From an uncultured Chitinophaga sp. (lineage in GTDB: Bacteria > Bacteroidota > Bacteroidia > 2-12-FULL-35-15), in the NCBI GenBank assembly GCA_964456225.1, contig CAYWAV010000001.1, forward strand, positions 24,453 to 88,452: a stretch of 64,000 bases of DNA, in the 5' to 3' direction. The notes under the pieces were generated by a model. The model was given only the letters and a program-made list of their open reading frames with translations, was not told the origin of the DNA and made no database searches. This document shows positions 1 to 64,000 of the stretch, in pieces. The position numbers and the translations under genes were made by a program. Within the stretch, counting starts at the first letter, position 1. Each line of letters begins with the position of its first letter.

Positions 1-319
1 ATACTTTTGCATTGATAAAATATTGGGCGAATACAGCAACTAAATTAACAAATTGAAGATGTGAGTATACAACATCTATTTTGTTTTTTTTACAAAATTT
101 TATCAGATACAACCAATGCTTAATATGATAAGATAATTTATTTCCTTTCAGAACAATAGTTTCTATTTGAGCGCCAAATGCTTTCATCTTTGAATGCAAT
201 ATTCCTTCTTCACATGTTGTAAGAAAATAAACAGTGTGACCTTTTTCTACGAATGCTTCCACAAGCGATTCTATAAAAACAGTGTGATGGGGATTCTGAT
301 AATATAAAAGTATGTTCAC
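1..319 (-). CDS. Glycosyltransferase (GT-B, GT4/GT1-like), N-terminal fragment; the 3-prime part lies beyond the window start
   Basis: Manual minus-strand translation from GTG at 319-317 gives VNILLYYQNPHHTVFIESLVEAFVEKGHTVYFLTTCEEG...KIDVVYSHLQFVNLVAVF, which resembles the N-terminal Rossmann half of retaining GT-B enzymes. The start directly abuts the TAA stop (320-322) of the upstream gene. It is absent from the ORF track because it is truncated. Confidence 0.5.
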   Translation of the reverse strand, partial: MNILLYYQNPHHTVFIESLVEAFVEKGHTVYFLTTCEEGILHSKMKAFGAQIETIVLKGNKLSYHIKHWLYLIKFCKKNKIDVVYSHLQFVNLVAVFAQYFINAKV

Positions 320-1090
320 TTAGTTTGGTTTAAATTCTACATCAAATAATAAAGTATGCTCGCAAAATGTATTTTTTGAAATAGGTTTCCCATTGTGATG
401 AATTTGCAAGTTGTACAGAATCAGCTGTTCCCAGATTTGTTCCAAAGAGTGTCCAAATTGCTTTATGTTTTCAGGGTGCAGGGCTAAAATTCCAATAGGG
501 AAGTCTAGTTCAAAAGTTTTTTTTGCTCCTTTTAGCGCAAGTAATTCTGCTCCTTCAACATCTATTTTTAAAACATCTATTTTTAATCTATGCTGTTGTC
601 TGAAATCATCAATGCTGTATGCCCGCACTTCTAAATTGTTCTTTGCTCTGTTTATTTCCACAATGCTATTTGCATTTGACCCTTCGCCATCATCAGACGT
701 AAGGTTGAAAGTAATTGTTCCACTTTTATCACTTATTGCTGCATTCACAGCCTGAACATTTTTATGCTTATTGAGTTCAATTGTTTTTTTTAAAATATTA
801 AAAGTAGAAGGGGTAGGTTCAAAGCAAAATACTTTTCCATCCTCTCCAGTTAACTCTGCGAATGGTGAAGAGTACAAGCCAATGTGTGCCCCGATATCCA
901 ATATCGTATTGTTTTTTTTGATCTCTTTTTTAAAAAAAGAAAAACTATCCTTTTCATAATTACCAAGATAGTATCTTGACCATTGTGCTGGAAAGCGGAC
1001 AACAAAACCGTTAATATTCCTTGGTACTCCTTTCTGAAAAGTAAAAATATCAAGTAAATAATAAAAAACAGAATGTATGATTTTTTTCAT
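320..1090 (-). CDS. FkbM-family SAM-dependent methyltransferase
   Basis: 256-aa ORF with FkbM-type blocks LDIGAHIGLYS, VFCFEPTPSTF, TITFNL and IDVLKIDVEGAELLAL. Confidence 0.85.
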   Translation of the reverse strand: MKKIIHSVFYYLLDIFTFQKGVPRNINGFVVRFPAQWSRYYLGNYEKDSFSFFKKEIKKNNTILDIGAHIGLYSSPFAELTGEDGKVFCFEPTPSTFNILKKTIELNKHKNVQAVNAAISDKSGTITFNLTSDDGEGSNANSIVEINRAKNNLEVRAYSIDDFRQQHRLKIDVLKIDVEGAELLALKGAKKTFELDFPIGILALHPENIKQFGHSLEQIWEQLILYNLQIHHNGKPISKNTFCEHTLLFDVEFKPN

Positions 1091-1105
1091 GTTTGTATAG
1101 TAACA

Positions 1106-2125
1106 TTATAAAAATACCGAAGTGTTATTTCTTTTTTTCCAGTTTCGTTTTATTCTTCTGTAAGCACCCAAAATATAGGTAAAATAGAATACTGTTTTAC
1201 TCGAAAAATTGTTTATTAGAAATCTGAAATTGAAACTATCCGATTGTTCTTTATATAATTCTAATATTTCTTTCGCTGTTTCCTTGCGAATCTTTCCATC
1301 GTGATATTCTCTGATAGTTTGAATTATAGCCTTTGAAATCTCTTCATTAAGATAATTAGTCGCCTGAGTTTTAGAAATGCTTATCGCGTCAAGAAGTTCC
1401 TGATCATTAATAACAGTGTTGTGTTTTATGATTCTCTGTTTTTGGTGTAAAATGTGTTGTTCAATATACTTTTCTTTTGCTTCCCCTGCTCTTTCATGAA
1501 AACGTATCGCGGATAATATTTCATTGCAATATGCAACATTTCCATATTTAAGCAATTGTATTCCCATGATCCAGTCGGTTGCAATAATGTTCTTTGTAAA
1601 ACCAATCTTTTTATACAATTCATGGCGGATAACGGCTCCAATAATCCAGTACTCTGAATGGTTATACATTCTTTTGGCAATTTTTGTTTTGTCATATATT
1701 CCTGTGGCAAGCTTAGAACTACGTACTATCGAAATTCTTTTACCATGCGCATCGATAATATTACTTTCACAATATGAAAAGGATAGATGCTTGTTTTCTA
1801 GCAGTGGTTGAATAGATTTAGCAATGCATTCGGGATAAATGAGATCATCCGAACTTAAAAATGAAATATATTCTCCTTTCGCTTTACTAGCAGAAAAAGT
1901 AAAATGATCAATGATGCTTAAATGATGTTCAGGCATTATTATTTTAAGCTTATCATTAGAGTACTCCTGTAATATTTGTTGAGTTTCATTAGTTGAATGA
2001 TTATTTGAAACAATGATCTCAATGTTACTGTATGTTTGATTTAGAGCACTCTCTAAACTCATTCGTAAATATTCAGATTGCTGATTATAGACTGGTATAA
2101 TAATACTAACTAATGGTAAACTCAT
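1106..2125 (-). CDS. Family 2 (GT-A) glycosyltransferase
   Basis: 339-aa ORF. The N-terminus VSIIIPVYNQ...ALNQTYSNIEIIVSNNHSTNET plus SSDDL (DxD-like) is typical of GT2. Confidence 0.85.
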   Translation of the reverse strand: MSLPLVSIIIPVYNQQSEYLRMSLESALNQTYSNIEIIVSNNHSTNETQQILQEYSNDKLKIIMPEHHLSIIDHFTFSASKAKGEYISFLSSDDLIYPECIAKSIQPLLENKHLSFSYCESNIIDAHGKRISIVRSSKLATGIYDKTKIAKRMYNHSEYWIIGAVIRHELYKKIGFTKNIIATDWIMGIQLLKYGNVAYCNEILSAIRFHERAGEAKEKYIEQHILHQKQRIIKHNTVINDQELLDAISISKTQATNYLNEEISKAIIQTIREYHDGKIRKETAKEILELYKEQSDSFNFRFLINNFSSKTVFYFTYILGAYRRIKRNWKKRNNTSVFL

Positions 2126-3636
2126 ACTGATTTTTTAAATTTTACTTTCATTACAAACGCTCGTAATTCAGGAATAATAATGATATAAATTAATGATATG
2201 AAAAGTAATAATAAAATGAAATAAATTATTGAAATATTGGGCATAAACTGAAGTTGAATATATTTAGCTCCGATTGCTAATATGCCTGCACTCATTAATG
2301 GCAAAGCAATGTCATTTTTATACCAATTAAATAATTCGCCTTTAAGAAATAATCGATGGAAAATCGGTATAGAAATTAAAACATATCCTGCATTTACAAT
2401 TAGCCAAACAAAACTTGCTCCTAAAGCACCATGTTTTGTGGTTAGCCAAAATAAAAGGGGAACTAAAACAATAACTGCAATCAAGTTTTGGTAAATAGTA
2501 AATCTTGTTTTTCCTTTAGCTAACATATAGAAGTAAGGTGTCCACATCATACAATTGCAAATAGTTCCTGCGGCACATACTCTTAAAATGGGAGCAGTAT
2601 TCATTGTAAGTACTAGATTTTTTGTCCAATGCATAAGTAGTTCTTCTCCAAAAGCAATTAAAGTAAAACCAATTGGGAATACAAGTATGGCAATCCAGCG
2701 GCAGCTTTTATGATATAATGTTATCAGTTCAGTTTCTCTGCTTTGTGCAACCAAAGCAGCTAATTTTGGGAAAATAACCGGTTGCATAGGTGAAATAAGC
2801 TGACTTATACCTCCTGCAAGTAAAAATGCTAGATTGTAATAACCAACATACTCCAACAATACTATTTTGCTTACTACAATCTTATCGATTTCCGTTATAA
2901 AAAAAGTAATCAATGAAATCCCTGTCATACCTGCTGCAAAACGCCAAATCGTCTTTAGTTGCTCTTTTGAAAATACGGCTCTTTCTTTTGTAATAGATAG
3001 TTTTTTCCATACAAAAAAGCGAAGTGAGATAGTCAGTAGAAAAATGATAAGTACCTGCCATAAAAAATAACATTCTATTGTAGGAGCAACTAATTTTAGA
3101 ATGGCGATAACGCCTACAGCTTTTAAGATAGTAAATATTACATTTATTATTGCATTTGGAATTTGCTTTTCTAGGCCTGTCATAACACCATTATATATGC
3201 TGGAAGGGAATTGAAATGCGAAAACCACTCCCATCAGCATCACGGCATTTTCTATTACATCTACTTGAAGATCTTTAGCTTTTACCCAGTACAATGCAAT
3301 AGGATGTGCAAGTATAATGATAAGGAAGCCTACAAGAAGTCCAATACACCAATATATAATTTCAACAGAAAGAACAAGGTCTTTCATTTCCTTTTCTTTT
3401 CCTTGCTGAACTTGTAATATTGCTATTTGTCTGCTTATTGCAGTACTTAATCCAAGGTCAAGTATTGCCAAGGAGCTTGCTAGTGTCGCATAAAAAGCCA
3501 CCAGCCCATAACTCTCTGCACCAATTATTTTTACGTAAATTGGAACAAAGATTATTCCGACTATTGCAATAGTAATTCTACTGAATAGTGTTATGGATAT
3601 CTTTGAAATGCTAGATTGGAGATTAAAGCGAGCCAA
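2122..3636 (-). CDS. wzx: Polysaccharide/O-unit flippase (MOP/PST family, Wzx-like)
   Basis: 504-aa ORF with many hydrophobic helices throughout. It sits inside a glycan locus and overlaps the downstream GT2 start by 4 nt. Confidence 0.75.
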   Translation of the reverse strand: MARFNLQSSISKISITLFSRITIAIVGIIFVPIYVKIIGAESYGLVAFYATLASSLAILDLGLSTAISRQIAILQVQQGKEKEMKDLVLSVEIIYWCIGLLVGFLIIILAHPIALYWVKAKDLQVDVIENAVMLMGVVFAFQFPSSIYNGVMTGLEKQIPNAIINVIFTILKAVGVIAILKLVAPTIECYFLWQVLIIFLLTISLRFFVWKKLSITKERAVFSKEQLKTIWRFAAGMTGISLITFFITEIDKIVVSKIVLLEYVGYYNLAFLLAGGISQLISPMQPVIFPKLAALVAQSRETELITLYHKSCRWIAILVFPIGFTLIAFGEELLMHWTKNLVLTMNTAPILRVCAAGTICNCMMWTPYFYMLAKGKTRFTIYQNLIAVIVLVPLLFWLTTKHGALGASFVWLIVNAGYVLISIPIFHRLFLKGELFNWYKNDIALPLMSAGILAIGAKYIQLQFMPNISIIYFILLLLFISLIYIIIIPELRAFVMKVKFKKSV

Positions 3637-3640
3637 TTTT

Positions 3641-4375
3641 TTATTTTATACGTTTCAAATAACCATCCGGAGCAACACTAATCATAAGTTTGTTGTTCAA
3701 CGTTTGATCTATTGTAAAAGAATCATTTTTTTTTAAAAATTCCCATACAGCAGTTTTGGGATTGTTTCCGACATCCCATGGTCTATTCTCAAAAAACTTT
3801 TCTGGCATGTCTTCTACAAATGTGTCCAATACTACTAAATAACTGTCTTTACTAACAAGTGGAGAATAAAGTTCAAGTTCTTGTAAAACATGATCATGTG
3901 TGTGGTTAGAATCTAGGCAAACCATTATTTTTTTATAATTTTTACTCAACTCTTTTACTTTAGCTACTAATTCAGGATCAATAGAAGAGCCTTCAATCAT
4001 TGTAATTCTTTTTGCCATTGGATGACTTTCAATTTCTTTACGATTGTGCTCCCGTATGTCTATGTCAATAGCAATTACAATTCTATCTCCACCAAGTAAT
4101 TCAAGCATGGATGAGCTAAAAATAATAGATCCGCCATGTGCAATGCCTGTTTCAATAATTACATCTGGTTTAATTTCCATAATAATTTCTTGCAAGGCCA
4201 TAATGTCTTCTGGAAATTGAATAATAGGTCTTCCCATCCATGAAAAATTATACACATAATTTTTTTTCATGCTTTTTTCCACCCATTGTTTTGAAATGTG
4301 TTTTAACTCAGTTTCCTTTTCATAAGAGGCAACACGATCATTCACTTCTTTTTTAAATTGTTCTACAGGATTCAT
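3641..4375 (-). CDS. CmcI / cephalosporin-hydroxylase-family methyltransferase (sugar O-methyltransferase-like)
   Basis: 244-aa ORF. The pattern FSWMGRPIIQFPEDI...KPDVIIETGIAHGGS matches the CmcI family as I recall it. Confidence 0.75.
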   Translation of the reverse strand: MNPVEQFKKEVNDRVASYEKETELKHISKQWVEKSMKKNYVYNFSWMGRPIIQFPEDIMALQEIIMEIKPDVIIETGIAHGGSIIFSSSMLELLGGDRIVIAIDIDIREHNRKEIESHPMAKRITMIEGSSIDPELVAKVKELSKNYKKIMVCLDSNHTHDHVLQELELYSPLVSKDSYLVVLDTFVEDMPEKFFENRPWDVGNNPKTAVWEFLKKNDSFTIDQTLNNKLMISVAPDGYLKRIK

Positions 4376-5253
4376 AATTGGATAATTTGTGAAATTGTTA
4401 ATTTGTCTAAAACATACTTAGGCACATATCCTAATTGAGATTGCGCTTTTTTTATTGAAATTATGCTGTGCATTGGCGGTGCACTTTTCTTAAATGAATC
4501 TGAAGAAATTTTTAAATAATCCAACCAGTTCTTAATGCTATAGCTTTTTCCACTACAAATATTAAAGATTCCGCTTTGCTTTGATTGTGTTGCACTCAAT
4601 AGAATACCATCAATTGCATCTTCAATATATACATATCCTTTTGTATCTAATACATTTTGAGTGTGTGTGAATGATTTTTTTTCGATTGCATGCCGGAGCA
4701 TTAGTTTTAAAAAAGTAGAATCATCTAAGTCAGCTGTTGTGTATTTCCCAAAAAGATTAGATAAACGACAAATAATTACTTTATAGGGACAATTTTTTGA
4801 AAAATTTAATGCAACTGATTCGGTTAACATTTTTGTTCCATTGTATACAAAATCGATATCGAGATGGCTTTTTCCTGAAGTTAAAAGAGGGTCAGTTTCC
4901 AAAAATTCAACGGTAGAGTCTTTAGTGAATCCATAAATGCGAGATGAACTTAGCAACACAAACGTTCTTTTTATTGTCACATTTTCAAAAATAAATTGGT
5001 TGACAGAAAGGTTGGAGCTTACAGTTTCCCATATTTGTGTTTTAAAATCTCCTGTATTTCCAGAGCAGTTAAATACATAATCAAATGTTTGCCCCTTAAT
5101 GTTTGGCAATGTTGAACGGTTGAATGTGCAAATTTCAAACGCATGCTCCGTGTTTAGTTTTTCAAGCGAAGCAACTAAATTTCTTCCGACATATCCCATG
5201 CCGACTACGCCAATTTTTGTATTTTTAAATTTGGAAAAAAGTACAGTATTCAT
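4372..5253 (-). CDS. NAD(P)-dependent extended SDR (epimerase/dehydratase family), likely the NDP-4-keto-sugar reductase of the pathway
   Basis: 293-aa ORF with a Rossmann loop VGMGYVGRNL and a YxxxK motif (YNGTK). It overlaps the downstream gene by 4 nt and lies between sugar-modifying genes. Confidence 0.6.
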   Translation of the reverse strand: MNTVLFSKFKNTKIGVVGMGYVGRNLVASLEKLNTEHAFEICTFNRSTLPNIKGQTFDYVFNCSGNTGDFKTQIWETVSSNLSVNQFIFENVTIKRTFVLLSSSRIYGFTKDSTVEFLETDPLLTSGKSHLDIDFVYNGTKMLTESVALNFSKNCPYKVIICRLSNLFGKYTTADLDDSTFLKLMLRHAIEKKSFTHTQNVLDTKGYVYIEDAIDGILLSATQSKQSGIFNICSGKSYSIKNWLDYLKISSDSFKKSAPPMHSIISIKKAQSQLGYVPKYVLDKLTISQIIQL

Positions 5254-5284
5254 TTATCTAAGTCCTATTTTTTTCTCTGCTTTT

Positions 5285-6337
5285 TTATAATCCGTCTATT
5301 GGATGGTGTAATTTAGGGTTTTTATTTACGATGTATTTTGGACTTACATTGGTGCAAATTTTAAATAAGTTATTATCTATTAAACTTAAATTTTTTATTG
5401 CTAGCATGTTGAATCCATGTTTAGGCCCTTCAATATATGTTTCAGAAGATGGGATTAGTTCAATAGGTGTGTTTTTCATATCATAGTTGCCTTGAAAGTC
5501 TCTTATTGAAAAAACGGTGTATCCTGTATCTTTTAGAAGTTTTACTATGGGCGTGTTATCCAAACCATTTGACCAATCAACATATAAACTATGAATTTCA
5601 AAAACAATATTTGGATAATTATTGTCTTTCTTCAATTGTTGTTGTGCACCGAGAAGAATATTGTATTCAGCTCCTTCAACATCTAGCATAATTAAGTCTA
5701 CATTTTCAATTGTATTTGCAGAGAGGTACTCATCAATAGTTATAGTGTTTGAGTGGGTTATATCAACTGCTGGAGTGGCAAATGCTAAATCATCAGAGTC
5801 AGATAGGTTTAAAAAAGTTTTTGAATCATTCCAAAGCCCTTTTTTTACAGAATTTATATTATTTAAATTATTTAATGCGGCATTTTCGTTTAATATTTCA
5901 ATTTGCTTGTTATTTAAATCAAATGCATGAACTTTTCCATCGGTATGTTTTATAGAATTAGCTATTGGTATAACTTGATCGCCAAAATAAGCACCTCCTA
6001 CAATTATATTTTTAGCATTTTTAGATAAATAAATCAATAGTTTTGTTGTTTGTGGTTCCCATGCAAATTCAGGGATCGTTGGTGCCGACATTAAAAACTC
6101 TCTTGCAATTTTAGACCCAATTCCTGTATAAAATTTATATTTCAGACCATTGGAAACAGATTTTATTACGAAGTCGTTTTCTTCAAATAATCCATCTACT
6201 AAGTGCTTGGTAACCTCTTCGCGAATATTGCCTTCATAGGCTATGTTGGTTTCTACATTTTTTATAAATTCTATAAATTTATTACGAAGGTTTTCATCTT
6301 TCCCAATTATTCTAAGCGATTTTTCTATATTTCCCAT
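5285..6337 (-). CDS. FkbM-family methyltransferase with an N-terminal extension of about 100 aa
   Basis: 350-aa ORF. The C-terminal two-thirds carry IIVGGAYFGDQ, KVHAFD, ITIDEY and VDLIMLDVEGAEYNILLGA. Confidence 0.7.
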   Translation of the reverse strand: MGNIEKSLRIIGKDENLRNKFIEFIKNVETNIAYEGNIREEVTKHLVDGLFEENDFVIKSVSNGLKYKFYTGIGSKIAREFLMSAPTIPEFAWEPQTTKLLIYLSKNAKNIIVGGAYFGDQVIPIANSIKHTDGKVHAFDLNNKQIEILNENAALNNLNNINSVKKGLWNDSKTFLNLSDSDDLAFATPAVDITHSNTITIDEYLSANTIENVDLIMLDVEGAEYNILLGAQQQLKKDNNYPNIVFEIHSLYVDWSNGLDNTPIVKLLKDTGYTVFSIRDFQGNYDMKNTPIELIPSSETYIEGPKHGFNMLAIKNLSLIDNNLFKICTNVSPKYIVNKNPKLHHPIDGL

Positions 6338-6351
6338 TTTAAATTGTTATT

Positions 6352-7581
6352 TTAACTAAATATTTTTAAATTTGGAATAGTTACAACAAACATCCCTCCC
6401 CATTCTTTTATATATGCCAATTGTTCTGTGATTTCTTCTTTTATATTCCAAGGCAATATCAATACATAATCTGGTTTTTCAGTTTTTAAACACTCTTCAT
6501 TCATAACAGGAATATGACTTGCAGGTAAATGTTTCCCTTGCTTGTGCGGATTCGCATCAACAACAAAATTAATTAAATCATTTTTTATTCCACAGTAATT
6601 TAACAATGTATTTCCTTTAGCAGCAGCTCCGTAAGCAACAACTTTTTTGCCATTTTTTTTTTGTTCTAACAAAAAAAGCAAGACTTCTGTTTTTATTTTT
6701 TCTGCACGCTGTTGAAACCCTTTGTAATAGTCTAATTTGTTTATTCCTTTTTTGATTTCTTTTTCTAATAATCTACTTACGTTGATAGAAATGTTTTGTG
6801 TCTTGTTTACTTTGTGTTTTGCGTAAATTCTTAAAGAACCACCATGTGTTGGTAATTCATCTACATCGAATAACTCAAGCTCTGCATTTTCAAAAATTTG
6901 TTTTACTGTATAACAAGATAAATATGAAAAGTGTTCGTGATAAATAGTATCAAACTGATTGTGGTCGATCAACTGCATTAAATGAGGAAATTCCATGGTG
7001 ATAATACCATTCGGTTTCAAAAGTAACTTCATCCCATTTACAAAATCAATAATGTCAGGAACGTGCGCCAAGACATTGTTTCCTAAAAGTAAATCCGCTG
7101 TTTGGTTTTTTGCAACAAGATCTTTTGCTAATCGAGTTCCCATAAAATCAATAACACTATCAATTCCTTTTCCTTTTGCTGCGGCTGCTGTATTTGCTGT
7201 CGGTTCAATACCAAGTACTGGAATGTTCTTTTCTTTGAAATATTGTAGTAAATAACCATCGTTACTAGCAATTTCAATCACTTGTGATTTGGAGTTGAAT
7301 CCAAATCGGGCAATCATTAATTCGGCATATTTTTTTGCATGTGCTAACCAACTTGTTGAATAAGATGAAAAATAAACATAACTATTGTCAAAGATGGCAT
7401 CTGATTTTTTGTATTCATCAATTTGAACCAAAAAACATTTTTCACATACAAACACTTTTAAAGGAAAAAACACTTCAGGTTCATTTAATTGCTCTTTGCT
7501 TAGAAACGAATTTGATGCAGGAGAATTTATTAAGTCAATAAATTGATGGGTTACAGTATGTTTGCAAAATCGACAATTCAT
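6352..7581 (-). CDS. NDP-hexose C-methyltransferase (TylCIII-like, class I SAM-dependent)
   Basis: 409-aa ORF with an N-terminal zinc-ribbon-like CRFC...CEKC, a SAM fold VIEIASNDGYLL, and a C-terminal C-methyltransferase-type block VVAYGAAAKGNTLLNY. Confidence 0.8.
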   Translation of the reverse strand: MNCRFCKHTVTHQFIDLINSPASNSFLSKEQLNEPEVFFPLKVFVCEKCFLVQIDEYKKSDAIFDNSYVYFSSYSTSWLAHAKKYAELMIARFGFNSKSQVIEIASNDGYLLQYFKEKNIPVLGIEPTANTAAAAKGKGIDSVIDFMGTRLAKDLVAKNQTADLLLGNNVLAHVPDIIDFVNGMKLLLKPNGIITMEFPHLMQLIDHNQFDTIYHEHFSYLSCYTVKQIFENAELELFDVDELPTHGGSLRIYAKHKVNKTQNISINVSRLLEKEIKKGINKLDYYKGFQQRAEKIKTEVLLFLLEQKKNGKKVVAYGAAAKGNTLLNYCGIKNDLINFVVDANPHKQGKHLPASHIPVMNEECLKTEKPDYVLILPWNIKEEITEQLAYIKEWGGMFVVTIPNLKIFS

Positions 7582-8129
7582 AATTCGAGTCCTTTAAAAT
7601 CGTTATTCAACAATGGATGTGATTGGTCTCTTTCTGAAATTTCAATTGGCAGTAGTGGCCAGTTAATGTTTATTTTTTTGTCATCATATTTAATTCCCGC
7701 TTCTATTTCAGGTTTATAGAGGGCAGTATGATGATAAATTAACTCACAATGATCACTTAACGTTTGAAAGCCATGTGCAAATCCTTCTGGTATATACATC
7801 ATTTTTTTATTTTCGGCAGACAATTCAGTGCCAACAGCTTTTAAAAATGTGGGTGAATTTTTTCTTAAATCAATAACTACATCGTGAATTGCACCAACAA
7901 TGCATCGCACCATTTTAATTTCAGAATAGGGTGGGAGCTGGTAATGCATTCCTCTGATACTGCCTTTTTTGTATGTAACCGAATGATTCAATTGCAACCA
8001 TTCTTTTTGATGTCCTATTTGTGAAAATTCTTCTTTGCAAAATGTACGCGAAAACGAACCTCTTGAATCCATGCGTGGTTCTAAGCTGATGATGTATGAT
8101 CCTTTTAATATGGTTTCTTTAAATATCAA
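7578..8129 (-). CDS. NDP-4-keto-6-deoxyhexose 3,5-epimerase (RmlC-like cupin)
   Basis: 183-aa ORF with RmlC-family blocks GSIRGMHYQ and IPEGFAHGFQTLS. It overlaps both neighbouring genes by 4 nt. Confidence 0.8.
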   Translation of the reverse strand: MIFKETILKGSYIISLEPRMDSRGSFSRTFCKEEFSQIGHQKEWLQLNHSVTYKKGSIRGMHYQLPPYSEIKMVRCIVGAIHDVVIDLRKNSPTFLKAVGTELSAENKKMMYIPEGFAHGFQTLSDHCELIYHHTALYKPEIEAGIKYDDKKININWPLLPIEISERDQSHPLLNNDFKGLEL

Positions 8130-9226
8130 GTCCTGAAATTATTCAATTGCGTATAAGTAAATTCTTTTTGTTTTGCAGGAGCTTGTTTATACCAAGCTAT
8201 TGTGTTTTCTACTGCTTCAATAGGAGTATATCTCGGTTTCCATCCGAGTTTAGTTATTGCTTTGTTAATGTTCAACTGAAGTAAAGTTGCTTCATGTGGC
8301 TGATTTTTTAAGCTAAGTGTTTCATATGATCCACTGCCCCAACTTTTGATAGCCACTTCTACAATGTTTTTTACTGTTAAATTGTCGTTAGCAGTTGGGC
8401 CAAAATTCCATGCACCAGAAAAGGCCGTGGCATTTTCATGAAGATTTTTTGCCAATAGTAAATAAGCAGATATGGGTTCCAAAACATGTTGCCATGGACG
8501 AGTGGCATTTGGGTTTCGCACGTTTATTTTTTCCCCTTTCACTAATGCTTGTATGATATCAGGAATAATTCTGTCTTTACTCCAATCGCCTCCACCAATA
8601 ACATTACCAGATCGGCAAGTCGCAATTGCTTTTTGATGGAGTGAATAGTTACTTAGATTAAAAAAGGAATTTTGATAGCTATCTGTTATTAATTCTGCAG
8701 CTGCTTTACTTGCGCTATAAGGGTCGTGTCCTCCCAAACGATCTTCTTCAGAATATATATGAGTCGTCTCTTGATTTCTGTATACTTTATCTGTGGTAAT
8801 AATTAGAACCGAACATTTTTTATTTAAATCTCTTAGTGCATCCAAAAGATTAGCTGTTCCCATTGCATTTGTTTCAAAAGTTGTGAGTGGTTCATCGTAT
8901 GATGCTCGAACCAACGGCTGTGCTGCAAAATGAAAGATAATATCAGGTTGAAATGCAATCAGCTCTTTTTTTATTTTGTCTTTATCACGGATATCTGCAT
9001 AAACAGAATCGCAAATAGAATTTCCACCAATTATGTTATATATGTCATTTATATTTTTAGGAGGCAATGCATAACCTTTTACAATGGCATTCATGGAATT
9101 GAGCCAAGCCAACATCCAAGAGCCTTTAAATCCTGTATGCCCAGTAAGAAAAATTTTTTTATTTAAGTAAAAAGTATTTAAAGTAGCACCTACCATGTTT
9201 TCCATGCAGCCTGATTTGTATCCCAA
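8126..9226 (-). CDS. rfbG: CDP-glucose 4,6-dehydratase
   Basis: 366-aa ORF with KIFLTGHTGFKGSWM and an extended-SDR YSASK motif. It lies immediately downstream of rfbF. Candidate ATGs at 9226, 9205 and 9196 all overlap the rfbF 3-prime end, so the start is uncertain. Confidence 0.85.
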   Translation of the reverse strand: MGYKSGCMENMVGATLNTFYLNKKIFLTGHTGFKGSWMLAWLNSMNAIVKGYALPPKNINDIYNIIGGNSICDSVYADIRDKDKIKKELIAFQPDIIFHFAAQPLVRASYDEPLTTFETNAMGTANLLDALRDLNKKCSVLIITTDKVYRNQETTHIYSEEDRLGGHDPYSASKAAAELITDSYQNSFFNLSNYSLHQKAIATCRSGNVIGGGDWSKDRIIPDIIQALVKGEKINVRNPNATRPWQHVLEPISAYLLLAKNLHENATAFSGAWNFGPTANDNLTVKNIVEVAIKSWGSGSYETLSLKNQPHEATLLQLNINKAITKLGWKPRYTPIEAVENTIAWYKQAPAKQKEFTYTQLNNFRT

Positions 9227-9966
9227 AGGTTTTCTAGTTCCATTTTATCTCGCATCGCATCCATGCATTTCCAAAATCCTTTGTGTTTGTACGTTGCAAG
9301 TTGACCATCAGTTGCAATTTTTCCTAATGGTACCATTTCAAATTGAATAGCATTCATATCGCCTTGTAGGTACTCAAATATTTTCGGTTCAAGAACAAAA
9401 AAGCCTCCGTTTATCCAAACACCATCACCTTCAGGTTTTTCCTGAAACTTTTGTACTATTCCTTTCTCATCAGATTGAATACTTCCATATCTTCCAGGAA
9501 GCTGAACGCTTGTAACAGTTGCTAGTTTGCCATTTTTTTTGTGAAATGCTACCAATCCATTGATGTCAATATTAGCAACACCATCGCCATAAGTCAACAT
9601 AAAGGTTTCATTTTTTACGTACTTCTCAATTTGCTTGATTCTTCCCGCAGTATTAGTTTCTAGTCCAGTATCTACTAATGTTACCCTAAATGATTCAGAA
9701 TTTGAAAAGTGCACATCTATTTTATTGTTCCCAACTTCAACAGAAATATCCGAATTGTATAAAAAATAGTTGATAAAATATTCTTTGATAATATGTCCTT
9801 TATAACCGCAACAAACAACAAAATCATTATGCCCAAATTGCGCATAAATTTTCATGATATGCCAAATAACTGGCTTTCCGCCAATTTCTACCATTGGCTT
9901 TGGTTTTAAATGCGATTCTTCAGAAATACGAGTACCCATACCACCTGCTAAGATGACTACTTTCAT
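9190..9966 (-). CDS. rfbF: Glucose-1-phosphate cytidylyltransferase
   Basis: 258-aa ORF. MKVVILAGGMGTRISEES..KPKPMVEIGGKPVIWHIM is typical of RfbF/DdhA. Confidence 0.9.
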   Translation of the reverse strand: MKVVILAGGMGTRISEESHLKPKPMVEIGGKPVIWHIMKIYAQFGHNDFVVCCGYKGHIIKEYFINYFLYNSDISVEVGNNKIDVHFSNSESFRVTLVDTGLETNTAGRIKQIEKYVKNETFMLTYGDGVANIDINGLVAFHKKNGKLATVTSVQLPGRYGSIQSDEKGIVQKFQEKPEGDGVWINGGFFVLEPKIFEYLQGDMNAIQFEMVPLGKIATDGQLATYKHKGFWKCMDAMRDKMELENLWDTNQAAWKTW

Positions 9967-10227
9967 TGTTGGAATGTATTAAATATGATTTTATAAAGAT
10001 AACAAATAGGCAGATATTAGCTTGTTTTTATATGTAAATTTGTTCAATATTTTCAAACTCTGTAACTCGTCTTCGGAACTGCATACCAAAATAAGACAAA
10101 GGAAATTCATTTGTTAATTTCTTATTCTATAGAATTTTTGGGTATTAAAGATATTCGGTGTCTGTAGAAAACCCTTAAACACCTGCTCCAATTGAAAAAA
10201 ATGGTTTTAAAAAGCGGAAAACTCTAA

Positions 10228-11319
10228 TTAAGTGATCATTTTTTTCAAAATTTCAAGATACTTATCTTTATTGGCTATCAACGAAAAATTTGTCTCAACA
10301 GTTTGCTTTGCTTCCTTCCCTAATTTTTCTCGTAAAATTTTGTTGTTTATTAAAGTCAAAATTGCATCCCTCCATTCTTCATCGGATTTCACCAACAAGC
10401 CATTTTCTTCGGAGGTTATGACTCTAAAGTTGGCACCGATTGCTGTTGCAATGGTTGGAATACCCAATGCCATGTATTGCAATGCTTTTAAACCACTTTT
10501 CCCATAAACCCAGGGTTCATCGGGTAAAGGGTATAAGCCAATGTCGATCTTGCTTAAATCGCATACTTCAGTTGCTGCATTCCAAGGGATAGCAGTTATG
10601 TTAAGACCCTCAACTTTGAAATCAGGGTCTCCGATCACTAAAAGTTCAAATTCTATTTCTTTTTTCAGATCTATAAGAACTGAATCCAAGAGGTGCAAGA
10701 ATTTTGATGTGCTGTGGCTTCCGCTCCACCCCAAAACAATTTTGCCTTTTATGTCATAATCCTTTTTAGGGATATAAACATCCGTATTGATAGTGGATGA
10801 AATGTCGGTGGTATTTGAGTTGTATTTTCTTGCAAACTCATCCAGCATAGGTGTACATGTTATTACATGGTTTGCTTTTTTCATGAGATAAATTGCTTTT
10901 GCTTTACCTTTTAAAAACTTTGATTTTTTATTCGCATCGCTGGTATGTCCTAAAAAGATAAAATCATCAATATCGTACACTATTTTTTTTGCAAACAGAA
11001 CAAACAACCATTCAAAAAAAGTAAATCCCAGTGGAGTTACCCATAAGTGAACGTATACCACATCGTATTTTCTGATAGTGATTAAATCTTTTATTCTGCG
11101 GAGATAGCCTAATAAAGTATAAAATCCTTTTAGAAAAAAATTTCCTTCGTTATAAATAATTTTCCAAAAATGTTCATCTACAAAGGAGCTTGTTGTGATT
11201 TCAAATCCTTCGTTTTTTATGAATGAATAGTATTGCTCATATTTTAAACGCTGACTGGGAGCCTTATCAAAAGGATAGGGCGACAAGAAAAGAATTTTTT
11301 TCTGAGCGGTTTGCGACAT
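10228..11319 (-). CDS. GT-B glycosyltransferase (family 1/4)
   Basis: 363-aa ORF. The C-terminal nucleotide-sugar-binding region is LVIGD...YGKSGLKALQYMALGIPTIAT...ENGLLV. Confidence 0.8.
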   Translation of the reverse strand: MSQTAQKKILFLSPYPFDKAPSQRLKYEQYYSFIKNEGFEITTSSFVDEHFWKIIYNEGNFFLKGFYTLLGYLRRIKDLITIRKYDVVYVHLWVTPLGFTFFEWLFVLFAKKIVYDIDDFIFLGHTSDANKKSKFLKGKAKAIYLMKKANHVITCTPMLDEFARKYNSNTTDISSTINTDVYIPKKDYDIKGKIVLGWSGSHSTSKFLHLLDSVLIDLKKEIEFELLVIGDPDFKVEGLNITAIPWNAATEVCDLSKIDIGLYPLPDEPWVYGKSGLKALQYMALGIPTIATAIGANFRVITSEENGLLVKSDEEWRDAILTLINNKILREKLGKEAKQTVETNFSLIANKDKYLEILKKMIT

Positions 11320-11324
11320 TGAAA

Positions 11325-12596
11325 TTAGTTTAGTAATCGGAGATAAATTTTTTTATACTTTTCTATTCCATCATTTAAATCGTAATATCTTTTTGAAAGT
11401 TCTCTTATCTCACTTGGAGAATAAGTGGAGAAATATTTTGGTAAATGTTCTAAAGCAGTTAAATACGATTCATTAGAAAAATCATTAATCAGCAATCCTC
11501 CTTTTGTGTTTACAATAATATCGTCAACGTCTCCAATTTTTCTATTGCATATAACAGGGATTCCCATTGCCAAAAGCTCTCCTAGCTTTGTTGGAGAGCT
11601 GGATTTTTTAGAATAGGCGGGTTTGATAAAAGATAAACTGATGTTGGAAGCCTTAATGAATTTTGGAACATCTTTCCTTTTAGCGTTCACAATTTTTATA
11701 TCTGTAATTGATATTCCTTTTTGTTTTACAGAAGAAAGTATTGTTGCCTCTTCACCATTGCTTACAAATAAAAATTTCGCATCCGAATAATTAGTCTTGA
11801 TAATTTTAAAAAAGTCAAGCATTTCATTTAGCATGTACCATGTCCCAATTGAACCTAAATAGCTGACAACAAAATCATTTTCATGAAAACCTAAATCTGA
11901 TTTGGAAACAGCTTGTTCTTCCGCTGTTTGCAGTGAAAACAAGTCATAGTCGGCACAACAAGGAATCACATCAATGGGTGCGTTTTTGTAACTTGACCAC
12001 TTTTGCATTTCCTGTTTTCCATTTTCTGTTAACGACACAATTGTGTCAGCTGCTCCAATATAATTTGCTTCTTTTTTTTTGTAAATTTTATAGGCTTGTT
12101 TGTAGATTGGATTTTTTAAATTCCACAAGCCTCCATCTACACGCTCATCCACCCAGAAACCTCGGATGTCAAATAAAAATTTTATTCCAAATTTCTTTTT
12201 TAAATAATAGCCAATTGCAGCAGCAACGTAACTCCGACAATGTACTAATGAGAAGTTATTGAATTTGTGTAAGCGAACGGCTGTGCGTTTAATTTTATTT
12301 AAATCGTAAAATTTGGATAAAATGGGAGGAGAGGAAGTAAAAAAAACATGTTCCCATTTTATGCTATTTGTTTTTAATAAATTGGCAATAAATTCACCTT
12401 GAACTTCAAATTTGTCTTTTTTTTCACAACTTAACAACGTTATGGTATAACCAGCTTTGCTCAAACCAATAAGATAGGGGATAACTTGCGACTGGCCCAA
12501 AGGGTCGGTCATTCCATCATACGAAATATATAGAATATGCTTGTTCAATGTCTGTTTAATACACAAAGATAGTAAGGTAGAAGAAATAGCAATCAA
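11325..12596 (-). CDS. GT-B glycosyltransferase (family 1/4)
   Basis: 423-aa ORF with the conserved N-terminus ILYISYDGMTDPLGQSQVIPYL and C-terminal GELLAMGIPVIC. No ATG precedes the conserved block. Possible starts are TTG at 12596 or TTG at 12548. Confidence 0.75.
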   Translation of the reverse strand: MIAISSTLLSLCIKQTLNKHILYISYDGMTDPLGQSQVIPYLIGLSKAGYTITLLSCEKKDKFEVQGEFIANLLKTNSIKWEHVFFTSSPPILSKFYDLNKIKRTAVRLHKFNNFSLVHCRSYVAAAIGYYLKKKFGIKFLFDIRGFWVDERVDGGLWNLKNPIYKQAYKIYKKKEANYIGAADTIVSLTENGKQEMQKWSSYKNAPIDVIPCCADYDLFSLQTAEEQAVSKSDLGFHENDFVVSYLGSIGTWYMLNEMLDFFKIIKTNYSDAKFLFVSNGEEATILSSVKQKGISITDIKIVNAKRKDVPKFIKASNISLSFIKPAYSKKSSSPTKLGELLAMGIPVICNRKIGDVDDIIVNTKGGLLINDFSNESYLTALEHLPKYFSTYSPSEIRELSKRYYDLNDGIEKYKKIYLRLLN

Positions 12597-12625
12597 ATAA
12601 CTACTTTTGTATTCAAATCAAGAAT

Positions 12626-13207
12626 ATGGAACTCGTCTTCGCAACAGCCAATCAAAATAAAGCCAAAGAAATTCAATCTTTAATTCCAGATTCTATAGAA
12701 ATTTTGAGTCTTAATGACATTCATTGTCTAGAAGAAATCCCTGAAACACAAGCTACAATTGAAGGAAATGCCTCGCAAAAAGCCTTTTATGTGTATGAAA
12801 AATACCAGCAAAACTGTTTTGCGGATGATACAGGCTTGGAGATAGAAGCGTTGAATGGTCAGCCGGGTGTGTTTTCAGCCCGATATGCTGGTGAGGCAAA
12901 AAATGCCAATGATAATATGGATAAAGTGCTGTTAGAATTGAAGGGAATAGATAATCGCAAGGCGCGTTTTAAAACAGTTATCTCATTGGTAATCAACGGA
13001 GAAGAGTTGCAGTTTGAAGGCATAGTCGATGGAACAATTCTAATTGAAAAGCGGGGTGGAAGTGGATTTGGTTACGATCCGATATTTTTACCTGATGGTA
13101 GTAGCAAATCCTTTGCAGAAATGGAATTAGCTGAAAAAAATAAAAACTCTCATAGGGCTGCTGCTGTTAAGAAATTGGTAGAATATTTAATTAAGTTAAA
13201 GTTTTAG
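12626..13207 (+). CDS. rdgB: Non-canonical purine NTP pyrophosphatase (dITP/XTP, Ham1/RdgB family)
   Basis: 193-aa ORF with FATANQNKAKEI, FADDTGLEIEALNGQPGVFSARYAG and GFGYDPIF. Confidence 0.9.
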   Translation: MELVFATANQNKAKEIQSLIPDSIEILSLNDIHCLEEIPETQATIEGNASQKAFYVYEKYQQNCFADDTGLEIEALNGQPGVFSARYAGEAKNANDNMDKVLLELKGIDNRKARFKTVISLVINGEELQFEGIVDGTILIEKRGGSGFGYDPIFLPDGSSKSFAEMELAEKNKNSHRAAAVKKLVEYLIKLKF

Positions 13208-13225
13208 AAGAAGCACTTTCAAGTT

Positions 13226-13262
13226 CCCTTCTCCTTTTCGAGTAGAGGGGCTAGGGGAGAGG
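13226..13262. repeat. GC-rich palindromic mini-repeat, family A, intergenic copy
   Basis: CCCTTCTCCTTTTCGAGTAGAGGGGCTAGGGGAGAGG. Its reverse complement (CCTCTCCCCTAGCCCCTCTAC...GGAGAAGGG) matches the pattern CCTCACCCC-nn-CCCTCTCC-loop-GGAGAGG seen at 15907 and 39880. Confidence 0.7.
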
Positions 13263-13339
13263 TCGCGGTTAATAAACTTGTTGAATACTTGAAGTCATCG
13301 GCTTGAAATAGCCCATCCTTAAGCTTAAATTTGTGGGAT

Positions 13340-16099
13340 ATGAAAATCAAAATAGGAATCATTTTTGGAGGTTTTTCAAAAGAGCGTGAAATATCATTTG
13401 CGGGCGGTAGAACTGTTTACGATAATCTCAATAAATCATTGTTTGAAGCTGTTCCTGTTTTTGTTGACAGTTTCGGAAATTTTGTTTTACTAAACTGGGA
13501 ATTTGTTTACAAAGGCAGTATCCGCGATTTTTATCCGCCTACGGAGTTTATCCCAACTAAAGAGGGGGATTTTCAAATTTATGCTGAGCAAATTGGAAAG
13601 CTATCAGAGGAGCAACAGCTCGAAATGATAAATAAAATAGGAAAGAAGCTTGAGCCGAATGAATTAAAATCACATTTCGATTTTGCTTTTTTATGTTTAC
13701 ACGGATCATATGGAGAAGATGGGAAAATTCAAGGATTGTTTGAATACCTTGGTATCCCTTATTCCGGCTCCGGAATATTGCCTTCAGCTATCGGTATTGA
13801 TAAAAGCGTTCAAAAACGATTGATGGTGAATGCAGGATTTAACAGTCCAAAATTTTTCACCATCGATAGAAACGATTGGATAAATGGAAAACTAAAAGAC
13901 CCATTTGAAAAAGCAAAAACAGAAATGGGATTGCCATTAGTTATAAAACCAGCGAATCAAGGTTCTTCAATTGGAATCAGTATTTTACATGAAGATGATA
14001 ATTTCAAATTCATGGAAGCTGTTGAAAAAGCATTGTTTACTAAATGGCAAGATGCGGCTGAATGGAAAAAGTTAAGTGCTGAAGAAAAAAATGCTTTTGT
14101 AAGAACACTTGCTGATATCCGCGAAGGAATTGGAATGCCGGTGCAAGTTCAAAGTTCAAAGTTGAAAGTTGAAAGTATTATTTATCATCCTCAAGATCTT
14201 ATTACTTATTTAGATAAAATTTTTGAAACTGAAACAGAAGGAGTAATACTTGCCGCATTGGATGGTGAAAGTACAGTTTTGATAGAAGGATTTATTGAAG
14301 GAAAAGAATTTTCTTGTATTGTTGTGCAGGACACGGACTCCCTTCCCTTTGGGGAGGGCAGGGGTGGGGCCATCGCTCTTCCACCTACAGAGATTAGAAA
14401 AGGAAAAGAATTGTTTGACTACCGTTCTAAATATTTGCCAGGATTGTCACGTAAAATTACTCCAATCGATATTCCGAACGAACAAATTCAAGCCATCCGA
14501 AAAGAATGTGAACGATTATTTTATGAATTGAAATTTGATGTGTATGCACGTATTGATGGTTTTATTTCTAAAGAAGGAAAAGTTTTTTTGAATGATCCGA
14601 ATACCACTTCAGGAATGATGCCTTCATCTTTTTTCTTTCATCAAGCCGCGGAAATAGGTTTAAATCCTTCTCAGTTTCTGACCTATATTATCAGAACATC
14701 CTTGGCACAGCGAGTGCTTGCAACAAAGAATAGCGGAGTTTTTGATGCTTTGTTAAATAAATTGGATGCCGATATTATTGAAGACCAAAATTTAATAACT
14801 CAAAAAATAAAAGTAGCTGTAATTCTTGGCGGATATTCTTCTGAACGACACATTTCTGTTGAAAGCGGAAGAAACATTTATGAAAAATTAGCTTCATCTG
14901 CCAAGTATGAACCCATTCCTGTTTTCCTCACAGGAAGCAACGAAGAACATATCATGTATCAGATTCCTGTAAATATTTTGTTGAAGGACAATGCAGATGA
15001 TATAAAAGATAAAATCGATAATTATAAAATTCACGAATTAGTAAAACAAATTATATCTGAAAGTGCTGCTATCACAACCAAATACTCTAACATAGATAAT
15101 TTGGCGAAACCAACTCGTATCACGTATGATGATTTAGCAAAAATGGTTGATTGTGTTTTTATTGCACTACATGGCCGTCCGGGTGAAGATGGTGCAGTAC
15201 AAGCGAACTTAGAGCGAGTTGGTTTGCCATATAACGGCTCAGGAGTTGAGAGTTCACAAATCACTATTGATAAATATCGAACCAACGAAATTTTAAAACA
15301 AAATGGTTTTCTTGTTGCTGAGCATATACTGGTAACAGAAGTCGATTGGAATGCAGATCATGCAAAAGTATTGACTACCATAAAAGATAAAATTCAGTAT
15401 CCATTTATTGCAAAACCAGTGGATGATGGTTGTTCGTCAGCAGTTAAAAAAATAAAAACTCCAAAAGAATTTGAAGCATTTGCAAAATTGATTTTCAGAA
15501 AACAAGAAGCATTGGATGAAGCTGCAGCAAAAGTGCTGCACATTAAAGATAAAGAAGAGTTTCCTCAGAAACCGGTTATCCTTGTTGAAGAATTGATTTC
15601 TAAAAGAGATGCAAAACATTTTATTGAAATCACAGGTGGAATGCTTACAAAATATGATGCCAACGGGAATGTAGAATATGAAGTTTTTGAAGCATCGGAA
15701 GCATTAAGTGAAGGAGAAGTATTGTCTTTGGAAGAAAAATTTTTAGCCGGACAAGGTCAGAACATTACTCCGGCAAGATATTCTAAGGATGCAAAAGAAC
15801 GTCAGCAAATATCGGAAAAGGTAAAAGAAACGTTGGGAGCAGCAGCAAAATTGTTGAACATTAATGGTTATACACGTATTGATGCCTTTGTAAGGATATA
15901 CAATGACCTCACCCCAGCCCTCTCCAAGGGAGAGGAAGTTAAAGTGGATGTTGTTTTTATTGAAGTGAATTCTTTGCCCGGAATGACACCAGCCACCTGC
16001 ATTTTCCATCAAACAGCTATCAATGGTTATAAACCATACGATTTTATTGATCGTATTTTGGATTTTGGTTTTCAAAAACGAAAAATGCTGGCGAAATAG
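13340..16099 (+). CDS. Tandem-duplicated D-alanine--D-alanine ligase-like ATP-grasp protein (two complete Ddl-like modules in one chain)
   Basis: The track ORF starts at TTG 13331, but ATG 13340 (MKIKIGIIFGG) is more likely. Module 1 carries IIFGGFSKEREISFAGG, LHGSYGEDGKIQGLFEYLGIPYSGSG, VIKPANQGSSIGI and ARIDGF...LNDPNTTSGM. Module 2 carries VILGGYSSERHISVESG, LHGRPGEDGAVQANLERVGLPYNGSG, IAKPVDDGCSSAV and TRIDAF...IEVNSLPGMTP. Confidence 0.75.
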   Translation: MKIKIGIIFGGFSKEREISFAGGRTVYDNLNKSLFEAVPVFVDSFGNFVLLNWEFVYKGSIRDFYPPTEFIPTKEGDFQIYAEQIGKLSEEQQLEMINKIGKKLEPNELKSHFDFAFLCLHGSYGEDGKIQGLFEYLGIPYSGSGILPSAIGIDKSVQKRLMVNAGFNSPKFFTIDRNDWINGKLKDPFEKAKTEMGLPLVIKPANQGSSIGISILHEDDNFKFMEAVEKALFTKWQDAAEWKKLSAEEKNAFVRTLADIREGIGMPVQVQSSKLKVESIIYHPQDLITYLDKIFETETEGVILAALDGESTVLIEGFIEGKEFSCIVVQDTDSLPFGEGRGGAIALPPTEIRKGKELFDYRSKYLPGLSRKITPIDIPNEQIQAIRKECERLFYELKFDVYARIDGFISKEGKVFLNDPNTTSGMMPSSFFFHQAAEIGLNPSQFLTYIIRTSLAQRVLATKNSGVFDALLNKLDADIIEDQNLITQKIKVAVILGGYSSERHISVESGRNIYEKLASSAKYEPIPVFLTGSNEEHIMYQIPVNILLKDNADDIKDKIDNYKIHELVKQIISESAAITTKYSNIDNLAKPTRITYDDLAKMVDCVFIALHGRPGEDGAVQANLERVGLPYNGSGVESSQITIDKYRTNEILKQNGFLVAEHILVTEVDWNADHAKVLTTIKDKIQYPFIAKPVDDGCSSAVKKIKTPKEFEAFAKLIFRKQEALDEAAAKVLHIKDKEEFPQKPVILVEELISKRDAKHFIEITGGMLTKYDANGNVEYEVFEASEALSEGEVLSLEEKFLAGQGQNITPARYSKDAKERQQISEKVKETLGAAAKLLNINGYTRIDAFVRIYNDLTPALSKGEEVKVDVVFIEVNSLPGMTPATCIFHQTAINGYKPYDFIDRILDFGFQKRKMLAK
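14144..14176. repeat. Heptamer tandem repeat (AGTTCAA/AGTTGAA, 4 units) inside the Ddl-like ORF, in frame
   Basis: CAAGTTCAAAGTTCAAAGTTGAAAGTTGAAAGT, translated as QVQSSKLKVES. A related AGTTAAA tandem lies at 49777-49816. Confidence 0.7.
14338..14370. repeat. Family A GC-rich palindromic repeat, inverted orientation, in frame in the Ddl-like ORF
   Basis: CTCCCTTCCCTTTGGGGAGGGCAGGGGTGGGGC. The reverse complement is GCCCCACCCCTGCCCTCCCCAAAGGGAAGGGAG. It is translated as SLPFGEGRGGA and is a sharp GC-rich island in an AT-rich gene. Confidence 0.7.
15907..15935. repeat. Family A GC-rich palindromic repeat, forward orientation, in frame in the Ddl-like ORF
   Basis: CCTCACCCCAGCCCTCTCCAAGGGAGAGG, with a 7-bp stem CCTCTCC/GGAGAGG. 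It is translated as LTPALSKGEE. Confidence 0.75.
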
Positions 16100-16129
16100 T
16101 TATCTAATTTTGGGCTAAAATTGTGTGCG

Positions 16130-16526
16130 GTCACCCAGAGCGGAGTCGAAGGGTGTGCGTGAGAATTAAAAACTCCAATTTCTTTATGAAGACACTATAT
16201 GTTTATATTCTGACGTGTTCAGATAGTTCTTTTTATATTGGAGTTACCAACGATTTAGAAATGAGATTTGAGCAACATATTCAGGGAATTAATCGAAATT
16301 GTTACACTTTTCAAGAAGGCCATTGGAGATAGTTTTTTATGAATTATTTAATGATCCTTTATCCGCTATAGCATTTGAGAAGAAGTTGAAAGGTTGGAGC
16401 AAAAAGAAAAAACAAGCCTTAATTAATAGTGATTGGGCTAAACTTAAAGATTTGGCCATTTGCAAGAATCATTCACATTTTAAGAATGTTATCGTTTCCA
16501 CTCCCTTCGACTCCGCTCAGGGTGAC
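16130..16526 (+). mobile_element. GIY-YIG nuclease gene bracketed by 26-bp inverted repeats (putative small mobile or selfish cassette)
   Basis: The left arm is GTCACCCAGAGCGGAGTCGAAGGGTG (16130-16155). The right arm CTCCCTTCGACTCCGCTCAGGGTGAC (16501-16526) has the reverse complement GTCACCCTGAGCGGAGTCGAAGGGAG, a 24/26 match. A related arm pair with no cargo occurs at 49913-49970. Confidence 0.55.
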
Positions 16527-16550
16527 ACAATAATTGAGGTACGTGAATAA
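16186..16550 (+). pseudogene. GIY-YIG (URI-domain, UPF0213-like) nuclease gene split by a single-base frameshift near 16305-16315
   Basis: Frame 1 from ATG 16186 reads MKTLYVYILTCSDSSFYIGVTNDLEMRFEQHIQG..CYTF and then hits a stop. The next frame continues RRPLEIVFYELFNDPLSAIAFEKKLKGWSKKKKQALI. Together these form an intact GIY-YIG domain if one base is restored in ACTTTTCAAGAAGG. The cause could be a sequencing error or a real decay event. Confidence 0.7.
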
Positions 16551-16640
16551 GTTTAATCATTCTGAATAGTAATTTTCGTCTCTAAAAATGCAATTTACCT
16601 ACCTTTCTTTCGTTTCCTTAAAATTCGTACATTCGTAATC

Positions 16641-16648
16641 TAATTTTG
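16641..16648 (+). promoter_or_regulatory. Candidate Bacteroidota -7 promoter box (TAnnTTTG)
   Basis: TAATTTTG lies 14 nt upstream of ATG 16662. No clear -33 TTG was seen. Confidence 0.25.
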
Positions 16649-16661
16649 TTTGCAAACATAT

Positions 16662-17492
16662 ATGTTCAAAGGCTTATTCCAATTTATCAAGAGTAAAACA
16701 TTTCTCATACATTTGGCAATTTACATTGTGTCATTTACATTTATTATGTGGTTGGTTTTTTCTTGGTTAAAATCTACAACTAATCATGGCGAAGTAGTGG
16801 TAGTTCCCGATTTTTCTGGTCTTGGGTTGAAAGAATTAGACAAGTTTGTGACGGATAAAAATTTGAAGTATTTGGTAATAGATTCTATTTACGATACGAA
16901 AGCTAAAAAAGGTGTAGTTGTAAAACAGGAGCCGGAAGCCAATGCAGAAGTCAAAGAAGGAAGAACCATTTATTTATATGTGACTTCTATTTTGCCACCG
17001 AGTATTCTGATGCCAAAGTTGAGAGATTGTTCGTTGCGACAAGCAGCTTCTATGATCACAACTTTTGGTTTGAAATTAGGACGTACGGATTATAAAGCGG
17101 ATCAATGTGCGAATTGTGTATTGGAACAACTGGTGAAAGGCAAAAAAATTGAACCGGGTGCTATTATTCCAAAAGGAACCATCATCGATTTAATTGTTGG
17201 AAAAGGTTTAAGTGATGAAGAAGTGGGTGTTCCTTGTTTGTATGGTTTATCTAGAAAAGAAGCTATTGAAAGGTTAACGGAATCGTCTTTGAGTGTTGGC
17301 TCCGTTGTTTTTGATATACCCAAAGACTCTACAAGTGGAAGAGTTTACCGACAAATTCCTTCTTGCGGAAAAGAAACAAGGATTAACATGGGCGGAACAA
17401 TTGATTTATATTTTACAAGTGATAAGAATAAACTTTTGGCAATGCCAGATACTACAAGTGCTAAAGACGATGATGAGAATTTCGATATATAA
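16662..17492 (+). CDS. PASTA-domain membrane protein (three PASTA repeats)
   Basis: The track ORF starts at TTG 16650, but ATG 16662 is more likely. It has an N-terminal TM helix followed by three repeats of the type VVPDFSGLGLKELDKF...VVKQEPEANAEVKEGRTIYLYV. Confidence 0.8.
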   Translation: MFKGLFQFIKSKTFLIHLAIYIVSFTFIMWLVFSWLKSTTNHGEVVVVPDFSGLGLKELDKFVTDKNLKYLVIDSIYDTKAKKGVVVKQEPEANAEVKEGRTIYLYVTSILPPSILMPKLRDCSLRQAASMITTFGLKLGRTDYKADQCANCVLEQLVKGKKIEPGAIIPKGTIIDLIVGKGLSDEEVGVPCLYGLSRKEAIERLTESSLSVGSVVFDIPKDSTSGRVYRQIPSCGKETRINMGGTIDLYFTSDKNKLLAMPDTTSAKDDDENFDI

Positions 17493-19380
17493 AATTTGTT
17501 TCCTGCTTACTTTTGTCTTTCTCTGTAACTTAGGTTTTTCTCAAGGTTTAGTAGAGCAGGATTTAACCACCAATGCAGTTATAGCTAAAAAGTACAATGA
17601 ATTAAAAGGGAAGTTAAGAACTCCATTTGTTTTAGATACAATTAGCTTGGGCGTAACCGGTTTTTTAGATGATTTTTCTTACTCAAGTTATTATCCGGAT
17701 ACAAATCTTTGGCTGGATAATAAAGTATACATCAACCGAACCTTTGCTAAATCTCCAATTACTATTGGTGTTGCAACATTTGAAGGATTAGATGAAACGG
17801 GCTATCCATACGATTTTACAGCTGGTCCCACCACTTCAGTAGTTGCGGATTATTTGACTTCTAAACCCATAGATTTAGGATTACCTTTAACAGCAAACGA
17901 TTCTATCTATTTGAGTTTTTATTATCAACCTCAAGGAAACGGAAATGCTCCCGAAAGTCAGGATTCACTCGTACTTCAATTTAAACACTCCGTTTCCGGT
18001 TGGAAAAATATAAGAGCAATTAAGGGAAGCACGCTTGCAACAAACGATAGTTCTTGGACTTTAGTGATGATTAAAATCACAGATACAGCTTACTTAAAAG
18101 ATGATTTTCAATTCCGATTTTATAATAGAGCAACCATAAGTGGAAATACAGATCATTGGAATATTGATTACGTGTATTTAAATGAAAACAGAAGCTTTGA
18201 TGACACTGTTTATAATGATGTTTCTTATGTTTATAATGGAACTTCTTTGCTCAAAAATTTCAGGGAAATGCCTTGGAGACAATTTAAAAAATCAGAATTA
18301 AGAGACTCTGTAGATAATTTAATTCGATACAATAACCTAGCTTCTTCACCAACCGTTACTGTTTCATACGGACACGATATCACAGATGTTGTTCCCACAC
18401 TTTTATCCAGTTTTACTGCAGGATCATCCATTGCCTTGTATCCATTTGCAAATACAAATACTTATACAGCTTGTGATTTTGAACCATTTTGTTTAAGAAA
18501 AATTAAAGTAGACACTGCTGTATTTCCTTCTACTTTGTTTGCACCTTGGAGGTTTACTATGAAACAATTTATTGGAGCGTCTAATATAAATTCTCAGAAC
18601 GATACATTAGTAAGCGAACAGAATTTCTATAATCATTATGCATATGATGATGGAACAGCAGAAAATTCATTTGGTTTGAGCACTCTGTACGGACAGTTAG
18701 CAGAAAAATTCACATTGAATGTTGGAGATTCTTTACAATATGTAGATATTTACTTTAATCCATTTTTAGTGAATGCCTCTATTTATACTTTTAATTTGCA
18801 AGTTTGGGGTGAAGGAGCTGGTTATCCCGGCCCCATATTGTATACAGGTACGAATGTAGAAAGTCCAGATTACAGCCAAGTTCAACACAATCAATTTATC
18901 AGATACAAATTGGATGCTCCTTTGTACTTGGGAGCAGGAACAACGTTTTATGTTGGTTTTACGCAAAACACTAATCAGTTTTTATATATAGGTGTAGATA
19001 AAAATACCAATACGCAAAATAAAATATTTTATAATGTTTCAGGTGCTTGGAATACATCTCCTTTTGTTGGTTCATTGATGATGCATCCTGTTTTTGGTAA
19101 ATATTCTGATTTTGTTGCTGGTGTTGATGATGTAGAAATAGAAAAAAATAAGTTGACTGTATATCCGAACCCAGCTAACGATGGTTTGTATGTTTGCAAT
19201 GCTATCAATTTACAAAAAATATCTTTTTCAATTATTGATTTGTTAGGAAAAACGATTATCAGCAAAAATATGGATGTTGATTACATTGATATTTCAATGT
19301 TAGAAAATGGTGTATATTTTATTCAGTTAAGCACTGGAAATAAAATCACGACAACAAAGTTCATTAAAGTAAAACAATAA
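17470..19380 (+). CDS. Secreted protein with a T9SS (Por) type A C-terminal sorting domain
   Basis: The likely start is MMRISIYKICFLLTFVFLCNLGFSQ (a signal peptide) at 17470, not 17293. The C-terminus KLTVYPNPANDGLYV...IIDLLGKTIIS...LENGVYFIQLSTGNKITTTKFIKV is a typical T9SS CTD. Confidence 0.8.
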   Translation: MMRISIYKICFLLTFVFLCNLGFSQGLVEQDLTTNAVIAKKYNELKGKLRTPFVLDTISLGVTGFLDDFSYSSYYPDTNLWLDNKVYINRTFAKSPITIGVATFEGLDETGYPYDFTAGPTTSVVADYLTSKPIDLGLPLTANDSIYLSFYYQPQGNGNAPESQDSLVLQFKHSVSGWKNIRAIKGSTLATNDSSWTLVMIKITDTAYLKDDFQFRFYNRATISGNTDHWNIDYVYLNENRSFDDTVYNDVSYVYNGTSLLKNFREMPWRQFKKSELRDSVDNLIRYNNLASSPTVTVSYGHDITDVVPTLLSSFTAGSSIALYPFANTNTYTACDFEPFCLRKIKVDTAVFPSTLFAPWRFTMKQFIGASNINSQNDTLVSEQNFYNHYAYDDGTAENSFGLSTLYGQLAEKFTLNVGDSLQYVDIYFNPFLVNASIYTFNLQVWGEGAGYPGPILYTGTNVESPDYSQVQHNQFIRYKLDAPLYLGAGTTFYVGFTQNTNQFLYIGVDKNTNTQNKIFYNVSGAWNTSPFVGSLMMHPVFGKYSDFVAGVDDVEIEKNKLTVYPNPANDGLYVCNAINLQKISFSIIDLLGKTIISKNMDVDYIDISMLENGVYFIQLSTGNKITTTKFIKVKQ

Positions 19381-19394
19381 ATTTTTATATCCTG

Positions 19395-20486
19395 ATGATT
19401 GACGAAGAAATAGACGCTGCTGAAGATAGCGAAGATCAGGAATTGTACGAACATCTCCGAATAGTTGTAGATAAAGGACAAGGTTTGTTACGCATTGATA
19501 AATTTATAATGAATCGCACAGAAAATGCAACTCGTTCTAAAATTCAACAAGCTGCCGAAAATGGAAACATACTTGTCAATGAAAAAGTTGTAAAATCGAA
19601 TTACAAAGTAAAACCTAACGATGTAATTACTGTAGTTTTTGCTCACCCTCCTCGCGACTTAGAGTTGATTCCTGAAAATATTCCAATCAACATCGTTTAT
19701 GAAGACGATGATCTTGTTATTGTAAATAAAAACCCTGGAATGGTTGTTCATCCGGGTTACGGAAATTATACAGGGACGCTTGTAAATGCCTTGATTTATC
19801 ATTTTAATCAATTGCCGGTAAGCAATTATGCGGGAACAGTTGAAACAACTAAGAAATCGAAAGAACAGGCGATACTCCGTCCTGGTTTGGTGCACCGTAT
19901 AGACAAAAACACTAGTGGAATAATGGTAGTTGCGAAAAGCGAAGTTGCTATGGTGAAATTAGCAAAAGATTTTTTTGATAGAAATTTAGACAGAATTTAT
20001 TATGCTTTGGTGTGGGGTGATTTTGTTGAGGATGAAGGTACTGTAACCGGAAATGTTGGAAGGCACTTAAAAGATAGAAAAAGAATGGATGTTTTTCCGC
20101 CAGATAGTGAAGAAGGCAAGCATGCTGTAACACATTATAAAGTGTTAGAGAGGTTTGGTTATGTTACTTTAATTCAATGCAAATTAGAAACAGGACGTAC
20201 GCACCAAATTCGTGTGCACATGAAATCTATTGGTCATTCTTTATTTAATGATGAAACGTATGGAGGCGATAGAATACTAAAAGGAACAACCTTTGCAAAA
20301 TACAAACAGTTTGTAGATAATTGTTTTGCAATTTTACCTCGTCATGCTTTACATGCTAAATCTTTAGGTTTTAATCATCCCGTAACAGGAAAATATATTC
20401 ACTTCGATTCAGAATTACCGGATGATATGCAAGCAGCAATTAATAAATGGAGAGGCTATTCCGTTTCAATGGCCATTGAAGAATAA
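19395..20486 (+). CDS. rluD: RluA-family 23S rRNA pseudouridine synthase (RluD-like) with an S4 domain
   Basis: 363-aa ORF with GLVHRIDKNTSGIMVVAKS, GRTHQIRVHM and LHAKSLGFNHP. Confidence 0.9.
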   Translation: MIDEEIDAAEDSEDQELYEHLRIVVDKGQGLLRIDKFIMNRTENATRSKIQQAAENGNILVNEKVVKSNYKVKPNDVITVVFAHPPRDLELIPENIPINIVYEDDDLVIVNKNPGMVVHPGYGNYTGTLVNALIYHFNQLPVSNYAGTVETTKKSKEQAILRPGLVHRIDKNTSGIMVVAKSEVAMVKLAKDFFDRNLDRIYYALVWGDFVEDEGTVTGNVGRHLKDRKRMDVFPPDSEEGKHAVTHYKVLERFGYVTLIQCKLETGRTHQIRVHMKSIGHSLFNDETYGGDRILKGTTFAKYKQFVDNCFAILPRHALHAKSLGFNHPVTGKYIHFDSELPDDMQAAINKWRGYSVSMAIEE

Positions 20487-20487
20487 A

Positions 20488-21129
20488 TTACTTCTTTAAT
20501 TTATCTTTAAAAACCTTTTTGAATTTTTCTACTTTTGGTTGAATTACAAATTGGCAATAAGATTCAGAGCCATTCTGATTAAAATAGTTTTGATGATAAT
20601 CGTCCGCCTTATAAAATGGCCCAATCGCGCTAATTTCTGTCACAACTGGTTTTGTCCATGCACCAGAGGCATTTAATTGCTTTTTATAACTTTCAGCTAA
20701 AAGCTTTTGCTCTTCATTGTGGTAATAAATGACCGAACGGTATTGAGTTCCAACATCGTTTCCTTGACGGTTTAATTGTGTAGGGTCATGTGATTGCCAG
20801 AATGCAGCCAACAATTCATCATACGTAATTTTTTTAGGGTCATAAACGATCTGGCACACTTCTGCGTGACCGGTTGTGCCGTTACAGACTTCACGATAAG
20901 CAGGATTTTTAACTGTACCACCTGAAAATCCAGATGAAACGGATTGAACTCCATCTAATATTTGAAATTGAGCTTCTACGCACCAAAAGCATCCTGCTCC
21001 GAAAGTTGCTGTATCCATACTTGAGTTTGATTGGTTATTAGTAATAACAATTTGCTTTTCAGCTTTGATATTCTGTTTGCAGGAAACAAGAATAATACTT
21101 AAGAAAAGAAATATAATTTGTTTGTTCAT
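20488..21129 (-). CDS. msrA: Peptide-methionine (S)-S-oxide reductase MsrA, exported/lipoprotein form
   Basis: 213-aa ORF with a signal plus lipobox-like LVSCKQ and the catalytic block ATFGAGCFWCVEA. Confidence 0.9.
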   Translation of the reverse strand: MNKQIIFLFLSIILVSCKQNIKAEKQIVITNNQSNSSMDTATFGAGCFWCVEAQFQILDGVQSVSSGFSGGTVKNPAYREVCNGTTGHAEVCQIVYDPKKITYDELLAAFWQSHDPTQLNRQGNDVGTQYRSVIYYHNEEQKLLAESYKKQLNASGAWTKPVVTEISAIGPFYKADDYHQNYFNQNGSESYCQFVIQPKVEKFKKVFKDKLKK

Positions 21130-21148
21130 GTGAATAGATACGTAAAAA

Positions 21149-21182
21149 CAAAAAAAGAGGTTTTTTAGAACCTCTTTTTTTT
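21149..21182 (-). terminator. Rho-independent terminator hairpin (potentially bidirectional)
   Basis: AAAAAAAGAGGTTttttagAACCTCTTTTTTTT. The 7-bp stem is flanked by an A-run and a T-run, and it lies directly downstream of the minus-strand gene that ends at 21191. Confidence 0.7.
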
Positions 21183-21190
21183 AGAAAATA

Positions 21191-21529
21191 TTATTTTTTA
21201 GGTGGAGTTGCAGGTGGAGCAGTGGTAGAACTAGCTGATTTTCGCTTGTTTTTCTTAGGTACTCCCTGTTCTGATATCGCCATTCTGGTTCCGCTAGAAG
21301 TATCTGATTTTGATTCAGATTTCGAAGCAGCAGGCGCAGGAGTTGATTTTACCGGTTCTTGTTTGGTTGTTTTAGCCGGTTCTTGTTTGGCATCCTTAGC
21401 ATCAGCTTTAGGCGTCTCTAACTTATCTGCAGTTGTAGCAGCATCTGTTTTTATTTGTTCTTGTGCCATTAAAGAAGAACTAAGAGCAATTCCGGCAGTT
21501 AAGAAAGTAAGTTTTAGTATATTTTTCAT
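21191..21529 (-). CDS. Small secreted Ala/Lys/Pro/Thr-rich protein, function unknown
   Basis: 112-aa ORF with the signal peptide MKNILKLTFLTAGIALSSSLMAQE and a terminator downstream. The rest is low complexity. Confidence 0.6.
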   Translation of the reverse strand: MKNILKLTFLTAGIALSSSLMAQEQIKTDAATTADKLETPKADAKDAKQEPAKTTKQEPVKSTPAPAASKSESKSDTSSGTRMAISEQGVPKKNKRKSASSTTAPPATPPKK

Positions 21530-21600
21530 TTTTTTATGTTTTTATGTTTTTATTAGTATGGTTAAGACAAAGATAATGCCATTATAAGTATTTATTATAA

Positions 21601-23880
21601 TTAGTTCTTTAAAAGTTCCAATGCCTCCTGAATAGTGATGTATTCACCATTAAAGAATGCCAAGATAAACGCATCATCAATACCGATATTCTTAATGAGG
21701 TTCTCTTTTGAAGCCTGAGCAGATGCATAATCAGCAAAAGGACCGACACTATATCTGTTTAAGCCGGTTGGAGTTGTTTCTTTTGAAACTCCTTTTATTT
21801 TTTCAAATTTTGCCAGTTTATCAGCAGGTGGTTCGCTTTTGAAAACACCAACTTGTACTTTAAAAGTGACTAACTTCTTATTCACGGCATTTACTTCCGA
21901 GTTATCCGACCCGGATTCATCAATATCTTCCTTTTTTTGAGGAGTAGCGCCTGCGTCTTTTAAAGAAACACGTTTGCCATCTTTGTAAGCTGTGATAAAT
22001 GCGCCCTGATATCCTTTTAAAAGAAGGTTAACCTTGTGTTTAGCAGCATCTTCAACAGTAGAAAATGAACCACTCATGTATTTGTATAAACCATCGTCAG
22101 TTTTGATTTCAATTAAATCATTAATGTCTTTAAATACATTTTTTGATAAACGGTTTTTATAAGCTCCTAACTGAACTCTTATAACTACAGCTCCACCAGT
22201 AGAGGTTGAGTTTGTATTAGCGTTTGTATTCGTATTTGTAGTGTTTGTATTTGAATTTGTATTGTTAGTTGTGTTGTTAGTGTTAGTGTTTGTGTTAGTG
22301 TTTGTGTTCGAATTGGTATTAGTATTGTTTGAATTAGTATTATTTGCTGTATTATTGCCATTCGTATTGTTTGAATTACTTGTATTGTTGCCATTTTTAG
22401 GATTTGTTGCGCTATAGGCTGGGGCATCGTAAAACTTGCCACCCTGTTTGTAAACAACCTTGGCATTTGTCAACCCTTCATCAATCAATTGTTTTTTACG
22501 CAGCTCAGCATCTAATAAATTGTTGAATTTACCGGCTGTATAAATGGTAGTAGAATCATCTATATTAGTACTTGAAATATCACCAATACTTAAAAATTTA
22601 GTCATTAGCTCAGGTGGAAGTCCCTTTTTAAATGTTCCAACATCAACGCTGTATTCTTTTTGATAAAGAGTGTTATACACTTCTTTTCCGTTATGATCGT
22701 GTCTAACAACAGTTGCAAATGCACCTGTTGAATCCATATAAAATCTATATTGATAATCAATAATAGAATCGTTTAATTGTACACCTTTTACATCAACAAA
22801 TGAGTCCTTAGGAGAATCTAATTCATCATCTTTAAAGTTTGGTACTTCATCATGGTCATCATCTAAAGGACAACCTTTTAAATCTACTGGAACGCCTTCT
22901 GGTGTACCTTGGCAGGAATCATTCGCATCACTAACTCCATCTTTGTCTAAATCGGACAAATCAAGTGCAAAGAAGTCAATATCTTTGAAATAATCTTCAT
23001 CTACTTCATCCGCTCTCTTTTCTTTCATTCCGAAGTTGTAGTGAACAGAAAACGAACTCATCATAAATTTATCGTTACTCTTTTTCCCTGTTCTGTTTCC
23101 TAAACTTTCATTGGACACTCCATCGATATAATCTGTTAAAGTGAAATGCATCGTAGCACCTACCTTAAATGTCCAATAATCATTTATTTTAAAAAGTGCA
23201 CCGGCTCCAACAGGAATGGCCCAGCTACGTTCCGCATATTTTCCAAAACCATCAATATTCAATTCACGAATATCTGATTCATAGGTGTAATCTCTTTTAA
23301 CTTCCACGGCCATAAATGCATTGGGTGCACTTTCGTCAATGTTTCTAGTGGAACCATCTGACCAATAAAAATATTTATTACCGTACTGGTCATATAAGTC
23401 GGTTTTAGAAAGAAACTCAAACGATTCAATTCCAATTGAAATGTAGGGACTCGCATCTCTTTTTTTAGGAAGAAAATGGTCGAAATTATAGGTTAGATTT
23501 ATCCCTCCAGCACGAATTTGAGACTCAAAATTCAAATTTCTGTTGTTGGGCGCATTGCGTTCGTTTGCTCCCAGTTTGCCGAATAACACATAGAAATTAA
23601 ATTGTAAATAGTCATTTAAACGCTGGGATACATTGAGGTCATAGCCAATCCGACTAACCATCGGAGCCTGGAAGTTCTTGTTGTATAAATCACCATAAAA
23701 GGAAAACATTCCTGTACCTAAACCCAGTGCAGGTTTAAAAACAAAACCTTCTTCCAGCTTTTTCTCCCTCGTTTCGGAAGGGGCAGAAGTACTGTCAGAA
23801 AGTGATTTTTCAGCCGTTTGGGAATACAAAACGGATGTTAATAGTAAGAATAATAGAGTAGTTTTTATTCCTTTATTCAT
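21601..23880 (-). CDS. Envelope protein: N-terminal beta-barrel-like domain + thrombospondin type 3 (Ca-binding) repeats + Asn/Thr-rich linker + two SPOR-like domains
   Basis: 759-aa ORF with a signal peptide. TSP3-type repeats are DLDKDGVSDANDSCQGTPEGVPVDLKGCPLDDDHDEVPNFKDDE. SPOR-like segments are VIRVQLGAYKNRLS...GAFITAYKDGKRVSL and FKVQVGVFKSEP...AFILAFFNGEYITIQEAL. Confidence 0.7.
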   Translation of the reverse strand: MNKGIKTTLLFLLLTSVLYSQTAEKSLSDSTSAPSETREKKLEEGFVFKPALGLGTGMFSFYGDLYNKNFQAPMVSRIGYDLNVSQRLNDYLQFNFYVLFGKLGANERNAPNNRNLNFESQIRAGGINLTYNFDHFLPKKRDASPYISIGIESFEFLSKTDLYDQYGNKYFYWSDGSTRNIDESAPNAFMAVEVKRDYTYESDIRELNIDGFGKYAERSWAIPVGAGALFKINDYWTFKVGATMHFTLTDYIDGVSNESLGNRTGKKSNDKFMMSSFSVHYNFGMKEKRADEVDEDYFKDIDFFALDLSDLDKDGVSDANDSCQGTPEGVPVDLKGCPLDDDHDEVPNFKDDELDSPKDSFVDVKGVQLNDSIIDYQYRFYMDSTGAFATVVRHDHNGKEVYNTLYQKEYSVDVGTFKKGLPPELMTKFLSIGDISSTNIDDSTTIYTAGKFNNLLDAELRKKQLIDEGLTNAKVVYKQGGKFYDAPAYSATNPKNGNNTSNSNNTNGNNTANNTNSNNTNTNSNTNTNTNTNTNNTTNNTNSNTNTTNTNTNANTNSTSTGGAVVIRVQLGAYKNRLSKNVFKDINDLIEIKTDDGLYKYMSGSFSTVEDAAKHKVNLLLKGYQGAFITAYKDGKRVSLKDAGATPQKKEDIDESGSDNSEVNAVNKKLVTFKVQVGVFKSEPPADKLAKFEKIKGVSKETTPTGLNRYSVGPFADYASAQASKENLIKNIGIDDAFILAFFNGEYITIQEALELLKN
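22197..22400. repeat. Coding low-complexity tract of about 200 bp, (AAY-ACN)n, encoding an NTNTN... linker
   Basis: Imperfect hexanucleotide periodicity (gtgttagtgtttgtgttagtgtttgtgtt...) is translated as NNTNSNNTNTNSNTNTNTNTNTNNTTNNTNSNTNTTNTNTNANTNSTST. Confidence 0.85.
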
Positions 23881-23951
23881 AATTGCAAATATAAGACAAA
23901 AAACTCAATCTAACCGCGATTAGATTGAGTTTTTAGGACTGTTGAACCTGA

Positions 23952-25436
23952 TTATCTATACCATTTTTGGCTGGAAATCATCAATGCTTCTTGAACGGTA
24001 ATGCGCTTACCACTATTGTATGCAGTTACAAATGGACCTGCAACACCTTTGTTTCTAATTGTTTCTCTTGAATCTCTTGCTTCTTTATAATCGTTGTGAG
24101 AACCTACCGTGTATTTTGTAAATCCGTTTGCCATTTCTGTACTAACGGTGGAGTTAATATTATATCTGGCTGCTAAAGAACTTGCGTCAACAGCTTTGTA
24201 AAGAGCCATAATCTGTACTTTATAGTTTACATTTCCTTGTGGAGTTGGAATGGTGTTGTTCAAAGTATTATTTGTAGATGTTGTGTTAGTGTTATTTGTG
24301 GCTGTTGTATTTGTATTGTTAGTAGCTGTGGTATTAGTCGTATTGGTTGTATTTACAGGATCTGTAGTCGTATTTGTATTAGTTGTATTTGTGTTGGTCA
24401 CAACAGCACCACCACCAATATTAACAGTAGTAGTAGGCAAAATATATTTTTTTGTCTCGTCATTTTCAATGTAAGAGAAAATGCCATCAATATTTTGTGA
24501 CCCGGTTGCTCCTGAAGGAACAGCTACTTTATAGGAAACTCGGAATTCGGTTTGTGACGGCATAGATACCCAAACAAATTTCACTTTTTGTGTTGCACCA
24601 TCAAAACTAAAGGATGCACCATTTAAATCTCCAGCAGTGGCAGTAAATCCTGCGGGTAATGTTTCCATTAGTTTTGCAAACCCTGTTACATTCCCTTTAT
24701 TAATCATGATTTCTACAGTAAAATCTGTACCTACATTTCCAACGGTTCTTGAGCAAACAACTGAAGAAGGCTCTGTATTATTAGGAGTTGAAGTAGTAGG
24801 TGTGGTAGGTTCAACTGTTTTTACAGGTTCCGTTGTGGTTGTTGTGCTATTAACAATAGGTTCTGTTGTAGTTGTGTTGTTTGTTACTACAGGTTCTGTA
24901 GTAGTTGTGGTAGGTTCAACTGTTTTTACAGGTTCCGTTGTGGTTGGTTCAGCAGTAGTGGTTGGTTCAGTAGTAGTGGTTGTGTTTGTCGCAATTGGTT
25001 GTGAAGCTTTATCGCCAACTGTAATAGTTGATGGAGCAATATCTATCGCTTGCTTAACATTGTCGGAAACATAAGAAAATTTACCTGCTATTATTTTATC
25101 TCCGCTTATTCCAGCGGCTACTTTCACTTTGTATTTAATTTTAAATTCTTTATCGGAAGGTAAAGACATCCAAATAAACTTCACTGCTTGATTTGTAAAT
25201 GTGAAAGAGGCTCCGTTATTATCATCCTGAACAGCTGTAAATCCTTCTGGTAAATCTTGTTGCAATTTTGCAAATCCACCTACAGACCCTTTATTAATAA
25301 CTAGTTCTACGGTAAACTCACTATCAGGTTTAACTGATGATGGAATGTTTTGAGTAACAGTAATACCATCAGCAAAGAAAAACTGATATATCAACAATGC
25401 GATAGTGTTGAATAAAAGAGCTGCGTATTTTAACAT
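23952..25436 (-). CDS. Envelope protein with two copies of an unknown domain of about 100 aa, Thr-rich linkers and a C-terminal SPOR domain
   Basis: 494-aa ORF. The internal duplication is FTVELVINKGSVGGFAKLQQDLPEGFTAV...VKFIWMSLPSDKEFKIKYKV versus FTVEIMINKGNVTGFAKLMETLPAGFTAT...VKFVWVSMPSQTEFRVSYKV. The C-terminal YKVQIMALYKAV...GPFVTAYNSGKRITVQEAL is SPOR-like. Confidence 0.65.
   Translation of the reverse strand: MLKYAALLFNTIALLIYQFFFADGITVTQNIPSSVKPDSEFTVELVINKGSVGGFAKLQQDLPEGFTAVQDDNNGASFTFTNQAVKFIWMSLPSDKEFKIKYKVKVAAGISGDKIIAGKFSYVSDNVKQAIDIAPSTITVGDKASQPIATNTTTTTEPTTTAEPTTTEPVKTVEPTTTTTEPVVTNNTTTTEPIVNSTTTTTEPVKTVEPTTPTTSTPNNTEPSSVVCSRTVGNVGTDFTVEIMINKGNVTGFAKLMETLPAGFTATAGDLNGASFSFDGATQKVKFVWVSMPSQTEFRVSYKVAVPSGATGSQNIDGIFSYIENDETKKYILPTTTVNIGGGAVVTNTNTTNTNTTTDPVNTTNTTNTTATNNTNTTATNNTNTTSTNNTLNNTIPTPQGNVNYKVQIMALYKAVDASSLAARYNINSTVSTEMANGFTKYTVGSHNDYKEARDSRETIRNKGVAGPFVTAYNSGKRITVQEALMISSQKWYR
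24250..24400. repeat. Coding (AAY-ACN)n-type low-complexity tract (Asn/Thr linker)
   Basis: Translated as TNTNTTNTNTTTDPVNTTNTTNTTATNNTNTTATNNTNTTSTNN. It includes near-identical 18-nt units. Confidence 0.8.
24803..24946. repeat. Perfect 40-bp direct repeat pair, about 104 bp apart, within the Thr-rich linker
   Basis: GTGGTAGGTTCAACTGTTTTTACAGGTTCCGTTGTGGTTG occurs at 24803-24842 and again at 24907-24946. Both encode TTEPVKTVEPTT. Confidence 0.85.
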
Positions 25437-25466
25437 AAGTATTAGAATTAAGTTTTAATTATTTTA

Positions 25467-26777
25467 TTACTGTTCAAAGAAAAAGTCAATTAAGTCGTTT
25501 AATTTTTCTACGGAAAAATTTGAATCGCCTTCAAAAAACATATCGATAGCATTTGCAATTTCATCTGCTGAAATAAAGCCATCATTGTTTATATCTGCTG
25601 GTTTTAGTGCGTATGGAATATTGTTGGTTGCATTTGGGTTTGTTTTTCTTGCCTCAGTAGATTTAGCTTCTACATCTTTTAGGTAAGTTAAGCTTGGATT
25701 TTCATTAAATAGCTGACTTCTTTCTGTTGCAAGTGAATCAAATTTACTTTGATTATCGGCCAACATTTTATCGGTTTGAGTGATACCATTAACATCAACA
25801 ACAGAACCTTGTTTTGTCATTAGCTCTTTGTCTTTGTAATCAGGTACACCATCTTCATCATTATCATCAGGACAACCACGTCCGTTCACTTTTACGCCTT
25901 TTGGTGTTCCGGGACATCTGTCGTCACCATCATTTACCCCATCTTCATCGGTATCTAATTTATCTAATGCAGAAAAGTCTATTGAGTTATAAATAGGATT
26001 GCTATCATCTTGTTCTTTTCCGAATGTGTATTGTAAGGAGACATTAGCAAAAATATATTTATCATTTTTACCTTCTTTGAAATTATCAACCCAATCAGAA
26101 AGGCTCAAATAATAAGTAGCACCAACATTTACAGAAAGATTGCGCAATACTTTTAAATTAAATCCAACACCAATAGGAATAGCAAGTGTTCCTCTTTGAT
26201 AATTAGTAGTTGAATCGGTTAATTGTGTTTCATAGGTGTAATCTCTTTGGATAATAGAAGCACCAGGAGCCAGAGGATCTGCTTCAGCAATATCGCGAAT
26301 GGTTCCATCACTCCAATAATTGTAGGTGCTGTCATTCTTGTCTTTTAAATCACCATGTGCATCAAATTTCAAATATCCGATACCTGCAAATATATAAGGA
26401 GCAAAAACGCTGTTTCTTTTGAATATTAAATCATTATCAAAATGAAGTACAAGATTTAAATCGCCCTGCATGATGGTTGTTTCGAAATTCAAATTTCTTT
26501 CTTTACTTCTTTCGCTATCTGCAAGTTTTCCATAGATACCATTTAAAGAAACACCAATGTATTTTCCAACCCGTTGTTCTACTGTTAAATTATAACCGAC
26601 TCTGATTCTACTAAAAGAACTGAGGTTTGCACCATTGCCAACATCTCCGTTAAAAGACAATATCCCTGCACCTAAAGCTACTGAAGGTAGTTGCTTTGCT
26701 TTTTCGCTTTTTTGTGCATAAACACAAGCATTTCCAGTAAGCAATAATACAATCAGTAGTGTTTTTTTGTTTTTCAT
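25467..26777 (-). CDS. Envelope protein: beta-barrel-like domain + TSP3 repeats + C-terminal EF-hand/dockerin-like Ca-binding motif; N-terminal paralog of the 21601-23880 gene
   Basis: The likely start is MKNKKTLLIVLLLTGNACVYAQ at 26777. Repeats are DTDEDGVNDGDDRCPGTPKGVKVNGRGCPDDNDEDGVPDYKDKE, followed by DINNDGFISADEIANAID. The barrel region is collinear with the 759-aa protein (NLNFE..., RDYTYE...). Confidence 0.7.
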   Translation of the reverse strand: MKNKKTLLIVLLLTGNACVYAQKSEKAKQLPSVALGAGILSFNGDVGNGANLSSFSRIRVGYNLTVEQRVGKYIGVSLNGIYGKLADSERSKERNLNFETTIMQGDLNLVLHFDNDLIFKRNSVFAPYIFAGIGYLKFDAHGDLKDKNDSTYNYWSDGTIRDIAEADPLAPGASIIQRDYTYETQLTDSTTNYQRGTLAIPIGVGFNLKVLRNLSVNVGATYYLSLSDWVDNFKEGKNDKYIFANVSLQYTFGKEQDDSNPIYNSIDFSALDKLDTDEDGVNDGDDRCPGTPKGVKVNGRGCPDDNDEDGVPDYKDKELMTKQGSVVDVNGITQTDKMLADNQSKFDSLATERSQLFNENPSLTYLKDVEAKSTEARKTNPNATNNIPYALKPADINNDGFISADEIANAIDMFFEGDSNFSVEKLNDLIDFFFEQ

Positions 26778-27094
26778 ATTAGTGCGTTTAGTAATGCATA
26801 CCAAAACCTATTCTAATAAAATATAATGTTTTCAAGCGTTTTAATATTGAATTGAACAAAACTATTGTAGTTTGAACAGCATTTCAAGGACTACAGGTTG
26901 TAATTACAAACATAAGTTTGTTAATAACCGATTAATAGCCTTCTCTTGATCAAGAAAGTTTTTTGTGTTTAAAAATTCCGCCTTCATCTTTTAAATAAGG
27001 CATTTTGGAGGTGTGAGGCTTGGTGTGCGATAAGAAATCAGCAAGGTTATGAACATTTGCTTTTTAATAAACAGGTGTTGTGATTCAGTGGAGA

Positions 27095-28195
27095 TTAATT
27101 TGAACGAGTTGGGAACTCATGAATTTTGGCATTATACCAAAATCCAATTGTGTTGTTGTATTTAAAAACAGGGAGGTCGAACTTCAATTCCATTGTATAA
27201 GGTTTTTGTACATAAAAATCATCATATACTTTCCCTTTATAAAAATATTTCGGTTGATTGATGTTGTCGTAAAAAAGTATTCCGTTTTCACCAGCGATGA
27301 TGCTCTGTTGGTTAACAAGCGGCTGTGAATAAATCTCCCCTCGATAAACAATTTTTAATTCAGAATTATAAGAATAATAAAAAACGTTTCCTTTCCCGGA
27401 AAAATAATCAGGACTACGGGAGTCAATTTTTGTAATAGCTCCATCATAAAAAATGTAAAAATTATCTTTTGCATCTACATACGCTACCAAATCATTAATA
27501 ACAAGGTATTCTTTTATAATTTCTTTACTTATGATTTTGAACGAACCTTTATAAAAAACATTGAATGTGCTTTTGTATTCATCTATAAATGCGACAATAT
27601 TATGTCCGCATTCATAACTGGTCACTCGATTATTGTCGGAAGTATAGATTTCGCCTTTAAAATAAACCTTTAAATCATTATTTAAATCATTAAAGGCCAT
27701 AATGTTGTTATTGATCTTATAATCATTAATAACACTTGAGTTTGTTGCTTTAATAATTGTTTTTGTTTGACCATCTGTATAAGCCACATAATCTAAGCTG
27801 GGTAATGCTTGCCATATAATGATAGAATCACTCGCAAAAAAAGCATCTGCTCTTTTAGCAAGTTGTTTCGTTTCTCCTTTCTCACAAAGCATCAAACGTT
27901 CTTGCATTTTATAAACTAAAGCAGGTGCAGTAGCAACTACTTTGTTAGGAAAATTCTCTTCCAAAACTTGGCTGTAGCCATTGTAATAATAAACAAAACT
28001 TAGTTTTGAGTCGGTATAAGCAACATAGTCGTTCCCCGAATAAATATCTGTGACTTTATTGAACTCTGCTTTTCGTTCAATCCCTTTGTCGAAAACATAA
28101 AAGGCGTTAGTGTAATCATGATAATAACCTTGTCCGTTTTGTGAGAACGAAAGCGAAATTTTTACACAGAGAAGAATTGAAAACCAATAGTTCAT
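27095..28195 (-). CDS. Repeat protein of unknown function (about 8 tandem Tyr/Phe-rich repeats of about 40 aa, possible beta-propeller)
   Basis: 366-aa ORF with a recurring unit of the type YVAYTDSKLSFVYYYNG / IVAFIDEYKSTFNVFYKGSF / LVAYVDAKDNFYIFYDGAI / ELKIVYRGEIY / PKYFYKGKVY. Confidence 0.6.
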   Translation of the reverse strand: MNYWFSILLCVKISLSFSQNGQGYYHDYTNAFYVFDKGIERKAEFNKVTDIYSGNDYVAYTDSKLSFVYYYNGYSQVLEENFPNKVVATAPALVYKMQERLMLCEKGETKQLAKRADAFFASDSIIIWQALPSLDYVAYTDGQTKTIIKATNSSVINDYKINNNIMAFNDLNNDLKVYFKGEIYTSDNNRVTSYECGHNIVAFIDEYKSTFNVFYKGSFKIISKEIIKEYLVINDLVAYVDAKDNFYIFYDGAITKIDSRSPDYFSGKGNVFYYSYNSELKIVYRGEIYSQPLVNQQSIIAGENGILFYDNINQPKYFYKGKVYDDFYVQKPYTMELKFDLPVFKYNNTIGFWYNAKIHEFPTRSN

Positions 28196-28198
28196 GAA

Positions 28199-28912
28199 CT
28201 AGAAATTTGGTTTTAATAAATACTTAGAATAAAATTCATTGATTATTGAAACAGCTTCATCCGCAGTCTCAACAATTTTAAATAATTCCAAATCTTTTTC
28301 GCTGATATTGTTTTCTTCAAGTAGCATTGTTTGTTTCACCCAGTTTAACAAGCCTTCCCAATATTTTTTTCCAACCAATACAATAGGGAAGTGAGCAACT
28401 TTATTTGTTTGAATTAAAGTAATGGCTTCAAATAACTCATCCAATGTGCCAAATCCGCCCGGCATTGCAATAAACCCTTGTGAATATTTTAGGAAAATGG
28501 TTTTTCTTACAAAGAAATAATCGAAATTGATATTTTTATCATTGTCAACAAAAGAATTAGAGCTTTGTTCAAATGGCAAAACGATGTTTAAACCAACCGA
28601 TTTTCCTCCTCCTGCTTTTGCTCCTTTGTTGGCGGCTTCCATAATTCCTGGTCCGCCACCACTTATTACTCCATAACCTTCTCGTGTAAGTTTAAATGCA
28701 ATTTCTTCAGCTAGTTTATAATATGGATTTGTAGTTTTTGTTCGTGCAGATCCAAAAATAGAAACACATGGTCCAATCCGACTCATTTTTTCAAATCCTT
28801 CAACAAACTCGCTCATGATTTTAAAAATCTGCCACGAGTCGGCCGCTTTAATATCATTCCAGTCTTTTGATGCAAATGCTTTTCTGATTTTGTCTTCGTC
28901 TTGGTTTGTCAT
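28199..28912 (-). CDS. LOG-family / TIGR00730 Rossmann-fold nucleotide-binding protein (cytokinin riboside 5-prime-monophosphate phosphoribohydrolase-like)
   Basis: 237-aa ORF with GYGVISGGGPGIMEAANKGA and PGGFGTLDELFE motifs. Confidence 0.85.
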   Translation of the reverse strand: MTNQDEDKIRKAFASKDWNDIKAADSWQIFKIMSEFVEGFEKMSRIGPCVSIFGSARTKTTNPYYKLAEEIAFKLTREGYGVISGGGPGIMEAANKGAKAGGGKSVGLNIVLPFEQSSNSFVDNDKNINFDYFFVRKTIFLKYSQGFIAMPGGFGTLDELFEAITLIQTNKVAHFPIVLVGKKYWEGLLNWVKQTMLLEENNISEKDLELFKIVETADEAVSIINEFYSKYLLKPNF

Positions 28913-28978
28913 AATACGGATAGCGAATTTTTACGAATTTACAAATATTATAATTGTTTTATGAATTGATTAGTGCGT

Positions 28979-31837
28979 TCAACGATATTCTTCCCTCAGA
29001 AATTGTGCCGTATAACTTATTTTATTTTTAATTATTTCCTTTGGCGTCCCTATACATAAGATTTCTCCGCCTGCATTTCCACCTTCTTTTCCTAAATCAA
29101 TAATGTAATCAGCTACTTTAATAATATCCATGTTGTGTTCAATCACCAAAACGGTATTCCCGTTGTCCACCAATTTACTTAATACTTCCAATAAAATTCG
29201 GATGTCTTCAAAATGCAAGCCAGTGGTTGGCTCATCTAAAATATAAAATGTATTTCCAGTATCGCGTTTTGATAATTCTGTTGCTAGTTTAACACGTTGT
29301 GCTTCACCTCCCGAAAGTGTTGTGCTTTGCTGTCCAAGCGTAATATACCCCAATCCAACTTCTTTCAATGTTTTTATTTTCTGAAGTATCGAAGGAATGC
29401 TGCTGAAAAACTCAACAGCAGTATCAATGGTCATGTTTAATATGTCACTGATTGACTTTCCTTTGAAACGAATTTCTAATGTTTCTTTGTTGTAACGTTT
29501 TCCATTACATGTTTCACAATTCACATAAACATCGGGCAAAAAATTCATTTCAATTGTTCTTAAACCTGCACCTTGACAAGTTTCACATCTTCCACCTTTA
29601 ACGTTAAAAGAAAACCTTCCTGCTTTATAGCCTCTGATTTTTGCTTCAGGAATTTCTGCAAACAATGTTCGAATATCAGAAAATACATTTGTGTAAGTTG
29701 CCGGATTACTTCTTGGAGTTCTGCCAATCGGTGACTGGTCAATATCTATTACTTTGTCGATGTGTTCCAAACCCGTAATCGATTTGTAAGGCATAGGTTT
29801 TTTTTCGGAGCGGTAAAAATGTTTGTTTAAGATTGGGTATAATGTCTCGTTAATGAGTGTTGATTTTCCACTTCCTGAAACGCCAGTCACACAGATTAAT
29901 TTCCCCAATGGAAACTCAACTGAAACATCTTTTAAATTGTTTCCTTTTGCTCCTTTTAAAACTAATGATTTACCACTTCCTTTTCTGATTTCTTTGGGAA
30001 TGGGAATTTCTTTCACGCCATTTATATAATCGGAAGTAAGTGTGTGAAATTTTAAAATTTCTTTAGGTGTTCCTTGAGCAATTATTTTCCCACCATGTAT
30101 TCCAGCAGCCGGACCAATATCAATCACATGATCTGCAGCTAAAATCATTTCCTTATCATGTTCCACTACAATTACTGAGTTACCAATGTCGCGAAGGTTT
30201 TTAAGTGCATTGATCAGTCGAACATTGTCGCGTTGATGCAAACCTATGCTCGGCTCATCTAAAATATACAAAACACCAACCAATTGTGATCCAATTTGTG
30301 TAGCTAATCGTATACGTTGTGCTTCACCACCCGATAAAGTTCTGGAGCTTCTGTTTAATGAAAGGTAATCCAATCCAACATCTAATAAAAAGGAAATGCG
30401 TGTTCTGATTTCTTTCAGTACTTCTTTTGCAATTGTGTTTTGTTTTGTGTTCAGTCGTTTTTCAATATTTTTAAACCATTCATTCAATTCAATAATTCCC
30501 ATTTCTGATAGTTCAGCAATGTTTTTATTGTCGATTTTAAAATGAAGAGATTCCTTTTTCAATTTACTTCCTTCGCATTTAGCACAAGGTACTTTATTCA
30601 TGAATCCTTGAATCCACTTTTCAATTGTTGGTGAACTTTGTTCATCATTTTGTTTAATGATGAAACTTGCTATTCCTTCAAATGCAATGCTATAGCTTGT
30701 TGCGGAGCTGTCGGAAAACTGTTTTATTTTAAATACTTCATCGGAGCCGAATAAGATGGTGTCAATTGCTTCATCGGAAATATCTTCAACCGGACTATCC
30801 AACGTGAAACCGTATTTATCACCTATGGCTTCTAATTGTTTGAATATCCATGTTCCTTTGTGCGGACCAATAGGAGCAATAGCTCCTTTACGGATGGATA
30901 ATTTTTTATTTGGAATTATTTTATTGATATCTACTTCAGAAATCATTCCTAATCCGTTGCATTTTGGACAAGCACCGTATGGTGAATTGAAAGAAAATAA
31001 ATTCGGCTGAGGTTCATCATAAGAAATTCCGGAGGTCGGACACATCAAATGGCGACTGTAAAATTCAACATTCCCGTATTCTTCTTCAATTTTGCCCATT
31101 TTAAAAGGTTGAACCATAATGATTCCTTTCCCTTGTTTCATGGCCAATTGCATGGATTCTGAAATACGTGGACGAGCTTCGGCATTTACTTCCAATCGAT
31201 CAATTACTATTTCAATATCGTGAACTTTATATCTATCGAGTTGAATTCTTTTGGTTAATTCTACCACTTCTCCGTCTATCCGAACTCTTAAATAGCCCCA
31301 TTTTTTTATTTGCTCAAAGAGTTCTCTGTAATGTCCTTTTCTTCCTTTTACAACTGGAGCTAAAATCAATATTTTTTGATTTTGAAATTTTTCCAGAATC
31401 AATTGTATGATTTGATCATCAGAGTAGCGAACCATTTTTTCTCCTGTAACATAAGAGTATGCATCAGATGCACGTGCATAAAGCAATCTCAAAAAATCAT
31501 AGATTTCTGTAATTGTGCCAACTGTTGAACGTGGATTTTTGTTTACTGTTTTTTGTTCAATAGAAATAACTGGGCTCAATCCTGTTATTTTATCTACATC
31601 CGGCCTTTCCATGTTTCCAAGAAACTGACGGGCATAGGCAGAAAAGCTTTCTATATAACGTCTTTGCCCTTCAGCATATATCGTATCAAAAGCCAATGAT
31701 GATTTTCCACTTCCACTTAAACCGGTTATTACCACCAATTTATTTCTGGGGATAGTAACATCAATATTTTTAAGGTTGTGGGCACGAGCGCCAACAACTT
31801 CCAAATAATCTATTTCACTTTTTACTGCACTCGACAT
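28979..31837 (-). CDS. uvrA: Excinuclease ABC subunit A
   Basis: 952-aa ORF with two ABC modules ([12 protein letters not shown] and [10 protein letters not shown]), two copies of LSGGEAQR and CxxC zinc-finger pairs. Confidence 0.95.
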
Positions 31838-31888
31838 TCTGTTTTAACTTAGGTAGTAGATATTAAAATGCTTGCTTTTTTATTTTTG

Positions 31889-31896
31889 CAAAGGTA
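31889..31896 (-). promoter_or_regulatory. Candidate -7 promoter box for uvrA (TACCTTTG on the minus strand)
   Basis: Plus-strand CAAAGGTA is the minus-strand TAnnTTTG, 52 nt upstream of the uvrA ATG. A TTG lies about 19 nt further upstream (plus-strand CAA at 31916-31918). Confidence 0.3.
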
Positions 31897-31933
31897 AGGA
31901 AGAATCCATTAGGAACAAGGTGTTTAACCTATT

Positions 31934-32539
31934 TTAATGGAGATTTTTAGCTAAAAATTCGATTGGATTATAGTAGTATTTTTCTAAGTCGGCCGGCTTA
32001 TAACAAATAAGTGAATAAGCGTTGAAAAGCCTCTCGGGTTGCAGGTTATTTGGTTTAATACTTACTGGCTTTATTTTTAAAATTTCTAAATGAAAATGAT
32101 CAAATTGCCAACCATGTTTGTTTAGCTCTGTTTTATTCATAAAACGTGCAATTGGCTTATCTGGAGTAACGGTTTCGTTTAAGCTGGCAGTTATGCCTGC
32201 AATGTGTTCATACAGTGTCCAAAATAGTTTATCTCCGATACGATGTTCAATTATTAGTTGAGCATAGGGTCCATCAGTTCGTTTACTGATTATTTTTCCT
32301 TTAGCAATAGCAAAAATGGGCTCATTAATATAATTACTGCTTGGTCGTTTAATATCAATTCCGGTATGAAGATGTGATGGAACTGTTTTTCTTTCTTTGC
32401 GAACGAGCCCGAATTTTCCGATTTCAGTTAACCGAATTTGTGAAATATCTTTCCTGTCATTCGTTTTTAAAGGGATATAAAATGGAGATGTTAATACAAG
32501 TGAGAAAAAAAAACAAGTAAAAAATGTTTTGAGAATCAT
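31934..32539 (-). CDS. M23-family metallopeptidase (peptidoglycan endopeptidase-like)
   Basis: 201-aa ORF with the HxxxD motif HLHTGIDI and the HxH motif HFHLEI, plus a signal/anchor at the N-terminus. Confidence 0.75.
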   Translation of the reverse strand: MILKTFFTCFFFSLVLTSPFYIPLKTNDRKDISQIRLTEIGKFGLVRKERKTVPSHLHTGIDIKRPSSNYINEPIFAIAKGKIISKRTDGPYAQLIIEHRIGDKLFWTLYEHIAGITASLNETVTPDKPIARFMNKTELNKHGWQFDHFHLEILKIKPVSIKPNNLQPERLFNAYSLICYKPADLEKYYYNPIEFLAKNLH

Positions 32540-32541
32540 TT

Positions 32542-33624
32542 TTATTCTTTTGGCTTATCTTCTTTCTTGATTGAATCGTTTAAAAGTGGGGCAGTAGTAA
32601 TTAAATTAACCGAATCGCTTTGTGTTAATTGATTACTCCCTTCGTAGTTGCCATCCAAATCATAAATGTTCATTGAACCTTTTGGAATTTCGATGACGTA
32701 TTTTTTTCCTCCTGTATTTGTCAATGAATTTGTTCTGAGCCAAGGATTAAATAATTTCAATATTTTATAGTTGATTCCTTGTGCAATTGAAAAATCGGCA
32801 AGATTGTTTATTGTTGTGTCTACGGTGATTTTTTTTGTTGGAATTGAAGGATACAAATCTTTTTTTCTGAGCATGTACCCGTATACTTTTGGCCTTGAAA
32901 TAATTTCTTTCATTGCAAGTATTCTGTATACGTATCTGGCTGTTTCTTCAGTTACAGCTAAATCGTAATAGCTGTTTACTTTTTGCTTTGCTAATTGTCC
33001 TTGAACACCGCCCATTCCTAAATTATAAGATGCCGCAACCAGTGTCCAGTTATTAAAAATCTTATGAGCTTCTTTAAAATATTTGCATGCTGCTTCAGTA
33101 GATTTTACAACGTGGTATCGTTCATCCACTTCTTCGGTAATCTCCATTCCATAACCTGTTCCTGTGGATTCAATTATTTGCCAAAACCCTGTTGCGCCTT
33201 GTGGTGAAACTACATTGGTGAGTTGACTTTCTATTAAAGCAATGTATTTAAAGTCTTCAGGAATACCATTTTTTTCCAGTATAGGTTCAATCACTGGAAA
33301 CCAACGATTAGCTCTTTTGTGTAATAAAAGCGTTTGCGATTGCCAATAGGTATTTACTATCAGCTCACGTTCGGTAGCTTCTCTTACACTGAAATCAGTT
33401 ATCGGTGTTTTTTCATCAGCAAAATTTAAATTCTTAGGAATTCGGATGCTAAACGTTTTATAGCTGGCATTAAAATAATCTTGGTATTCTCCATCGGATA
33501 TGCTATCACTTACTGAATAGGAGAATAGCTTTATAATGCTTATTAATGCAAGAGCAAGCCCAAAAGCGATGAAGTACTTTTTGGATGCTTTAAGATAGAA
33601 GACGACTTTTTCTTTCCGTTGCAT
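32542..33624 (-). CDS. Lytic transglycosylase (SLT domain, MltD-like) with a LysM-like C-terminus
   Basis: 360-aa ORF with the catalytic block IALIESQL, GFWQI and AASYNLG. Confidence 0.8.
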   Translation of the reverse strand: MQRKEKVVFYLKASKKYFIAFGLALALISIIKLFSYSVSDSISDGEYQDYFNASYKTFSIRIPKNLNFADEKTPITDFSVREATERELIVNTYWQSQTLLLHKRANRWFPVIEPILEKNGIPEDFKYIALIESQLTNVVSPQGATGFWQIIESTGTGYGMEITEEVDERYHVVKSTEAACKYFKEAHKIFNNWTLVAASYNLGMGGVQGQLAKQKVNSYYDLAVTEETARYVYRILAMKEIISRPKVYGYMLRKKDLYPSIPTKKITVDTTINNLADFSIAQGINYKILKLFNPWLRTNSLTNTGGKKYVIEIPKGSMNIYDLDGNYEGSNQLTQSDSVNLITTAPLLNDSIKKEDKPKE

Positions 33625-34703
33625 TATTTAGAATTCTTGCGCGTTGGTGCATAAAAGAAATAAAATAAAATCATAAAATAAACAGAAAACAATAGGATAT
33701 GGACATAACTCCATTCTTTTATATAAACGAGTATTAAATAACTTAAAAACATATTAATAAAACAAACCCCAGAATACATTAATGCAATTCTTTTTTCTGT
33801 TAAGCCCATATAAAAGAAATTGTGTGTTGTGTGGTCTTTCCCACCTACAAATGGCGACTTGCCTTTTCTTAAACGATTGATAACAACAGTTGTTGTATCA
33901 ATAATTGGAATTGCAAAAGTTAAAATAGAAATAAAGAATTGCTTCGTGTCATTAATGTTTTCATGATCAATACTTACCTCTTGTGGTGTCCAAAGATACA
34001 GTATCCCAATAGCAGCTAAAAACACTCCTAAGAACTGGCTGCCTGTATCCCCCATGAAAATTTTTGCTGGATGCCAATTGTAGAATAAAAATCCAATCAA
34101 GGCAGATAAAACTCCAATCAAAATGATTGTGTGAATCGTATGGCCATTTTTGTTGATATAGAGTACAAAGAGTGAACTTACAATTACTGAAATAGAAACT
34201 ATTGTAGTAATTCCATCCATATTATCGAGCATATTAATTGAGTTCATCATTGCCACTACCCAGAATAATGAAAACGCAATATTAATATAGTTGTTAGAAA
34301 ATAGTGTAATACAGGTGCCTGTGGATATTAAAATTAAACCACAACAAATTTGAATAATGAGTTTCAAAAAGGGTTTTGTATTATATGCATCATCAGATAA
34401 TCCAAGTAAAAATGCCAGTGTACATGCAGCCAAAAGTCCAAGTATTTGCTTGTTTACTAATACAGGTGTTTGCTCAAAAAAGATGGAATAGCTGGCAATT
34501 GAAAGAAGAAAAATGAGATAAAATGAAATTCCACCTAAAGAAGGCTTTGCAGAAGAGCTCCATCTGATTATTGTTTCTGAGGTATTTCGAATTCCCAAGT
34601 TTGAAGCAAACTTTAAAAATAAGCCATTTATCAGAAAAGACAAAATAACAGTGCTTATAAAGTAGCCGGCATAAATAATTAATAAATAAGTACGATGTTC
34701 CAT
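33624..34703 (-). CDS. Polyprenyl-phosphate N-acetylhexosamine-1-phosphate transferase (GT4 MraY/WecA family), initiating enzyme
   Basis: 359-aa polytopic ORF with NSINMLDNMDGI and FMGDTGSQFLG motifs. Confidence 0.8.
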   Translation of the reverse strand: MEHRTYLLIIYAGYFISTVILSFLINGLFLKFASNLGIRNTSETIIRWSSSAKPSLGGISFYLIFLLSIASYSIFFEQTPVLVNKQILGLLAACTLAFLLGLSDDAYNTKPFLKLIIQICCGLILISTGTCITLFSNNYINIAFSLFWVVAMMNSINMLDNMDGITTIVSISVIVSSLFVLYINKNGHTIHTIILIGVLSALIGFLFYNWHPAKIFMGDTGSQFLGVFLAAIGILYLWTPQEVSIDHENINDTKQFFISILTFAIPIIDTTTVVINRLRKGKSPFVGGKDHTTHNFFYMGLTEKRIALMYSGVCFINMFLSYLILVYIKEWSYVHILLFSVYFMILFYFFYAPTRKNSK

Positions 34704-34718
34704 AGTTATAAAAATGCT

Positions 34719-35261
34719 TTAAAAAATGCTTTCAAAATCCTCAAACCGTTTGCCTGTTTTGTCTTTTTCAGAAAGAGTTGGATTGTCTACTCCCCATTGT
34801 ATATTAAGCGTTTTGTCGTTCCATACAATAGTATCTTCCGATGCTTTGTTAAAAATATTTGTGCATTTATAGGAAAATATAGTGTTGTCTTCCAAAGTTA
34901 AAAATCCATGAGCGAATCCGGGAGGAATCCACAACATCGTTTTGTTTATTTCACTCAAAACAATATCAAAATGTTGTCCGTAAGTTTTTGATTTTTTTCT
35001 TATATCAACTGCAACATCTAGAATTGAACCTTTGATGGCCCTAACTAATTTCCCTTGTGCATAAGGCGGATTTTGGAAATGCAATCCTCGTAAAACATTT
35101 TTTTGAGAAAGTGATTGGTTGTCTTGTACGAATTCTTCCTTAATTCCAATTTTTTCAAAAGCTACTTTATTATACGATTCGTAAAAGTAGCCTCTCTCAT
35201 CTTCAAATATTTTTGGTTGAATAATAAATAAATCTTTAATTGGGGTGGTTAGCACTTCCAT
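34719..35261 (-). CDS. rfbC: dTDP-4-dehydrorhamnose 3,5-epimerase
   Basis: 180-aa ORF with ERGYFYESY, LRGLHFQ..PYAQGKLVR and IPPGFAHGF. Confidence 0.9.
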   Translation of the reverse strand: MEVLTTPIKDLFIIQPKIFEDERGYFYESYNKVAFEKIGIKEEFVQDNQSLSQKNVLRGLHFQNPPYAQGKLVRAIKGSILDVAVDIRKKSKTYGQHFDIVLSEINKTMLWIPPGFAHGFLTLEDNTIFSYKCTNIFNKASEDTIVWNDKTLNIQWGVDNPTLSEKDKTGKRFEDFESIF

Positions 35262-35277
35262 AAATTTCGAATTCCAA

Positions 35278-37728
35278 TTACTTGTTAAAAAAAGATTTTT
35301 TTTGTTTTACACTTGATTTTGATTCATCATCATAATATCCGTACCCGTAGCCATAGCCGTATCCATAACCATATCCGTAGTTATATCCGTAACTCTTCCG
35401 GTCGATATCAACACCATTTAATACAACGGATAGTTTTTTAATGTTTGCCTCATTAAATAATCGATCCACATTTTGAATGAAATTTCTTTTTGAATATTCT
35501 GCTCTGAAAATATAAATCGGATAATCCGCTCTTTGAATCATTGGTATACCATCACTTACCAATCCAACTGGAGGGTTATCAATGATGATTACATCATAAA
35601 TTGTTTTTAAATGATTCAAAATATCATCCATTTTAGAGCTAATAATTAATTCGGATGGATTAGGGGGAATTGGTCCTGCAGTTATGAAATCCAAGTTTTC
35701 CAAATTACTATGTTGTATCGTTTCTTCTATTTTACCTTTTCCAATTAAGAGTGTACTCATGCCTTTTGAATTCTCTGCTTTAAAACCAATGTGAATTTTA
35801 GGTTTACGCATGTCCAAATCGATGATTACCACTTTTTTTCCTGAGAAAGCTATTATACCTGCAAGATTGATCGCTACAAATGTTTTTCCTTCTCCAGAAA
35901 TGGTGGAGGTTAATGCAATTATTTTGGGTCCGGGTTCATTTGAAATAAATTGCAAGTTAGTTCGTATGGAACGGAATGCTTCTGCAATAAGTGATTTGGG
36001 ACTTTTATCAACTAAAAGCTGTGATACAGGAATGTCCTGTTTACATTTTGGAACTATCCCTAATATACTGATAGAGGAATTTGTGTATTTACTGATTTCA
36101 TTTAAGGAATTTATTTCGTTGTGTGATAAATAACGGAAAAGAACCAAAAAGATACTTAGTAATAATGCAACAACTAAATAGCTTATATACGTTATTTTTC
36201 TGTTTGGAGAGACAGGACTGCGAGGGGCATCTGCTTTTTCCAAAAGAATATTTTGAGATACAAATCCTGCTTTTGAAATAGAGTACTCTGTTCTTTTTTC
36301 TAATAAAAGGGTGTAATACTTTTCATTTATATTAAACAAGCGTTGAAGTCGGGCATACTCCATTTCATTTTTTGGAGCTTTGTTAAATGTTCCTGCAAAT
36401 TGATCCGCTTTTTTCTGTAATTCGTTTTTTCTTAATTCTATGTTTGCATTTACAGATTTAATGCTTTCTTTCAATAATCTTTTTTGAATATTAATTTGAT
36501 AATCAATCGCAACAATTGCTTCACTATTTGGCTTTACTTGATAAAGCATTTCTTCTTTCTGAATTAACAGCCTATGCAATTCAGCTACTGTTTTGGAGAT
36601 GTTAGCTTCTGTTTCAGTTCCAGCCAACATAGCTAATAGACTGTAGGTGTCAAGCGTTTTAGAGTTGTTTATGTCTTTTTCTATTTTATTTAAAACATTG
36701 GCTTCTAAATCCAAAGCGATGATTTGATCTTCCAATCCATTCAAACGATTTGTATTTGTATTTTTTAATTCAATGTCTTCTGATACATTGTTAGTTTTTT
36801 TAAAATCCTGAATAGAGTTTTCAGAATTTTTTAATTGTTCGTAAACAGCATCAAGCTGAAGGTCGATAAATCCGATAACACTTTTTGAGCTTTCTCCTTT
36901 TCTTTCGATATCAAAATTGGTATACTCTTCTGTCATGGAAGTTACCAAATCAGAAGCCTTTTGTGGATTAAGATCTTTAAATGAAATGCCAATTGTTTTT
37001 GCTCCTTCATTTAATAATTTTACTTCCAAAAACGGATAATAAGCATTCACTAAGGAGTTAGTATCATTAACTGAAAAATAGTATGCTTGCTCTTTAATAG
37101 CATTCTGTTGTTTTTGAATGTCAGGAAAATTAGAAATAATAACTTTCAAATCAAATTGCGGAAATTTCAGCCATTTGTTGGAGGTGTAATTTTCAGAATA
37201 ATTTTTCCCGTTTAATGTAAAGTTTATAACTCCACTGGTGCTGCTGTTGAAATTTAAATATATTTTGGTGCCGGCTATTGAATTATCTTTCCGGTTGATT
37301 TCAATTGTAAATGGGCTATTGGTATAGAGTTCGTTATTCAGCAAGGTACCTTCGGTATAATAGCTGATATCTAAAGGGAGATTAGAGAGTACTCGTTTGA
37401 AAAAAACTTTTGAACGTAAAAGTTCAACTGCTTCAGCCAATCCATTTGAGTTTTCAGAAGAGTAAATGTTTTCAACATCAAGCAGTTTAGTTGCTTGATT
37501 AGCTGATTGAACTTGAATGATGCTTGAGGCTTCAAAAACAGGCGGAGTGTAACGCAAGTATAATTTTGCTCCGACAAATGCTGCTCCGAAAAACAAAAGA
37601 ATCCAAATCAGACTTTTTCTTGCGATAAATAAAAATAAGCCTAATTCGAATTCCCCACTGAAATTCGAAATCCGTTCTTTATAACGTTCAAAATTATCGT
37701 TCGTTTTTGATATGTCTTCCTGTAGCAT
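35278..37728 (-). CDS. wzc: Polysaccharide co-polymerase / tyrosine autokinase (Wzc/GumC-type)
   Basis: The likely start is MLQEDISK at 37728, because the track start 37788 overlaps wza. It has two TM segments around a coiled periplasmic domain, a Walker A SGEGKTF, VVIIDLDMRKP, and the C-terminal Tyr cluster YGYNYGYGYGYGYGYGYGYY. Confidence 0.85.
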   Translation of the reverse strand: MLQEDISKTNDNFERYKERISNFSGEFELGLFLFIARKSLIWILLFFGAAFVGAKLYLRYTPPVFEASSIIQVQSANQATKLLDVENIYSSENSNGLAEAVELLRSKVFFKRVLSNLPLDISYYTEGTLLNNELYTNSPFTIEINRKDNSIAGTKIYLNFNSSTSGVINFTLNGKNYSENYTSNKWLKFPQFDLKVIISNFPDIQKQQNAIKEQAYYFSVNDTNSLVNAYYPFLEVKLLNEGAKTIGISFKDLNPQKASDLVTSMTEEYTNFDIERKGESSKSVIGFIDLQLDAVYEQLKNSENSIQDFKKTNNVSEDIELKNTNTNRLNGLEDQIIALDLEANVLNKIEKDINNSKTLDTYSLLAMLAGTETEANISKTVAELHRLLIQKEEMLYQVKPNSEAIVAIDYQINIQKRLLKESIKSVNANIELRKNELQKKADQFAGTFNKAPKNEMEYARLQRLFNINEKYYTLLLEKRTEYSISKAGFVSQNILLEKADAPRSPVSPNRKITYISYLVVALLLSIFLVLFRYLSHNEINSLNEISKYTNSSISILGIVPKCKQDIPVSQLLVDKSPKSLIAEAFRSIRTNLQFISNEPGPKIIALTSTISGEGKTFVAINLAGIIAFSGKKVVIIDLDMRKPKIHIGFKAENSKGMSTLLIGKGKIEETIQHSNLENLDFITAGPIPPNPSELIISSKMDDILNHLKTIYDVIIIDNPPVGLVSDGIPMIQRADYPIYIFRAEYSKRNFIQNVDRLFNEANIKKLSVVLNGVDIDRKSYGYNYGYGYGYGYGYGYGYYDDESKSSVKQKKSFFNK
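35335..35394. repeat. Coding (TAY-GGN)n hexanucleotide repeat encoding the (YG)n tail of Wzc
   Basis: ccgtacccgtagccatagccgtatccataaccatatccgtagttatatccgta. Confidence 0.85.
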
Positions 37729-37750
37729 TTTTGTTTCAAATAATATTGAA

Positions 37751-38518
37751 CTACCTAGTAACTGCTCCGGAATAGGTAAGAAGAACAAACATGCTTGTAA
37801 GGATACTTACAATTGGTGCGACTTCTTGTATAAATCTACTAGCATATTTTTTTCTTGGCTCTATATAAATGATATCATTGGCTTGTAAAACCATAGTTCC
37901 TTGCTGAATCCCTTCAATTTTAGAAAGGTCAATCAGATAAACATCATGCTTATTTTCATTTGTTTCTCTGATTAATTTAACCATTCTTGCTTTTCCGTCA
38001 TCAGCTATTCCACCTGCTAAGGCTAGTGCTTCAATAAGTGTTGTATTGTTGTTTTTAAGCGGAATTACTTTTGCATCTCCCGCACTTCCAGGGAAAATGA
38101 TTACTCTTTTATTGGTAACGGATAAAACCACGTAAGGGCGAACATAAAAACTAGCGTATTTTTCTTCCAATAAACTTTCGGCCTCTCGAATGGTATAACC
38201 ACTTAGTTTAATTCTGCCTAAAACAGGAAGTTTAGAATTTCCATCTGATTCAACCAGATATTGAATATCATTTTGAAATCGGTAACCCATATTGGCACTG
38301 TTCAAAGATGTTAAATCCACCAATTTAAAACCATCGTTCGAATACATGCTGAACTCCAAGATGTCGTTTTGAGATATTCTATAATCTAAAACCTTTGTAG
38401 AATCAGGTGTTTTGGCGTAATTGTAATCTTTTCCGGTTTTAAGCATGATACTTGGATTTACCCAGGCACAACTAGTGAAAAATAATGATAATCCGAACAA
38501 ATAGAGCAGTTTACGCAT
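37751..38518 (-). CDS. wza: Outer-membrane polysaccharide export protein (Wza family)
   Basis: 255-aa ORF with the lipoprotein signal FFTSCAW, the Poly_export-like block YRISQNDILEF and an SLBB-like C-terminus. It lies directly upstream of wzc. Confidence 0.8.
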   Translation of the reverse strand: MRKLLYLFGLSLFFTSCAWVNPSIMLKTGKDYNYAKTPDSTKVLDYRISQNDILEFSMYSNDGFKLVDLTSLNSANMGYRFQNDIQYLVESDGNSKLPVLGRIKLSGYTIREAESLLEEKYASFYVRPYVVLSVTNKRVIIFPGSAGDAKVIPLKNNNTTLIEALALAGGIADDGKARMVKLIRETNENKHDVYLIDLSKIEGIQQGTMVLQANDIIYIEPRKKYASRFIQEVAPIVSILTSMFVLLTYSGAVTR

Positions 38519-38672
38519 ATAGTCTTAAGTATTTTAACATGCAAAGTTAAAAAATATTACGAAACCTCGACTTGCTTTCAATTTTAAAAGAAAATTGCCT
38601 TGTAAAGCCTTTTTTTGTTGAGCTTTATGCAAAAAAAAGAGGTGAAGATGCCTTTTTTAGAGGGATTTGAGG

Positions 38673-39854
38673 CTATTTAAGGGAGCGGTACAAATCCTCC
38701 ATGTCCTTCACCAAACGGGTGTAATGAAATTTCTCTTTTACATGAGTCCAGCCCTTTTCCGACATAGTAGCTCGCATTTCTTTGTTTTCTATCAATTTTA
38801 GCAATGATGCAGAAAACTGCTTCAAATTATTGTTTTCGCACAGTAGGGCTGTTTGGTTAGGAATTACCACGTTTTCGATACCACCAACATTCGTTGTGAC
38901 GATTGGTTTGTTGGCTGCTTGGGCCTCAATTAAGCTAACAGGCGTACCTTCATTAAAAGAAGTAAGTGCAACAATGTCAGTGCCTGCAAGCGCTATATCA
39001 ATTTCTTTTATCCAAGATGTGAATGTCAACAGTGCTTTTTCATTTGTTTTGGTTCCATCAACAAACGGTATCCCTAATGCAGTTGCTTTTGCTTCGATCG
39101 TTTGTCGTTCTTCTCCATCTCCAATAATAAAAGCACGAATTTTTTTAGAAGTTTTTTCAGATACGATTTTTAGTGCGTCCAAAAAAAGCGCATGATTTTT
39201 TACAGGAACCAATCTTCCAATTATTGAAATTGCAATTTCATCTTCATCCAAATTGTATTTTGAACGAAATGATTTTCGTTTGTCTAAAATGTTTTCTTGG
39301 AATTTTGAAAGGTCAAATCCTAATGGAACTACTTTTACTTTTTCTGCCTTACAGATTTTATGAATTTCTACCAATTCTTGTTTTTGTAGTTCGCTAATAG
39401 CGATAATAACAGTTGATTTCTTTGCTAAATAACGTTCTATGGTTTTATAAAATGCAGTTTTTAGTCTCCCGAAATAAGAATGAAACACATGGCCGTGAAA
39501 TGTATGAATAATAATTGGCACACCACAAGAATTCGCAGCCAACCGCCCTAATGTTCCTGCTTTTGAAGCATGCGTATGTACAATGTCGGGCTTGAATTCT
39601 TTTATTATTTTTTTTAATTTTTTATAAGCGATGTAATCATTTTTGATGTTAATTTCCCTCAACATCTCATCAACAATTACAGGCTTCAATCCTAAATTTT
39701 CTACAATGAAATCAGAACTTTCTTCAGTTGCATCTTTTGCTCCCCCCACTAATAAAGTTTCAAAATCATCTGACATGTATTTGCTTAAATAGGCAACATT
39801 GTAAGTAGGGCCGCCTAAATTAAATCGATTGATGATGCGTAATACTTTTGTCAT
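38673..39854 (-). CDS. GT-B glycosyltransferase (family 4)
   Basis: 393-aa ORF with RFNLGGPTYNV, DIVHTHASKAG and FNEGTPVSLIEAQAANKPIVTTNVGG. Confidence 0.8.
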   Translation of the reverse strand: MTKVLRIINRFNLGGPTYNVAYLSKYMSDDFETLLVGGAKDATEESSDFIVENLGLKPVIVDEMLREINIKNDYIAYKKLKKIIKEFKPDIVHTHASKAGTLGRLAANSCGVPIIIHTFHGHVFHSYFGRLKTAFYKTIERYLAKKSTVIIAISELQKQELVEIHKICKAEKVKVVPLGFDLSKFQENILDKRKSFRSKYNLDEDEIAISIIGRLVPVKNHALFLDALKIVSEKTSKKIRAFIIGDGEERQTIEAKATALGIPFVDGTKTNEKALLTFTSWIKEIDIALAGTDIVALTSFNEGTPVSLIEAQAANKPIVTTNVGGIENVVIPNQTALLCENNNLKQFSASLLKLIENKEMRATMSEKGWTHVKEKFHYTRLVKDMEDLYRSLK

Positions 39855-39879
39855 TTTTTAATATCAATAATAAGTAACA

Positions 39880-39915
39880 CCCCTCTCCATTTGGAGAGGG
39901 GATTAAGGGGTGAGG
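39880..39915. repeat. Family A GC-rich palindromic repeat overlapping the asnB stop codon
   Basis: CCCCTCTCCAttTGGAGAGGGG has a perfect 10-nt inverted repeat and is followed by ATTAAGGGGTGAGG. On the minus strand this reads CCTCACCCCTTAATCCCCTCTCCAAATGGAGAGGGG, the same layout as 15907-15935. Confidence 0.8.
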
Positions 39916-41795
39916 CTTTTCCACCAATATTGAAATACAATTAAGGCCCAGACTTTTTCTACAGCATCATTCGGATTGCTTGAAAATAGTTGTGCTTTGA
40001 GTTTTTTTATTTCTTCTAAATTAAAAATGCTTTGCTCATCGATAAATTTATCTTCCAGTAATTCATTGGTGATCATTGATTTTAAATCTGTTTTAAACCA
40101 TTTGAGCATAGGTACTTCAAAGCCTTGTTTTCTTTTGGACAACAGTTCTGGAGGTAACATGTCTTTAAATGTATCTCGAACAATTTTTTTACGCGACTTG
40201 TTATCAATTTTATAATTTGCCGGCAAAGAAAATGCAAAGTCAACAATTTTATGATCTAAAAAGGGAACTCGAACTTCTAAACTCTGGCTCATACTCATTC
40301 GATCGACTTTTACAAGCATGTCGTTTTCTAATACTAATTGCATATCTGTTAATAAAACAGAATTGTAATCATCGGAAATATTTTTTAAGATATTGGATTT
40401 ACTTTTTTCAAATTCAGTAGTATTTATATCAGAAGAATATTTTTTTGAAAAAAGTTGCGCACTTGTGTACCCCGACCATTTAGCCCATTGCCAGTAGCGT
40501 TCTTGTGGACTCATTTTCATTCCTTCAGCAAATTTTTCCAATTGACGAATTTTGTTTCCTGTTTTACTGTTTCGTGATTTTGGTAATTTTTTCAATAAAC
40601 CATGTGATGATTTTACTAAACCGGCTTTGATTCCACCGGCTCTTGCTTTCAGCTCAGCAGCATGTTTGTTGTAGCCTGCAAATAATTCATCTGCACCATC
40701 ACCTGATAAAGCAACCGTTACATGCTTTTTTGTGTGCATGCTTAGAATATTTACAGCAAGCGCTGATGAATCGGCAAAAGGTTCATCGGTATAATCTAAA
40801 ATTTGTTGTAAGTTGGCAAATAAATCGTTGTTGCTTAATTGAAAAACAGTGTGATTGGTTTTATACTTTTTAGCAAGCAGTTGTGCATGTTCTGTTTCAT
40901 CAAATAAGGGCTCATCTTTAAAGCCAATCGAAAACGAATTTAAATGCTTTGTCTGTTGGGCTGCAATGGCTGTAATAATAGAAGAATCAATTCCTCCACT
41001 TAAAAAAGTTCCTAAGGGTACATCTGCAATCATTCGCTGTTGAACGGAAGTTTCTAACAATGATTTAAATATTTTTTGCGCTGCTTCGTAGCTTGGAACA
41101 TTTTTTAATTCAGTCGAATACGGAATAGAATAATATTTTTTTTCTTCGCATATTCCTTTCAAATTTACTTTCATAAACGAACCGGCTTCTAGTTTTTTTA
41201 CATTTTCAAAAATAGAGTAGGGGCTAGGAATATAATTTAAGTGAAAATAAAGTTGCAAGGCTGTCTTGTCAATAATCTTTGGAATGTCAAATGCCATTAA
41301 GGATTTTAGCTCGGAGCCAAAAACAAATCGGTCATCATTTTTATAATAATACAAAGGTTTTATTCCAAATCTATCGCGTGCTAAAAAAAGTTCTTCGTTT
41401 TGCGAATCATAAATAGCGAATGCAAATTCTCCATCTAGTTTTTCTAAACATTTTTCTTTGTCTAAGATGTATAAGTGAAGTAATACTTCGGTGTCGCTTT
41501 GAGATTTGAAATTTAGCCCTTTGCTCTCAAGCTCTTTACGGAGCGATTTATAATTGAAAATTTCTCCGTTGAATACAATCGTATATCTTTCTGAGTTTTC
41601 TGTGAAAGGCTGGGCAGCTGCGTTCGATGTGTCAATAATTGACAACCGTCTGTGGCCTAATGCGCAATTATTATAGAAGGATATTCCTTCTCCATTCGGT
41701 CCACGCTTTATTAAAGTATAAGTAGCTGCACTTATTTTTGACAAGTACTTTTTCCCTTCTTCGTTAAATGCTACAATTCCAGTTATTCCACACAT
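39903..41795 (-). CDS. asnB: Asparagine synthase (glutamine-hydrolysing), polysaccharide-locus type
   Basis: 630-aa ORF with the N-terminal nucleophile MCGITGIV and the PP-loop FLSGGIDSS. The last residues (SLTP) are encoded by the repeat. Confidence 0.9.
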   Translation of the reverse strand: MCGITGIVAFNEEGKKYLSKISAATYTLIKRGPNGEGISFYNNCALGHRRLSIIDTSNAAAQPFTENSERYTIVFNGEIFNYKSLRKELESKGLNFKSQSDTEVLLHLYILDKEKCLEKLDGEFAFAIYDSQNEELFLARDRFGIKPLYYYKNDDRFVFGSELKSLMAFDIPKIIDKTALQLYFHLNYIPSPYSIFENVKKLEAGSFMKVNLKGICEEKKYYSIPYSTELKNVPSYEAAQKIFKSLLETSVQQRMIADVPLGTFLSGGIDSSIITAIAAQQTKHLNSFSIGFKDEPLFDETEHAQLLAKKYKTNHTVFQLSNNDLFANLQQILDYTDEPFADSSALAVNILSMHTKKHVTVALSGDGADELFAGYNKHAAELKARAGGIKAGLVKSSHGLLKKLPKSRNSKTGNKIRQLEKFAEGMKMSPQERYWQWAKWSGYTSAQLFSKKYSSDINTTEFEKSKSNILKNISDDYNSVLLTDMQLVLENDMLVKVDRMSMSQSLEVRVPFLDHKIVDFAFSLPANYKIDNKSRKKIVRDTFKDMLPPELLSKRKQGFEVPMLKWFKTDLKSMITNELLEDKFIDEQSIFNLEEIKKLKAQLFSSNPNDAVEKVWALIVFQYWWKSLTP

Positions 41796-41798
41796 AAA

Positions 41799-42551
41799 TT
41801 AGTTCGTCTTAAACACCACCCAGTTGCATTGTTTGTCGGTTTGTGTTTTCATTCTTCCAATCGTAATGATTTTATTGTCAGTTGAATTTCTATACCAGCC
41901 TTCATCCCAAGCTCCCATATCAACATAAAGAGCATCTTGTACTCCAAGTTCTAATAAATCTGTTGTAAATACAGTTAATGTTATGTTTTCGTATGATTCT
42001 ATTACAGCCGTTTTGTTCCCTTTTAATTTTACTATGGCTCTTCTCTGAAACAATTTTACATCTTTATATTTTGATCCAACTCCTTTTTCAATCATTAGGA
42101 TTTGTTGAAATAAGGAACCTTTTTTAGCTACCACAAAATTAGTTAGTGAATCGGTCAGTAATTTTCCTTTGTGGGTAGGAAATAGTTCGCAGTCTCCATT
42201 AATCATTTTTATAGCACCTCCAAGAGTGTTATTAATCTTGTTTTTATTTAGCACATTTCCGTTTTCAATCAAAAGTCCATCGGGAGAATAATTTTGTAAA
42301 TCAGTAAATGCACCTGCTATGCATAAATGAATAGTTTTGTCTGTTTTTTCTGGACGCTTTAATGATAAATTTATATTAAAATTATTTTTATGAAAAATGG
42401 TGTAGTTGTATCCTGATTTTGTTTTTTTCTTCTCAACGACTAAATCAGTGCTTAAAACGACATCATTTTTAAAAGCGCTGGTGAGAAAAGAAAATGTAAT
42501 TGCTAAAAGCAAAGCTATCGAAATAATGGATAATCGTTTGGTTGTCGTCAT
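41799..42551 (-). CDS. Exported hypothetical protein, possibly phosphodiester glycosidase-like (DUF2233-like)
   Basis: 250-aa ORF with an N-terminal anchor. Blocks LCIAGAFTD, GLLIENG, QRRAIV and ALYVDMG weakly recall that family. This is a recollection only. Confidence 0.35.
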   Translation of the reverse strand: MTTTKRLSIISIALLLAITFSFLTSAFKNDVVLSTDLVVEKKKTKSGYNYTIFHKNNFNINLSLKRPEKTDKTIHLCIAGAFTDLQNYSPDGLLIENGNVLNKNKINNTLGGAIKMINGDCELFPTHKGKLLTDSLTNFVVAKKGSLFQQILMIEKGVGSKYKDVKLFQRRAIVKLKGNKTAVIESYENITLTVFTTDLLELGVQDALYVDMGAWDEGWYRNSTDNKIITIGRMKTQTDKQCNWVVFKTN

Positions 42552-42658
42552 TTGAGCCTGTGAAAAACTTTGTTAATATACAAAAAATGTATGAGGTGAA
42601 AGCTGGGCTTTATTTCTTTTTCTTTGTTATAAGTGTTAAATCGGTAATTTCATAAACT

Positions 42659-44122
42659 ATGTCATCATCTTTAATATTAATTTGTGTACTAGCCTATTCC
42701 TTGCTGTTGTTCTATGTTACGTGGTGGACATCTAAGGGGGCAAATAACGAAAGCTATTATGTTGGAAACCGTTCTTCCAAATGGTATTTAGTGGCTTACG
42801 GCATGATTGGCGCTTCGCTTTCAGGTGTTACGTTCATTTCGGTTCCTGGTGCTGTAGGAACTTCACAATTTGGCTATTTACAAGTTGTTTTAGGATATTT
42901 AGTGGGTTACGTTGTAATTGCCTACGTGTTGTTGCCCTTGTATTACAGATTAAATCTTACTTCTATTTATAGTTATTTGAAAGGTCGATTTGGGAACTCC
43001 TCCTACAAAACAGGCGCTTTCTTTTTTATCTTTTCGAGAGTAGTTGGTGCTGCATTCCGCATGTATATTGTTGTAAACGTGTTACAGGAATTTGTGTTTG
43101 ACGACATGGGTGTTCCGTTTTTTGTAACCGTTGCTGTTTTTATGTTGTTGATTTTGTTATATACCTATCAAGGCGGAGTAAAAACAATTGTTTACACAGA
43201 TACTTTGCAAACCACTTTTATGATTGTATCGGTTGTTTTGTCGATTGTATTCATAATGCAGGATTTAGATTTAAGTGTTTCTGACACTTATCACAAAATT
43301 GTTGATAGTGAATATTCCAAAACATTTTTTGACGATTGGCAAGCAAAATCATTTTTCCCAAAACAATTTTTTGGAGGGATGTTTATTGCAATTGCAATGA
43401 CAGGGTTAGATCAAGAGATGATGCAAAAAAATATCAGTTGTAAAACCCTTGGAGATGCTCAAAAAAATGTACTCACATTCAGCGGAATTTTATTGATTGT
43501 TAATATTTTGTTTTTAGTCTTGGGAGCCTTACTATATATATACGCTCACCAGGAGAGTGTTCCTTTAATGATTAATGAAAAAGGAAAGATTATTTCCGAC
43601 AATGTATTTCCGACTATTGCTTTACATCATTTTGGAACGGTATCGGGTATTTTCTTTATTCTTGGATTGATTTCAGCAGCTTATCCAAGTGCAGATGGTG
43701 CCTTAACAGCATTAACAAGTGTATTTTGCCTAGATTTTTTAGGATTAAAAGAAGATACCACTAAAACAGAAGAAGAAAAAACAAAAATCCGTCACAAAGT
43801 CCACATTGGATTTGCAAGCATTCTGTTTGTCGTTATAATTGTTTTTAAATTAATAAATAATGATGCTGTTATTAACGAGCTGTTTACTTGGGCGGGTTAT
43901 ACTTATGGACCATTGCTTGGTTTGTATGCTTTTGGACTCTTCACTAAACTTCAGGTAAAGGATAAATTGGTTCCTTTGATTTGTATTCTTTCGCCTATTA
44001 TTTGCTACACATTAAATAATTTTTCGAAAGAATTGTTTAATGGCTACAAATTCGGATTTGAAATGATTATTTTAAATGGAACGATAACTTTTATCGGACT
44101 TTGGCTGATTAAGAAAAAGTAA
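42659..44122 (+). CDS. Sodium:solute symporter family transporter
   Basis: 487-aa polytopic ORF. Blocks SYYVGNRSSKWYLVAYGMIGASLSGVTFISVPG and QGGVKTIVYTDTLQ are typical of the SSF family. Confidence 0.8.
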   Translation: MSSSLILICVLAYSLLLFYVTWWTSKGANNESYYVGNRSSKWYLVAYGMIGASLSGVTFISVPGAVGTSQFGYLQVVLGYLVGYVVIAYVLLPLYYRLNLTSIYSYLKGRFGNSSYKTGAFFFIFSRVVGAAFRMYIVVNVLQEFVFDDMGVPFFVTVAVFMLLILLYTYQGGVKTIVYTDTLQTTFMIVSVVLSIVFIMQDLDLSVSDTYHKIVDSEYSKTFFDDWQAKSFFPKQFFGGMFIAIAMTGLDQEMMQKNISCKTLGDAQKNVLTFSGILLIVNILFLVLGALLYIYAHQESVPLMINEKGKIISDNVFPTIALHHFGTVSGIFFILGLISAAYPSADGALTALTSVFCLDFLGLKEDTTKTEEEKTKIRHKVHIGFASILFVVIIVFKLINNDAVINELFTWAGYTYGPLLGLYAFGLFTKLQVKDKLVPLICILSPIICYTLNNFSKELFNGYKFGFEMIILNGTITFIGLWLIKKK

Positions 44123-44145
44123 TTGAAATTTAATTTTTTGCTAAA

Positions 44146-45282
44146 ATGACAGGGTATTTTCCAGCAGAATCGGTTAAGTTAATTTTCAGTGGCAATGATT
44201 TTTTTAAAACCCTGGAAAGCTTTATTGACAATGCCAAGGAGACAATTCATTTTCAAATCTATATTTTTGAAGAAGATGAAACAGGTAAACAAATTGCGGA
44301 AGCTTTATTAAGAGCAGCAAATAGGGGAGTTGAAATTTATCTGCTGGTAGATGCCTATGGTTCAAAAGATCTTTCCATAGATTTTATTAAAAAAATTCAA
44401 CAAGGAGCCATTAAGTTTCGTTTTTTTTCACCTTTATTTTCTAAAGAAAGTATTTATTGGGGAAGACGGTTGCACCATAAAGTTGTTGTTATAGATAAAA
44501 CTGTTTCAATGGTTGGAGGGATCAATATTGGAGATCGATATCGTGGAAGTGAAACGGCTCCAGCATGGTTAGATTATGCTGCACTTATCAAAGGAGACGT
44601 TTGTTTAGAACTTCATAATCTTTGTTCAGCTCTTTTCGAAAAAAAAAGATTTAGACAAGCTGAACAAGTGACAGTATTGAAAGAAAAAGAAACAGGAACT
44701 CCCTTAGTTCGATTCAGTAAGAATGATTGGATCAAAGGACAAAATGAAATTCACAAAAGAGCTCTTTATTCTTTTCGGAATGCTAAAAGAACAATAGTCA
44801 TTATTTCAAGTTATTTTTTACCTGGCTATTCATATAGACGTGCCTTGAAAAATGCGAGAAAACGTGGAGTCAATGTAAAAGTGATACTTGCAGGCCAATC
44901 TGATATGCGATTTTTGCTTTATGCGGAGAAACATTTGTATCGTTTTTTGTGTAGGCAAGGAATTGAAATATGTGAATGGACAGATTCTGTATTGCATGGT
45001 AAAGCAATAATGGTTGACCAAGAATGGGTGTCAATCGGTTCTTATAATTTAAATTATTTAAGTCGATATTGGAGCATAGAACTGAATACAGAAGTAAAAG
45101 ATGTCGACTTTATAAATGAATTTTCTAATCATCTTGATTTGATAGTTGCCAGTAGATGCATTTTGGTTGACGCAAATCAAATGAGGACATTCGGTTTATT
45201 TGCTAAAATAAGAAATGCTGTTGCATACTTTATATACAGGATCATGATGAAAATATTTTTTTCGAAGAAACACAAACATTAA
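44146..45282 (+). CDS. Phospholipase D-family protein (cardiolipin synthase-like, two HKD motifs)
   Basis: 378-aa ORF with HHKVVVIDKTVSMVGGINIGDRY and LHGKAIMVDQEWVSIGSYNLN. Confidence 0.85.
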   Translation: MTGYFPAESVKLIFSGNDFFKTLESFIDNAKETIHFQIYIFEEDETGKQIAEALLRAANRGVEIYLLVDAYGSKDLSIDFIKKIQQGAIKFRFFSPLFSKESIYWGRRLHHKVVVIDKTVSMVGGINIGDRYRGSETAPAWLDYAALIKGDVCLELHNLCSALFEKKRFRQAEQVTVLKEKETGTPLVRFSKNDWIKGQNEIHKRALYSFRNAKRTIVIISSYFLPGYSYRRALKNARKRGVNVKVILAGQSDMRFLLYAEKHLYRFLCRQGIEICEWTDSVLHGKAIMVDQEWVSIGSYNLNYLSRYWSIELNTEVKDVDFINEFSNHLDLIVASRCILVDANQMRTFGLFAKIRNAVAYFIYRIMMKIFFSKKHKH

Positions 45283-45287
45283 GTTTG

Positions 45288-46052
45288 CTACCAACCTGTT
45301 GCAAATAAATTCTTCGCACCTTTCATTCCGCATTTTAAATATTGATGATAAGCTTCTGCAGCTCTGAGGTGAATTTGTGTTCCTGTTTCATTTAATAACC
45401 AACCATCAATAGCGGCTTTTAAGGTGTAGGCTTCAGGGCACATTAAATTGGTTGTCCAAAGTAATGGATTTGCTCCTGCACTTTTAACCCCTTCTTTATA
45501 ATAACTTTTACTAGCACAAGCAAGAATAATTACCTCCTTTTTATCCGTTCCCTTTTTTACAGGATAATTGTCTAATGTAAAATCCATTAAGCCATCGTGA
45601 CCAACATAACAAACCAGTTGCGCAGCATTAAAGTTTAGAACTTTGTCTTTTATCATAATTGTATCCGTTACATTTCCGGAAGCGGAGTTAAAGAAATTTT
45701 CGTTACAGGTTTTTATTTCATCGCCTTTATAGCCATCTGCAATAATGTAGGCATCTTGTGTAATGTGTTTAAAAATGCAACGTTCAAGTATAATTGCGGA
45801 GACGGATTTTCGTTTGGAAACCAATTTCCATTCAGCAGCATTTTTAAAGAAGGTACGCACTCCGTAACCACATCCCCAGTATAAGTTATTGTCGGGGTCG
45901 TTACCATTGCCTATTTTTTTAGGAACGGGTACAATTCCCTGGCTATCATTATCGCACAATGCTACAAAAACATGAATGATTTTAGTTTCGGCATTTAGGA
46001 AGCCAATTTTTAATAGAAAGATTATAAAAAGTATTTTTTTCATTTTTATCAA
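45288..46052 (-). CDS. Secreted hypothetical protein with a strand-His ... strand-Cys pattern
   Basis: 254-aa ORF with a signal peptide. It carries LVCYVGHDGLMDF followed about 30 aa later by VIILACASKSYY. Confidence 0.6.
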   Translation of the reverse strand: MIKMKKILFIIFLLKIGFLNAETKIIHVFVALCDNDSQGIVPVPKKIGNGNDPDNNLYWGCGYGVRTFFKNAAEWKLVSKRKSVSAIILERCIFKHITQDAYIIADGYKGDEIKTCNENFFNSASGNVTDTIMIKDKVLNFNAAQLVCYVGHDGLMDFTLDNYPVKKGTDKKEVIILACASKSYYKEGVKSAGANPLLWTTNLMCPEAYTLKAAIDGWLLNETGTQIHLRAAEAYHQYLKCGMKGAKNLFATGW

Positions 46053-46262
46053 TTCTGTAGTTTAAATGATAATGCCGAAATTGTAAAAAGATACACAGAT
46101 ATTCGTAATTCGTATTTTTCGTACTAATTAGTAATTCGCTGGCTTATAAAATAAAGATAGCTGCAATTATCATGACGATTATTATCACAATATATTGCCA
46201 AACATCAGGAAAGTATAATTTAATAAACTCCCAAGTAGTTTTTGGTTTATTATTTTCTTCCA

Positions 46263-47081
46263 TTAAGAAAAGTGTTTTTTTACTATGTCTAAAAATTCAT
46301 CAAAACAAGCGGCATTTCCAGCTACAATTTCTTTCCCAAAGATATAATTTTCTTCGCCTTTAAAATCGGTCACTTTGCCACCTGCCTGCTGAACAATAAA
46401 TGCTCCGGCTGCTACGTCCCATGGCTGCAAACTGTATTCATAAAAACCTTCAAACCGTCCGCATGCAACATATGCTAAATCCGTGGCTGCTGACCCTAAT
46501 CTTCGTAAACCATGGGTGTTTTTCATAAAGTATTTGAACAATTCCATGTATTCATCCATTCGATCATAGTCGTAATAAGGAAAGCCAGTTGCTAAAAGTG
46601 AATCAGCTAAATTTGCAGTGTCGGAAACTCGAATTTCTTTTCCATTCAAATAAGCTTTGCTTCCTTCCCATGCATAAAAGCATTCATCAAAATTTACTTC
46701 ATAAATAATTCCCATCACCAATTGCTGACCTGCCTGTCCGTCAGGCAGGTTGCGCATCAATCCAATGCTAATTGCAAAGCAAGGTATTCCGTGAATAAAA
46801 TTAGTGGTTCCATCCAATGGATCTACAATCCAATTATAGGTCTCTCCTTTTTTCGTAGAAGTTCCTTCTTCTGCAATAAATCCAGCTTCGGGTAGTAAAA
46901 GAGCTAATTTTTCAACTATTCTTTTTTCGGAGGTTTTATCAACATACGACACAAAATCATTCTTTCCTTTTACCTCAACCTTTCCTAAAGAGAATTTTTC
47001 ACCTTCACTTTTGATGAAAACACCTACTTCTTTCGATAAAGTGCATACTTCTTGGCAAAGTGTTTGTAAGTTGATACTCAT
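46263..47081 (-). CDS. suhB: Inositol monophosphatase family protein (SuhB-like)
   Basis: 272-aa ORF with EEG, WIVDPLDGTTNFIHG and GSAATDLAYVACGRFEGFYE. Confidence 0.85.
   Translation of the reverse strand: MSINLQTLCQEVCTLSKEVGVFIKSEGEKFSLGKVEVKGKNDFVSYVDKTSEKRIVEKLALLLPEAGFIAEEGTSTKKGETYNWIVDPLDGTTNFIHGIPCFAISIGLMRNLPDGQAGQQLVMGIIYEVNFDECFYAWEGSKAYLNGKEIRVSDTANLADSLLATGFPYYDYDRMDEYMELFKYFMKNTHGLRRLGSAATDLAYVACGRFEGFYEYSLQPWDVAAGAFIVQQAGGKVTDFKGEENYIFGKEIVAGNAACFDEFLDIVKKHFS
46728..46750. repeat. Family C GC-rich hairpin (CCTGCC...GGCAGG) in frame inside the IMPase gene
   Basis: ACCTGCCTGtccgtCAGGCAGGT has a 9-bp stem and is translated on the minus strand as LPDGQAGQ. A related copy lies at 60289-60316. 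Confidence 0.75.
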
Positions 47082-47163
47082 AATTGTAAAGTTTATTCAC
47101 AAAGTTACGTTTAAAACACTATCAATTATACGTTTATCAAAGGCAATTATTTGATTAATTTTG

Positions 47164-48036
47164 ATGCAAATTATGAAAAACAGTACTAACACCAAAAATT
47201 CTTCTAAAAGAGCTCAATTTTTTATTGGCTTTCTGTTGGTTTGTTTTTCCTCATCTCTTTTTGCTCAAGCTCCTTCATTTAGCATAAAACTAAAATTCTC
47301 TGTTCAGCAAGGCGGTCTTGAAAATTCATTGATTACAATTACAAGAAATGGTCAACCCTACCGAACAATAGATCCAAGCAAAGGAAAGTATTACATTGAT
47401 TTAGAGTTGGGTTCCAATTTCGTATTTACATTTACTAAGCCAGATCATATTTCAAAGCAAGTTATTATTAATACTACTGTACCAAACGGAAGAGAAAAGG
47501 ATGAATTTGCAAAATTTACTGCCGATGTTGGTTTAGAAATGCAACCGGAAGATAAGGTTGTGACTTACACTCAGCCAGTAGGTAGAATTAAATATAGTGG
47601 TTTAACCAGCGATTTTGATTTTGATAAAGATTATACGCAAACTGCTACTGAAGCGCAAAAGAAGGACAAGGAGAATGCGAAACCAAAACCGAAAGAACCA
47701 ACTCCCAATCCTCGTCCAGACCCACCAAAACCTGTTGTTGCGGAATTGCCACCCAGCAAACCAATTCCTGTTGAAGTAAAACAACCTGAATATAAACCAG
47801 AACCGCCAAAACCAAAACCAGTGGTTGTTGAGCCTGTTTTTGATTACAAGCCTGCAGTAAAAAATAAAGAAGAAAGAATTATTCAGAAGGACCGTCTAAA
47901 AATCACTATCATCATGGTGACTATTAAAGATGAAGAATATGAATATAAAAAGGAAGAATATACTTGGGGTGGTTTGTACTATTACAAAGACGGAAAAAAT
48001 ATTACTGAAGGCACTTTTGAAAAGGATACGGAGTAG
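47164..48036 (+). CDS. Secreted hypothetical protein with a Pro/Lys-rich spacer
   Basis: 290-aa ORF with the signal FFIGFLLVCFSSSLFAQA and the PKPKEPTPNPRPDPPKPV...PEPPKPKPVV segment. Confidence 0.6.
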   Translation: MQIMKNSTNTKNSSKRAQFFIGFLLVCFSSSLFAQAPSFSIKLKFSVQQGGLENSLITITRNGQPYRTIDPSKGKYYIDLELGSNFVFTFTKPDHISKQVIINTTVPNGREKDEFAKFTADVGLEMQPEDKVVTYTQPVGRIKYSGLTSDFDFDKDYTQTATEAQKKDKENAKPKPKEPTPNPRPDPPKPVVAELPPSKPIPVEVKQPEYKPEPPKPKPVVVEPVFDYKPAVKNKEERIIQKDRLKITIIMVTIKDEEYEYKKEEYTWGGLYYYKDGKNITEGTFEKDTE

Positions 48037-48049
48037 TTGTGTAATTTTG

Positions 48050-48583
48050 TTAGTTTAAAATTTTTCCTCTTTTGTATTTCGTTTTTCTTATTACTTTTCC
48101 TTTTTCATCAAACTCTGTCCAAGCACCATGTCTGAAAGACATTGGAAGTTCGTATTTTACATCTCCTTTTTCATTGGAAGAAAAATTAGCAAAATTACCT
48201 TTTGTTTTTATTGTACCATTAGGGTAATACAAACAGTATTCACCAATTGTATCCATCTCTACAAATGCATAAGTAGTATAAAAACTTTCTTGTAGCACCC
48301 CACTTAAATTATATATTTTAACAAAAGCGGTGTCTTTCCCAAAAAAGTTGAACAACTTTTCTTTGGATTCGATGGTAGTTTTTACGTACTCACATTTTAT
48401 AGGTTTATTATTGACTGTGCAGGTGCGGAATGCAGGGTCATAAACCATTCTGCAGCCATAACCACATGCAGGGTCTGTATAGATTTTAAATTCTTTAGCG
48501 TCCTTAAAGCCACTTTGAGCAAAGACATTCGTTGTGATAACCAGAGCAAAATGCAGAGTAAAAATAAATCTGAATGGTTTCAT
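48050..48583 (-). CDS. Secreted hypothetical protein with MORN/YwqK-like repeats
   Basis: The likely start is MKPFRFIFTLHFALVITTNVFAQ at 48583, because the track start 48658 overlaps lgt. It carries YYPNGTIKTKGNF and HGAWTEFDEKGKVIRKTKYKRGK. Confidence 0.5.
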   Translation of the reverse strand: MKPFRFIFTLHFALVITTNVFAQSGFKDAKEFKIYTDPACGYGCRMVYDPAFRTCTVNNKPIKCEYVKTTIESKEKLFNFFGKDTAFVKIYNLSGVLQESFYTTYAFVEMDTIGEYCLYYPNGTIKTKGNFANFSSNEKGDVKYELPMSFRHGAWTEFDEKGKVIRKTKYKRGKILN

Positions 48584-48605
48584 GTTAATAAAAGTATAAG
48601 TATTA

Positions 48606-49772
48606 TCAGGCTCTTCTTGTCTTTCGTTCAGCTTTTTTTTGGAAATAAAATATCCCAATTACTCCTAAAATAAATAATATTGTAGAAATCAATTCTGCTT
48701 GTGTGAATGTAAATCCGTTTATATCGTACAATGTATTAACTCTTATTTTTTCGATGAAGAAGCGTTCGATACCATTAAATATAAGATAAATAGAGAATAA
48801 TACACCGGGCGTTTTAATGCGCTTACGAATGTTCCAAAGTATCAGGAATAAAAAAAGACACATAATTGTTTCATAAAATGGAGTAGGGTAAACTGCCGGA
48901 ACTAAATGGTTGCAGTATTTGTCAGTCACACAATCCAACATCGGAATTCCATCGTTTACCACATTGTGTGGGTAATCATAGCTCCACATCCAATCGGGTA
49001 ACCAACTTAACGGTTTTGGGTTTGTACTTGGTATTCCCCAATCTCCATCACCCGACATGTGACAACCAATTCTTCCAACTGCATATCCAATCATAATGGA
49101 AGGAGCAGCAGAGTCGATCAAATGAGGAGTTGGAATTTTATATTTTCTACCATATAAAATTAAAGCAATGGATGCTAATATCAATCCGCCATACATGGTT
49201 AATCCATCAAACGAAAGCAATGCTTCTACTGGATCTGCAATAAACGTACTCCAGTTTTCTAAATTGTGAAATATTTTTGCTCCTAGCAATCCTGCAAAAG
49301 CTGCAATCAAAGTCATGTTTCCAACATGCTGATAGGGATGCATCAGCTCTTCTACCAATATTGGAGTTGCTAATTTTGCTTTTTCTTTTTCGCGATATTT
49401 TAAATAAAGAGATATGGCGCCAAGAACAATTCCACCAAGTAAATTTCCTTGCGTAGACAATAAAAACCCTTGTGTGTCTTCTGTAAAGGCCGTGAAATTG
49501 AAAATTATGTAAAGTAATTTGTAGCCAATGAAAAAACCGAGTAACCCTGAAAAAAACAATTCACTGCTCGTTGCTTTTTGTCCTTTTAGTGTTTTATTGG
49601 TAGTCGGACTCAACAATCCTTCTTCTTCTTTACGTTTTAACTCTTTTGTCCAGAAATAAGCAGAAGTCAAAAATGCAATAGCAACAAAGAATCCGAACAT
49701 CTGGACCATTTTTAAACCGGGCCAATCCAGTCCAAATAAATCTTTGAAAGCATAATAAAGTGATGGATACAT
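48606..49772 (-). CDS. lgt: Prolipoprotein diacylglyceryl transferase
   Basis: 388-aa polytopic ORF with GRIGCHMSGDGDWG and YPTPFYETI. The latter corresponds to the HPTQLYE block of Lgt. Confidence 0.75.
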   Translation of the reverse strand: MYPSLYYAFKDLFGLDWPGLKMVQMFGFFVAIAFLTSAYFWTKELKRKEEEGLLSPTTNKTLKGQKATSSELFFSGLLGFFIGYKLLYIIFNFTAFTEDTQGFLLSTQGNLLGGIVLGAISLYLKYREKEKAKLATPILVEELMHPYQHVGNMTLIAAFAGLLGAKIFHNLENWSTFIADPVEALLSFDGLTMYGGLILASIALILYGRKYKIPTPHLIDSAAPSIMIGYAVGRIGCHMSGDGDWGIPSTNPKPLSWLPDWMWSYDYPHNVVNDGIPMLDCVTDKYCNHLVPAVYPTPFYETIMCLFLFLILWNIRKRIKTPGVLFSIYLIFNGIERFFIEKIRVNTLYDINGFTFTQAELISTILFILGVIGIFYFQKKAERKTRRA

Positions 49773-49776
49773 ACTT

Positions 49777-49816
49777 AAGTTAAAAGTTAAAAAGTTAAAA
49801 GTTAAAAGTTTTGAAG
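49777..49816. repeat. Tandem heptamer repeat (AGTTAAA, about 4-5 units) 5 nt upstream of the lgt start codon
   Basis: AAGTTAAAAGTTAAAAAGTTAAAAGTTAAAAGTTTTGAAG. Confidence 0.8.
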
Positions 49817-49846
49817 CCGTATTTTATGATTTGCTTTCCGCTGTTT

Positions 49847-50215
49847 TCAATTAACTATTGAAGCAAAAATACGAATCTTTAATGGAACGGAGAATATTAT
49901 TGCTTTTGAACGCTTCTCGACTCCGCTCGAAGTGACTTTGCAACGGTCATTTCGAGCGGAGTCGAGAAAGGGCGTTGGATTGATGCTCAAATAGTTACTC
50001 CAAACCCAGCATGCTCTGAATGACTCTTTTCCTTCTTTCGTTTTTTTAAGGTTAGTTATGAGCATAATTGCCCTGTCGATTCGCTTTTGGGAGTTTTTAA
50101 CCGTGTTTACATAATGAATAATGTAACGTTGTTTTCCCGGTGTTAGCATTTTAAATCTTTTCATTCCTTCCGTATCTTGATCGAGCAGTTCTTTCAATTC
50201 TTCAGAAACTTCCAT
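49847..50215 (-). CDS. YdeI/OmpD-associated (bacteriocin-protection-like) domain protein; the C-terminal 60 aa are probably repeat-derived read-through
   Basis: 122-aa ORF. LTPGKQRYIIHYVNTVKNSQKRIDRAIMLITNLKK fits the YdeI C-terminal domain. The tail (...FLDSARNDRCKVTSSGVEKR...) is the translation of the hairpin at 49913-49970. Confidence 0.55.
   Translation of the reverse strand: MEVSEELKELLDQDTEGMKRFKMLTPGKQRYIIHYVNTVKNSQKRIDRAIMLITNLKKTKEGKESFRACWVWSNYLSINPTPFLDSARNDRCKVTSSGVEKRSKAIIFSVPLKIRIFASIVN
49913..49970. repeat. Family B long hairpin (two about 24-nt arms, 10-nt spacer), a cargo-less relative of the GIY-YIG flanking repeats
   Basis: CTTCTCGACTCCGCTCGAAGTGAC-tttgcaacg-GTCATTTCGAGCGGAGTCGAGAAAG. 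The arms share the core GAGCGGAGTCGA with 16130-16155 and 16501-16526. Confidence 0.8.
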
Positions 50216-50239
50216 CCCAAATTCACTCTCATCTTTTTT

Positions 50240-50512
50240 TTAGCTGACTGTTACTTCATCTTTAAATTTTAAGCCTAGTTTTTTTAAACGCGACATATTG
50301 ATGCTGATATAGCCGCTTCCATTTCCTAAAGCTACTAGTCCGCCCTGAAAAGTAAGTTTGCCATTGATGGTACACAACAACCGCATTTTGAACTTACCTC
50401 CTAATTTGACTATAATGTCGGGTGGTACTTCAAAATAGTGCATCCCTACAATGTGTTCCAGCGTGTAGATTTTACTTTTGTAAGAAATTTCAGTTTCTTT
50501 TTTCTTCGCCAT
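50240..50512 (-). CDS. DUF1905-domain protein
   Basis: 90-aa ORF. YFEVPPDIIVKLGGKFKMRLLCTINGKLTFQGGLVALGNGSGYISI fits DUF1905 as I recall it. Confidence 0.6.
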   Translation of the reverse strand: MAKKKETEISYKSKIYTLEHIVGMHYFEVPPDIIVKLGGKFKMRLLCTINGKLTFQGGLVALGNGSGYISINMSRLKKLGLKFKDEVTVS

Positions 50513-50521
50513 TTTTGTTTA

Positions 50522-50545
50522 GAAAAAAAGGGGCATAGAGCCCCT
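50522..50545 (-). terminator. Rho-independent terminator of the SMC-like three-gene operon
   Basis: The minus strand reads AGGGGCtctatGCCCCTTTTTTTCT, a GC-rich 6-bp stem plus a T7 run. It lies about 135 nt downstream of the stop at 50679. Confidence 0.7.
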
Positions 50546-50583
50546 AATAATAATTTGTTTTGTTTATTGTTATTCTCGACCAA

Positions 50584-50612
50584 TCCCCCTTGCCCCCTTT
50601 TCAAGGGGAGAA
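50584..50612. repeat. Degenerate family A-like GC-rich repeat, intergenic
   Basis: ATCCCCCTTGCCCCCTTTTCAAGGGGAGAA, with the stem CCCCTT/AAGGGG. Confidence 0.5.
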
Positions 50613-50678
50613 TACATCCTGCTCGCTTGAATCTTTATATACAAATTCGTAAATTCGTTATGATTAGTTATCTGTAAC

Positions 50679-51206
50679 CTATTCTTCTTTTTCAGCATTT
50701 TCGTATTTCACAATGTCTGTTGCGAAATCCATGAAGAATTTGTGTGCAGATGTGAATACAAAGCGATTATCACCTGTTTTTTCGATGATGTTTCTTCTGT
50801 TTAAGGTGTTGATGAAGTTCTTTCTGGAATCCGCATCTTTCAACTGTTTGTTTGATAAAATCAAATCAATGTAAGAGGAGTTGGTGAAATAGTTTTCTAT
50901 TTCTTCCATTTCAAATTCTGAAAACTGAATTCTTTCAAGGAAATTTTTTCCGTCTCTGTCCAATTCATAACTCAACAATGAAATAAATATACAGATGTCA
51001 CGAGACAACATCTCTGCCGACTCTTCTGATACAAGATATGCGTAATCTTGCGTCAAACGCAATTCATAGTTAAATGACGCTTTGAAGAAATAAGTATACG
51101 ATTGCTCGTTATCTTTTACAGTTTGATACGTACGTTCGTTTGGCAGCATAAATTTGCCCGACATAAGATCTTCTACGATTTGGCGGTGGTGGTTAGGAAA
51201 TTCCAT
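50679..51206 (-). CDS. MukE/MksE/JetB-like (KITE-type) SMC accessory protein
   Basis: 175-aa ORF that is segment-wise collinear with E. coli MukE as I recall it. Matching segments are FNYELRLTQDYAYLVSE ~ YNVELIRAPEGFFYLRPR, LSRDICIFISLLSYEL ~ LSELDMMVGKILCYLYL, and LNRRNIIEKTGDNRFVFTSAHKFF ~ [26 protein letters not shown]. It has an acidic C-terminal tail, and its start overlaps the upstream gene by 14 nt. Confidence 0.55.
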   Translation of the reverse strand: MEFPNHHRQIVEDLMSGKFMLPNERTYQTVKDNEQSYTYFFKASFNYELRLTQDYAYLVSEESAEMLSRDICIFISLLSYELDRDGKNFLERIQFSEFEMEEIENYFTNSSYIDLILSNKQLKDADSRKNFINTLNRRNIIEKTGDNRFVFTSAHKFFMDFATDIVKYENAEKEE

Positions 51207-52410
51207 CTTGTGTATCGATTATTAGTGGTTGTTGATTGATAGTTACTTTCGGAACTGTTAAAGTTAAGTCGTTAATTTTGATTTTATCAAATTCTGGTTT
51301 TGCGCCATACTCACGCTCAATGTCTTCATCAAAAGCCAATGTAGTTAAAGCAAAGAACTTTTCAATTTCTACTTTTTTATAATCTTCCTTTAATGTAATG
51401 TTACACCAGTTGAAGAAATTGTGGACCGGTAAATTGTCCTTCAGCTTCTTTGTATAATGCTCTTTGTCGAAAATCCACTTTTCTGCTTCGTTTTCTTCTT
51501 CTTCAAAATAAACATCGGTTTCGTTTTTGAATTGTTCGAAAATTTCAGAAGCATTGTAAAACGTATCTTTTGAATAAACAGAAACTTCTTTTCTTTTAAG
51601 CAATTTTGGTGATTTGCGTTTGTAAGGATTTTTCAAATAAGTAATCCAGCCGGTTAAAATAATCGACTCAGTTCTGATGCGTTCGATCAATGGCAATAAT
51701 TCATTTGTCAGAATTTTAGATTGACGCAATAAATTGTCATTCACCTGAATCAATTGAAAATAAAGCTTTTCAAACTGAACACGAGCATTTTCATCATCAA
51801 AATTCAAACGGTATTTATTTGAATATTCAGAAATTTCATACAACTTATTCGCAACTGATGTTGAATGGTTAATATCCAAAATTTTATTCAATGGAATAAT
51901 ATATTCGTCAATCCAACGGGATGCACGAACAATTTTTTCACGGTAATCAATTTTTTTAACGTTTGCTTTTAACTCGCGGGTTTCAATCAATAAACTTTGT
52001 GTGTTGCGTTCCACCATTTCGTAAAACGAACGGACTTCAATAGCTAAGTCGTTCAAGCGTTGGCTCAAAGTTACTTTATCGCCATTAATGTTTTCTCTGA
52101 TTTTACGGAACAATTCCGCAATTGAAGTGTGGTATTTCTCAATTGTTTCCGGCAACATCGGTTTGAATTCGCTCAATACGAACTCAATCAAATTATAATA
52201 AACAGTACGAATTTCGTAGTTGTCGTTTACTGGACTCAATATCTTGTATTCAATCAATTGTGGACGAACGTCACTTTCGTGTTTCGCTACAATCTCATTC
52301 AATACTTCATACGCAATGATGCCTTCTTTGGATTGTGTTTCAAACAATTCAGCAATCACATCGTAATGTTCCAATAAAAAGCGGAGTATGGTTTTTGGTT
52401 CTGCCTTCAT
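51193..52410 (-). CDS. Putative kleisin-like subunit (MukF/MksF/JetA-like), assigned by size, helical character and position
   Basis: 405-aa ORF. It has an N-terminal wHTH-like region (ILRFLLEHYDVIAELF...YEIRTVYYNLIEFV), a long helical middle and an acidic linker (YFEEEENEAEKW). It is translationally coupled to the MukE-like gene. No diagnostic motif was recognised by eye. Confidence 0.4.
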   Translation of the reverse strand: MKAEPKTILRFLLEHYDVIAELFETQSKEGIIAYEVLNEIVAKHESDVRPQLIEYKILSPVNDNYEIRTVYYNLIEFVLSEFKPMLPETIEKYHTSIAELFRKIRENINGDKVTLSQRLNDLAIEVRSFYEMVERNTQSLLIETRELKANVKKIDYREKIVRASRWIDEYIIPLNKILDINHSTSVANKLYEISEYSNKYRLNFDDENARVQFEKLYFQLIQVNDNLLRQSKILTNELLPLIERIRTESIILTGWITYLKNPYKRKSPKLLKRKEVSVYSKDTFYNASEIFEQFKNETDVYFEEEENEAEKWIFDKEHYTKKLKDNLPVHNFFNWCNITLKEDYKKVEIEKFFALTTLAFDEDIEREYGAKPEFDKIKINDLTLTVPKVTINQQPLIIDTQDGIS

Positions 52411-52444
52411 TTGATTAGAATTATTTTTTTATTTTCAAATGGTG

Positions 52445-52489
52445 CAAGGATATGTTCGCTTTATTTTTTCTGCAAATAATATATCCTTG
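52445..52489 (-). other. Stem-loop in the 107-nt spacer between the SMC-like and kleisin-like genes
   Basis: CAAGGATAT (52445-52453) pairs with ATATCCTTG (52481-52489), giving a 9-bp perfect stem and a 27-nt loop. No T-run follows. Confidence 0.5.
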
Positions 52490-52517
52490 GTTCATTTTTT
52501 ATTATACTATTAATTGC

Positions 52518-55211
52518 TTAGTTCAAATTTTTTAAATTCTTCTTGTTAACTTTTTCCACAACACCATTTCTTTCTACTATCACGGCATTTTGTCTTTCGT
52601 TAATATTGATTTTTCCTTTTGAAGGATAAATGAAATAATATTTATTGAATCCTTCCACAGCATCTGGCGCAGCAAAAATTGGAATGAAATTATGTGAATT
52701 ACAGAATTTCACAAGCTCCGGACGATTTTGTTTATCTATCGTAGCAACTTCATCAATAAACAATGTGATTTTGTTTTGTTCGTCTGTGATAGCAAGTCTG
52801 TTGATGATAGCCATAATGATTACCAAACGAATCATTCTGTCTGTTCCGTCCGATTCAACTTGGTTTGCTAAATCCACACGTTTTTCTGTTCCTTTGATTT
52901 CCAATAATAATTCGATATTGAACAATTCATCAAAATGAACTTTTTTACCTGTATCCAAATAAGTGTTCAGAATTTTCAAGTTTTCTGATTGATCAAAATC
53001 AAAACTCATTTGTCCGTTGAACTCCTGAATAGAACTGATCGCTTTCAATTCACTCATGATACGCTCGTTATCTATCAAATCAATTTTTAATGATTCGATG
53101 TTGGAGATACGAGTTGTTGCCAATTTTGTATTGAACTTGTCGTAAACGAATTGTTTGAATTCTTCGTAACGTTTCAATAAAGTAAATGCAGGGTTTGCGA
53201 ATTGGGTAGAGATACTTGATAACAAGCCATCAATACTTCTTTCTTTATCGCTCAAACAAGCAATTTCTTCTTCCACAAAATTGATAAATTCTATTTCGTC
53301 AGCAATGCTGCTTCTTAAACGGTATTTTAATCCTTCGAACACAACATCTTTGTTTGCTTTAATATCGTGACGATCTTTTTGGTGAATTTGAATTTTCGAA
53401 TAGATGTAATCTAAGTTGTCATTGGTTTCGTATTCACGAGGTTCCACTTCAATGGATTCCATTTCCATTTTACGGTCTTTCAATTCTTTTACACGAAGTT
53501 CAAGATTGCGTTTTTCCTCGTTTAATTTATCCAACATGATTTGTTTAGAAGCAATTTCTTTTACTAAATCATTCAATTGCAATTCAAGTTCTTTTTTCTC
53601 TTCATTGAATCCTTTGATTTCTTCAATAATACCTTTAATCGCTTTCTCTAACTGAGGTTTGGTTTCAATGCCTTTGATTTTGTCCTTGATAACTTCTAAT
53701 TCTCCAAGGATGCTTTTTAACTTGAAATCTGTTTTTTCTTTGTCGACAACTGTTTTTAAAAGTTCCTCTGTTATTTTTTTCTCAGAAAGTAAAACTTTTA
53801 ATTCATCTTTCAATTCTTTAACAGAACGGAATTCGGTTAACTCTAATCCTTTTGAAATATCAATTTCACCATCAAAAATGTTCATCAATTTATCTGATAC
53901 TTTTTTGATTTGCTTTTTAATTTGTTTGCTTGGTAAACTCAATACTTGCTCCGAAAGGATAGCATTTAATAGCTGTTTCGTTTTTTCGTCATCTGAAATT
54001 TTGTGAATCAATAAGTTGTTGTAGTTGTTGATTTGATTTTCTACTGATGCAATTTTATCGGTCACTTTTTCTAAACGGAATTCCAAATGTTTGCTAGAAA
54101 GTTTTTGGCTTTCAATTGTTGTAATTCTGTTCTCGATTTCTTTACGTTCTTGATCCAAGTTTTTCATGGACTCTTTCAAGAACTCAATTGTTTCGTATTT
54201 GTTGATTTCATGCAATTCCACTTGCTTTTCGTTCAAGTAAGCAGTTTTGTTTTTGATTTCAGCATTTTTCTCACCGATGTAAGAAGCGAAATTTAATTCT
54301 TTCGGTTTTAAAATTTCATTAATCTCGTTGTGAATAGCTGCAATGTGGCGACCGCGTTCAACTGAAGATATTTCCAATTCCGGAATAGCAGCAGTGTAAG
54401 CAGTGTTGAATGCATATAACAATTCACTAACAATGCTGGTTTTTGAATTGTGAACTTTAACCAATTCACGAAAGTCTAAGAAGTCGGGACGAACAGCTTT
54501 GATACTTTTAATTTCTTCGTTTATACGAAGCAAATCGGTAATGTCTTTTTTGTTTTTCTGAGAAAAGTTTAATCCTTCATTCTCGCGGTTATCAGCAATA
54601 ATTAAAGATTCTTTCAAAGTTTTGTTGGTGATTAATTTAGAGTTAATCAAGTAACGGTAAACTTTTGAGAAGTTGTTGCTCAATCCGTCTGCTTTAACTG
54701 TATCTTCTAACCAAACAACAGCATTGTTCTTTGTTCCACGGTGGTAAACTGCGTTAAACACATCTGTTTTCGTTGCAAACTTGCTGTGCATCACACCACG
54801 TTTGTTTAAGTTTTCAACTACTTCATCAAAGCTCAACAAACGTTGGTGAGTGCCTTCCATCTCAAAGAAGAAGTCTTCGTTGTAATCACTTTCAATTTTA
54901 TAGTATTCCAGTTCACCATCTGTATTTCGTTTTACCAAAATGCAGTAGTAGCCCATTTTATTGATTTCAAAAATCAAGAAACTCTTGTTGTGAGTGGGGA
55001 AGTAGTGATGGATTGTTTCTTTATCACCTTTACGCTGACCGCTGAACGACATTTTTTGGCCGTCAACCACAAACAAAAAGTTCAGCGCATAGATTAGCGT
55101 TGATTTACCAATGTTGTTTGGTCCAACCAATTGGATAGAATCACAATTGTCGAGTTTCATTTCGGCCTTGCCGTAACCTTTTGAGTTAATTAAAGAGATT
55201 CGAGTAAGCAT
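52518..55211 (-). CDS. SMC/MukB/Rad50-like coiled-coil ABC ATPase
   Basis: 897-aa ORF with an N-terminal Walker A LVGPNNIGKST and about 450 aa of K/E/I/L-rich heptad sequence. The C-terminus has a signature-like QVESDGTDRM and a Walker B/D-loop ITLFIDEVATID. No CxxC zinc hook is present. Confidence 0.7.
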   Translation of the reverse strand: MLTRISLINSKGYGKAEMKLDNCDSIQLVGPNNIGKSTLIYALNFLFVVDGQKMSFSGQRKGDKETIHHYFPTHNKSFLIFEINKMGYYCILVKRNTDGELEYYKIESDYNEDFFFEMEGTHQRLLSFDEVVENLNKRGVMHSKFATKTDVFNAVYHRGTKNNAVVWLEDTVKADGLSNNFSKVYRYLINSKLITNKTLKESLIIADNRENEGLNFSQKNKKDITDLLRINEEIKSIKAVRPDFLDFRELVKVHNSKTSIVSELLYAFNTAYTAAIPELEISSVERGRHIAAIHNEINEILKPKELNFASYIGEKNAEIKNKTAYLNEKQVELHEINKYETIEFLKESMKNLDQERKEIENRITTIESQKLSSKHLEFRLEKVTDKIASVENQINNYNNLLIHKISDDEKTKQLLNAILSEQVLSLPSKQIKKQIKKVSDKLMNIFDGEIDISKGLELTEFRSVKELKDELKVLLSEKKITEELLKTVVDKEKTDFKLKSILGELEVIKDKIKGIETKPQLEKAIKGIIEEIKGFNEEKKELELQLNDLVKEIASKQIMLDKLNEEKRNLELRVKELKDRKMEMESIEVEPREYETNDNLDYIYSKIQIHQKDRHDIKANKDVVFEGLKYRLRSSIADEIEFINFVEEEIACLSDKERSIDGLLSSISTQFANPAFTLLKRYEEFKQFVYDKFNTKLATTRISNIESLKIDLIDNERIMSELKAISSIQEFNGQMSFDFDQSENLKILNTYLDTGKKVHFDELFNIELLLEIKGTEKRVDLANQVESDGTDRMIRLVIIMAIINRLAITDEQNKITLFIDEVATIDKQNRPELVKFCNSHNFIPIFAAPDAVEGFNKYYFIYPSKGKININERQNAVIVERNGVVEKVNKKNLKNLN

Positions 55212-55239
55212 CTTTTTATAGGATTATAAGATTTATGCT

Positions 55240-55247
55240 CAAATATA
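55240..55247 (-). promoter_or_regulatory. Candidate -7 promoter box for the SMC-like operon (TATATTTG on the minus strand)
   Basis: Plus-strand CAAATATA is the minus-strand TAnnTTTG, 29 nt upstream of the ATG at 55211. No convincing -33 TTG was seen. Confidence 0.3.
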
Positions 55248-55405
55248 CTTTAAGGACTTGGGCTATTTGTTGAGGGAATTACTTGTTAATAACAATTCCT
55301 TTAAAATTGGGGAGAAGGAAGGTTTTATGTTAAAAAAATTAAAGTTTTTAAAAGTTTTAACAGGCACTTGATTATTGGAAAAAAATGATTATAACTATTA
55401 AAGCG

Positions 55406-55532
55406 TTAGCCGCAGATTCGCAAATTTCTTTGTTTACAAAAAATTAAGGCAGATACAGTGTTTGTGTCGCTTGAATAAGTTTAGAATCAGCACTAATAAT
55501 TTAAGTATAAAAATCTGAGAATCTGCGGCTAA
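55406..55532. repeat. 127-bp element bounded by perfect 14-bp inverted repeats (MITE-like or long structured RNA)
   Basis: TTAGCCGCAGATTC (55406-55419) and GAATCTGCGGCTAA (55519-55532) flank 99 bp of AT-rich sequence. The element lies in the 335-bp gap upstream of the SMC-like operon. Confidence 0.65.
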
Positions 55533-55546
55533 AATGGAGGCTGTTC

Positions 55547-55942
55547 TTACAAAAAGGTTTTTAACCAAGCTATTGCAGATTCTTTGTTGGTCATAATTTT
55601 TGTAGGAGTAATGGGTTTGTTAAAAGTAATGTATGCATTTCCCATGATTTTTTGTATGCTATTGTTTACTACAAATACGCTAGCCAAGGTGTACTGATTT
55701 GCTTCAATTCCAGAAGCGTATTTTCGAGCGTCAGGACTTGCCAATGCAAAATCACCAGCAATAAAAAGTAAAGGATATTTTTTGCCTCCACCCACTTCTG
55801 CGAAAGCGTTCACTATTTGCTTACCATCAATCAATTGAAGCGTCTTGTTTGCATTCATTTCAATTTGAATAATTCCATCGCTCCGCAACGACACAATGGT
55901 GGAAGCATTAACTATCGATTTAAGAAGTGTGATTTCGCTCAT
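55547..55942 (-). CDS. Hypothetical protein (possibly STAS/SpoIIAA-like fold)
   Basis: 131-aa ORF lying 8 nt downstream of mtaB. No motif was recognised and the fold guess is weak. Confidence 0.4.
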   Translation of the reverse strand: MSEITLLKSIVNASTIVSLRSDGIIQIEMNANKTLQLIDGKQIVNAFAEVGGGKKYPLLFIAGDFALASPDARKYASGIEANQYTLASVFVVNNSIQKIMGNAYITFNKPITPTKIMTNKESAIAWLKTFL

Positions 55943-55950
55943 TTTGCAAA

Positions 55951-57294
55951 CTAACTTATCAATTCATAAACTGGTAAATTTGCCAACACACAGCCATCGG
56001 CATCCAATTCTCTTAATTCTACTTCCTTTAACTGATTTACCAATGTAGGATTGTACTGTGTTTTTACTTTTACATAATTATCAGTGAATCCATGCATGAA
56101 TCCATCTTTGTTATCGCTTTCAAAAAGTACGATTCTTGTTTGTCCTAAATGTTGTTCGTAAAAGTGGCGCAATTTTTTTGCAGATAAAATGCGTAACATT
56201 TTATTTCGTTTTTTGCGCATAGCAATTGGAACAACTTCTTTCAAATGAATCGCATCGGTGTTATCTCTTTCCGAATAAGTAAAAACATGCAGATAAGAAA
56301 TTGGTAATTCATTTAAGAAATTATAAGTGTCTAAAAAGTCTTCTTCTGTTTCTCCAGGGAATCCAACAATCACATCTACACCAATGCAACAATGAGGCAT
56401 TAATGCTTTTATTTTTGCAACACGTTCGCTGTAAAGTTCACGTAAATATCTTCTACGCATCGCCTTCAACATTTTGTTGCTGCCTGATTGCAGTGGAATG
56501 TGAAAATGCGGAACAAAGCGTTTGGATTGAGAAACAAATTCTATCGTTTCATCTTTTAATAAGTTGGGTTCAATAGAAGAAATTCTAAAACGTTCAATAC
56601 CTTCAACTTTATCTAACTCTTGAACTAAATCGTAAAACGTTTCTTTTTTTTCTTTGACGTCTGACGCCTGACGTCCGACATCAGACGTTTTCCCAAAGTC
56701 ACCAAGATTAACTCCCGTCAAAACAATTTCTTTTACATCTTGTTTGGCAATATCGGTTGCATTTTTAACAGCATTTAGAATCGTATCACTTCTGCTGCTT
56801 CCTCTTGCTAAGGGAATTGTACAAAAAGAGCAATTGTAATCACAACCATCTTGTACTTTTAAGAATACACGGGTTCGGTCGCCAAAGGAATAAGAATCAA
56901 CAAAGAAATTAGCTTCTTCAATTTCGCAGCTATAAATTTCAGCTTTTGATTTTTTACTTAAATCCGTAAGATAGTTGAGTAATTTGAACTTTTCGGAAGC
57001 CCCTAAAACCAAATCCACACCTTCGATATTGGAAATTTCTTCGGGTTTTAATTGAGCATAACATCCAACCACCACCACATACGCCTCCGGAGAAATGCTC
57101 AATGCTGATTTTACAATCTGTTTGCACTCTTTATCTGCATTTGCTGTAACGGAGCAAGTGTTGATGACATATACATCGCTAGGCTCTTTGAAATCAACCT
57201 TTTGATAGCCTTGTTCCACGAACAGGCGCGCAATTGTGCTTGTTTCCGAGAAATTGAGTTTACAACCCAATGTATGAAATGCTACTTTTTTCAT
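55951..57294 (-). CDS. mtaB: tRNA (t6A37) methylthiotransferase MtaB (radical SAM, MiaB family)
   Basis: 447-aa ORF with KKVAFHTLGCKLNFSETS, the radical-SAM cluster CDYNCSFCTIP and a TRAM-like C-terminus. Confidence 0.85.
   Translation of the reverse strand: MKKVAFHTLGCKLNFSETSTIARLFVEQGYQKVDFKEPSDVYVINTCSVTANADKECKQIVKSALSISPEAYVVVVGCYAQLKPEEISNIEGVDLVLGASEKFKLLNYLTDLSKKSKAEIYSCEIEEANFFVDSYSFGDRTRVFLKVQDGCDYNCSFCTIPLARGSSRSDTILNAVKNATDIAKQDVKEIVLTGVNLGDFGKTSDVGRQASDVKEKKETFYDLVQELDKVEGIERFRISSIEPNLLKDETIEFVSQSKRFVPHFHIPLQSGSNKMLKAMRRRYLRELYSERVAKIKALMPHCCIGVDVIVGFPGETEEDFLDTYNFLNELPISYLHVFTYSERDNTDAIHLKEVVPIAMRKKRNKMLRILSAKKLRHFYEQHLGQTRIVLFESDNKDGFMHGFTDNYVKVKTQYNPTLVNQLKEVELRELDADGCVLANLPVYELIS
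56656..56688. repeat. Family D GC-rich repeat (GACGTC/TGACG units, 8-bp terminal stem) in frame inside mtaB
   Basis: GACGTCTGACGCCTGACGTCCGACATCAGACGT, translated on the minus strand as TSDVGRQASDV. Confidence 0.75.
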
Positions 57295-57496
57295 TTAAGA
57301 GTACGAAGTTACTAATAATCTGCTTATCATACCAATAGGGAAGAAGGAAAGCATTTGTTAACCTTAGGAGTTGATTGTTCAAAAAACTGTTAATAAGTGA
57401 AAAGGAATGTATCGTTTTCACCTAAAAGGATTTCTTAAACTTGAACTATATTAAAATGCTGCTTGTGGATATTAGTTTATCCCCAATAAATAATTT

Positions 57497-59131
57497 ATGA
57501 AAAAAGCGTTTATCTATATTTCATCTCTTGTGTTTTTTGTTGCTTGTTCATCGGGTGACGATAATAAAACGGATACTAGAACTGTATTTAAGTATAACGA
57601 TATGGCAGGAGTTAGTTCTCTCGACCCTGCTTCTGCGTCTAATTTTGAAAATATTTTAGCTGTCAATCAATTGTATAACGGATTGGTGGAAATGGACGAC
57701 TCATTAATAATACAACCATCCATTGCCAAATCATGGACTATTTCAAGTGATGGAGCAACTTATACATTTCATTTACATACCGATGTAGTTTTCCACGACA
57801 ATGATTTTTTTGAGAATGGTGTTGGTAGAAAAGTAGTTGCTAACGATTTTGTTTACACTTTTAATCGTTTACTCGATCCGAAAATTTCAAAGGCAACAAC
57901 ACTATTAACCTATGTAAACGAAAGAAAAGGATTTGAAGCACCAAACGATTCTACCTTTGTTATTCATCTCGACAGAGCATTTACGCCTTTTCTAGGAATT
58001 TTAACCATGAAATATTTTTCTGTAATTCCTCAGGAAGTAGTGGAGAGTTACGGAGAAGATTTTAGAAGAAATCCTGTGGGAACAGGTCCGTTTAAATTTA
58101 AAATGTGGAATGAAGGTTCTAAACTGGTATTTGTTAAAAATGAAAAATACTTTGAGTACGAAAATGGAAATCGTTTGCCTTACTTGGATGCTGTTTCAAT
58201 TTCTTTCATTAAAGATAAAGAAACTTCTTTCCTTGAATTTTTAGAAGGCTCTGTTGATATGGTTTCTGGAATAGATGCTATTAATACGGATGAAGTACTA
58301 ACGGTGGAAGGGCAGTTGAAAGATAAATACAAGGATTTGTATAAAATGCAAACACAACCGTATTTAAAAACGGATTATTTAGGATTTTTAATTGATGATA
58401 ATCTACCTCAATTTAAAAAATCACCTTTAAAAATAAAAGCAATTCGTCAAGCGATTAATTATGGATTTGATCGTAAAAAGATGGTGATGTATTTGCGTAA
58501 AAATTTAGGAACACCTGCCACAGCTGGTTTTATTCCTCCTGGTTTGCCTTCATTTAATAGTTCAAAAGTGAAAGGATACGATTACAATCCGGATAAAGTA
58601 AAAGAACTTTTGTTTTTGGCTGGTTTCCCTGATGGAAAAGGATTGCCGGATATTACTTTGTCAACAACAGAACAATATTTAGAATTGGCTGAATACATTC
58701 AATCGCAATTAGCTGAATTCGGAATTAATATTAGAATTGATGTACAGAAATCAAATGTATTGGGAGAAGCAATTGCAAATTCTAAATTAAATTTTTTCCG
58801 AAAATCATGGGTTTGCGACTATCCTGATGAAGAAAATTTCCTTTCATTATTCTATAGCAAAAATTGGAGTCCGCAAGGCTTCAATTATACACACTATAAA
58901 AACCCTCAATTCGATTTGTTATACGAAAGATCTCAATCCGAATTAAACGACTCTATTCGATATGATTATTATCAGCAAATGGATCAATTACTAATAGACA
59001 ATGCGCCTGTTGTTCCTTTGTACTATGATCAAGTAGTAAGATTGGTGCAGAATAATATTTCGGGATTGACTTCCAACTCCATGAATTTGCTTTCTTTGAA
59101 GAAGGTGAAGAAAATTGCTGTGACGAAATAA
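57497..59131 (+). CDS. ABC transporter substrate-binding protein, family 5 (peptide/nickel type), lipoprotein
   Basis: 544-aa ORF with the lipobox VFFVACSS. Family-5 blocks include LVEMDDSLIIQPSIAKSW, NPVGTGPFKF and YLGFLI. Confidence 0.8.
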   Translation: MKKAFIYISSLVFFVACSSGDDNKTDTRTVFKYNDMAGVSSLDPASASNFENILAVNQLYNGLVEMDDSLIIQPSIAKSWTISSDGATYTFHLHTDVVFHDNDFFENGVGRKVVANDFVYTFNRLLDPKISKATTLLTYVNERKGFEAPNDSTFVIHLDRAFTPFLGILTMKYFSVIPQEVVESYGEDFRRNPVGTGPFKFKMWNEGSKLVFVKNEKYFEYENGNRLPYLDAVSISFIKDKETSFLEFLEGSVDMVSGIDAINTDEVLTVEGQLKDKYKDLYKMQTQPYLKTDYLGFLIDDNLPQFKKSPLKIKAIRQAINYGFDRKKMVMYLRKNLGTPATAGFIPPGLPSFNSSKVKGYDYNPDKVKELLFLAGFPDGKGLPDITLSTTEQYLELAEYIQSQLAEFGINIRIDVQKSNVLGEAIANSKLNFFRKSWVCDYPDEENFLSLFYSKNWSPQGFNYTHYKNPQFDLLYERSQSELNDSIRYDYYQQMDQLLIDNAPVVPLYYDQVVRLVQNNISGLTSNSMNLLSLKKVKKIAVTK

Positions 59132-59132
59132 G

Positions 59133-60287
59133 TTATTGTTTCTCCAGATAACAAACAACAGGATAGTGATCCGATAATTCTTCTCTTATTGTGCGGAAGT
59201 GGTATGCTTTAAATTGCTTACTGTGTAATATATAATCAATTCTGAAAGAAGGAAATTTACCAATATAGGTTCGTCCAAAACCATTGCCACTTTCTATAAA
59301 TGCATCCGATAAATTAGTTGCAATTGTGTTTTTTGTATACGATGCTGGTGTATCGTTAAAGTCGCCACAAATAATTACCGGATAAGGACTTGAGGCAATG
59401 CTTGCATGGATTAAATCAGCTTGTTTGGCTCGTTTAACAAAAGCAAGCTTCAATCGGGTTAAAATACTTTTGGTGTGTTCTATGTCTTCTGTTTCAACAT
59501 CATTCTCTAAGTCATCCAGGTATTTATAATCTTCTTTGGAAAAGGCGATGGATTGTAAATGCATGTTGTAAATCCGTAATGTGTCTTTTAAATAAAGAAT
59601 ATCAGTATAAATGCAAACATTGTTGCTATGGTAACCAAAATCGATTTTACCTTTATTTAGAATTGGATAAAAGCTGAATGTGGCGATTCCAAAATGGTGC
59701 TCCTTCTTAACTGTTGTAGTATACTCAATGTGAGCGTATTTGAATTTTGAAAGTTTTAAAAGTGAATCGGTATTGGCTAGTTTACTGCTGTCGCGATGAA
59801 AATATTCCTGAAAGCAGGCAATTTCAGGTACTTCATTTTTTATTAGTTGAAATATCTTATTCCGAGTGTCAATGTTATGATTCCAGTCGTACAAATCAAA
59901 CACTTTAACATTGTATGACATCACCTTTATTAATTTTTTAGAAACATCGGGTGTATTATTGGATGTGAATTGAACATAGCTGTGCAAATTAGAAAATCCA
60001 ACTAATATGATCAAGAAGGAATAAAGTGCACGTTTTTTAATTTGTATTGCCCAATAAATAATAAATAAAAAATTAAGCACGAGAAGCACTGGATAAAATA
60101 ATCCAAAAAATGCAATGATCCAAAATCTTTCCGGACTTACATGAGGAGCCATATAAGAAACGAGCAAAGCAATAACTACAAGGTGGTTGCAGAACATCGC
60201 AATGCGGTTAAAGAAATGGCGTTTACCTTTCCTTGTTTTTTTTTCTTCTTGTATGTTCTTTTGATCCTCCAATATTTTTGCTCGCAA
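59133..60287 (-). CDS. Membrane-anchored endonuclease/exonuclease/phosphatase (EEP) family protein
   Basis: 384-aa ORF with N-terminal TM helices and MSYNVKVFD, ICGDFNDTP and SDHYPVV motifs. The track start is TTG at 60287, and an ATG start further in (MFCNHLVV) is possible. Confidence 0.8.
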   Translation of the reverse strand: MRAKILEDQKNIQEEKKTRKGKRHFFNRIAMFCNHLVVIALLVSYMAPHVSPERFWIIAFFGLFYPVLLVLNFLFIIYWAIQIKKRALYSFLIILVGFSNLHSYVQFTSNNTPDVSKKLIKVMSYNVKVFDLYDWNHNIDTRNKIFQLIKNEVPEIACFQEYFHRDSSKLANTDSLLKLSKFKYAHIEYTTTVKKEHHFGIATFSFYPILNKGKIDFGYHSNNVCIYTDILYLKDTLRIYNMHLQSIAFSKEDYKYLDDLENDVETEDIEHTKSILTRLKLAFVKRAKQADLIHASIASSPYPVIICGDFNDTPASYTKNTIATNLSDAFIESGNGFGRTYIGKFPSFRIDYILHSKQFKAYHFRTIREELSDHYPVVCYLEKQ

Positions 60288-60288
60288 A

Positions 60289-60316
60289 GCTGCCTGCCGA
60301 CCGGCAGGTTATGCAA
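60289..60316. repeat. Family C GC-rich hairpin, intergenic copy
   Basis: GCTGCCTGCCGACCGGCAGGTTATGCAA. Compare GACCTGCCTGTCCGTCAGGCAGGTTGCGCA at 46726-46755. Confidence 0.6.
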
Positions 60317-60380
60317 CTTTTTTTATTTGTTTACTTTTTTAATTGCCTACCGCCAACTTTATTTTTTATTGCCAACTGAA

Positions 60381-61289
60381 CTACTTTTTCCCACTCGCTT
60401 TGAATAAAATTTCTTTCTCCGATTTTGATAAACTCTCGTATCCTGATTTTGAAATTTTATCCAATATTTTATCAACTATTTCCTGCTCTATTTTTTTATT
60501 GTAATTGTATGCTTCGTCTGAAGTGCCACGTTTATAAGCTACTTTCATTGTACTTCTGTGTCCCGATTTGAACAAGCCTGATAGCCAATCGAAAAAGCGA
60601 TTGATTCCTTTTGACATATCAACTCCTTTTTTATATTGTTTGATAAATACAAAACCCATCAATGCGCCACCTATGTGAGAAAGGTTTCCGCCCATATTAT
60701 CATAAGACGCCATATTTAAAACATCTATAAAAATAACAAACATTGCAACGTAAATTAATTTAACAGGACCAATAAACATCATGTTCATGTTTACGTTGGG
60801 AACAAGCGTGGCTGTTGCAACAATGATTGCCGTTACTCCAGCTGAAGCACCAATCATAGTTGAACCGGAGAACTGTTGAAAAACAGGAATGAACGTAAAA
60901 AACAGAATCGTTAATAAAGCTCCGGAAATTCCGCCAAATAAATATAATGGAATTAATTTTTTTGAATTGGTATACTCTATGAGAATTTGTCCGAACCAAT
61001 ACAACGTAATCATATTCCATAAAATGTGCATGAGCCCGAAATGTGTGAACATATAGGTGATGATTGTCCATGGCTTGTATAGAAGTCCATTAAAACTGAT
61101 TGGAAGAGCTAAATTATTTTTTATTAAAGCTTCAATTGTTACCAGAATTTCGGATTCTCCACTTATGAATGTAATTATTCGAAAGAGGCCAATAAGCATG
61201 AAAATCACAACGTTTAGTATGATTAAACGTGTAATAGGATTGCCATTCCGTAATTTTGTTTTAAAATCTTCTATAATTTGATTTGCCAT
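60381..61289 (-). CDS. Rhomboid-family intramembrane serine protease
   Basis: 302-aa polytopic ORF with the catalytic Ser block GASAGV and the His block HIGGALMG. Confidence 0.85.
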   Translation of the reverse strand: MANQIIEDFKTKLRNGNPITRLIILNVVIFMLIGLFRIITFISGESEILVTIEALIKNNLALPISFNGLLYKPWTIITYMFTHFGLMHILWNMITLYWFGQILIEYTNSKKLIPLYLFGGISGALLTILFFTFIPVFQQFSGSTMIGASAGVTAIIVATATLVPNVNMNMMFIGPVKLIYVAMFVIFIDVLNMASYDNMGGNLSHIGGALMGFVFIKQYKKGVDMSKGINRFFDWLSGLFKSGHRSTMKVAYKRGTSDEAYNYNKKIEQEIVDKILDKISKSGYESLSKSEKEILFKASGKK

Positions 61290-61292
61290 CGC

Positions 61293-62141
61293 TTAATAAA
61301 AACGGTTACTTTGTTTTTGCCAGTATTTTATAATAATAAATCCAAATAGTGCACCTCCTAAGTGCGCAAAGTGCGCAATGTTATCGCCTGCAAAATTCGC
61401 TACTCCAAAAAATAATTCAGCAACCGCATACAATACAATTGCATACTTTGCTTTTATAGGAATTGGTATAAACATTAACATCAATTCAGTATTAGGGAAT
61501 AACATCCCAAACCCTATTAAAATTCCAAAAATTGCACCTGATGCGCCAACCATTGGAGTGTTTTCTTTTAATGTGGTTAGTTGATTTATATCACCCATGG
61601 CTCTGTTTATAAAAGTGATGTTATCTGGGTTGTTTGTCCAATCGATTAAAAATTGATCGATTACTAACGTGTTTTCAGGAATTGAATACATTGCAGAAAA
61701 ATGTGTTTTAACAATAGAGATATATTCTTCAGGTGTAGAATTGTTTAAAAAAGCCTGTGTCGCTACTTGAATTTGATGATATTCAAATGCCTGGTAGCCT
61801 ATGTAAATAAGTGCCGCTCCAATTCCCGTAATCATGTAGAAGATGAGGAAACGCTTCGGTCCCCAAGTATTTTCCAGGACTTTGCCGAACATTAATAAGG
61901 CAAACATATTAAAGAAGATGTGAAAAAGTCCTCCATGCATAAACATATAGGTCACAAATTGGAAAGGATAAAATAGCTCGGAACTGAAATAGTGTAATCC
62001 CAAATAGGTTGATAGATCAATCTTGTTTTGAGTTTCAAACAAAAAAGTAGCAAGAAAAAAAAGCACATTAATAATTAGCAAATTTTTTACTACTGTTGGC
62101 AAAGCATTAAAGCTATTCGGACGATATTGTTGGTAAGACAT
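61293..62141 (-). CDS. Rhomboid-family intramembrane serine protease (paralog)
   Basis: 282-aa ORF with GASGAIFG and HLGGALFG. Confidence 0.85.
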   Translation of the reverse strand: MSYQQYRPNSFNALPTVVKNLLIINVLFFLATFLFETQNKIDLSTYLGLHYFSSELFYPFQFVTYMFMHGGLFHIFFNMFALLMFGKVLENTWGPKRFLIFYMITGIGAALIYIGYQAFEYHQIQVATQAFLNNSTPEEYISIVKTHFSAMYSIPENTLVIDQFLIDWTNNPDNITFINRAMGDINQLTTLKENTPMVGASGAIFGILIGFGMLFPNTELMLMFIPIPIKAKYAIVLYAVAELFFGVANFAGDNIAHFAHLGGALFGFIIIKYWQKQSNRFY

Positions 62142-62249
62142 GGTTACGGATAACGAATTAAAACGAATTTACTAATTTGTGTTTTTTTTGCTGATATGCT
62201 AACTATCTACTGTCTACTTTTCTCCCTACTCCAAACTCCTCGCTGCGAA

Positions 62250-64000
62250 CTATTTCTTAAACCTCTTATCTAAATCGTCAGAAGAGAATGTTGTAATGGT
62301 CGGCTTTCCACTTGGCGTGCTGTAGGGCATTTTACAAGCAAACAATTCATCTATTATATTCTGCATTTCTTCTTGCGTTAATGCTTTGCCAGACTTTATT
62401 GCCGTGTTTCTTGCCATCGAACGTGCTAAATTTTCTCTTTTATCGGATTTTAATTCCAGTAAGTTCTGTTTGTAATTCTCCAATAATCCTTCCAATAATT
62501 TTACCGAATCATATGCTGACGTATCGGCAGGAACGCCATGAATAATAAATGTGTTTTTGCCAAATTCGCTAATGTCAAAGCCCATACTCTGAATTTCTGA
62601 CTGTAATTCTTTTACCAATTCAAAGTCGGGTGTGTTCAATTCAATGGTTTTAGGAAAAAGTTCTTGTTGTGTGGCCGACTTGTGTTTTTCAAATCCTTCT
62701 AAAATGCGTTCATACAAAATACGCTCGTGTGCACCTTGTTGATCAATTACCATAAAACCGGTTTTGATATGAGTTAAAATGTATTTGTTGTGTAATTGGT
62801 AAGTCGATTTCTTATTGCTCTCGTGTAAATCGTTGTCCCAATCAGTGTTTATTGTTTGTTGCGTTTCTTCTTCTTTTTTAATCTCAAACTCCAATTGATT
62901 ATCAACGTGGCGACTATAAAGTTTCTCCCAATTGGTTTTATTGGAAAGTTCGCGTTCGATTGTTTCTTTCTTTTCTGTTTTAAACGGATTGTAATTTTGA
63001 TCTACCTTAATAGTCGGCTGCTTGTAAATACCGTCAACAGGCTTTAATGGCATGTTGTACAAATGCGCTTCCTGGTCAAAATCCAGACTAGGGGAAATGT
63101 TAAATTGCCCGAGAGATTTTTTTACAGCCGAACGCAAAAAAGCATAAATCGCTTTTTCGTCTTCAAATTTCACTTCTGTTTTTGTCGGATGAATATTAAT
63201 ATCGATGGATTTTGGATCCACATCCAACATTAAAAAGTAAGAAGCAAAAGAATCTGCAGGAAGCAACTGCTCGAATGCAGATTGCACAGCATGGTGCAGA
63301 TAGCCATTTTTTATAAATCGTTTGTTCAAAAAGAAAAACTGTTCGCCACGAGTTTTCTTAGCGAAATCAGGTTTTATCACAAAACCTTTTATTTTTACAA
63401 TACCTGTGTTTTCTTCAACAGGAACCAAACGGGTGTTGTAAGAATTTCCGAAAATCCCCATTAAACGCTGTTTCAATGAACCTGCTTCCAGATGAAATAT
63501 TTCGGTATTGTTATGATGAAAACTAAAAGCAATCTCCGGATTTGGAATACTCACTCGATGAAATTCGTCAATGATATGGCGCAATTCAACAGAATCTGTT
63601 TTTAAAAAATTCCTTCTTGCAGGAACATTAAAAAACAAATTTTTAACGGAGATAGAAGTGCCTTCTGAGCAACTAACGGCTTCCTGGCGCTTGATTTCAC
63701 TTCCTTCAATGTATATTTGAACGCCAACATCATCGCCAATACGTTTTGTTTTTAATTCTACCTGAGCAATGGCAGCAATAGAGGCCAAAGCTTCTCCACG
63801 AAATCCCATTGTTCGGATAGCAAAAAGATCATCTGCTTTTTTAATTTTAGAAGTAGCATGGCGCTCAAAACTCATGCGGGCATCGGTTTCACTCATTCCG
63901 CATCCATTATCAATGACCTGAATAAGTGTTTTTCCGGCATCTTTTACAATCAGCTTTATCTTTGAACCGCCAGCATCCAATGCATTTTCCATCAATTCCT
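62250..64000 (-). CDS. mutL: DNA mismatch repair protein MutL, 5-prime end beyond the window
   Basis: GHKL ATPase motifs are present (ELMENALDAG at the window edge, DNGCGM, GFRGEAL), as is the C-terminal dimerisation region. The ORF runs off the window end. Confidence 0.95.
   Translation of the reverse strand, partial: ELMENALDAGGSKIKLIVKDAGKTLIQVIDNGCGMSETDARMSFERHATSKIKKADDLFAIRTMGFRGEALASIAAIAQVELKTKRIGDDVGVQIYIEGSEIKRQEAVSCSEGTSISVKNLFFNVPARRNFLKTDSVELRHIIDEFHRVSIPNPEIAFSFHHNNTEIFHLEAGSLKQRLMGIFGNSYNTRLVPVEENTGIVKIKGFVIKPDFAKKTRGEQFFFLNKRFIKNGYLHHAVQSAFEQLLPADSFASYFLMLDVDPKSIDINIHPTKTEVKFEDEKAIYAFLRSAVKKSLGQFNISPSLDFDQEAHLYNMPLKPVDGIYKQPTIKVDQNYNPFKTEKKETIERELSNKTNWEKLYSRHVDNQLEFEIKKEEETQQTINTDWDNDLHESNKKSTYQLHNKYILTHIKTGFMVIDQQGAHERILYERILEGFEKHKSATQQELFPKTIELNTPDFELVKELQSEIQSMGFDISEFGKNTFIIHGVPADTSAYDSVKLLEGLLENYKQNLLELKSDKRENLARSMARNTAIKSGKALTQEEMQNIIDELFACKMPYSTPSGKPTITTFSSDDLDKRFKK

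Follow-up and report, generated by a model that had tools for sequence, protein, structure and literature searches.

Nuclease-free MksBEF of Pseudomonas aeruginosa and MukBEF of the Enterobacteria have been reported to compact and segregate chromosomes by loop extrusion. In MksBEF an SMC-like ATPase (~900 aa) is joined by a kleisin (~400 aa) and a small KITE subunit; JetD/MksG is lacking, and the gene order is F-E-B. The Wadjet systems (JetABCD/MksBEFG, types I-III) belong to the same ATPase-kleisin-KITE superfamily and are ordered A-B-C-D (F-E-B-G). The nuclease MksG has been described as DUF3322 plus DUF2220 (PMC10123090). MksBEF is thought to come from Wadjet via nuclease loss (PMC10586767), and such an origin has been proposed, without direct evidence, for MukBEF and MksBEF together (PMC10586767; 10.1101/2025.03.10.642339), the domestication hypothesis being laid out in the second of these papers.

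The locus described here lies in a 64,000-nt stretch of an uncultured Bacteroidota genome (the window). It belongs to the Mks/Wadjet (MukBEF/MksBEF/JetABC) superfamily, since E is a Pfam MksE protein, the model of F resembles JetA and MukF, and the model of B resembles MukB, Rad50 and JetC. Our best reading, to which we give a probability of roughly 0.6, is that it encodes a domesticated, nuclease-free MksBEF-type condensin that has been kept as a chromosomal DNA organiser. The ORF list gives three minus-strand genes in the order B (SMC-like ATPase), F (kleisin) and E (KITE). Their lengths and coordinates, the 14-nt F/E overlap and the 107-nt B-F spacer are exactly as an earlier note, made from the sequence alone, had reported, and the 14-nt overlap is retained in almost all of 70 loci compared. 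The coding features and the spacer are as follows:

52518..55211, minus strand: B, 897-aa MukB/MksB/JetC-like SMC ATPase (ORF, AF2 model, Foldseek)
55098..55124, minus strand: Walker A GPNNIGKST, residues 30-38 of B, invariant in 45 homologues
53817..54017, minus strand: hinge-like mid-domain of B, residues 399-465, ~65 aa, with the motif FDGEIDISKG (AF2 model and alignment)
52734..52862, minus strand: signature-like QxESDGTD (784-791) and Walker B/D-loop LFIDEVATID (817-826) of B (45-homologue alignment)
52411..52517, minus strand: B-F spacer, 107 nt, with a hairpin at 52445-52489; site of the D gene in relatives (sequence)
51193..52410, minus strand: F, 405-aa MukF/JetA/MksF-type kleisin (AF2 model, Foldseek, NCBIfam)
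50679..51206, minus strand: E, 175-aa KITE subunit of the MksE family, its start sharing 14 nt with the end of F (Pfam)

In the AF2 model of B (pLDDT 71.6), a head, a pair of arms and a small mid-domain can be made out, with an N-terminal head part (residues 1-215), a coiled coil (218-398), the hinge-like domain (399-465), a second coiled coil (465-697) and a C-terminal head part (700-860). The head is MukB-like and is divided by a long antiparallel coiled coil, whose centre carries the mid-domain through which dimerisation is predicted. The mid-domain is a non-helical, low-confidence stretch that separates the two long helical arms, and its residues F446, D447, G448 and I450 are invariant in the 45 homologues. 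The ATPase motifs claimed for the 897-aa protein are present and likewise invariant (Q784, E786-D791, L817, F818, D820-V822, T824-D826 and H840), and CxxC is absent, as had been claimed. Foldseek against the PDB returned MukB as the best four matches of the B model (E 1e-16 to 1e-14; 7nyw_B at E 1.1e-16, and 9gm9/9gm6), with Rad50 (7zr1_C) at E 3.6e-11, JetC (9qxx) at E 2.7e-10 and Lamassu LmuB at only E 4e-3. In Pfam, B matches the P-loop families AAA_21 and AAA_29 and, weakly, the P-loop of SMC_N (E 0.046), and DUF3584 matches C-terminal fragments of split B orthologues (E 1.8e-6, below the gathering cut-off). PADLOC matches of B to AriA and HEC-01A are at the P-loop level only.

F is predicted to have an N-terminal winged helix and helical bundle, a disordered acidic linker (245-314) and a C-terminal winged-helix-like domain (316-392), which is the layout of a MukF/JetA-type kleisin. 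Its AF2 model is of low confidence (pLDDT 60), and its best three Foldseek matches are JetA 8q72_E (E 6.5e-5, 459 columns, full length), MukF 9gm7_D and MukF 1t98_A. Sequence matches of F are weak (NCBIfam NF040857 at E 1.3e-4; the F-position protein of Salinibacter at 2e-4 by blastp), and hhalign found nothing against E. coli MukF with either a shallow family profile or a deeper A4 profile. E is a member of Pfam PF21980 (MksE) at E 2.4e-21 over nearly the full length of the model (positions 2-161 of 163), as expected of a KITE subunit. The collinearity of the 175-aa protein with E. coli MukE that had been proposed did not hold up well: hhalign aligned 146 collinear columns at E 2e-4, a marginal match that required a widened profile, and the shallow family profile gave none. 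The Ralstonia relative of E (Ral_E) matches the MukE, DUF4194 and JetB1 models.

Taken together, these matches bear out the assignment as SMC-like ATPase, kleisin and KITE. Single-sequence and profile searches of PDB sequences with all three proteins gave nothing relevant, B returning coiled-coil noise only. PADLOC called no Wadjet, Lamassu or other system on the window proteins; its v2 models gave sub-threshold matches only, and F and E had no PADLOC matches. There were no Pfam matches to SMC_hinge, ScpA or ScpB at the locus that would indicate Smc-ScpAB. We note that the NCBIfam model named "MksB" (NF040857, 412 positions) matches kleisin-position proteins and that named "MksF" (NF040859, 926 positions) matches ATPases; compared with published usage (PMC10123090) the two names seem to be interchanged, and for this reason we did not rely on them.

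Compared with MksBEF, the operon is alike in subunit sizes and in having no JetD/MksG, and is linked to it in sequence by Pfam MksE and, via the Ralstonia and Salinibacter relatives, by NF040857, NF040858 and NF040859. It differs in gene order (B-F-E) and has so far been seen only in one uncultured lineage of Bacteroidota, in which it is syntenic and vertically inherited. The window ATPase and E do not match the NCBIfam Mks models directly, so the operon represents a deeply diverged branch. With MukBEF it shares the best structural matches of B, MukF among the best three of F, the marginal collinearity of E with MukE and, as proposed here, the role of a nuclease-free chromosomal condensin. However, E. 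coli MukB (annotated at 976326-980786) is ~1,486 aa, with far longer arms and a bigger hinge, the order is mukF-E-B, and F has no detected sequence similarity to MukF. Among MksB-type proteins, 897 aa is probably not an odd length, the NCBIfam Mks ATPase model having 926 positions. The non-canonical order was confirmed and is conserved, since the window and 80/80 related species loci have SMC-kleisin-KITE rather than kleisin-KITE-SMC.

The adjacent JetD/MksG Toprim nuclease, on which plasmid cleavage by Wadjet depends, is absent from the locus, as the earlier note had observed: tblastn with four D proteins at E up to 10 found none in the window and no detectable remnant in its B-F spacer. Some relatives do carry a Toprim (JetD_C) protein, designated D here. 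Specifically, in locus L080 the gene between B and F encodes a protein of 265 aa that matches JetD_C (26.7 bits vs a cut-off of 22) and also PADLOC JetD1 at 1.4e-6, L072 carries a D homologue in the same position, and L069 retains a 54-codon D relic there (E 2e-23). The other 20-kb loci yielded no homologue of D. A sister subfamily in Chryseobacterium, Aequorivita and Daejeonia (L084-L087) has the order B-D-F-E in four different contexts, and its F proteins are at least 90% identical across different genera and contexts; this D-bearing Flavobacteriales subfamily is horizontally spread and patchy. By direct reading of its sequence, D has the E and DxD motifs of Toprim, and it is only ~230-290 aa in the relatives, about two-thirds of the matched JetD models (382-430 positions).

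Systems on Ralstonia and Salinibacter plasmids have the order F-E-B-D, which becomes B-D-F-E when permuted cyclically. In these systems E belongs to PF21980, the F, E and B proteins match NF040857, NF040858 and NF040859 (E 1.5e-14, 3.9e-25 and 2.2e-54), and the fourth genes match DUF7281, that of Salinibacter also matching JetD_C. B of the window matches its Ralstonia counterpart at E 2e-18. Because D lies between B and F in L080, L072 and the sister subfamily, with a relic in L069, the absence of the nuclease is a secondary loss. By the earlier note's own account, an adjacent JetD carried by relatives and lost here would speak against its proposal, and this is in part the case, with D in L080, L072 and L084-L087 and the relic in L069.

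Within the close clade, the operon maintains its synteny with mtaB and lgt. Operon and flanks have matching GC content, and the three genes B, F and E evolve at a dN/dS of 0.003-0.05 (~0.02), below the 0.03-0.09 of the neighbours. These results speak against the suggestion of an accessory insertion. The distribution is likewise not the patchy one anticipated: the operon is fixed and syntenic in this clade, unlike the accessory distribution of Wadjet, often in defence islands or on plasmids, whereas the D-bearing sister subfamily is patchy. The "dispersed repeats" that had been offered as evidence of insertion can be dismissed, with synteny also speaking against insertion, since 55406-55532 is one local inverted repeat with 31-nt arms and AGCCGCAGATTC was found solely as both of its arms. 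Canonical Smc was not found in the window or the related loci by a Pfam family list and a motif scan of all ORFs of at least 950 aa, but ~20 kb per genome is too little for this to be informative.

We propose that the ancestor was a four-gene Wadjet-like system, B-D-F-E, in which D would have been a ~265-aa JetD_C/Toprim nuclease, and that D was deleted to leave the B-F spacer alone. In the putative complex, B would be a coiled-coil ABC ATPase dimerising at its small hinge, the C-terminal winged helix and N-terminal region of F would close a ring on the B heads, the N-terminal winged helix and bundle of F would pair two complexes, and E would bind the middle of F as a KITE dimer. Given that a complex without nuclease should be unable to cleave DNA, and that the operon is inherited vertically and kept by very strong purifying selection, its most likely activity would be to extrude loops of the host chromosome at the expense of ATP, for compaction and segregation. 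Such extrusion may differ from that of MukBEF because the arms of B are short (~180-230 residues each). The conserved chromosomal set left after nuclease loss suggests a plasmid-cutting machine turned housekeeping DNA organiser.

Nonetheless, any important function could account for strong conservation, and one such function would be to control extrachromosomal DNA without a nuclease. We consider it possible, though rather unlikely, that BFE is still a defence module that senses or entraps plasmid or phage DNA, either with a nuclease encoded elsewhere or by non-cleaving silencing or sequestration as proposed for Smc5/6. Its nearest relatives are Wadjet-like, patchy and horizontally spread with a Toprim nuclease, its ATPase motifs are intact, and nuclease-independent SMC immunity has precedent (PMC10586767). 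However, none of the clades has a conserved fourth gene next to the operon, no D homologue was detected in the window or the 20-kb loci except L072, L080 and L069, the neighbours are housekeeping genes and not a defence island, a search of viral contigs gave no copy or relative, and a fixed, syntenic operon with dN/dS of ~0.02, below its housekeeping neighbours, is atypical of defence genes.

It is far less probable that B serves a repair or recombination machine (Rad50/SbcC, RecN) or a Lamassu/ABC-3C sensor instead of a kleisin-closed SMC ring. B is short and hinge-poor, Rad50 is among its strong structural matches, and a Chryseobacterium B homologue has weak PADLOC LmuB matches (E 6e-6). Lamassu/ABC-3C operons share with this one a coiled-coil ABC ATPase as first of three genes. 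Against such a machine or sensor, the E value of MukB is five orders of magnitude better than that of Rad50, the structural similarity to LmuB is weak, B has no CxxC zinc hook, the operon has no Mre11/SbcD-like or LmuA/LmuC partner, and the partners, a MukF/JetA-like kleisin and an MksE KITE in place of LmuA effectors or LmuC, define the Muk/Mks/Jet class. That the operon is a decaying, functionless remnant of a Wadjet-like system is hardly credible and strongly disfavoured by the selection data: D is lost, B is split in L023, L045 and L056, and L038 has foreign genes between B and F, but B, F and E are intact and full-length in ~59/80 species loci, dN/dS is 0.003-0.05, and the catalytic motifs and promoter box are invariant.

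The transition from Wadjet is seemingly visible inside one clade, from mobile B-D-F-E through chromosomal D and decaying D to D-less loci, the last forming a large vertically inherited group under purifying selection stronger than that on the housekeeping genes beside it. With its permuted order and a ~265-aa Toprim-only nuclease, the family represents a kind of Wadjet-like architecture that PADLOC v2 does not call; we found no paper on this architecture, nor any literature on PF21980, PF28010, NF040857, DUF7281 or "type IV Wadjet". As a tentative extension, somewhat doubtful at present, this uncultured Bacteroidia lineage may have independently domesticated a permuted B-D-F-E (mini-JetD) system into its main chromosome-organising condensin by deletion of the nuclease. 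B-D-F-E with mini-JetD would then be a previously undescribed Wadjet-like system, its fate would parallel the proposed origin of MukBEF, and all stages (mobile four-gene, chromosomal four-gene, nuclease relic and clean three-gene operons) would be extant. Authors of a Hi-C study reported finding no known condensin in the Bacteroidota B. caecimuris and M. intestinale (PMC10197239). Our operon, seen in other genomes than these, is a candidate chromosome organiser for some Bacteroidota and, if its genomes also lack Smc-ScpAB, would be the "missing" condensin type sought by that work.

The non-coding signals around the operon are as follows:

55240..55247, minus strand: candidate -7 promoter box TATATTTG of the Bacteroidota type, ending 29 nt before the ATPase-gene ATG
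55284..55294, minus strand: perfect palindrome TGTTATTAACA, candidate operator, upstream of the promoter box (alignment of upstream regions)
50529..50545, minus strand: hairpin AGGGGC-TCTAT-GCCCCT with a T run after it, resembling an intrinsic terminator, downstream of E (terminator scan and sequence)

The Bacteroidota -7 consensus is TAnnTTTG, which TATATTTG fits, and the box, proposed earlier, proved invariant in 11/11 aligned orthologous upstream regions. In these 11 regions TGTTATTAACA is also an invariant block, with variable adjacent columns, and may serve as an operator. The terminator noted after E was recovered by the scan, which gave 4 sites in all, no more than shuffled sequence would lead one to expect (3.4). 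Scanning the locus against Rfam and for tRNAs gave nothing above noise. The 9-bp hairpin CAAGGATAT/ATATCCTTG described in the B-F spacer is present and sits within a ~86-nt insertion that is missing from the closest relatives (L001-L003), whose spacer is 17-21 nt.

The window carries three genes that follow one conserved candidate promoter box and encode a MukB-like ATPase whose catalytic motifs are intact (B), a MukF/JetA-like kleisin (F) and an MksE KITE protein (E). The three minus-strand ORFs have exactly the sizes, 107-nt B-F spacer and 14-nt F/E overlap described in the earlier note, whose observation was confirmed as a whole and whose interpretation is partly supported.

Features of the operon (window coordinates; residue numbers refer to B).
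52518-55211, minus strand: B ORF, 897 aa (ORF reading)
51193-52410, minus strand: F ORF, 405 aa (ORF reading)
50679-51206, minus strand: E ORF, 175 aa (ORF reading)
55240-55247: candidate promoter box TATATTTG (read in sequence)
52445-52489: hairpin CAAGGATAT/ATATCCTTG in the B-F spacer (sequence)
50529-50545: terminator-like hairpin (terminator scan)
B residues 30-38: Walker A, GPNNIGKST, invariant in 45 homologues
B residues 784-791: QxESDGTD, invariant in 45 homologues
B residues 817-826: Walker B/D-loop, LFIDEVATID, invariant in 45 homologues
B residue H840: invariant in 45 homologues

The box is invariant across 11 orthologous upstream regions in which the flanking columns vary. About 37 nt upstream of this -7 box lies a perfect palindrome, TGTTATTAACA (55284-55294, minus strand), which is also invariant in 11 orthologous loci and is a candidate operator for some regulator of the operon. 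The spacer hairpin is present as previously described, but it falls inside an insertion of ~86 nt that the closest relatives lack, their B-F spacers being only 17-21 nt long.

The ATPase motifs proposed for B are present, and 45 aligned homologues, at 56-94% identity, have them unchanged. The structural model of B (pLDDT 71.6) shows a split head and two helical arms, ~180 and ~230 residues long, with a small mid-domain (399-465) that is conserved. The four best matches of this model in the PDB were MukB (E 1e-16 to 1e-14), followed by Rad50 (3.6e-11) and JetC (2.7e-10). Placement in the Lamassu clade, which the earlier note had named as an outcome that would count against its reading, is not borne out, as LmuB reached only 4e-3. 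C-terminal fragments of split B orthologues matched the end of DUF3584, the JetC/MukB-like family, at E 1.8e-6, under the gathering cut-off. The B sequence has no CxxC hook, and a family search of the operon proteins returned no SMC_hinge, ScpA, ScpB or SbcD. B belongs with the MukB-like ATPases of the Muk/Mks/Jet superfamily.

The kleisin and KITE assignments also held, with JetA/MukF and Pfam MksE as the respective best matches, and F and E have the features of these two subunit classes in the same superfamily. The match of E to PF21980 ("Condensin complex protein MksE"; E 2.4e-21) spans 2-161 of the model's 163 positions. The proposed collinearity with E. coli MukE was recovered marginally by a widened family profile (146 columns, E 2e-4) and not by a narrow one. 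F matched none of the Pfam models searched and NCBIfam NF040857 only weakly (E 1.3e-4); precomputed annotations list PF28010.1 on many of its close homologues. The AlphaFold2 model of F, of low to moderate confidence (pLDDT 60), begins with a winged helix followed by a helical bundle, continues through a disordered acidic linker (245-314) and ends in a helix-strand domain, and its top three PDB matches were all kleisins: JetA (8q72_E; E 6.5e-5, 459 columns), MukF (9gm7_D) and MukF(1-287) (1t98_A). Searching the PDB with B, F and E by sequence alone gave nothing relevant, and PADLOC called no system among the window proteins.

By all three subunits, the operon is a member of the superfamily that includes MksBEF and MukBEF, and it would work as they do. 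Its type is already known, since the E family has database entries (Pfam MksE, and the NCBI name "condensin complex protein MksE" carried by some homologues). It differs in gene order from all Muk/Mks/Jet operons as described. This non-canonical order of SMC, kleisin and KITE, proposed earlier, recurs wherever contigs permit among the related loci, taken from the best 80 of at least 269 species in which a pattern scan (one genome per GTDB species) detected an E relative. Except for a few records with organism names from other phyla, these 80 are metagenome-assembled genomes of Bacteroidota. Nearly all of them have the 14-nt F/E overlap, and neither the window's clade nor a deeper one has a conserved fourth gene adjoining the operon. 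The operon is flanked by mtaB upstream and lgt downstream in species of the window's clade down to ~73% protein identity, while the deeper clade has different flanks. The GC content of the operon does not depart from that of its flanks. Between the window and five close species, dN/dS was 0.003-0.05 for B, F and E and 0.03-0.09 for mtaB, lgt and a neighbouring solute-binding protein gene. Synteny, GC content and dN/dS, the last below that of the housekeeping neighbours, point to a vertically inherited and strongly constrained operon, and not to the accessory insertion suggested before.

With regard to the nuclease, its absence from the operon was confirmed, and no remnant of the JetD_C/Toprim gene (D) was detectable even in the window's B-F spacer. 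Because it lacks this nuclease, the operon does not qualify as a Wadjet system. Distant relatives of B were found by tblastn on Salinibacter ruber plasmid pSR76 and a Ralstonia solanacearum megaplasmid, both with the order F (404-410 aa), E, B (879-909 aa) and then a fourth gene. The plasmid E proteins matched PF21980 at 7e-21 and 8e-28, and plasmid F, E and B matched the NCBIfam Mks models NF040857, NF040858 and NF040859 at 1.5e-14, 3.9e-25 and 2.2e-54. The fourth genes encode 231-291 aa; both products matched DUF7281 and the Salinibacter one also JetD_C. When these proteins were searched back against the 80 related loci, an ORF appeared between B and F in two of them (L080 and L072). The L080 protein (265 aa) exceeds the Pfam JetD_C threshold (26.7 bits vs 22), matches PADLOC JetD1 at 1.4e-6 and has Toprim E and DxD motifs on direct reading. 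In a third locus, L069, the last 54 codons of D persist directly upstream of F, 80% identical to those of L072 (E 2e-23).

A sister subfamily, whose B, F and E are 45%, 42% and 50% identical to those of the window, occurs in four different genomic contexts; its genes overlap and run B(886)-D(264)-F(403)-E(174). Chryseobacterium, Aequorivita, Daejeonia and a Chitinophagales genome share its F at ≥90% identity, which indicates horizontal spread. Cyclic permutation of F-E-B-D gives B-D-F-E, and both orders keep D directly after B. A simple neighbour-joining distance tree of B+F+E, rooted on the two plasmid systems and lacking support values, places the locus with D and the locus with the relic in one of two basal clades, and the window's clade is wholly D-less. 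The simplest reading is that D was ancestral and then lost, probably more than once, and that the window's B-F spacer marks its former place. The earlier caution that relatives might carry an adjacent JetD lost here is therefore partly justified, as D lies between B and F in L080, L072 and the sister subfamily.

What looks new is an architecture in the permuted order B-(D)-F-E, whose mini-JetD is Toprim-only, together with a series, inside one family, that leads from mobile systems with a nuclease to a fixed operon without one. The architecture is missing from PADLOC v2, and we found no paper on it in the searchable literature.

The operon, devoid of a nuclease gene, is vertically inherited under strong purifying selection. 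B, F and E would form a kleisin-closed SMC ring, such rings would probably dimerise via the F N-terminus as in MukBEF and Wadjet, and the ring would extrude DNA loops with ATP. Without D there would be no cleavage, so that selection most likely maintains the operon for chromosome compaction and segregation, a reading to which we give a probability of roughly 0.6. This would be consistent with nuclease-free P. aeruginosa MksBEF, which has a reported role in chromosome compaction and segregation and is seen by reviewers as a Wadjet derivative by JetD loss (PMC10586767; 10.1101/2025.03.10.642339). The main rival, a role in defence that needs no cleavage or relies on a nuclease gene located elsewhere in the genome, seems rather unlikely to us. 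The nuclease-bearing relatives are Wadjet-like; no defence-island content was seen in the window. In two Bacteroidetes, B. caecimuris and M. intestinale, the authors of a Hi-C study noted no recognisable condensin (PMC10197239); as a putative chromosome-organising complex, the operon is a candidate of that kind for its own lineage.

Several further observations concern annotation and surroundings. NCBIfam "MksB" (NF040857, 412 positions) matches kleisin-position proteins and "MksF" (NF040859, 926 positions) matches SMC-like ATPases; in published nomenclature the ATPase is called MksB, in an operon written mksFEBG (PMC10123090), so these labels appear swapped relative to the literature. The four-gene Wadjet-like systems on pSR76 (L082, 4986-10817) and the Ralstonia megaplasmid (L083, 5231-10535) and in the sister subfamily (L084-L087) have a short (231-291 aa) Toprim-only JetD-like protein in the order F-E-B-D or B-D-F-E, are uncalled by PADLOC v2, and have every protein annotated as hypothetical. 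At one related locus (L038, 4312-8727), two T9SS-secreted protein genes (Por_Secre_tail; 318 and 1149 aa) lie between B and F; the B-F junction hence tolerates insertions, and F-E may have its own expression signals.

Much of the remaining window (~1-13000 and ~27000-35000) is taken up by genes for polysaccharide and sugar-nucleotide biosynthesis (glycosyltransferases, a dTDP-sugar epimerase, FkbM and C-methyltransferases, asparagine synthase), and housekeeping genes include ddl, a UvrA-like gene, mutL and Ham1. Upstream of the operon, a 131-aa DUF7793 gene (55547-55942, minus strand; seen also in L001, L003 and L017) occurs only in the closest clade. Some relatives have it in tandem duplicate; it is not conserved along with the operon and probably has no relation to it. 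The 335-nt gap between this gene and the ATPase gene contains, at 55406-55532, a supposed dispersed repeat that proved to be one local inverted repeat (31-nt arms, 81% complementary, 65 nt apart), unique in the window, with its core 12-mer nowhere else in it and no Rfam match. Downstream, the DUF1905/YdeI(OmdA)-like gene (49847-50512, minus strand), a single 172-aa ORF in L001, has an in-frame stop (...TVS*KKDESEF vs ...TISLKKDESEY in L001) and a 3' end running into unrelated sequence, and is probably a pseudogene or a sequence error. A GC-rich palindromic element with the core GAGCGGAGTCGA[AG] occurs at 49914-49968, 16130-16157 and 16499-16526; one copy forms a 23-nt perfect-stem hairpin within the altered 3' end of the ydeI-like ORF, and similar sequence is present in the B-F spacer of L012, another related locus. 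This element looks like a small REP/MITE-like mobile palindrome.
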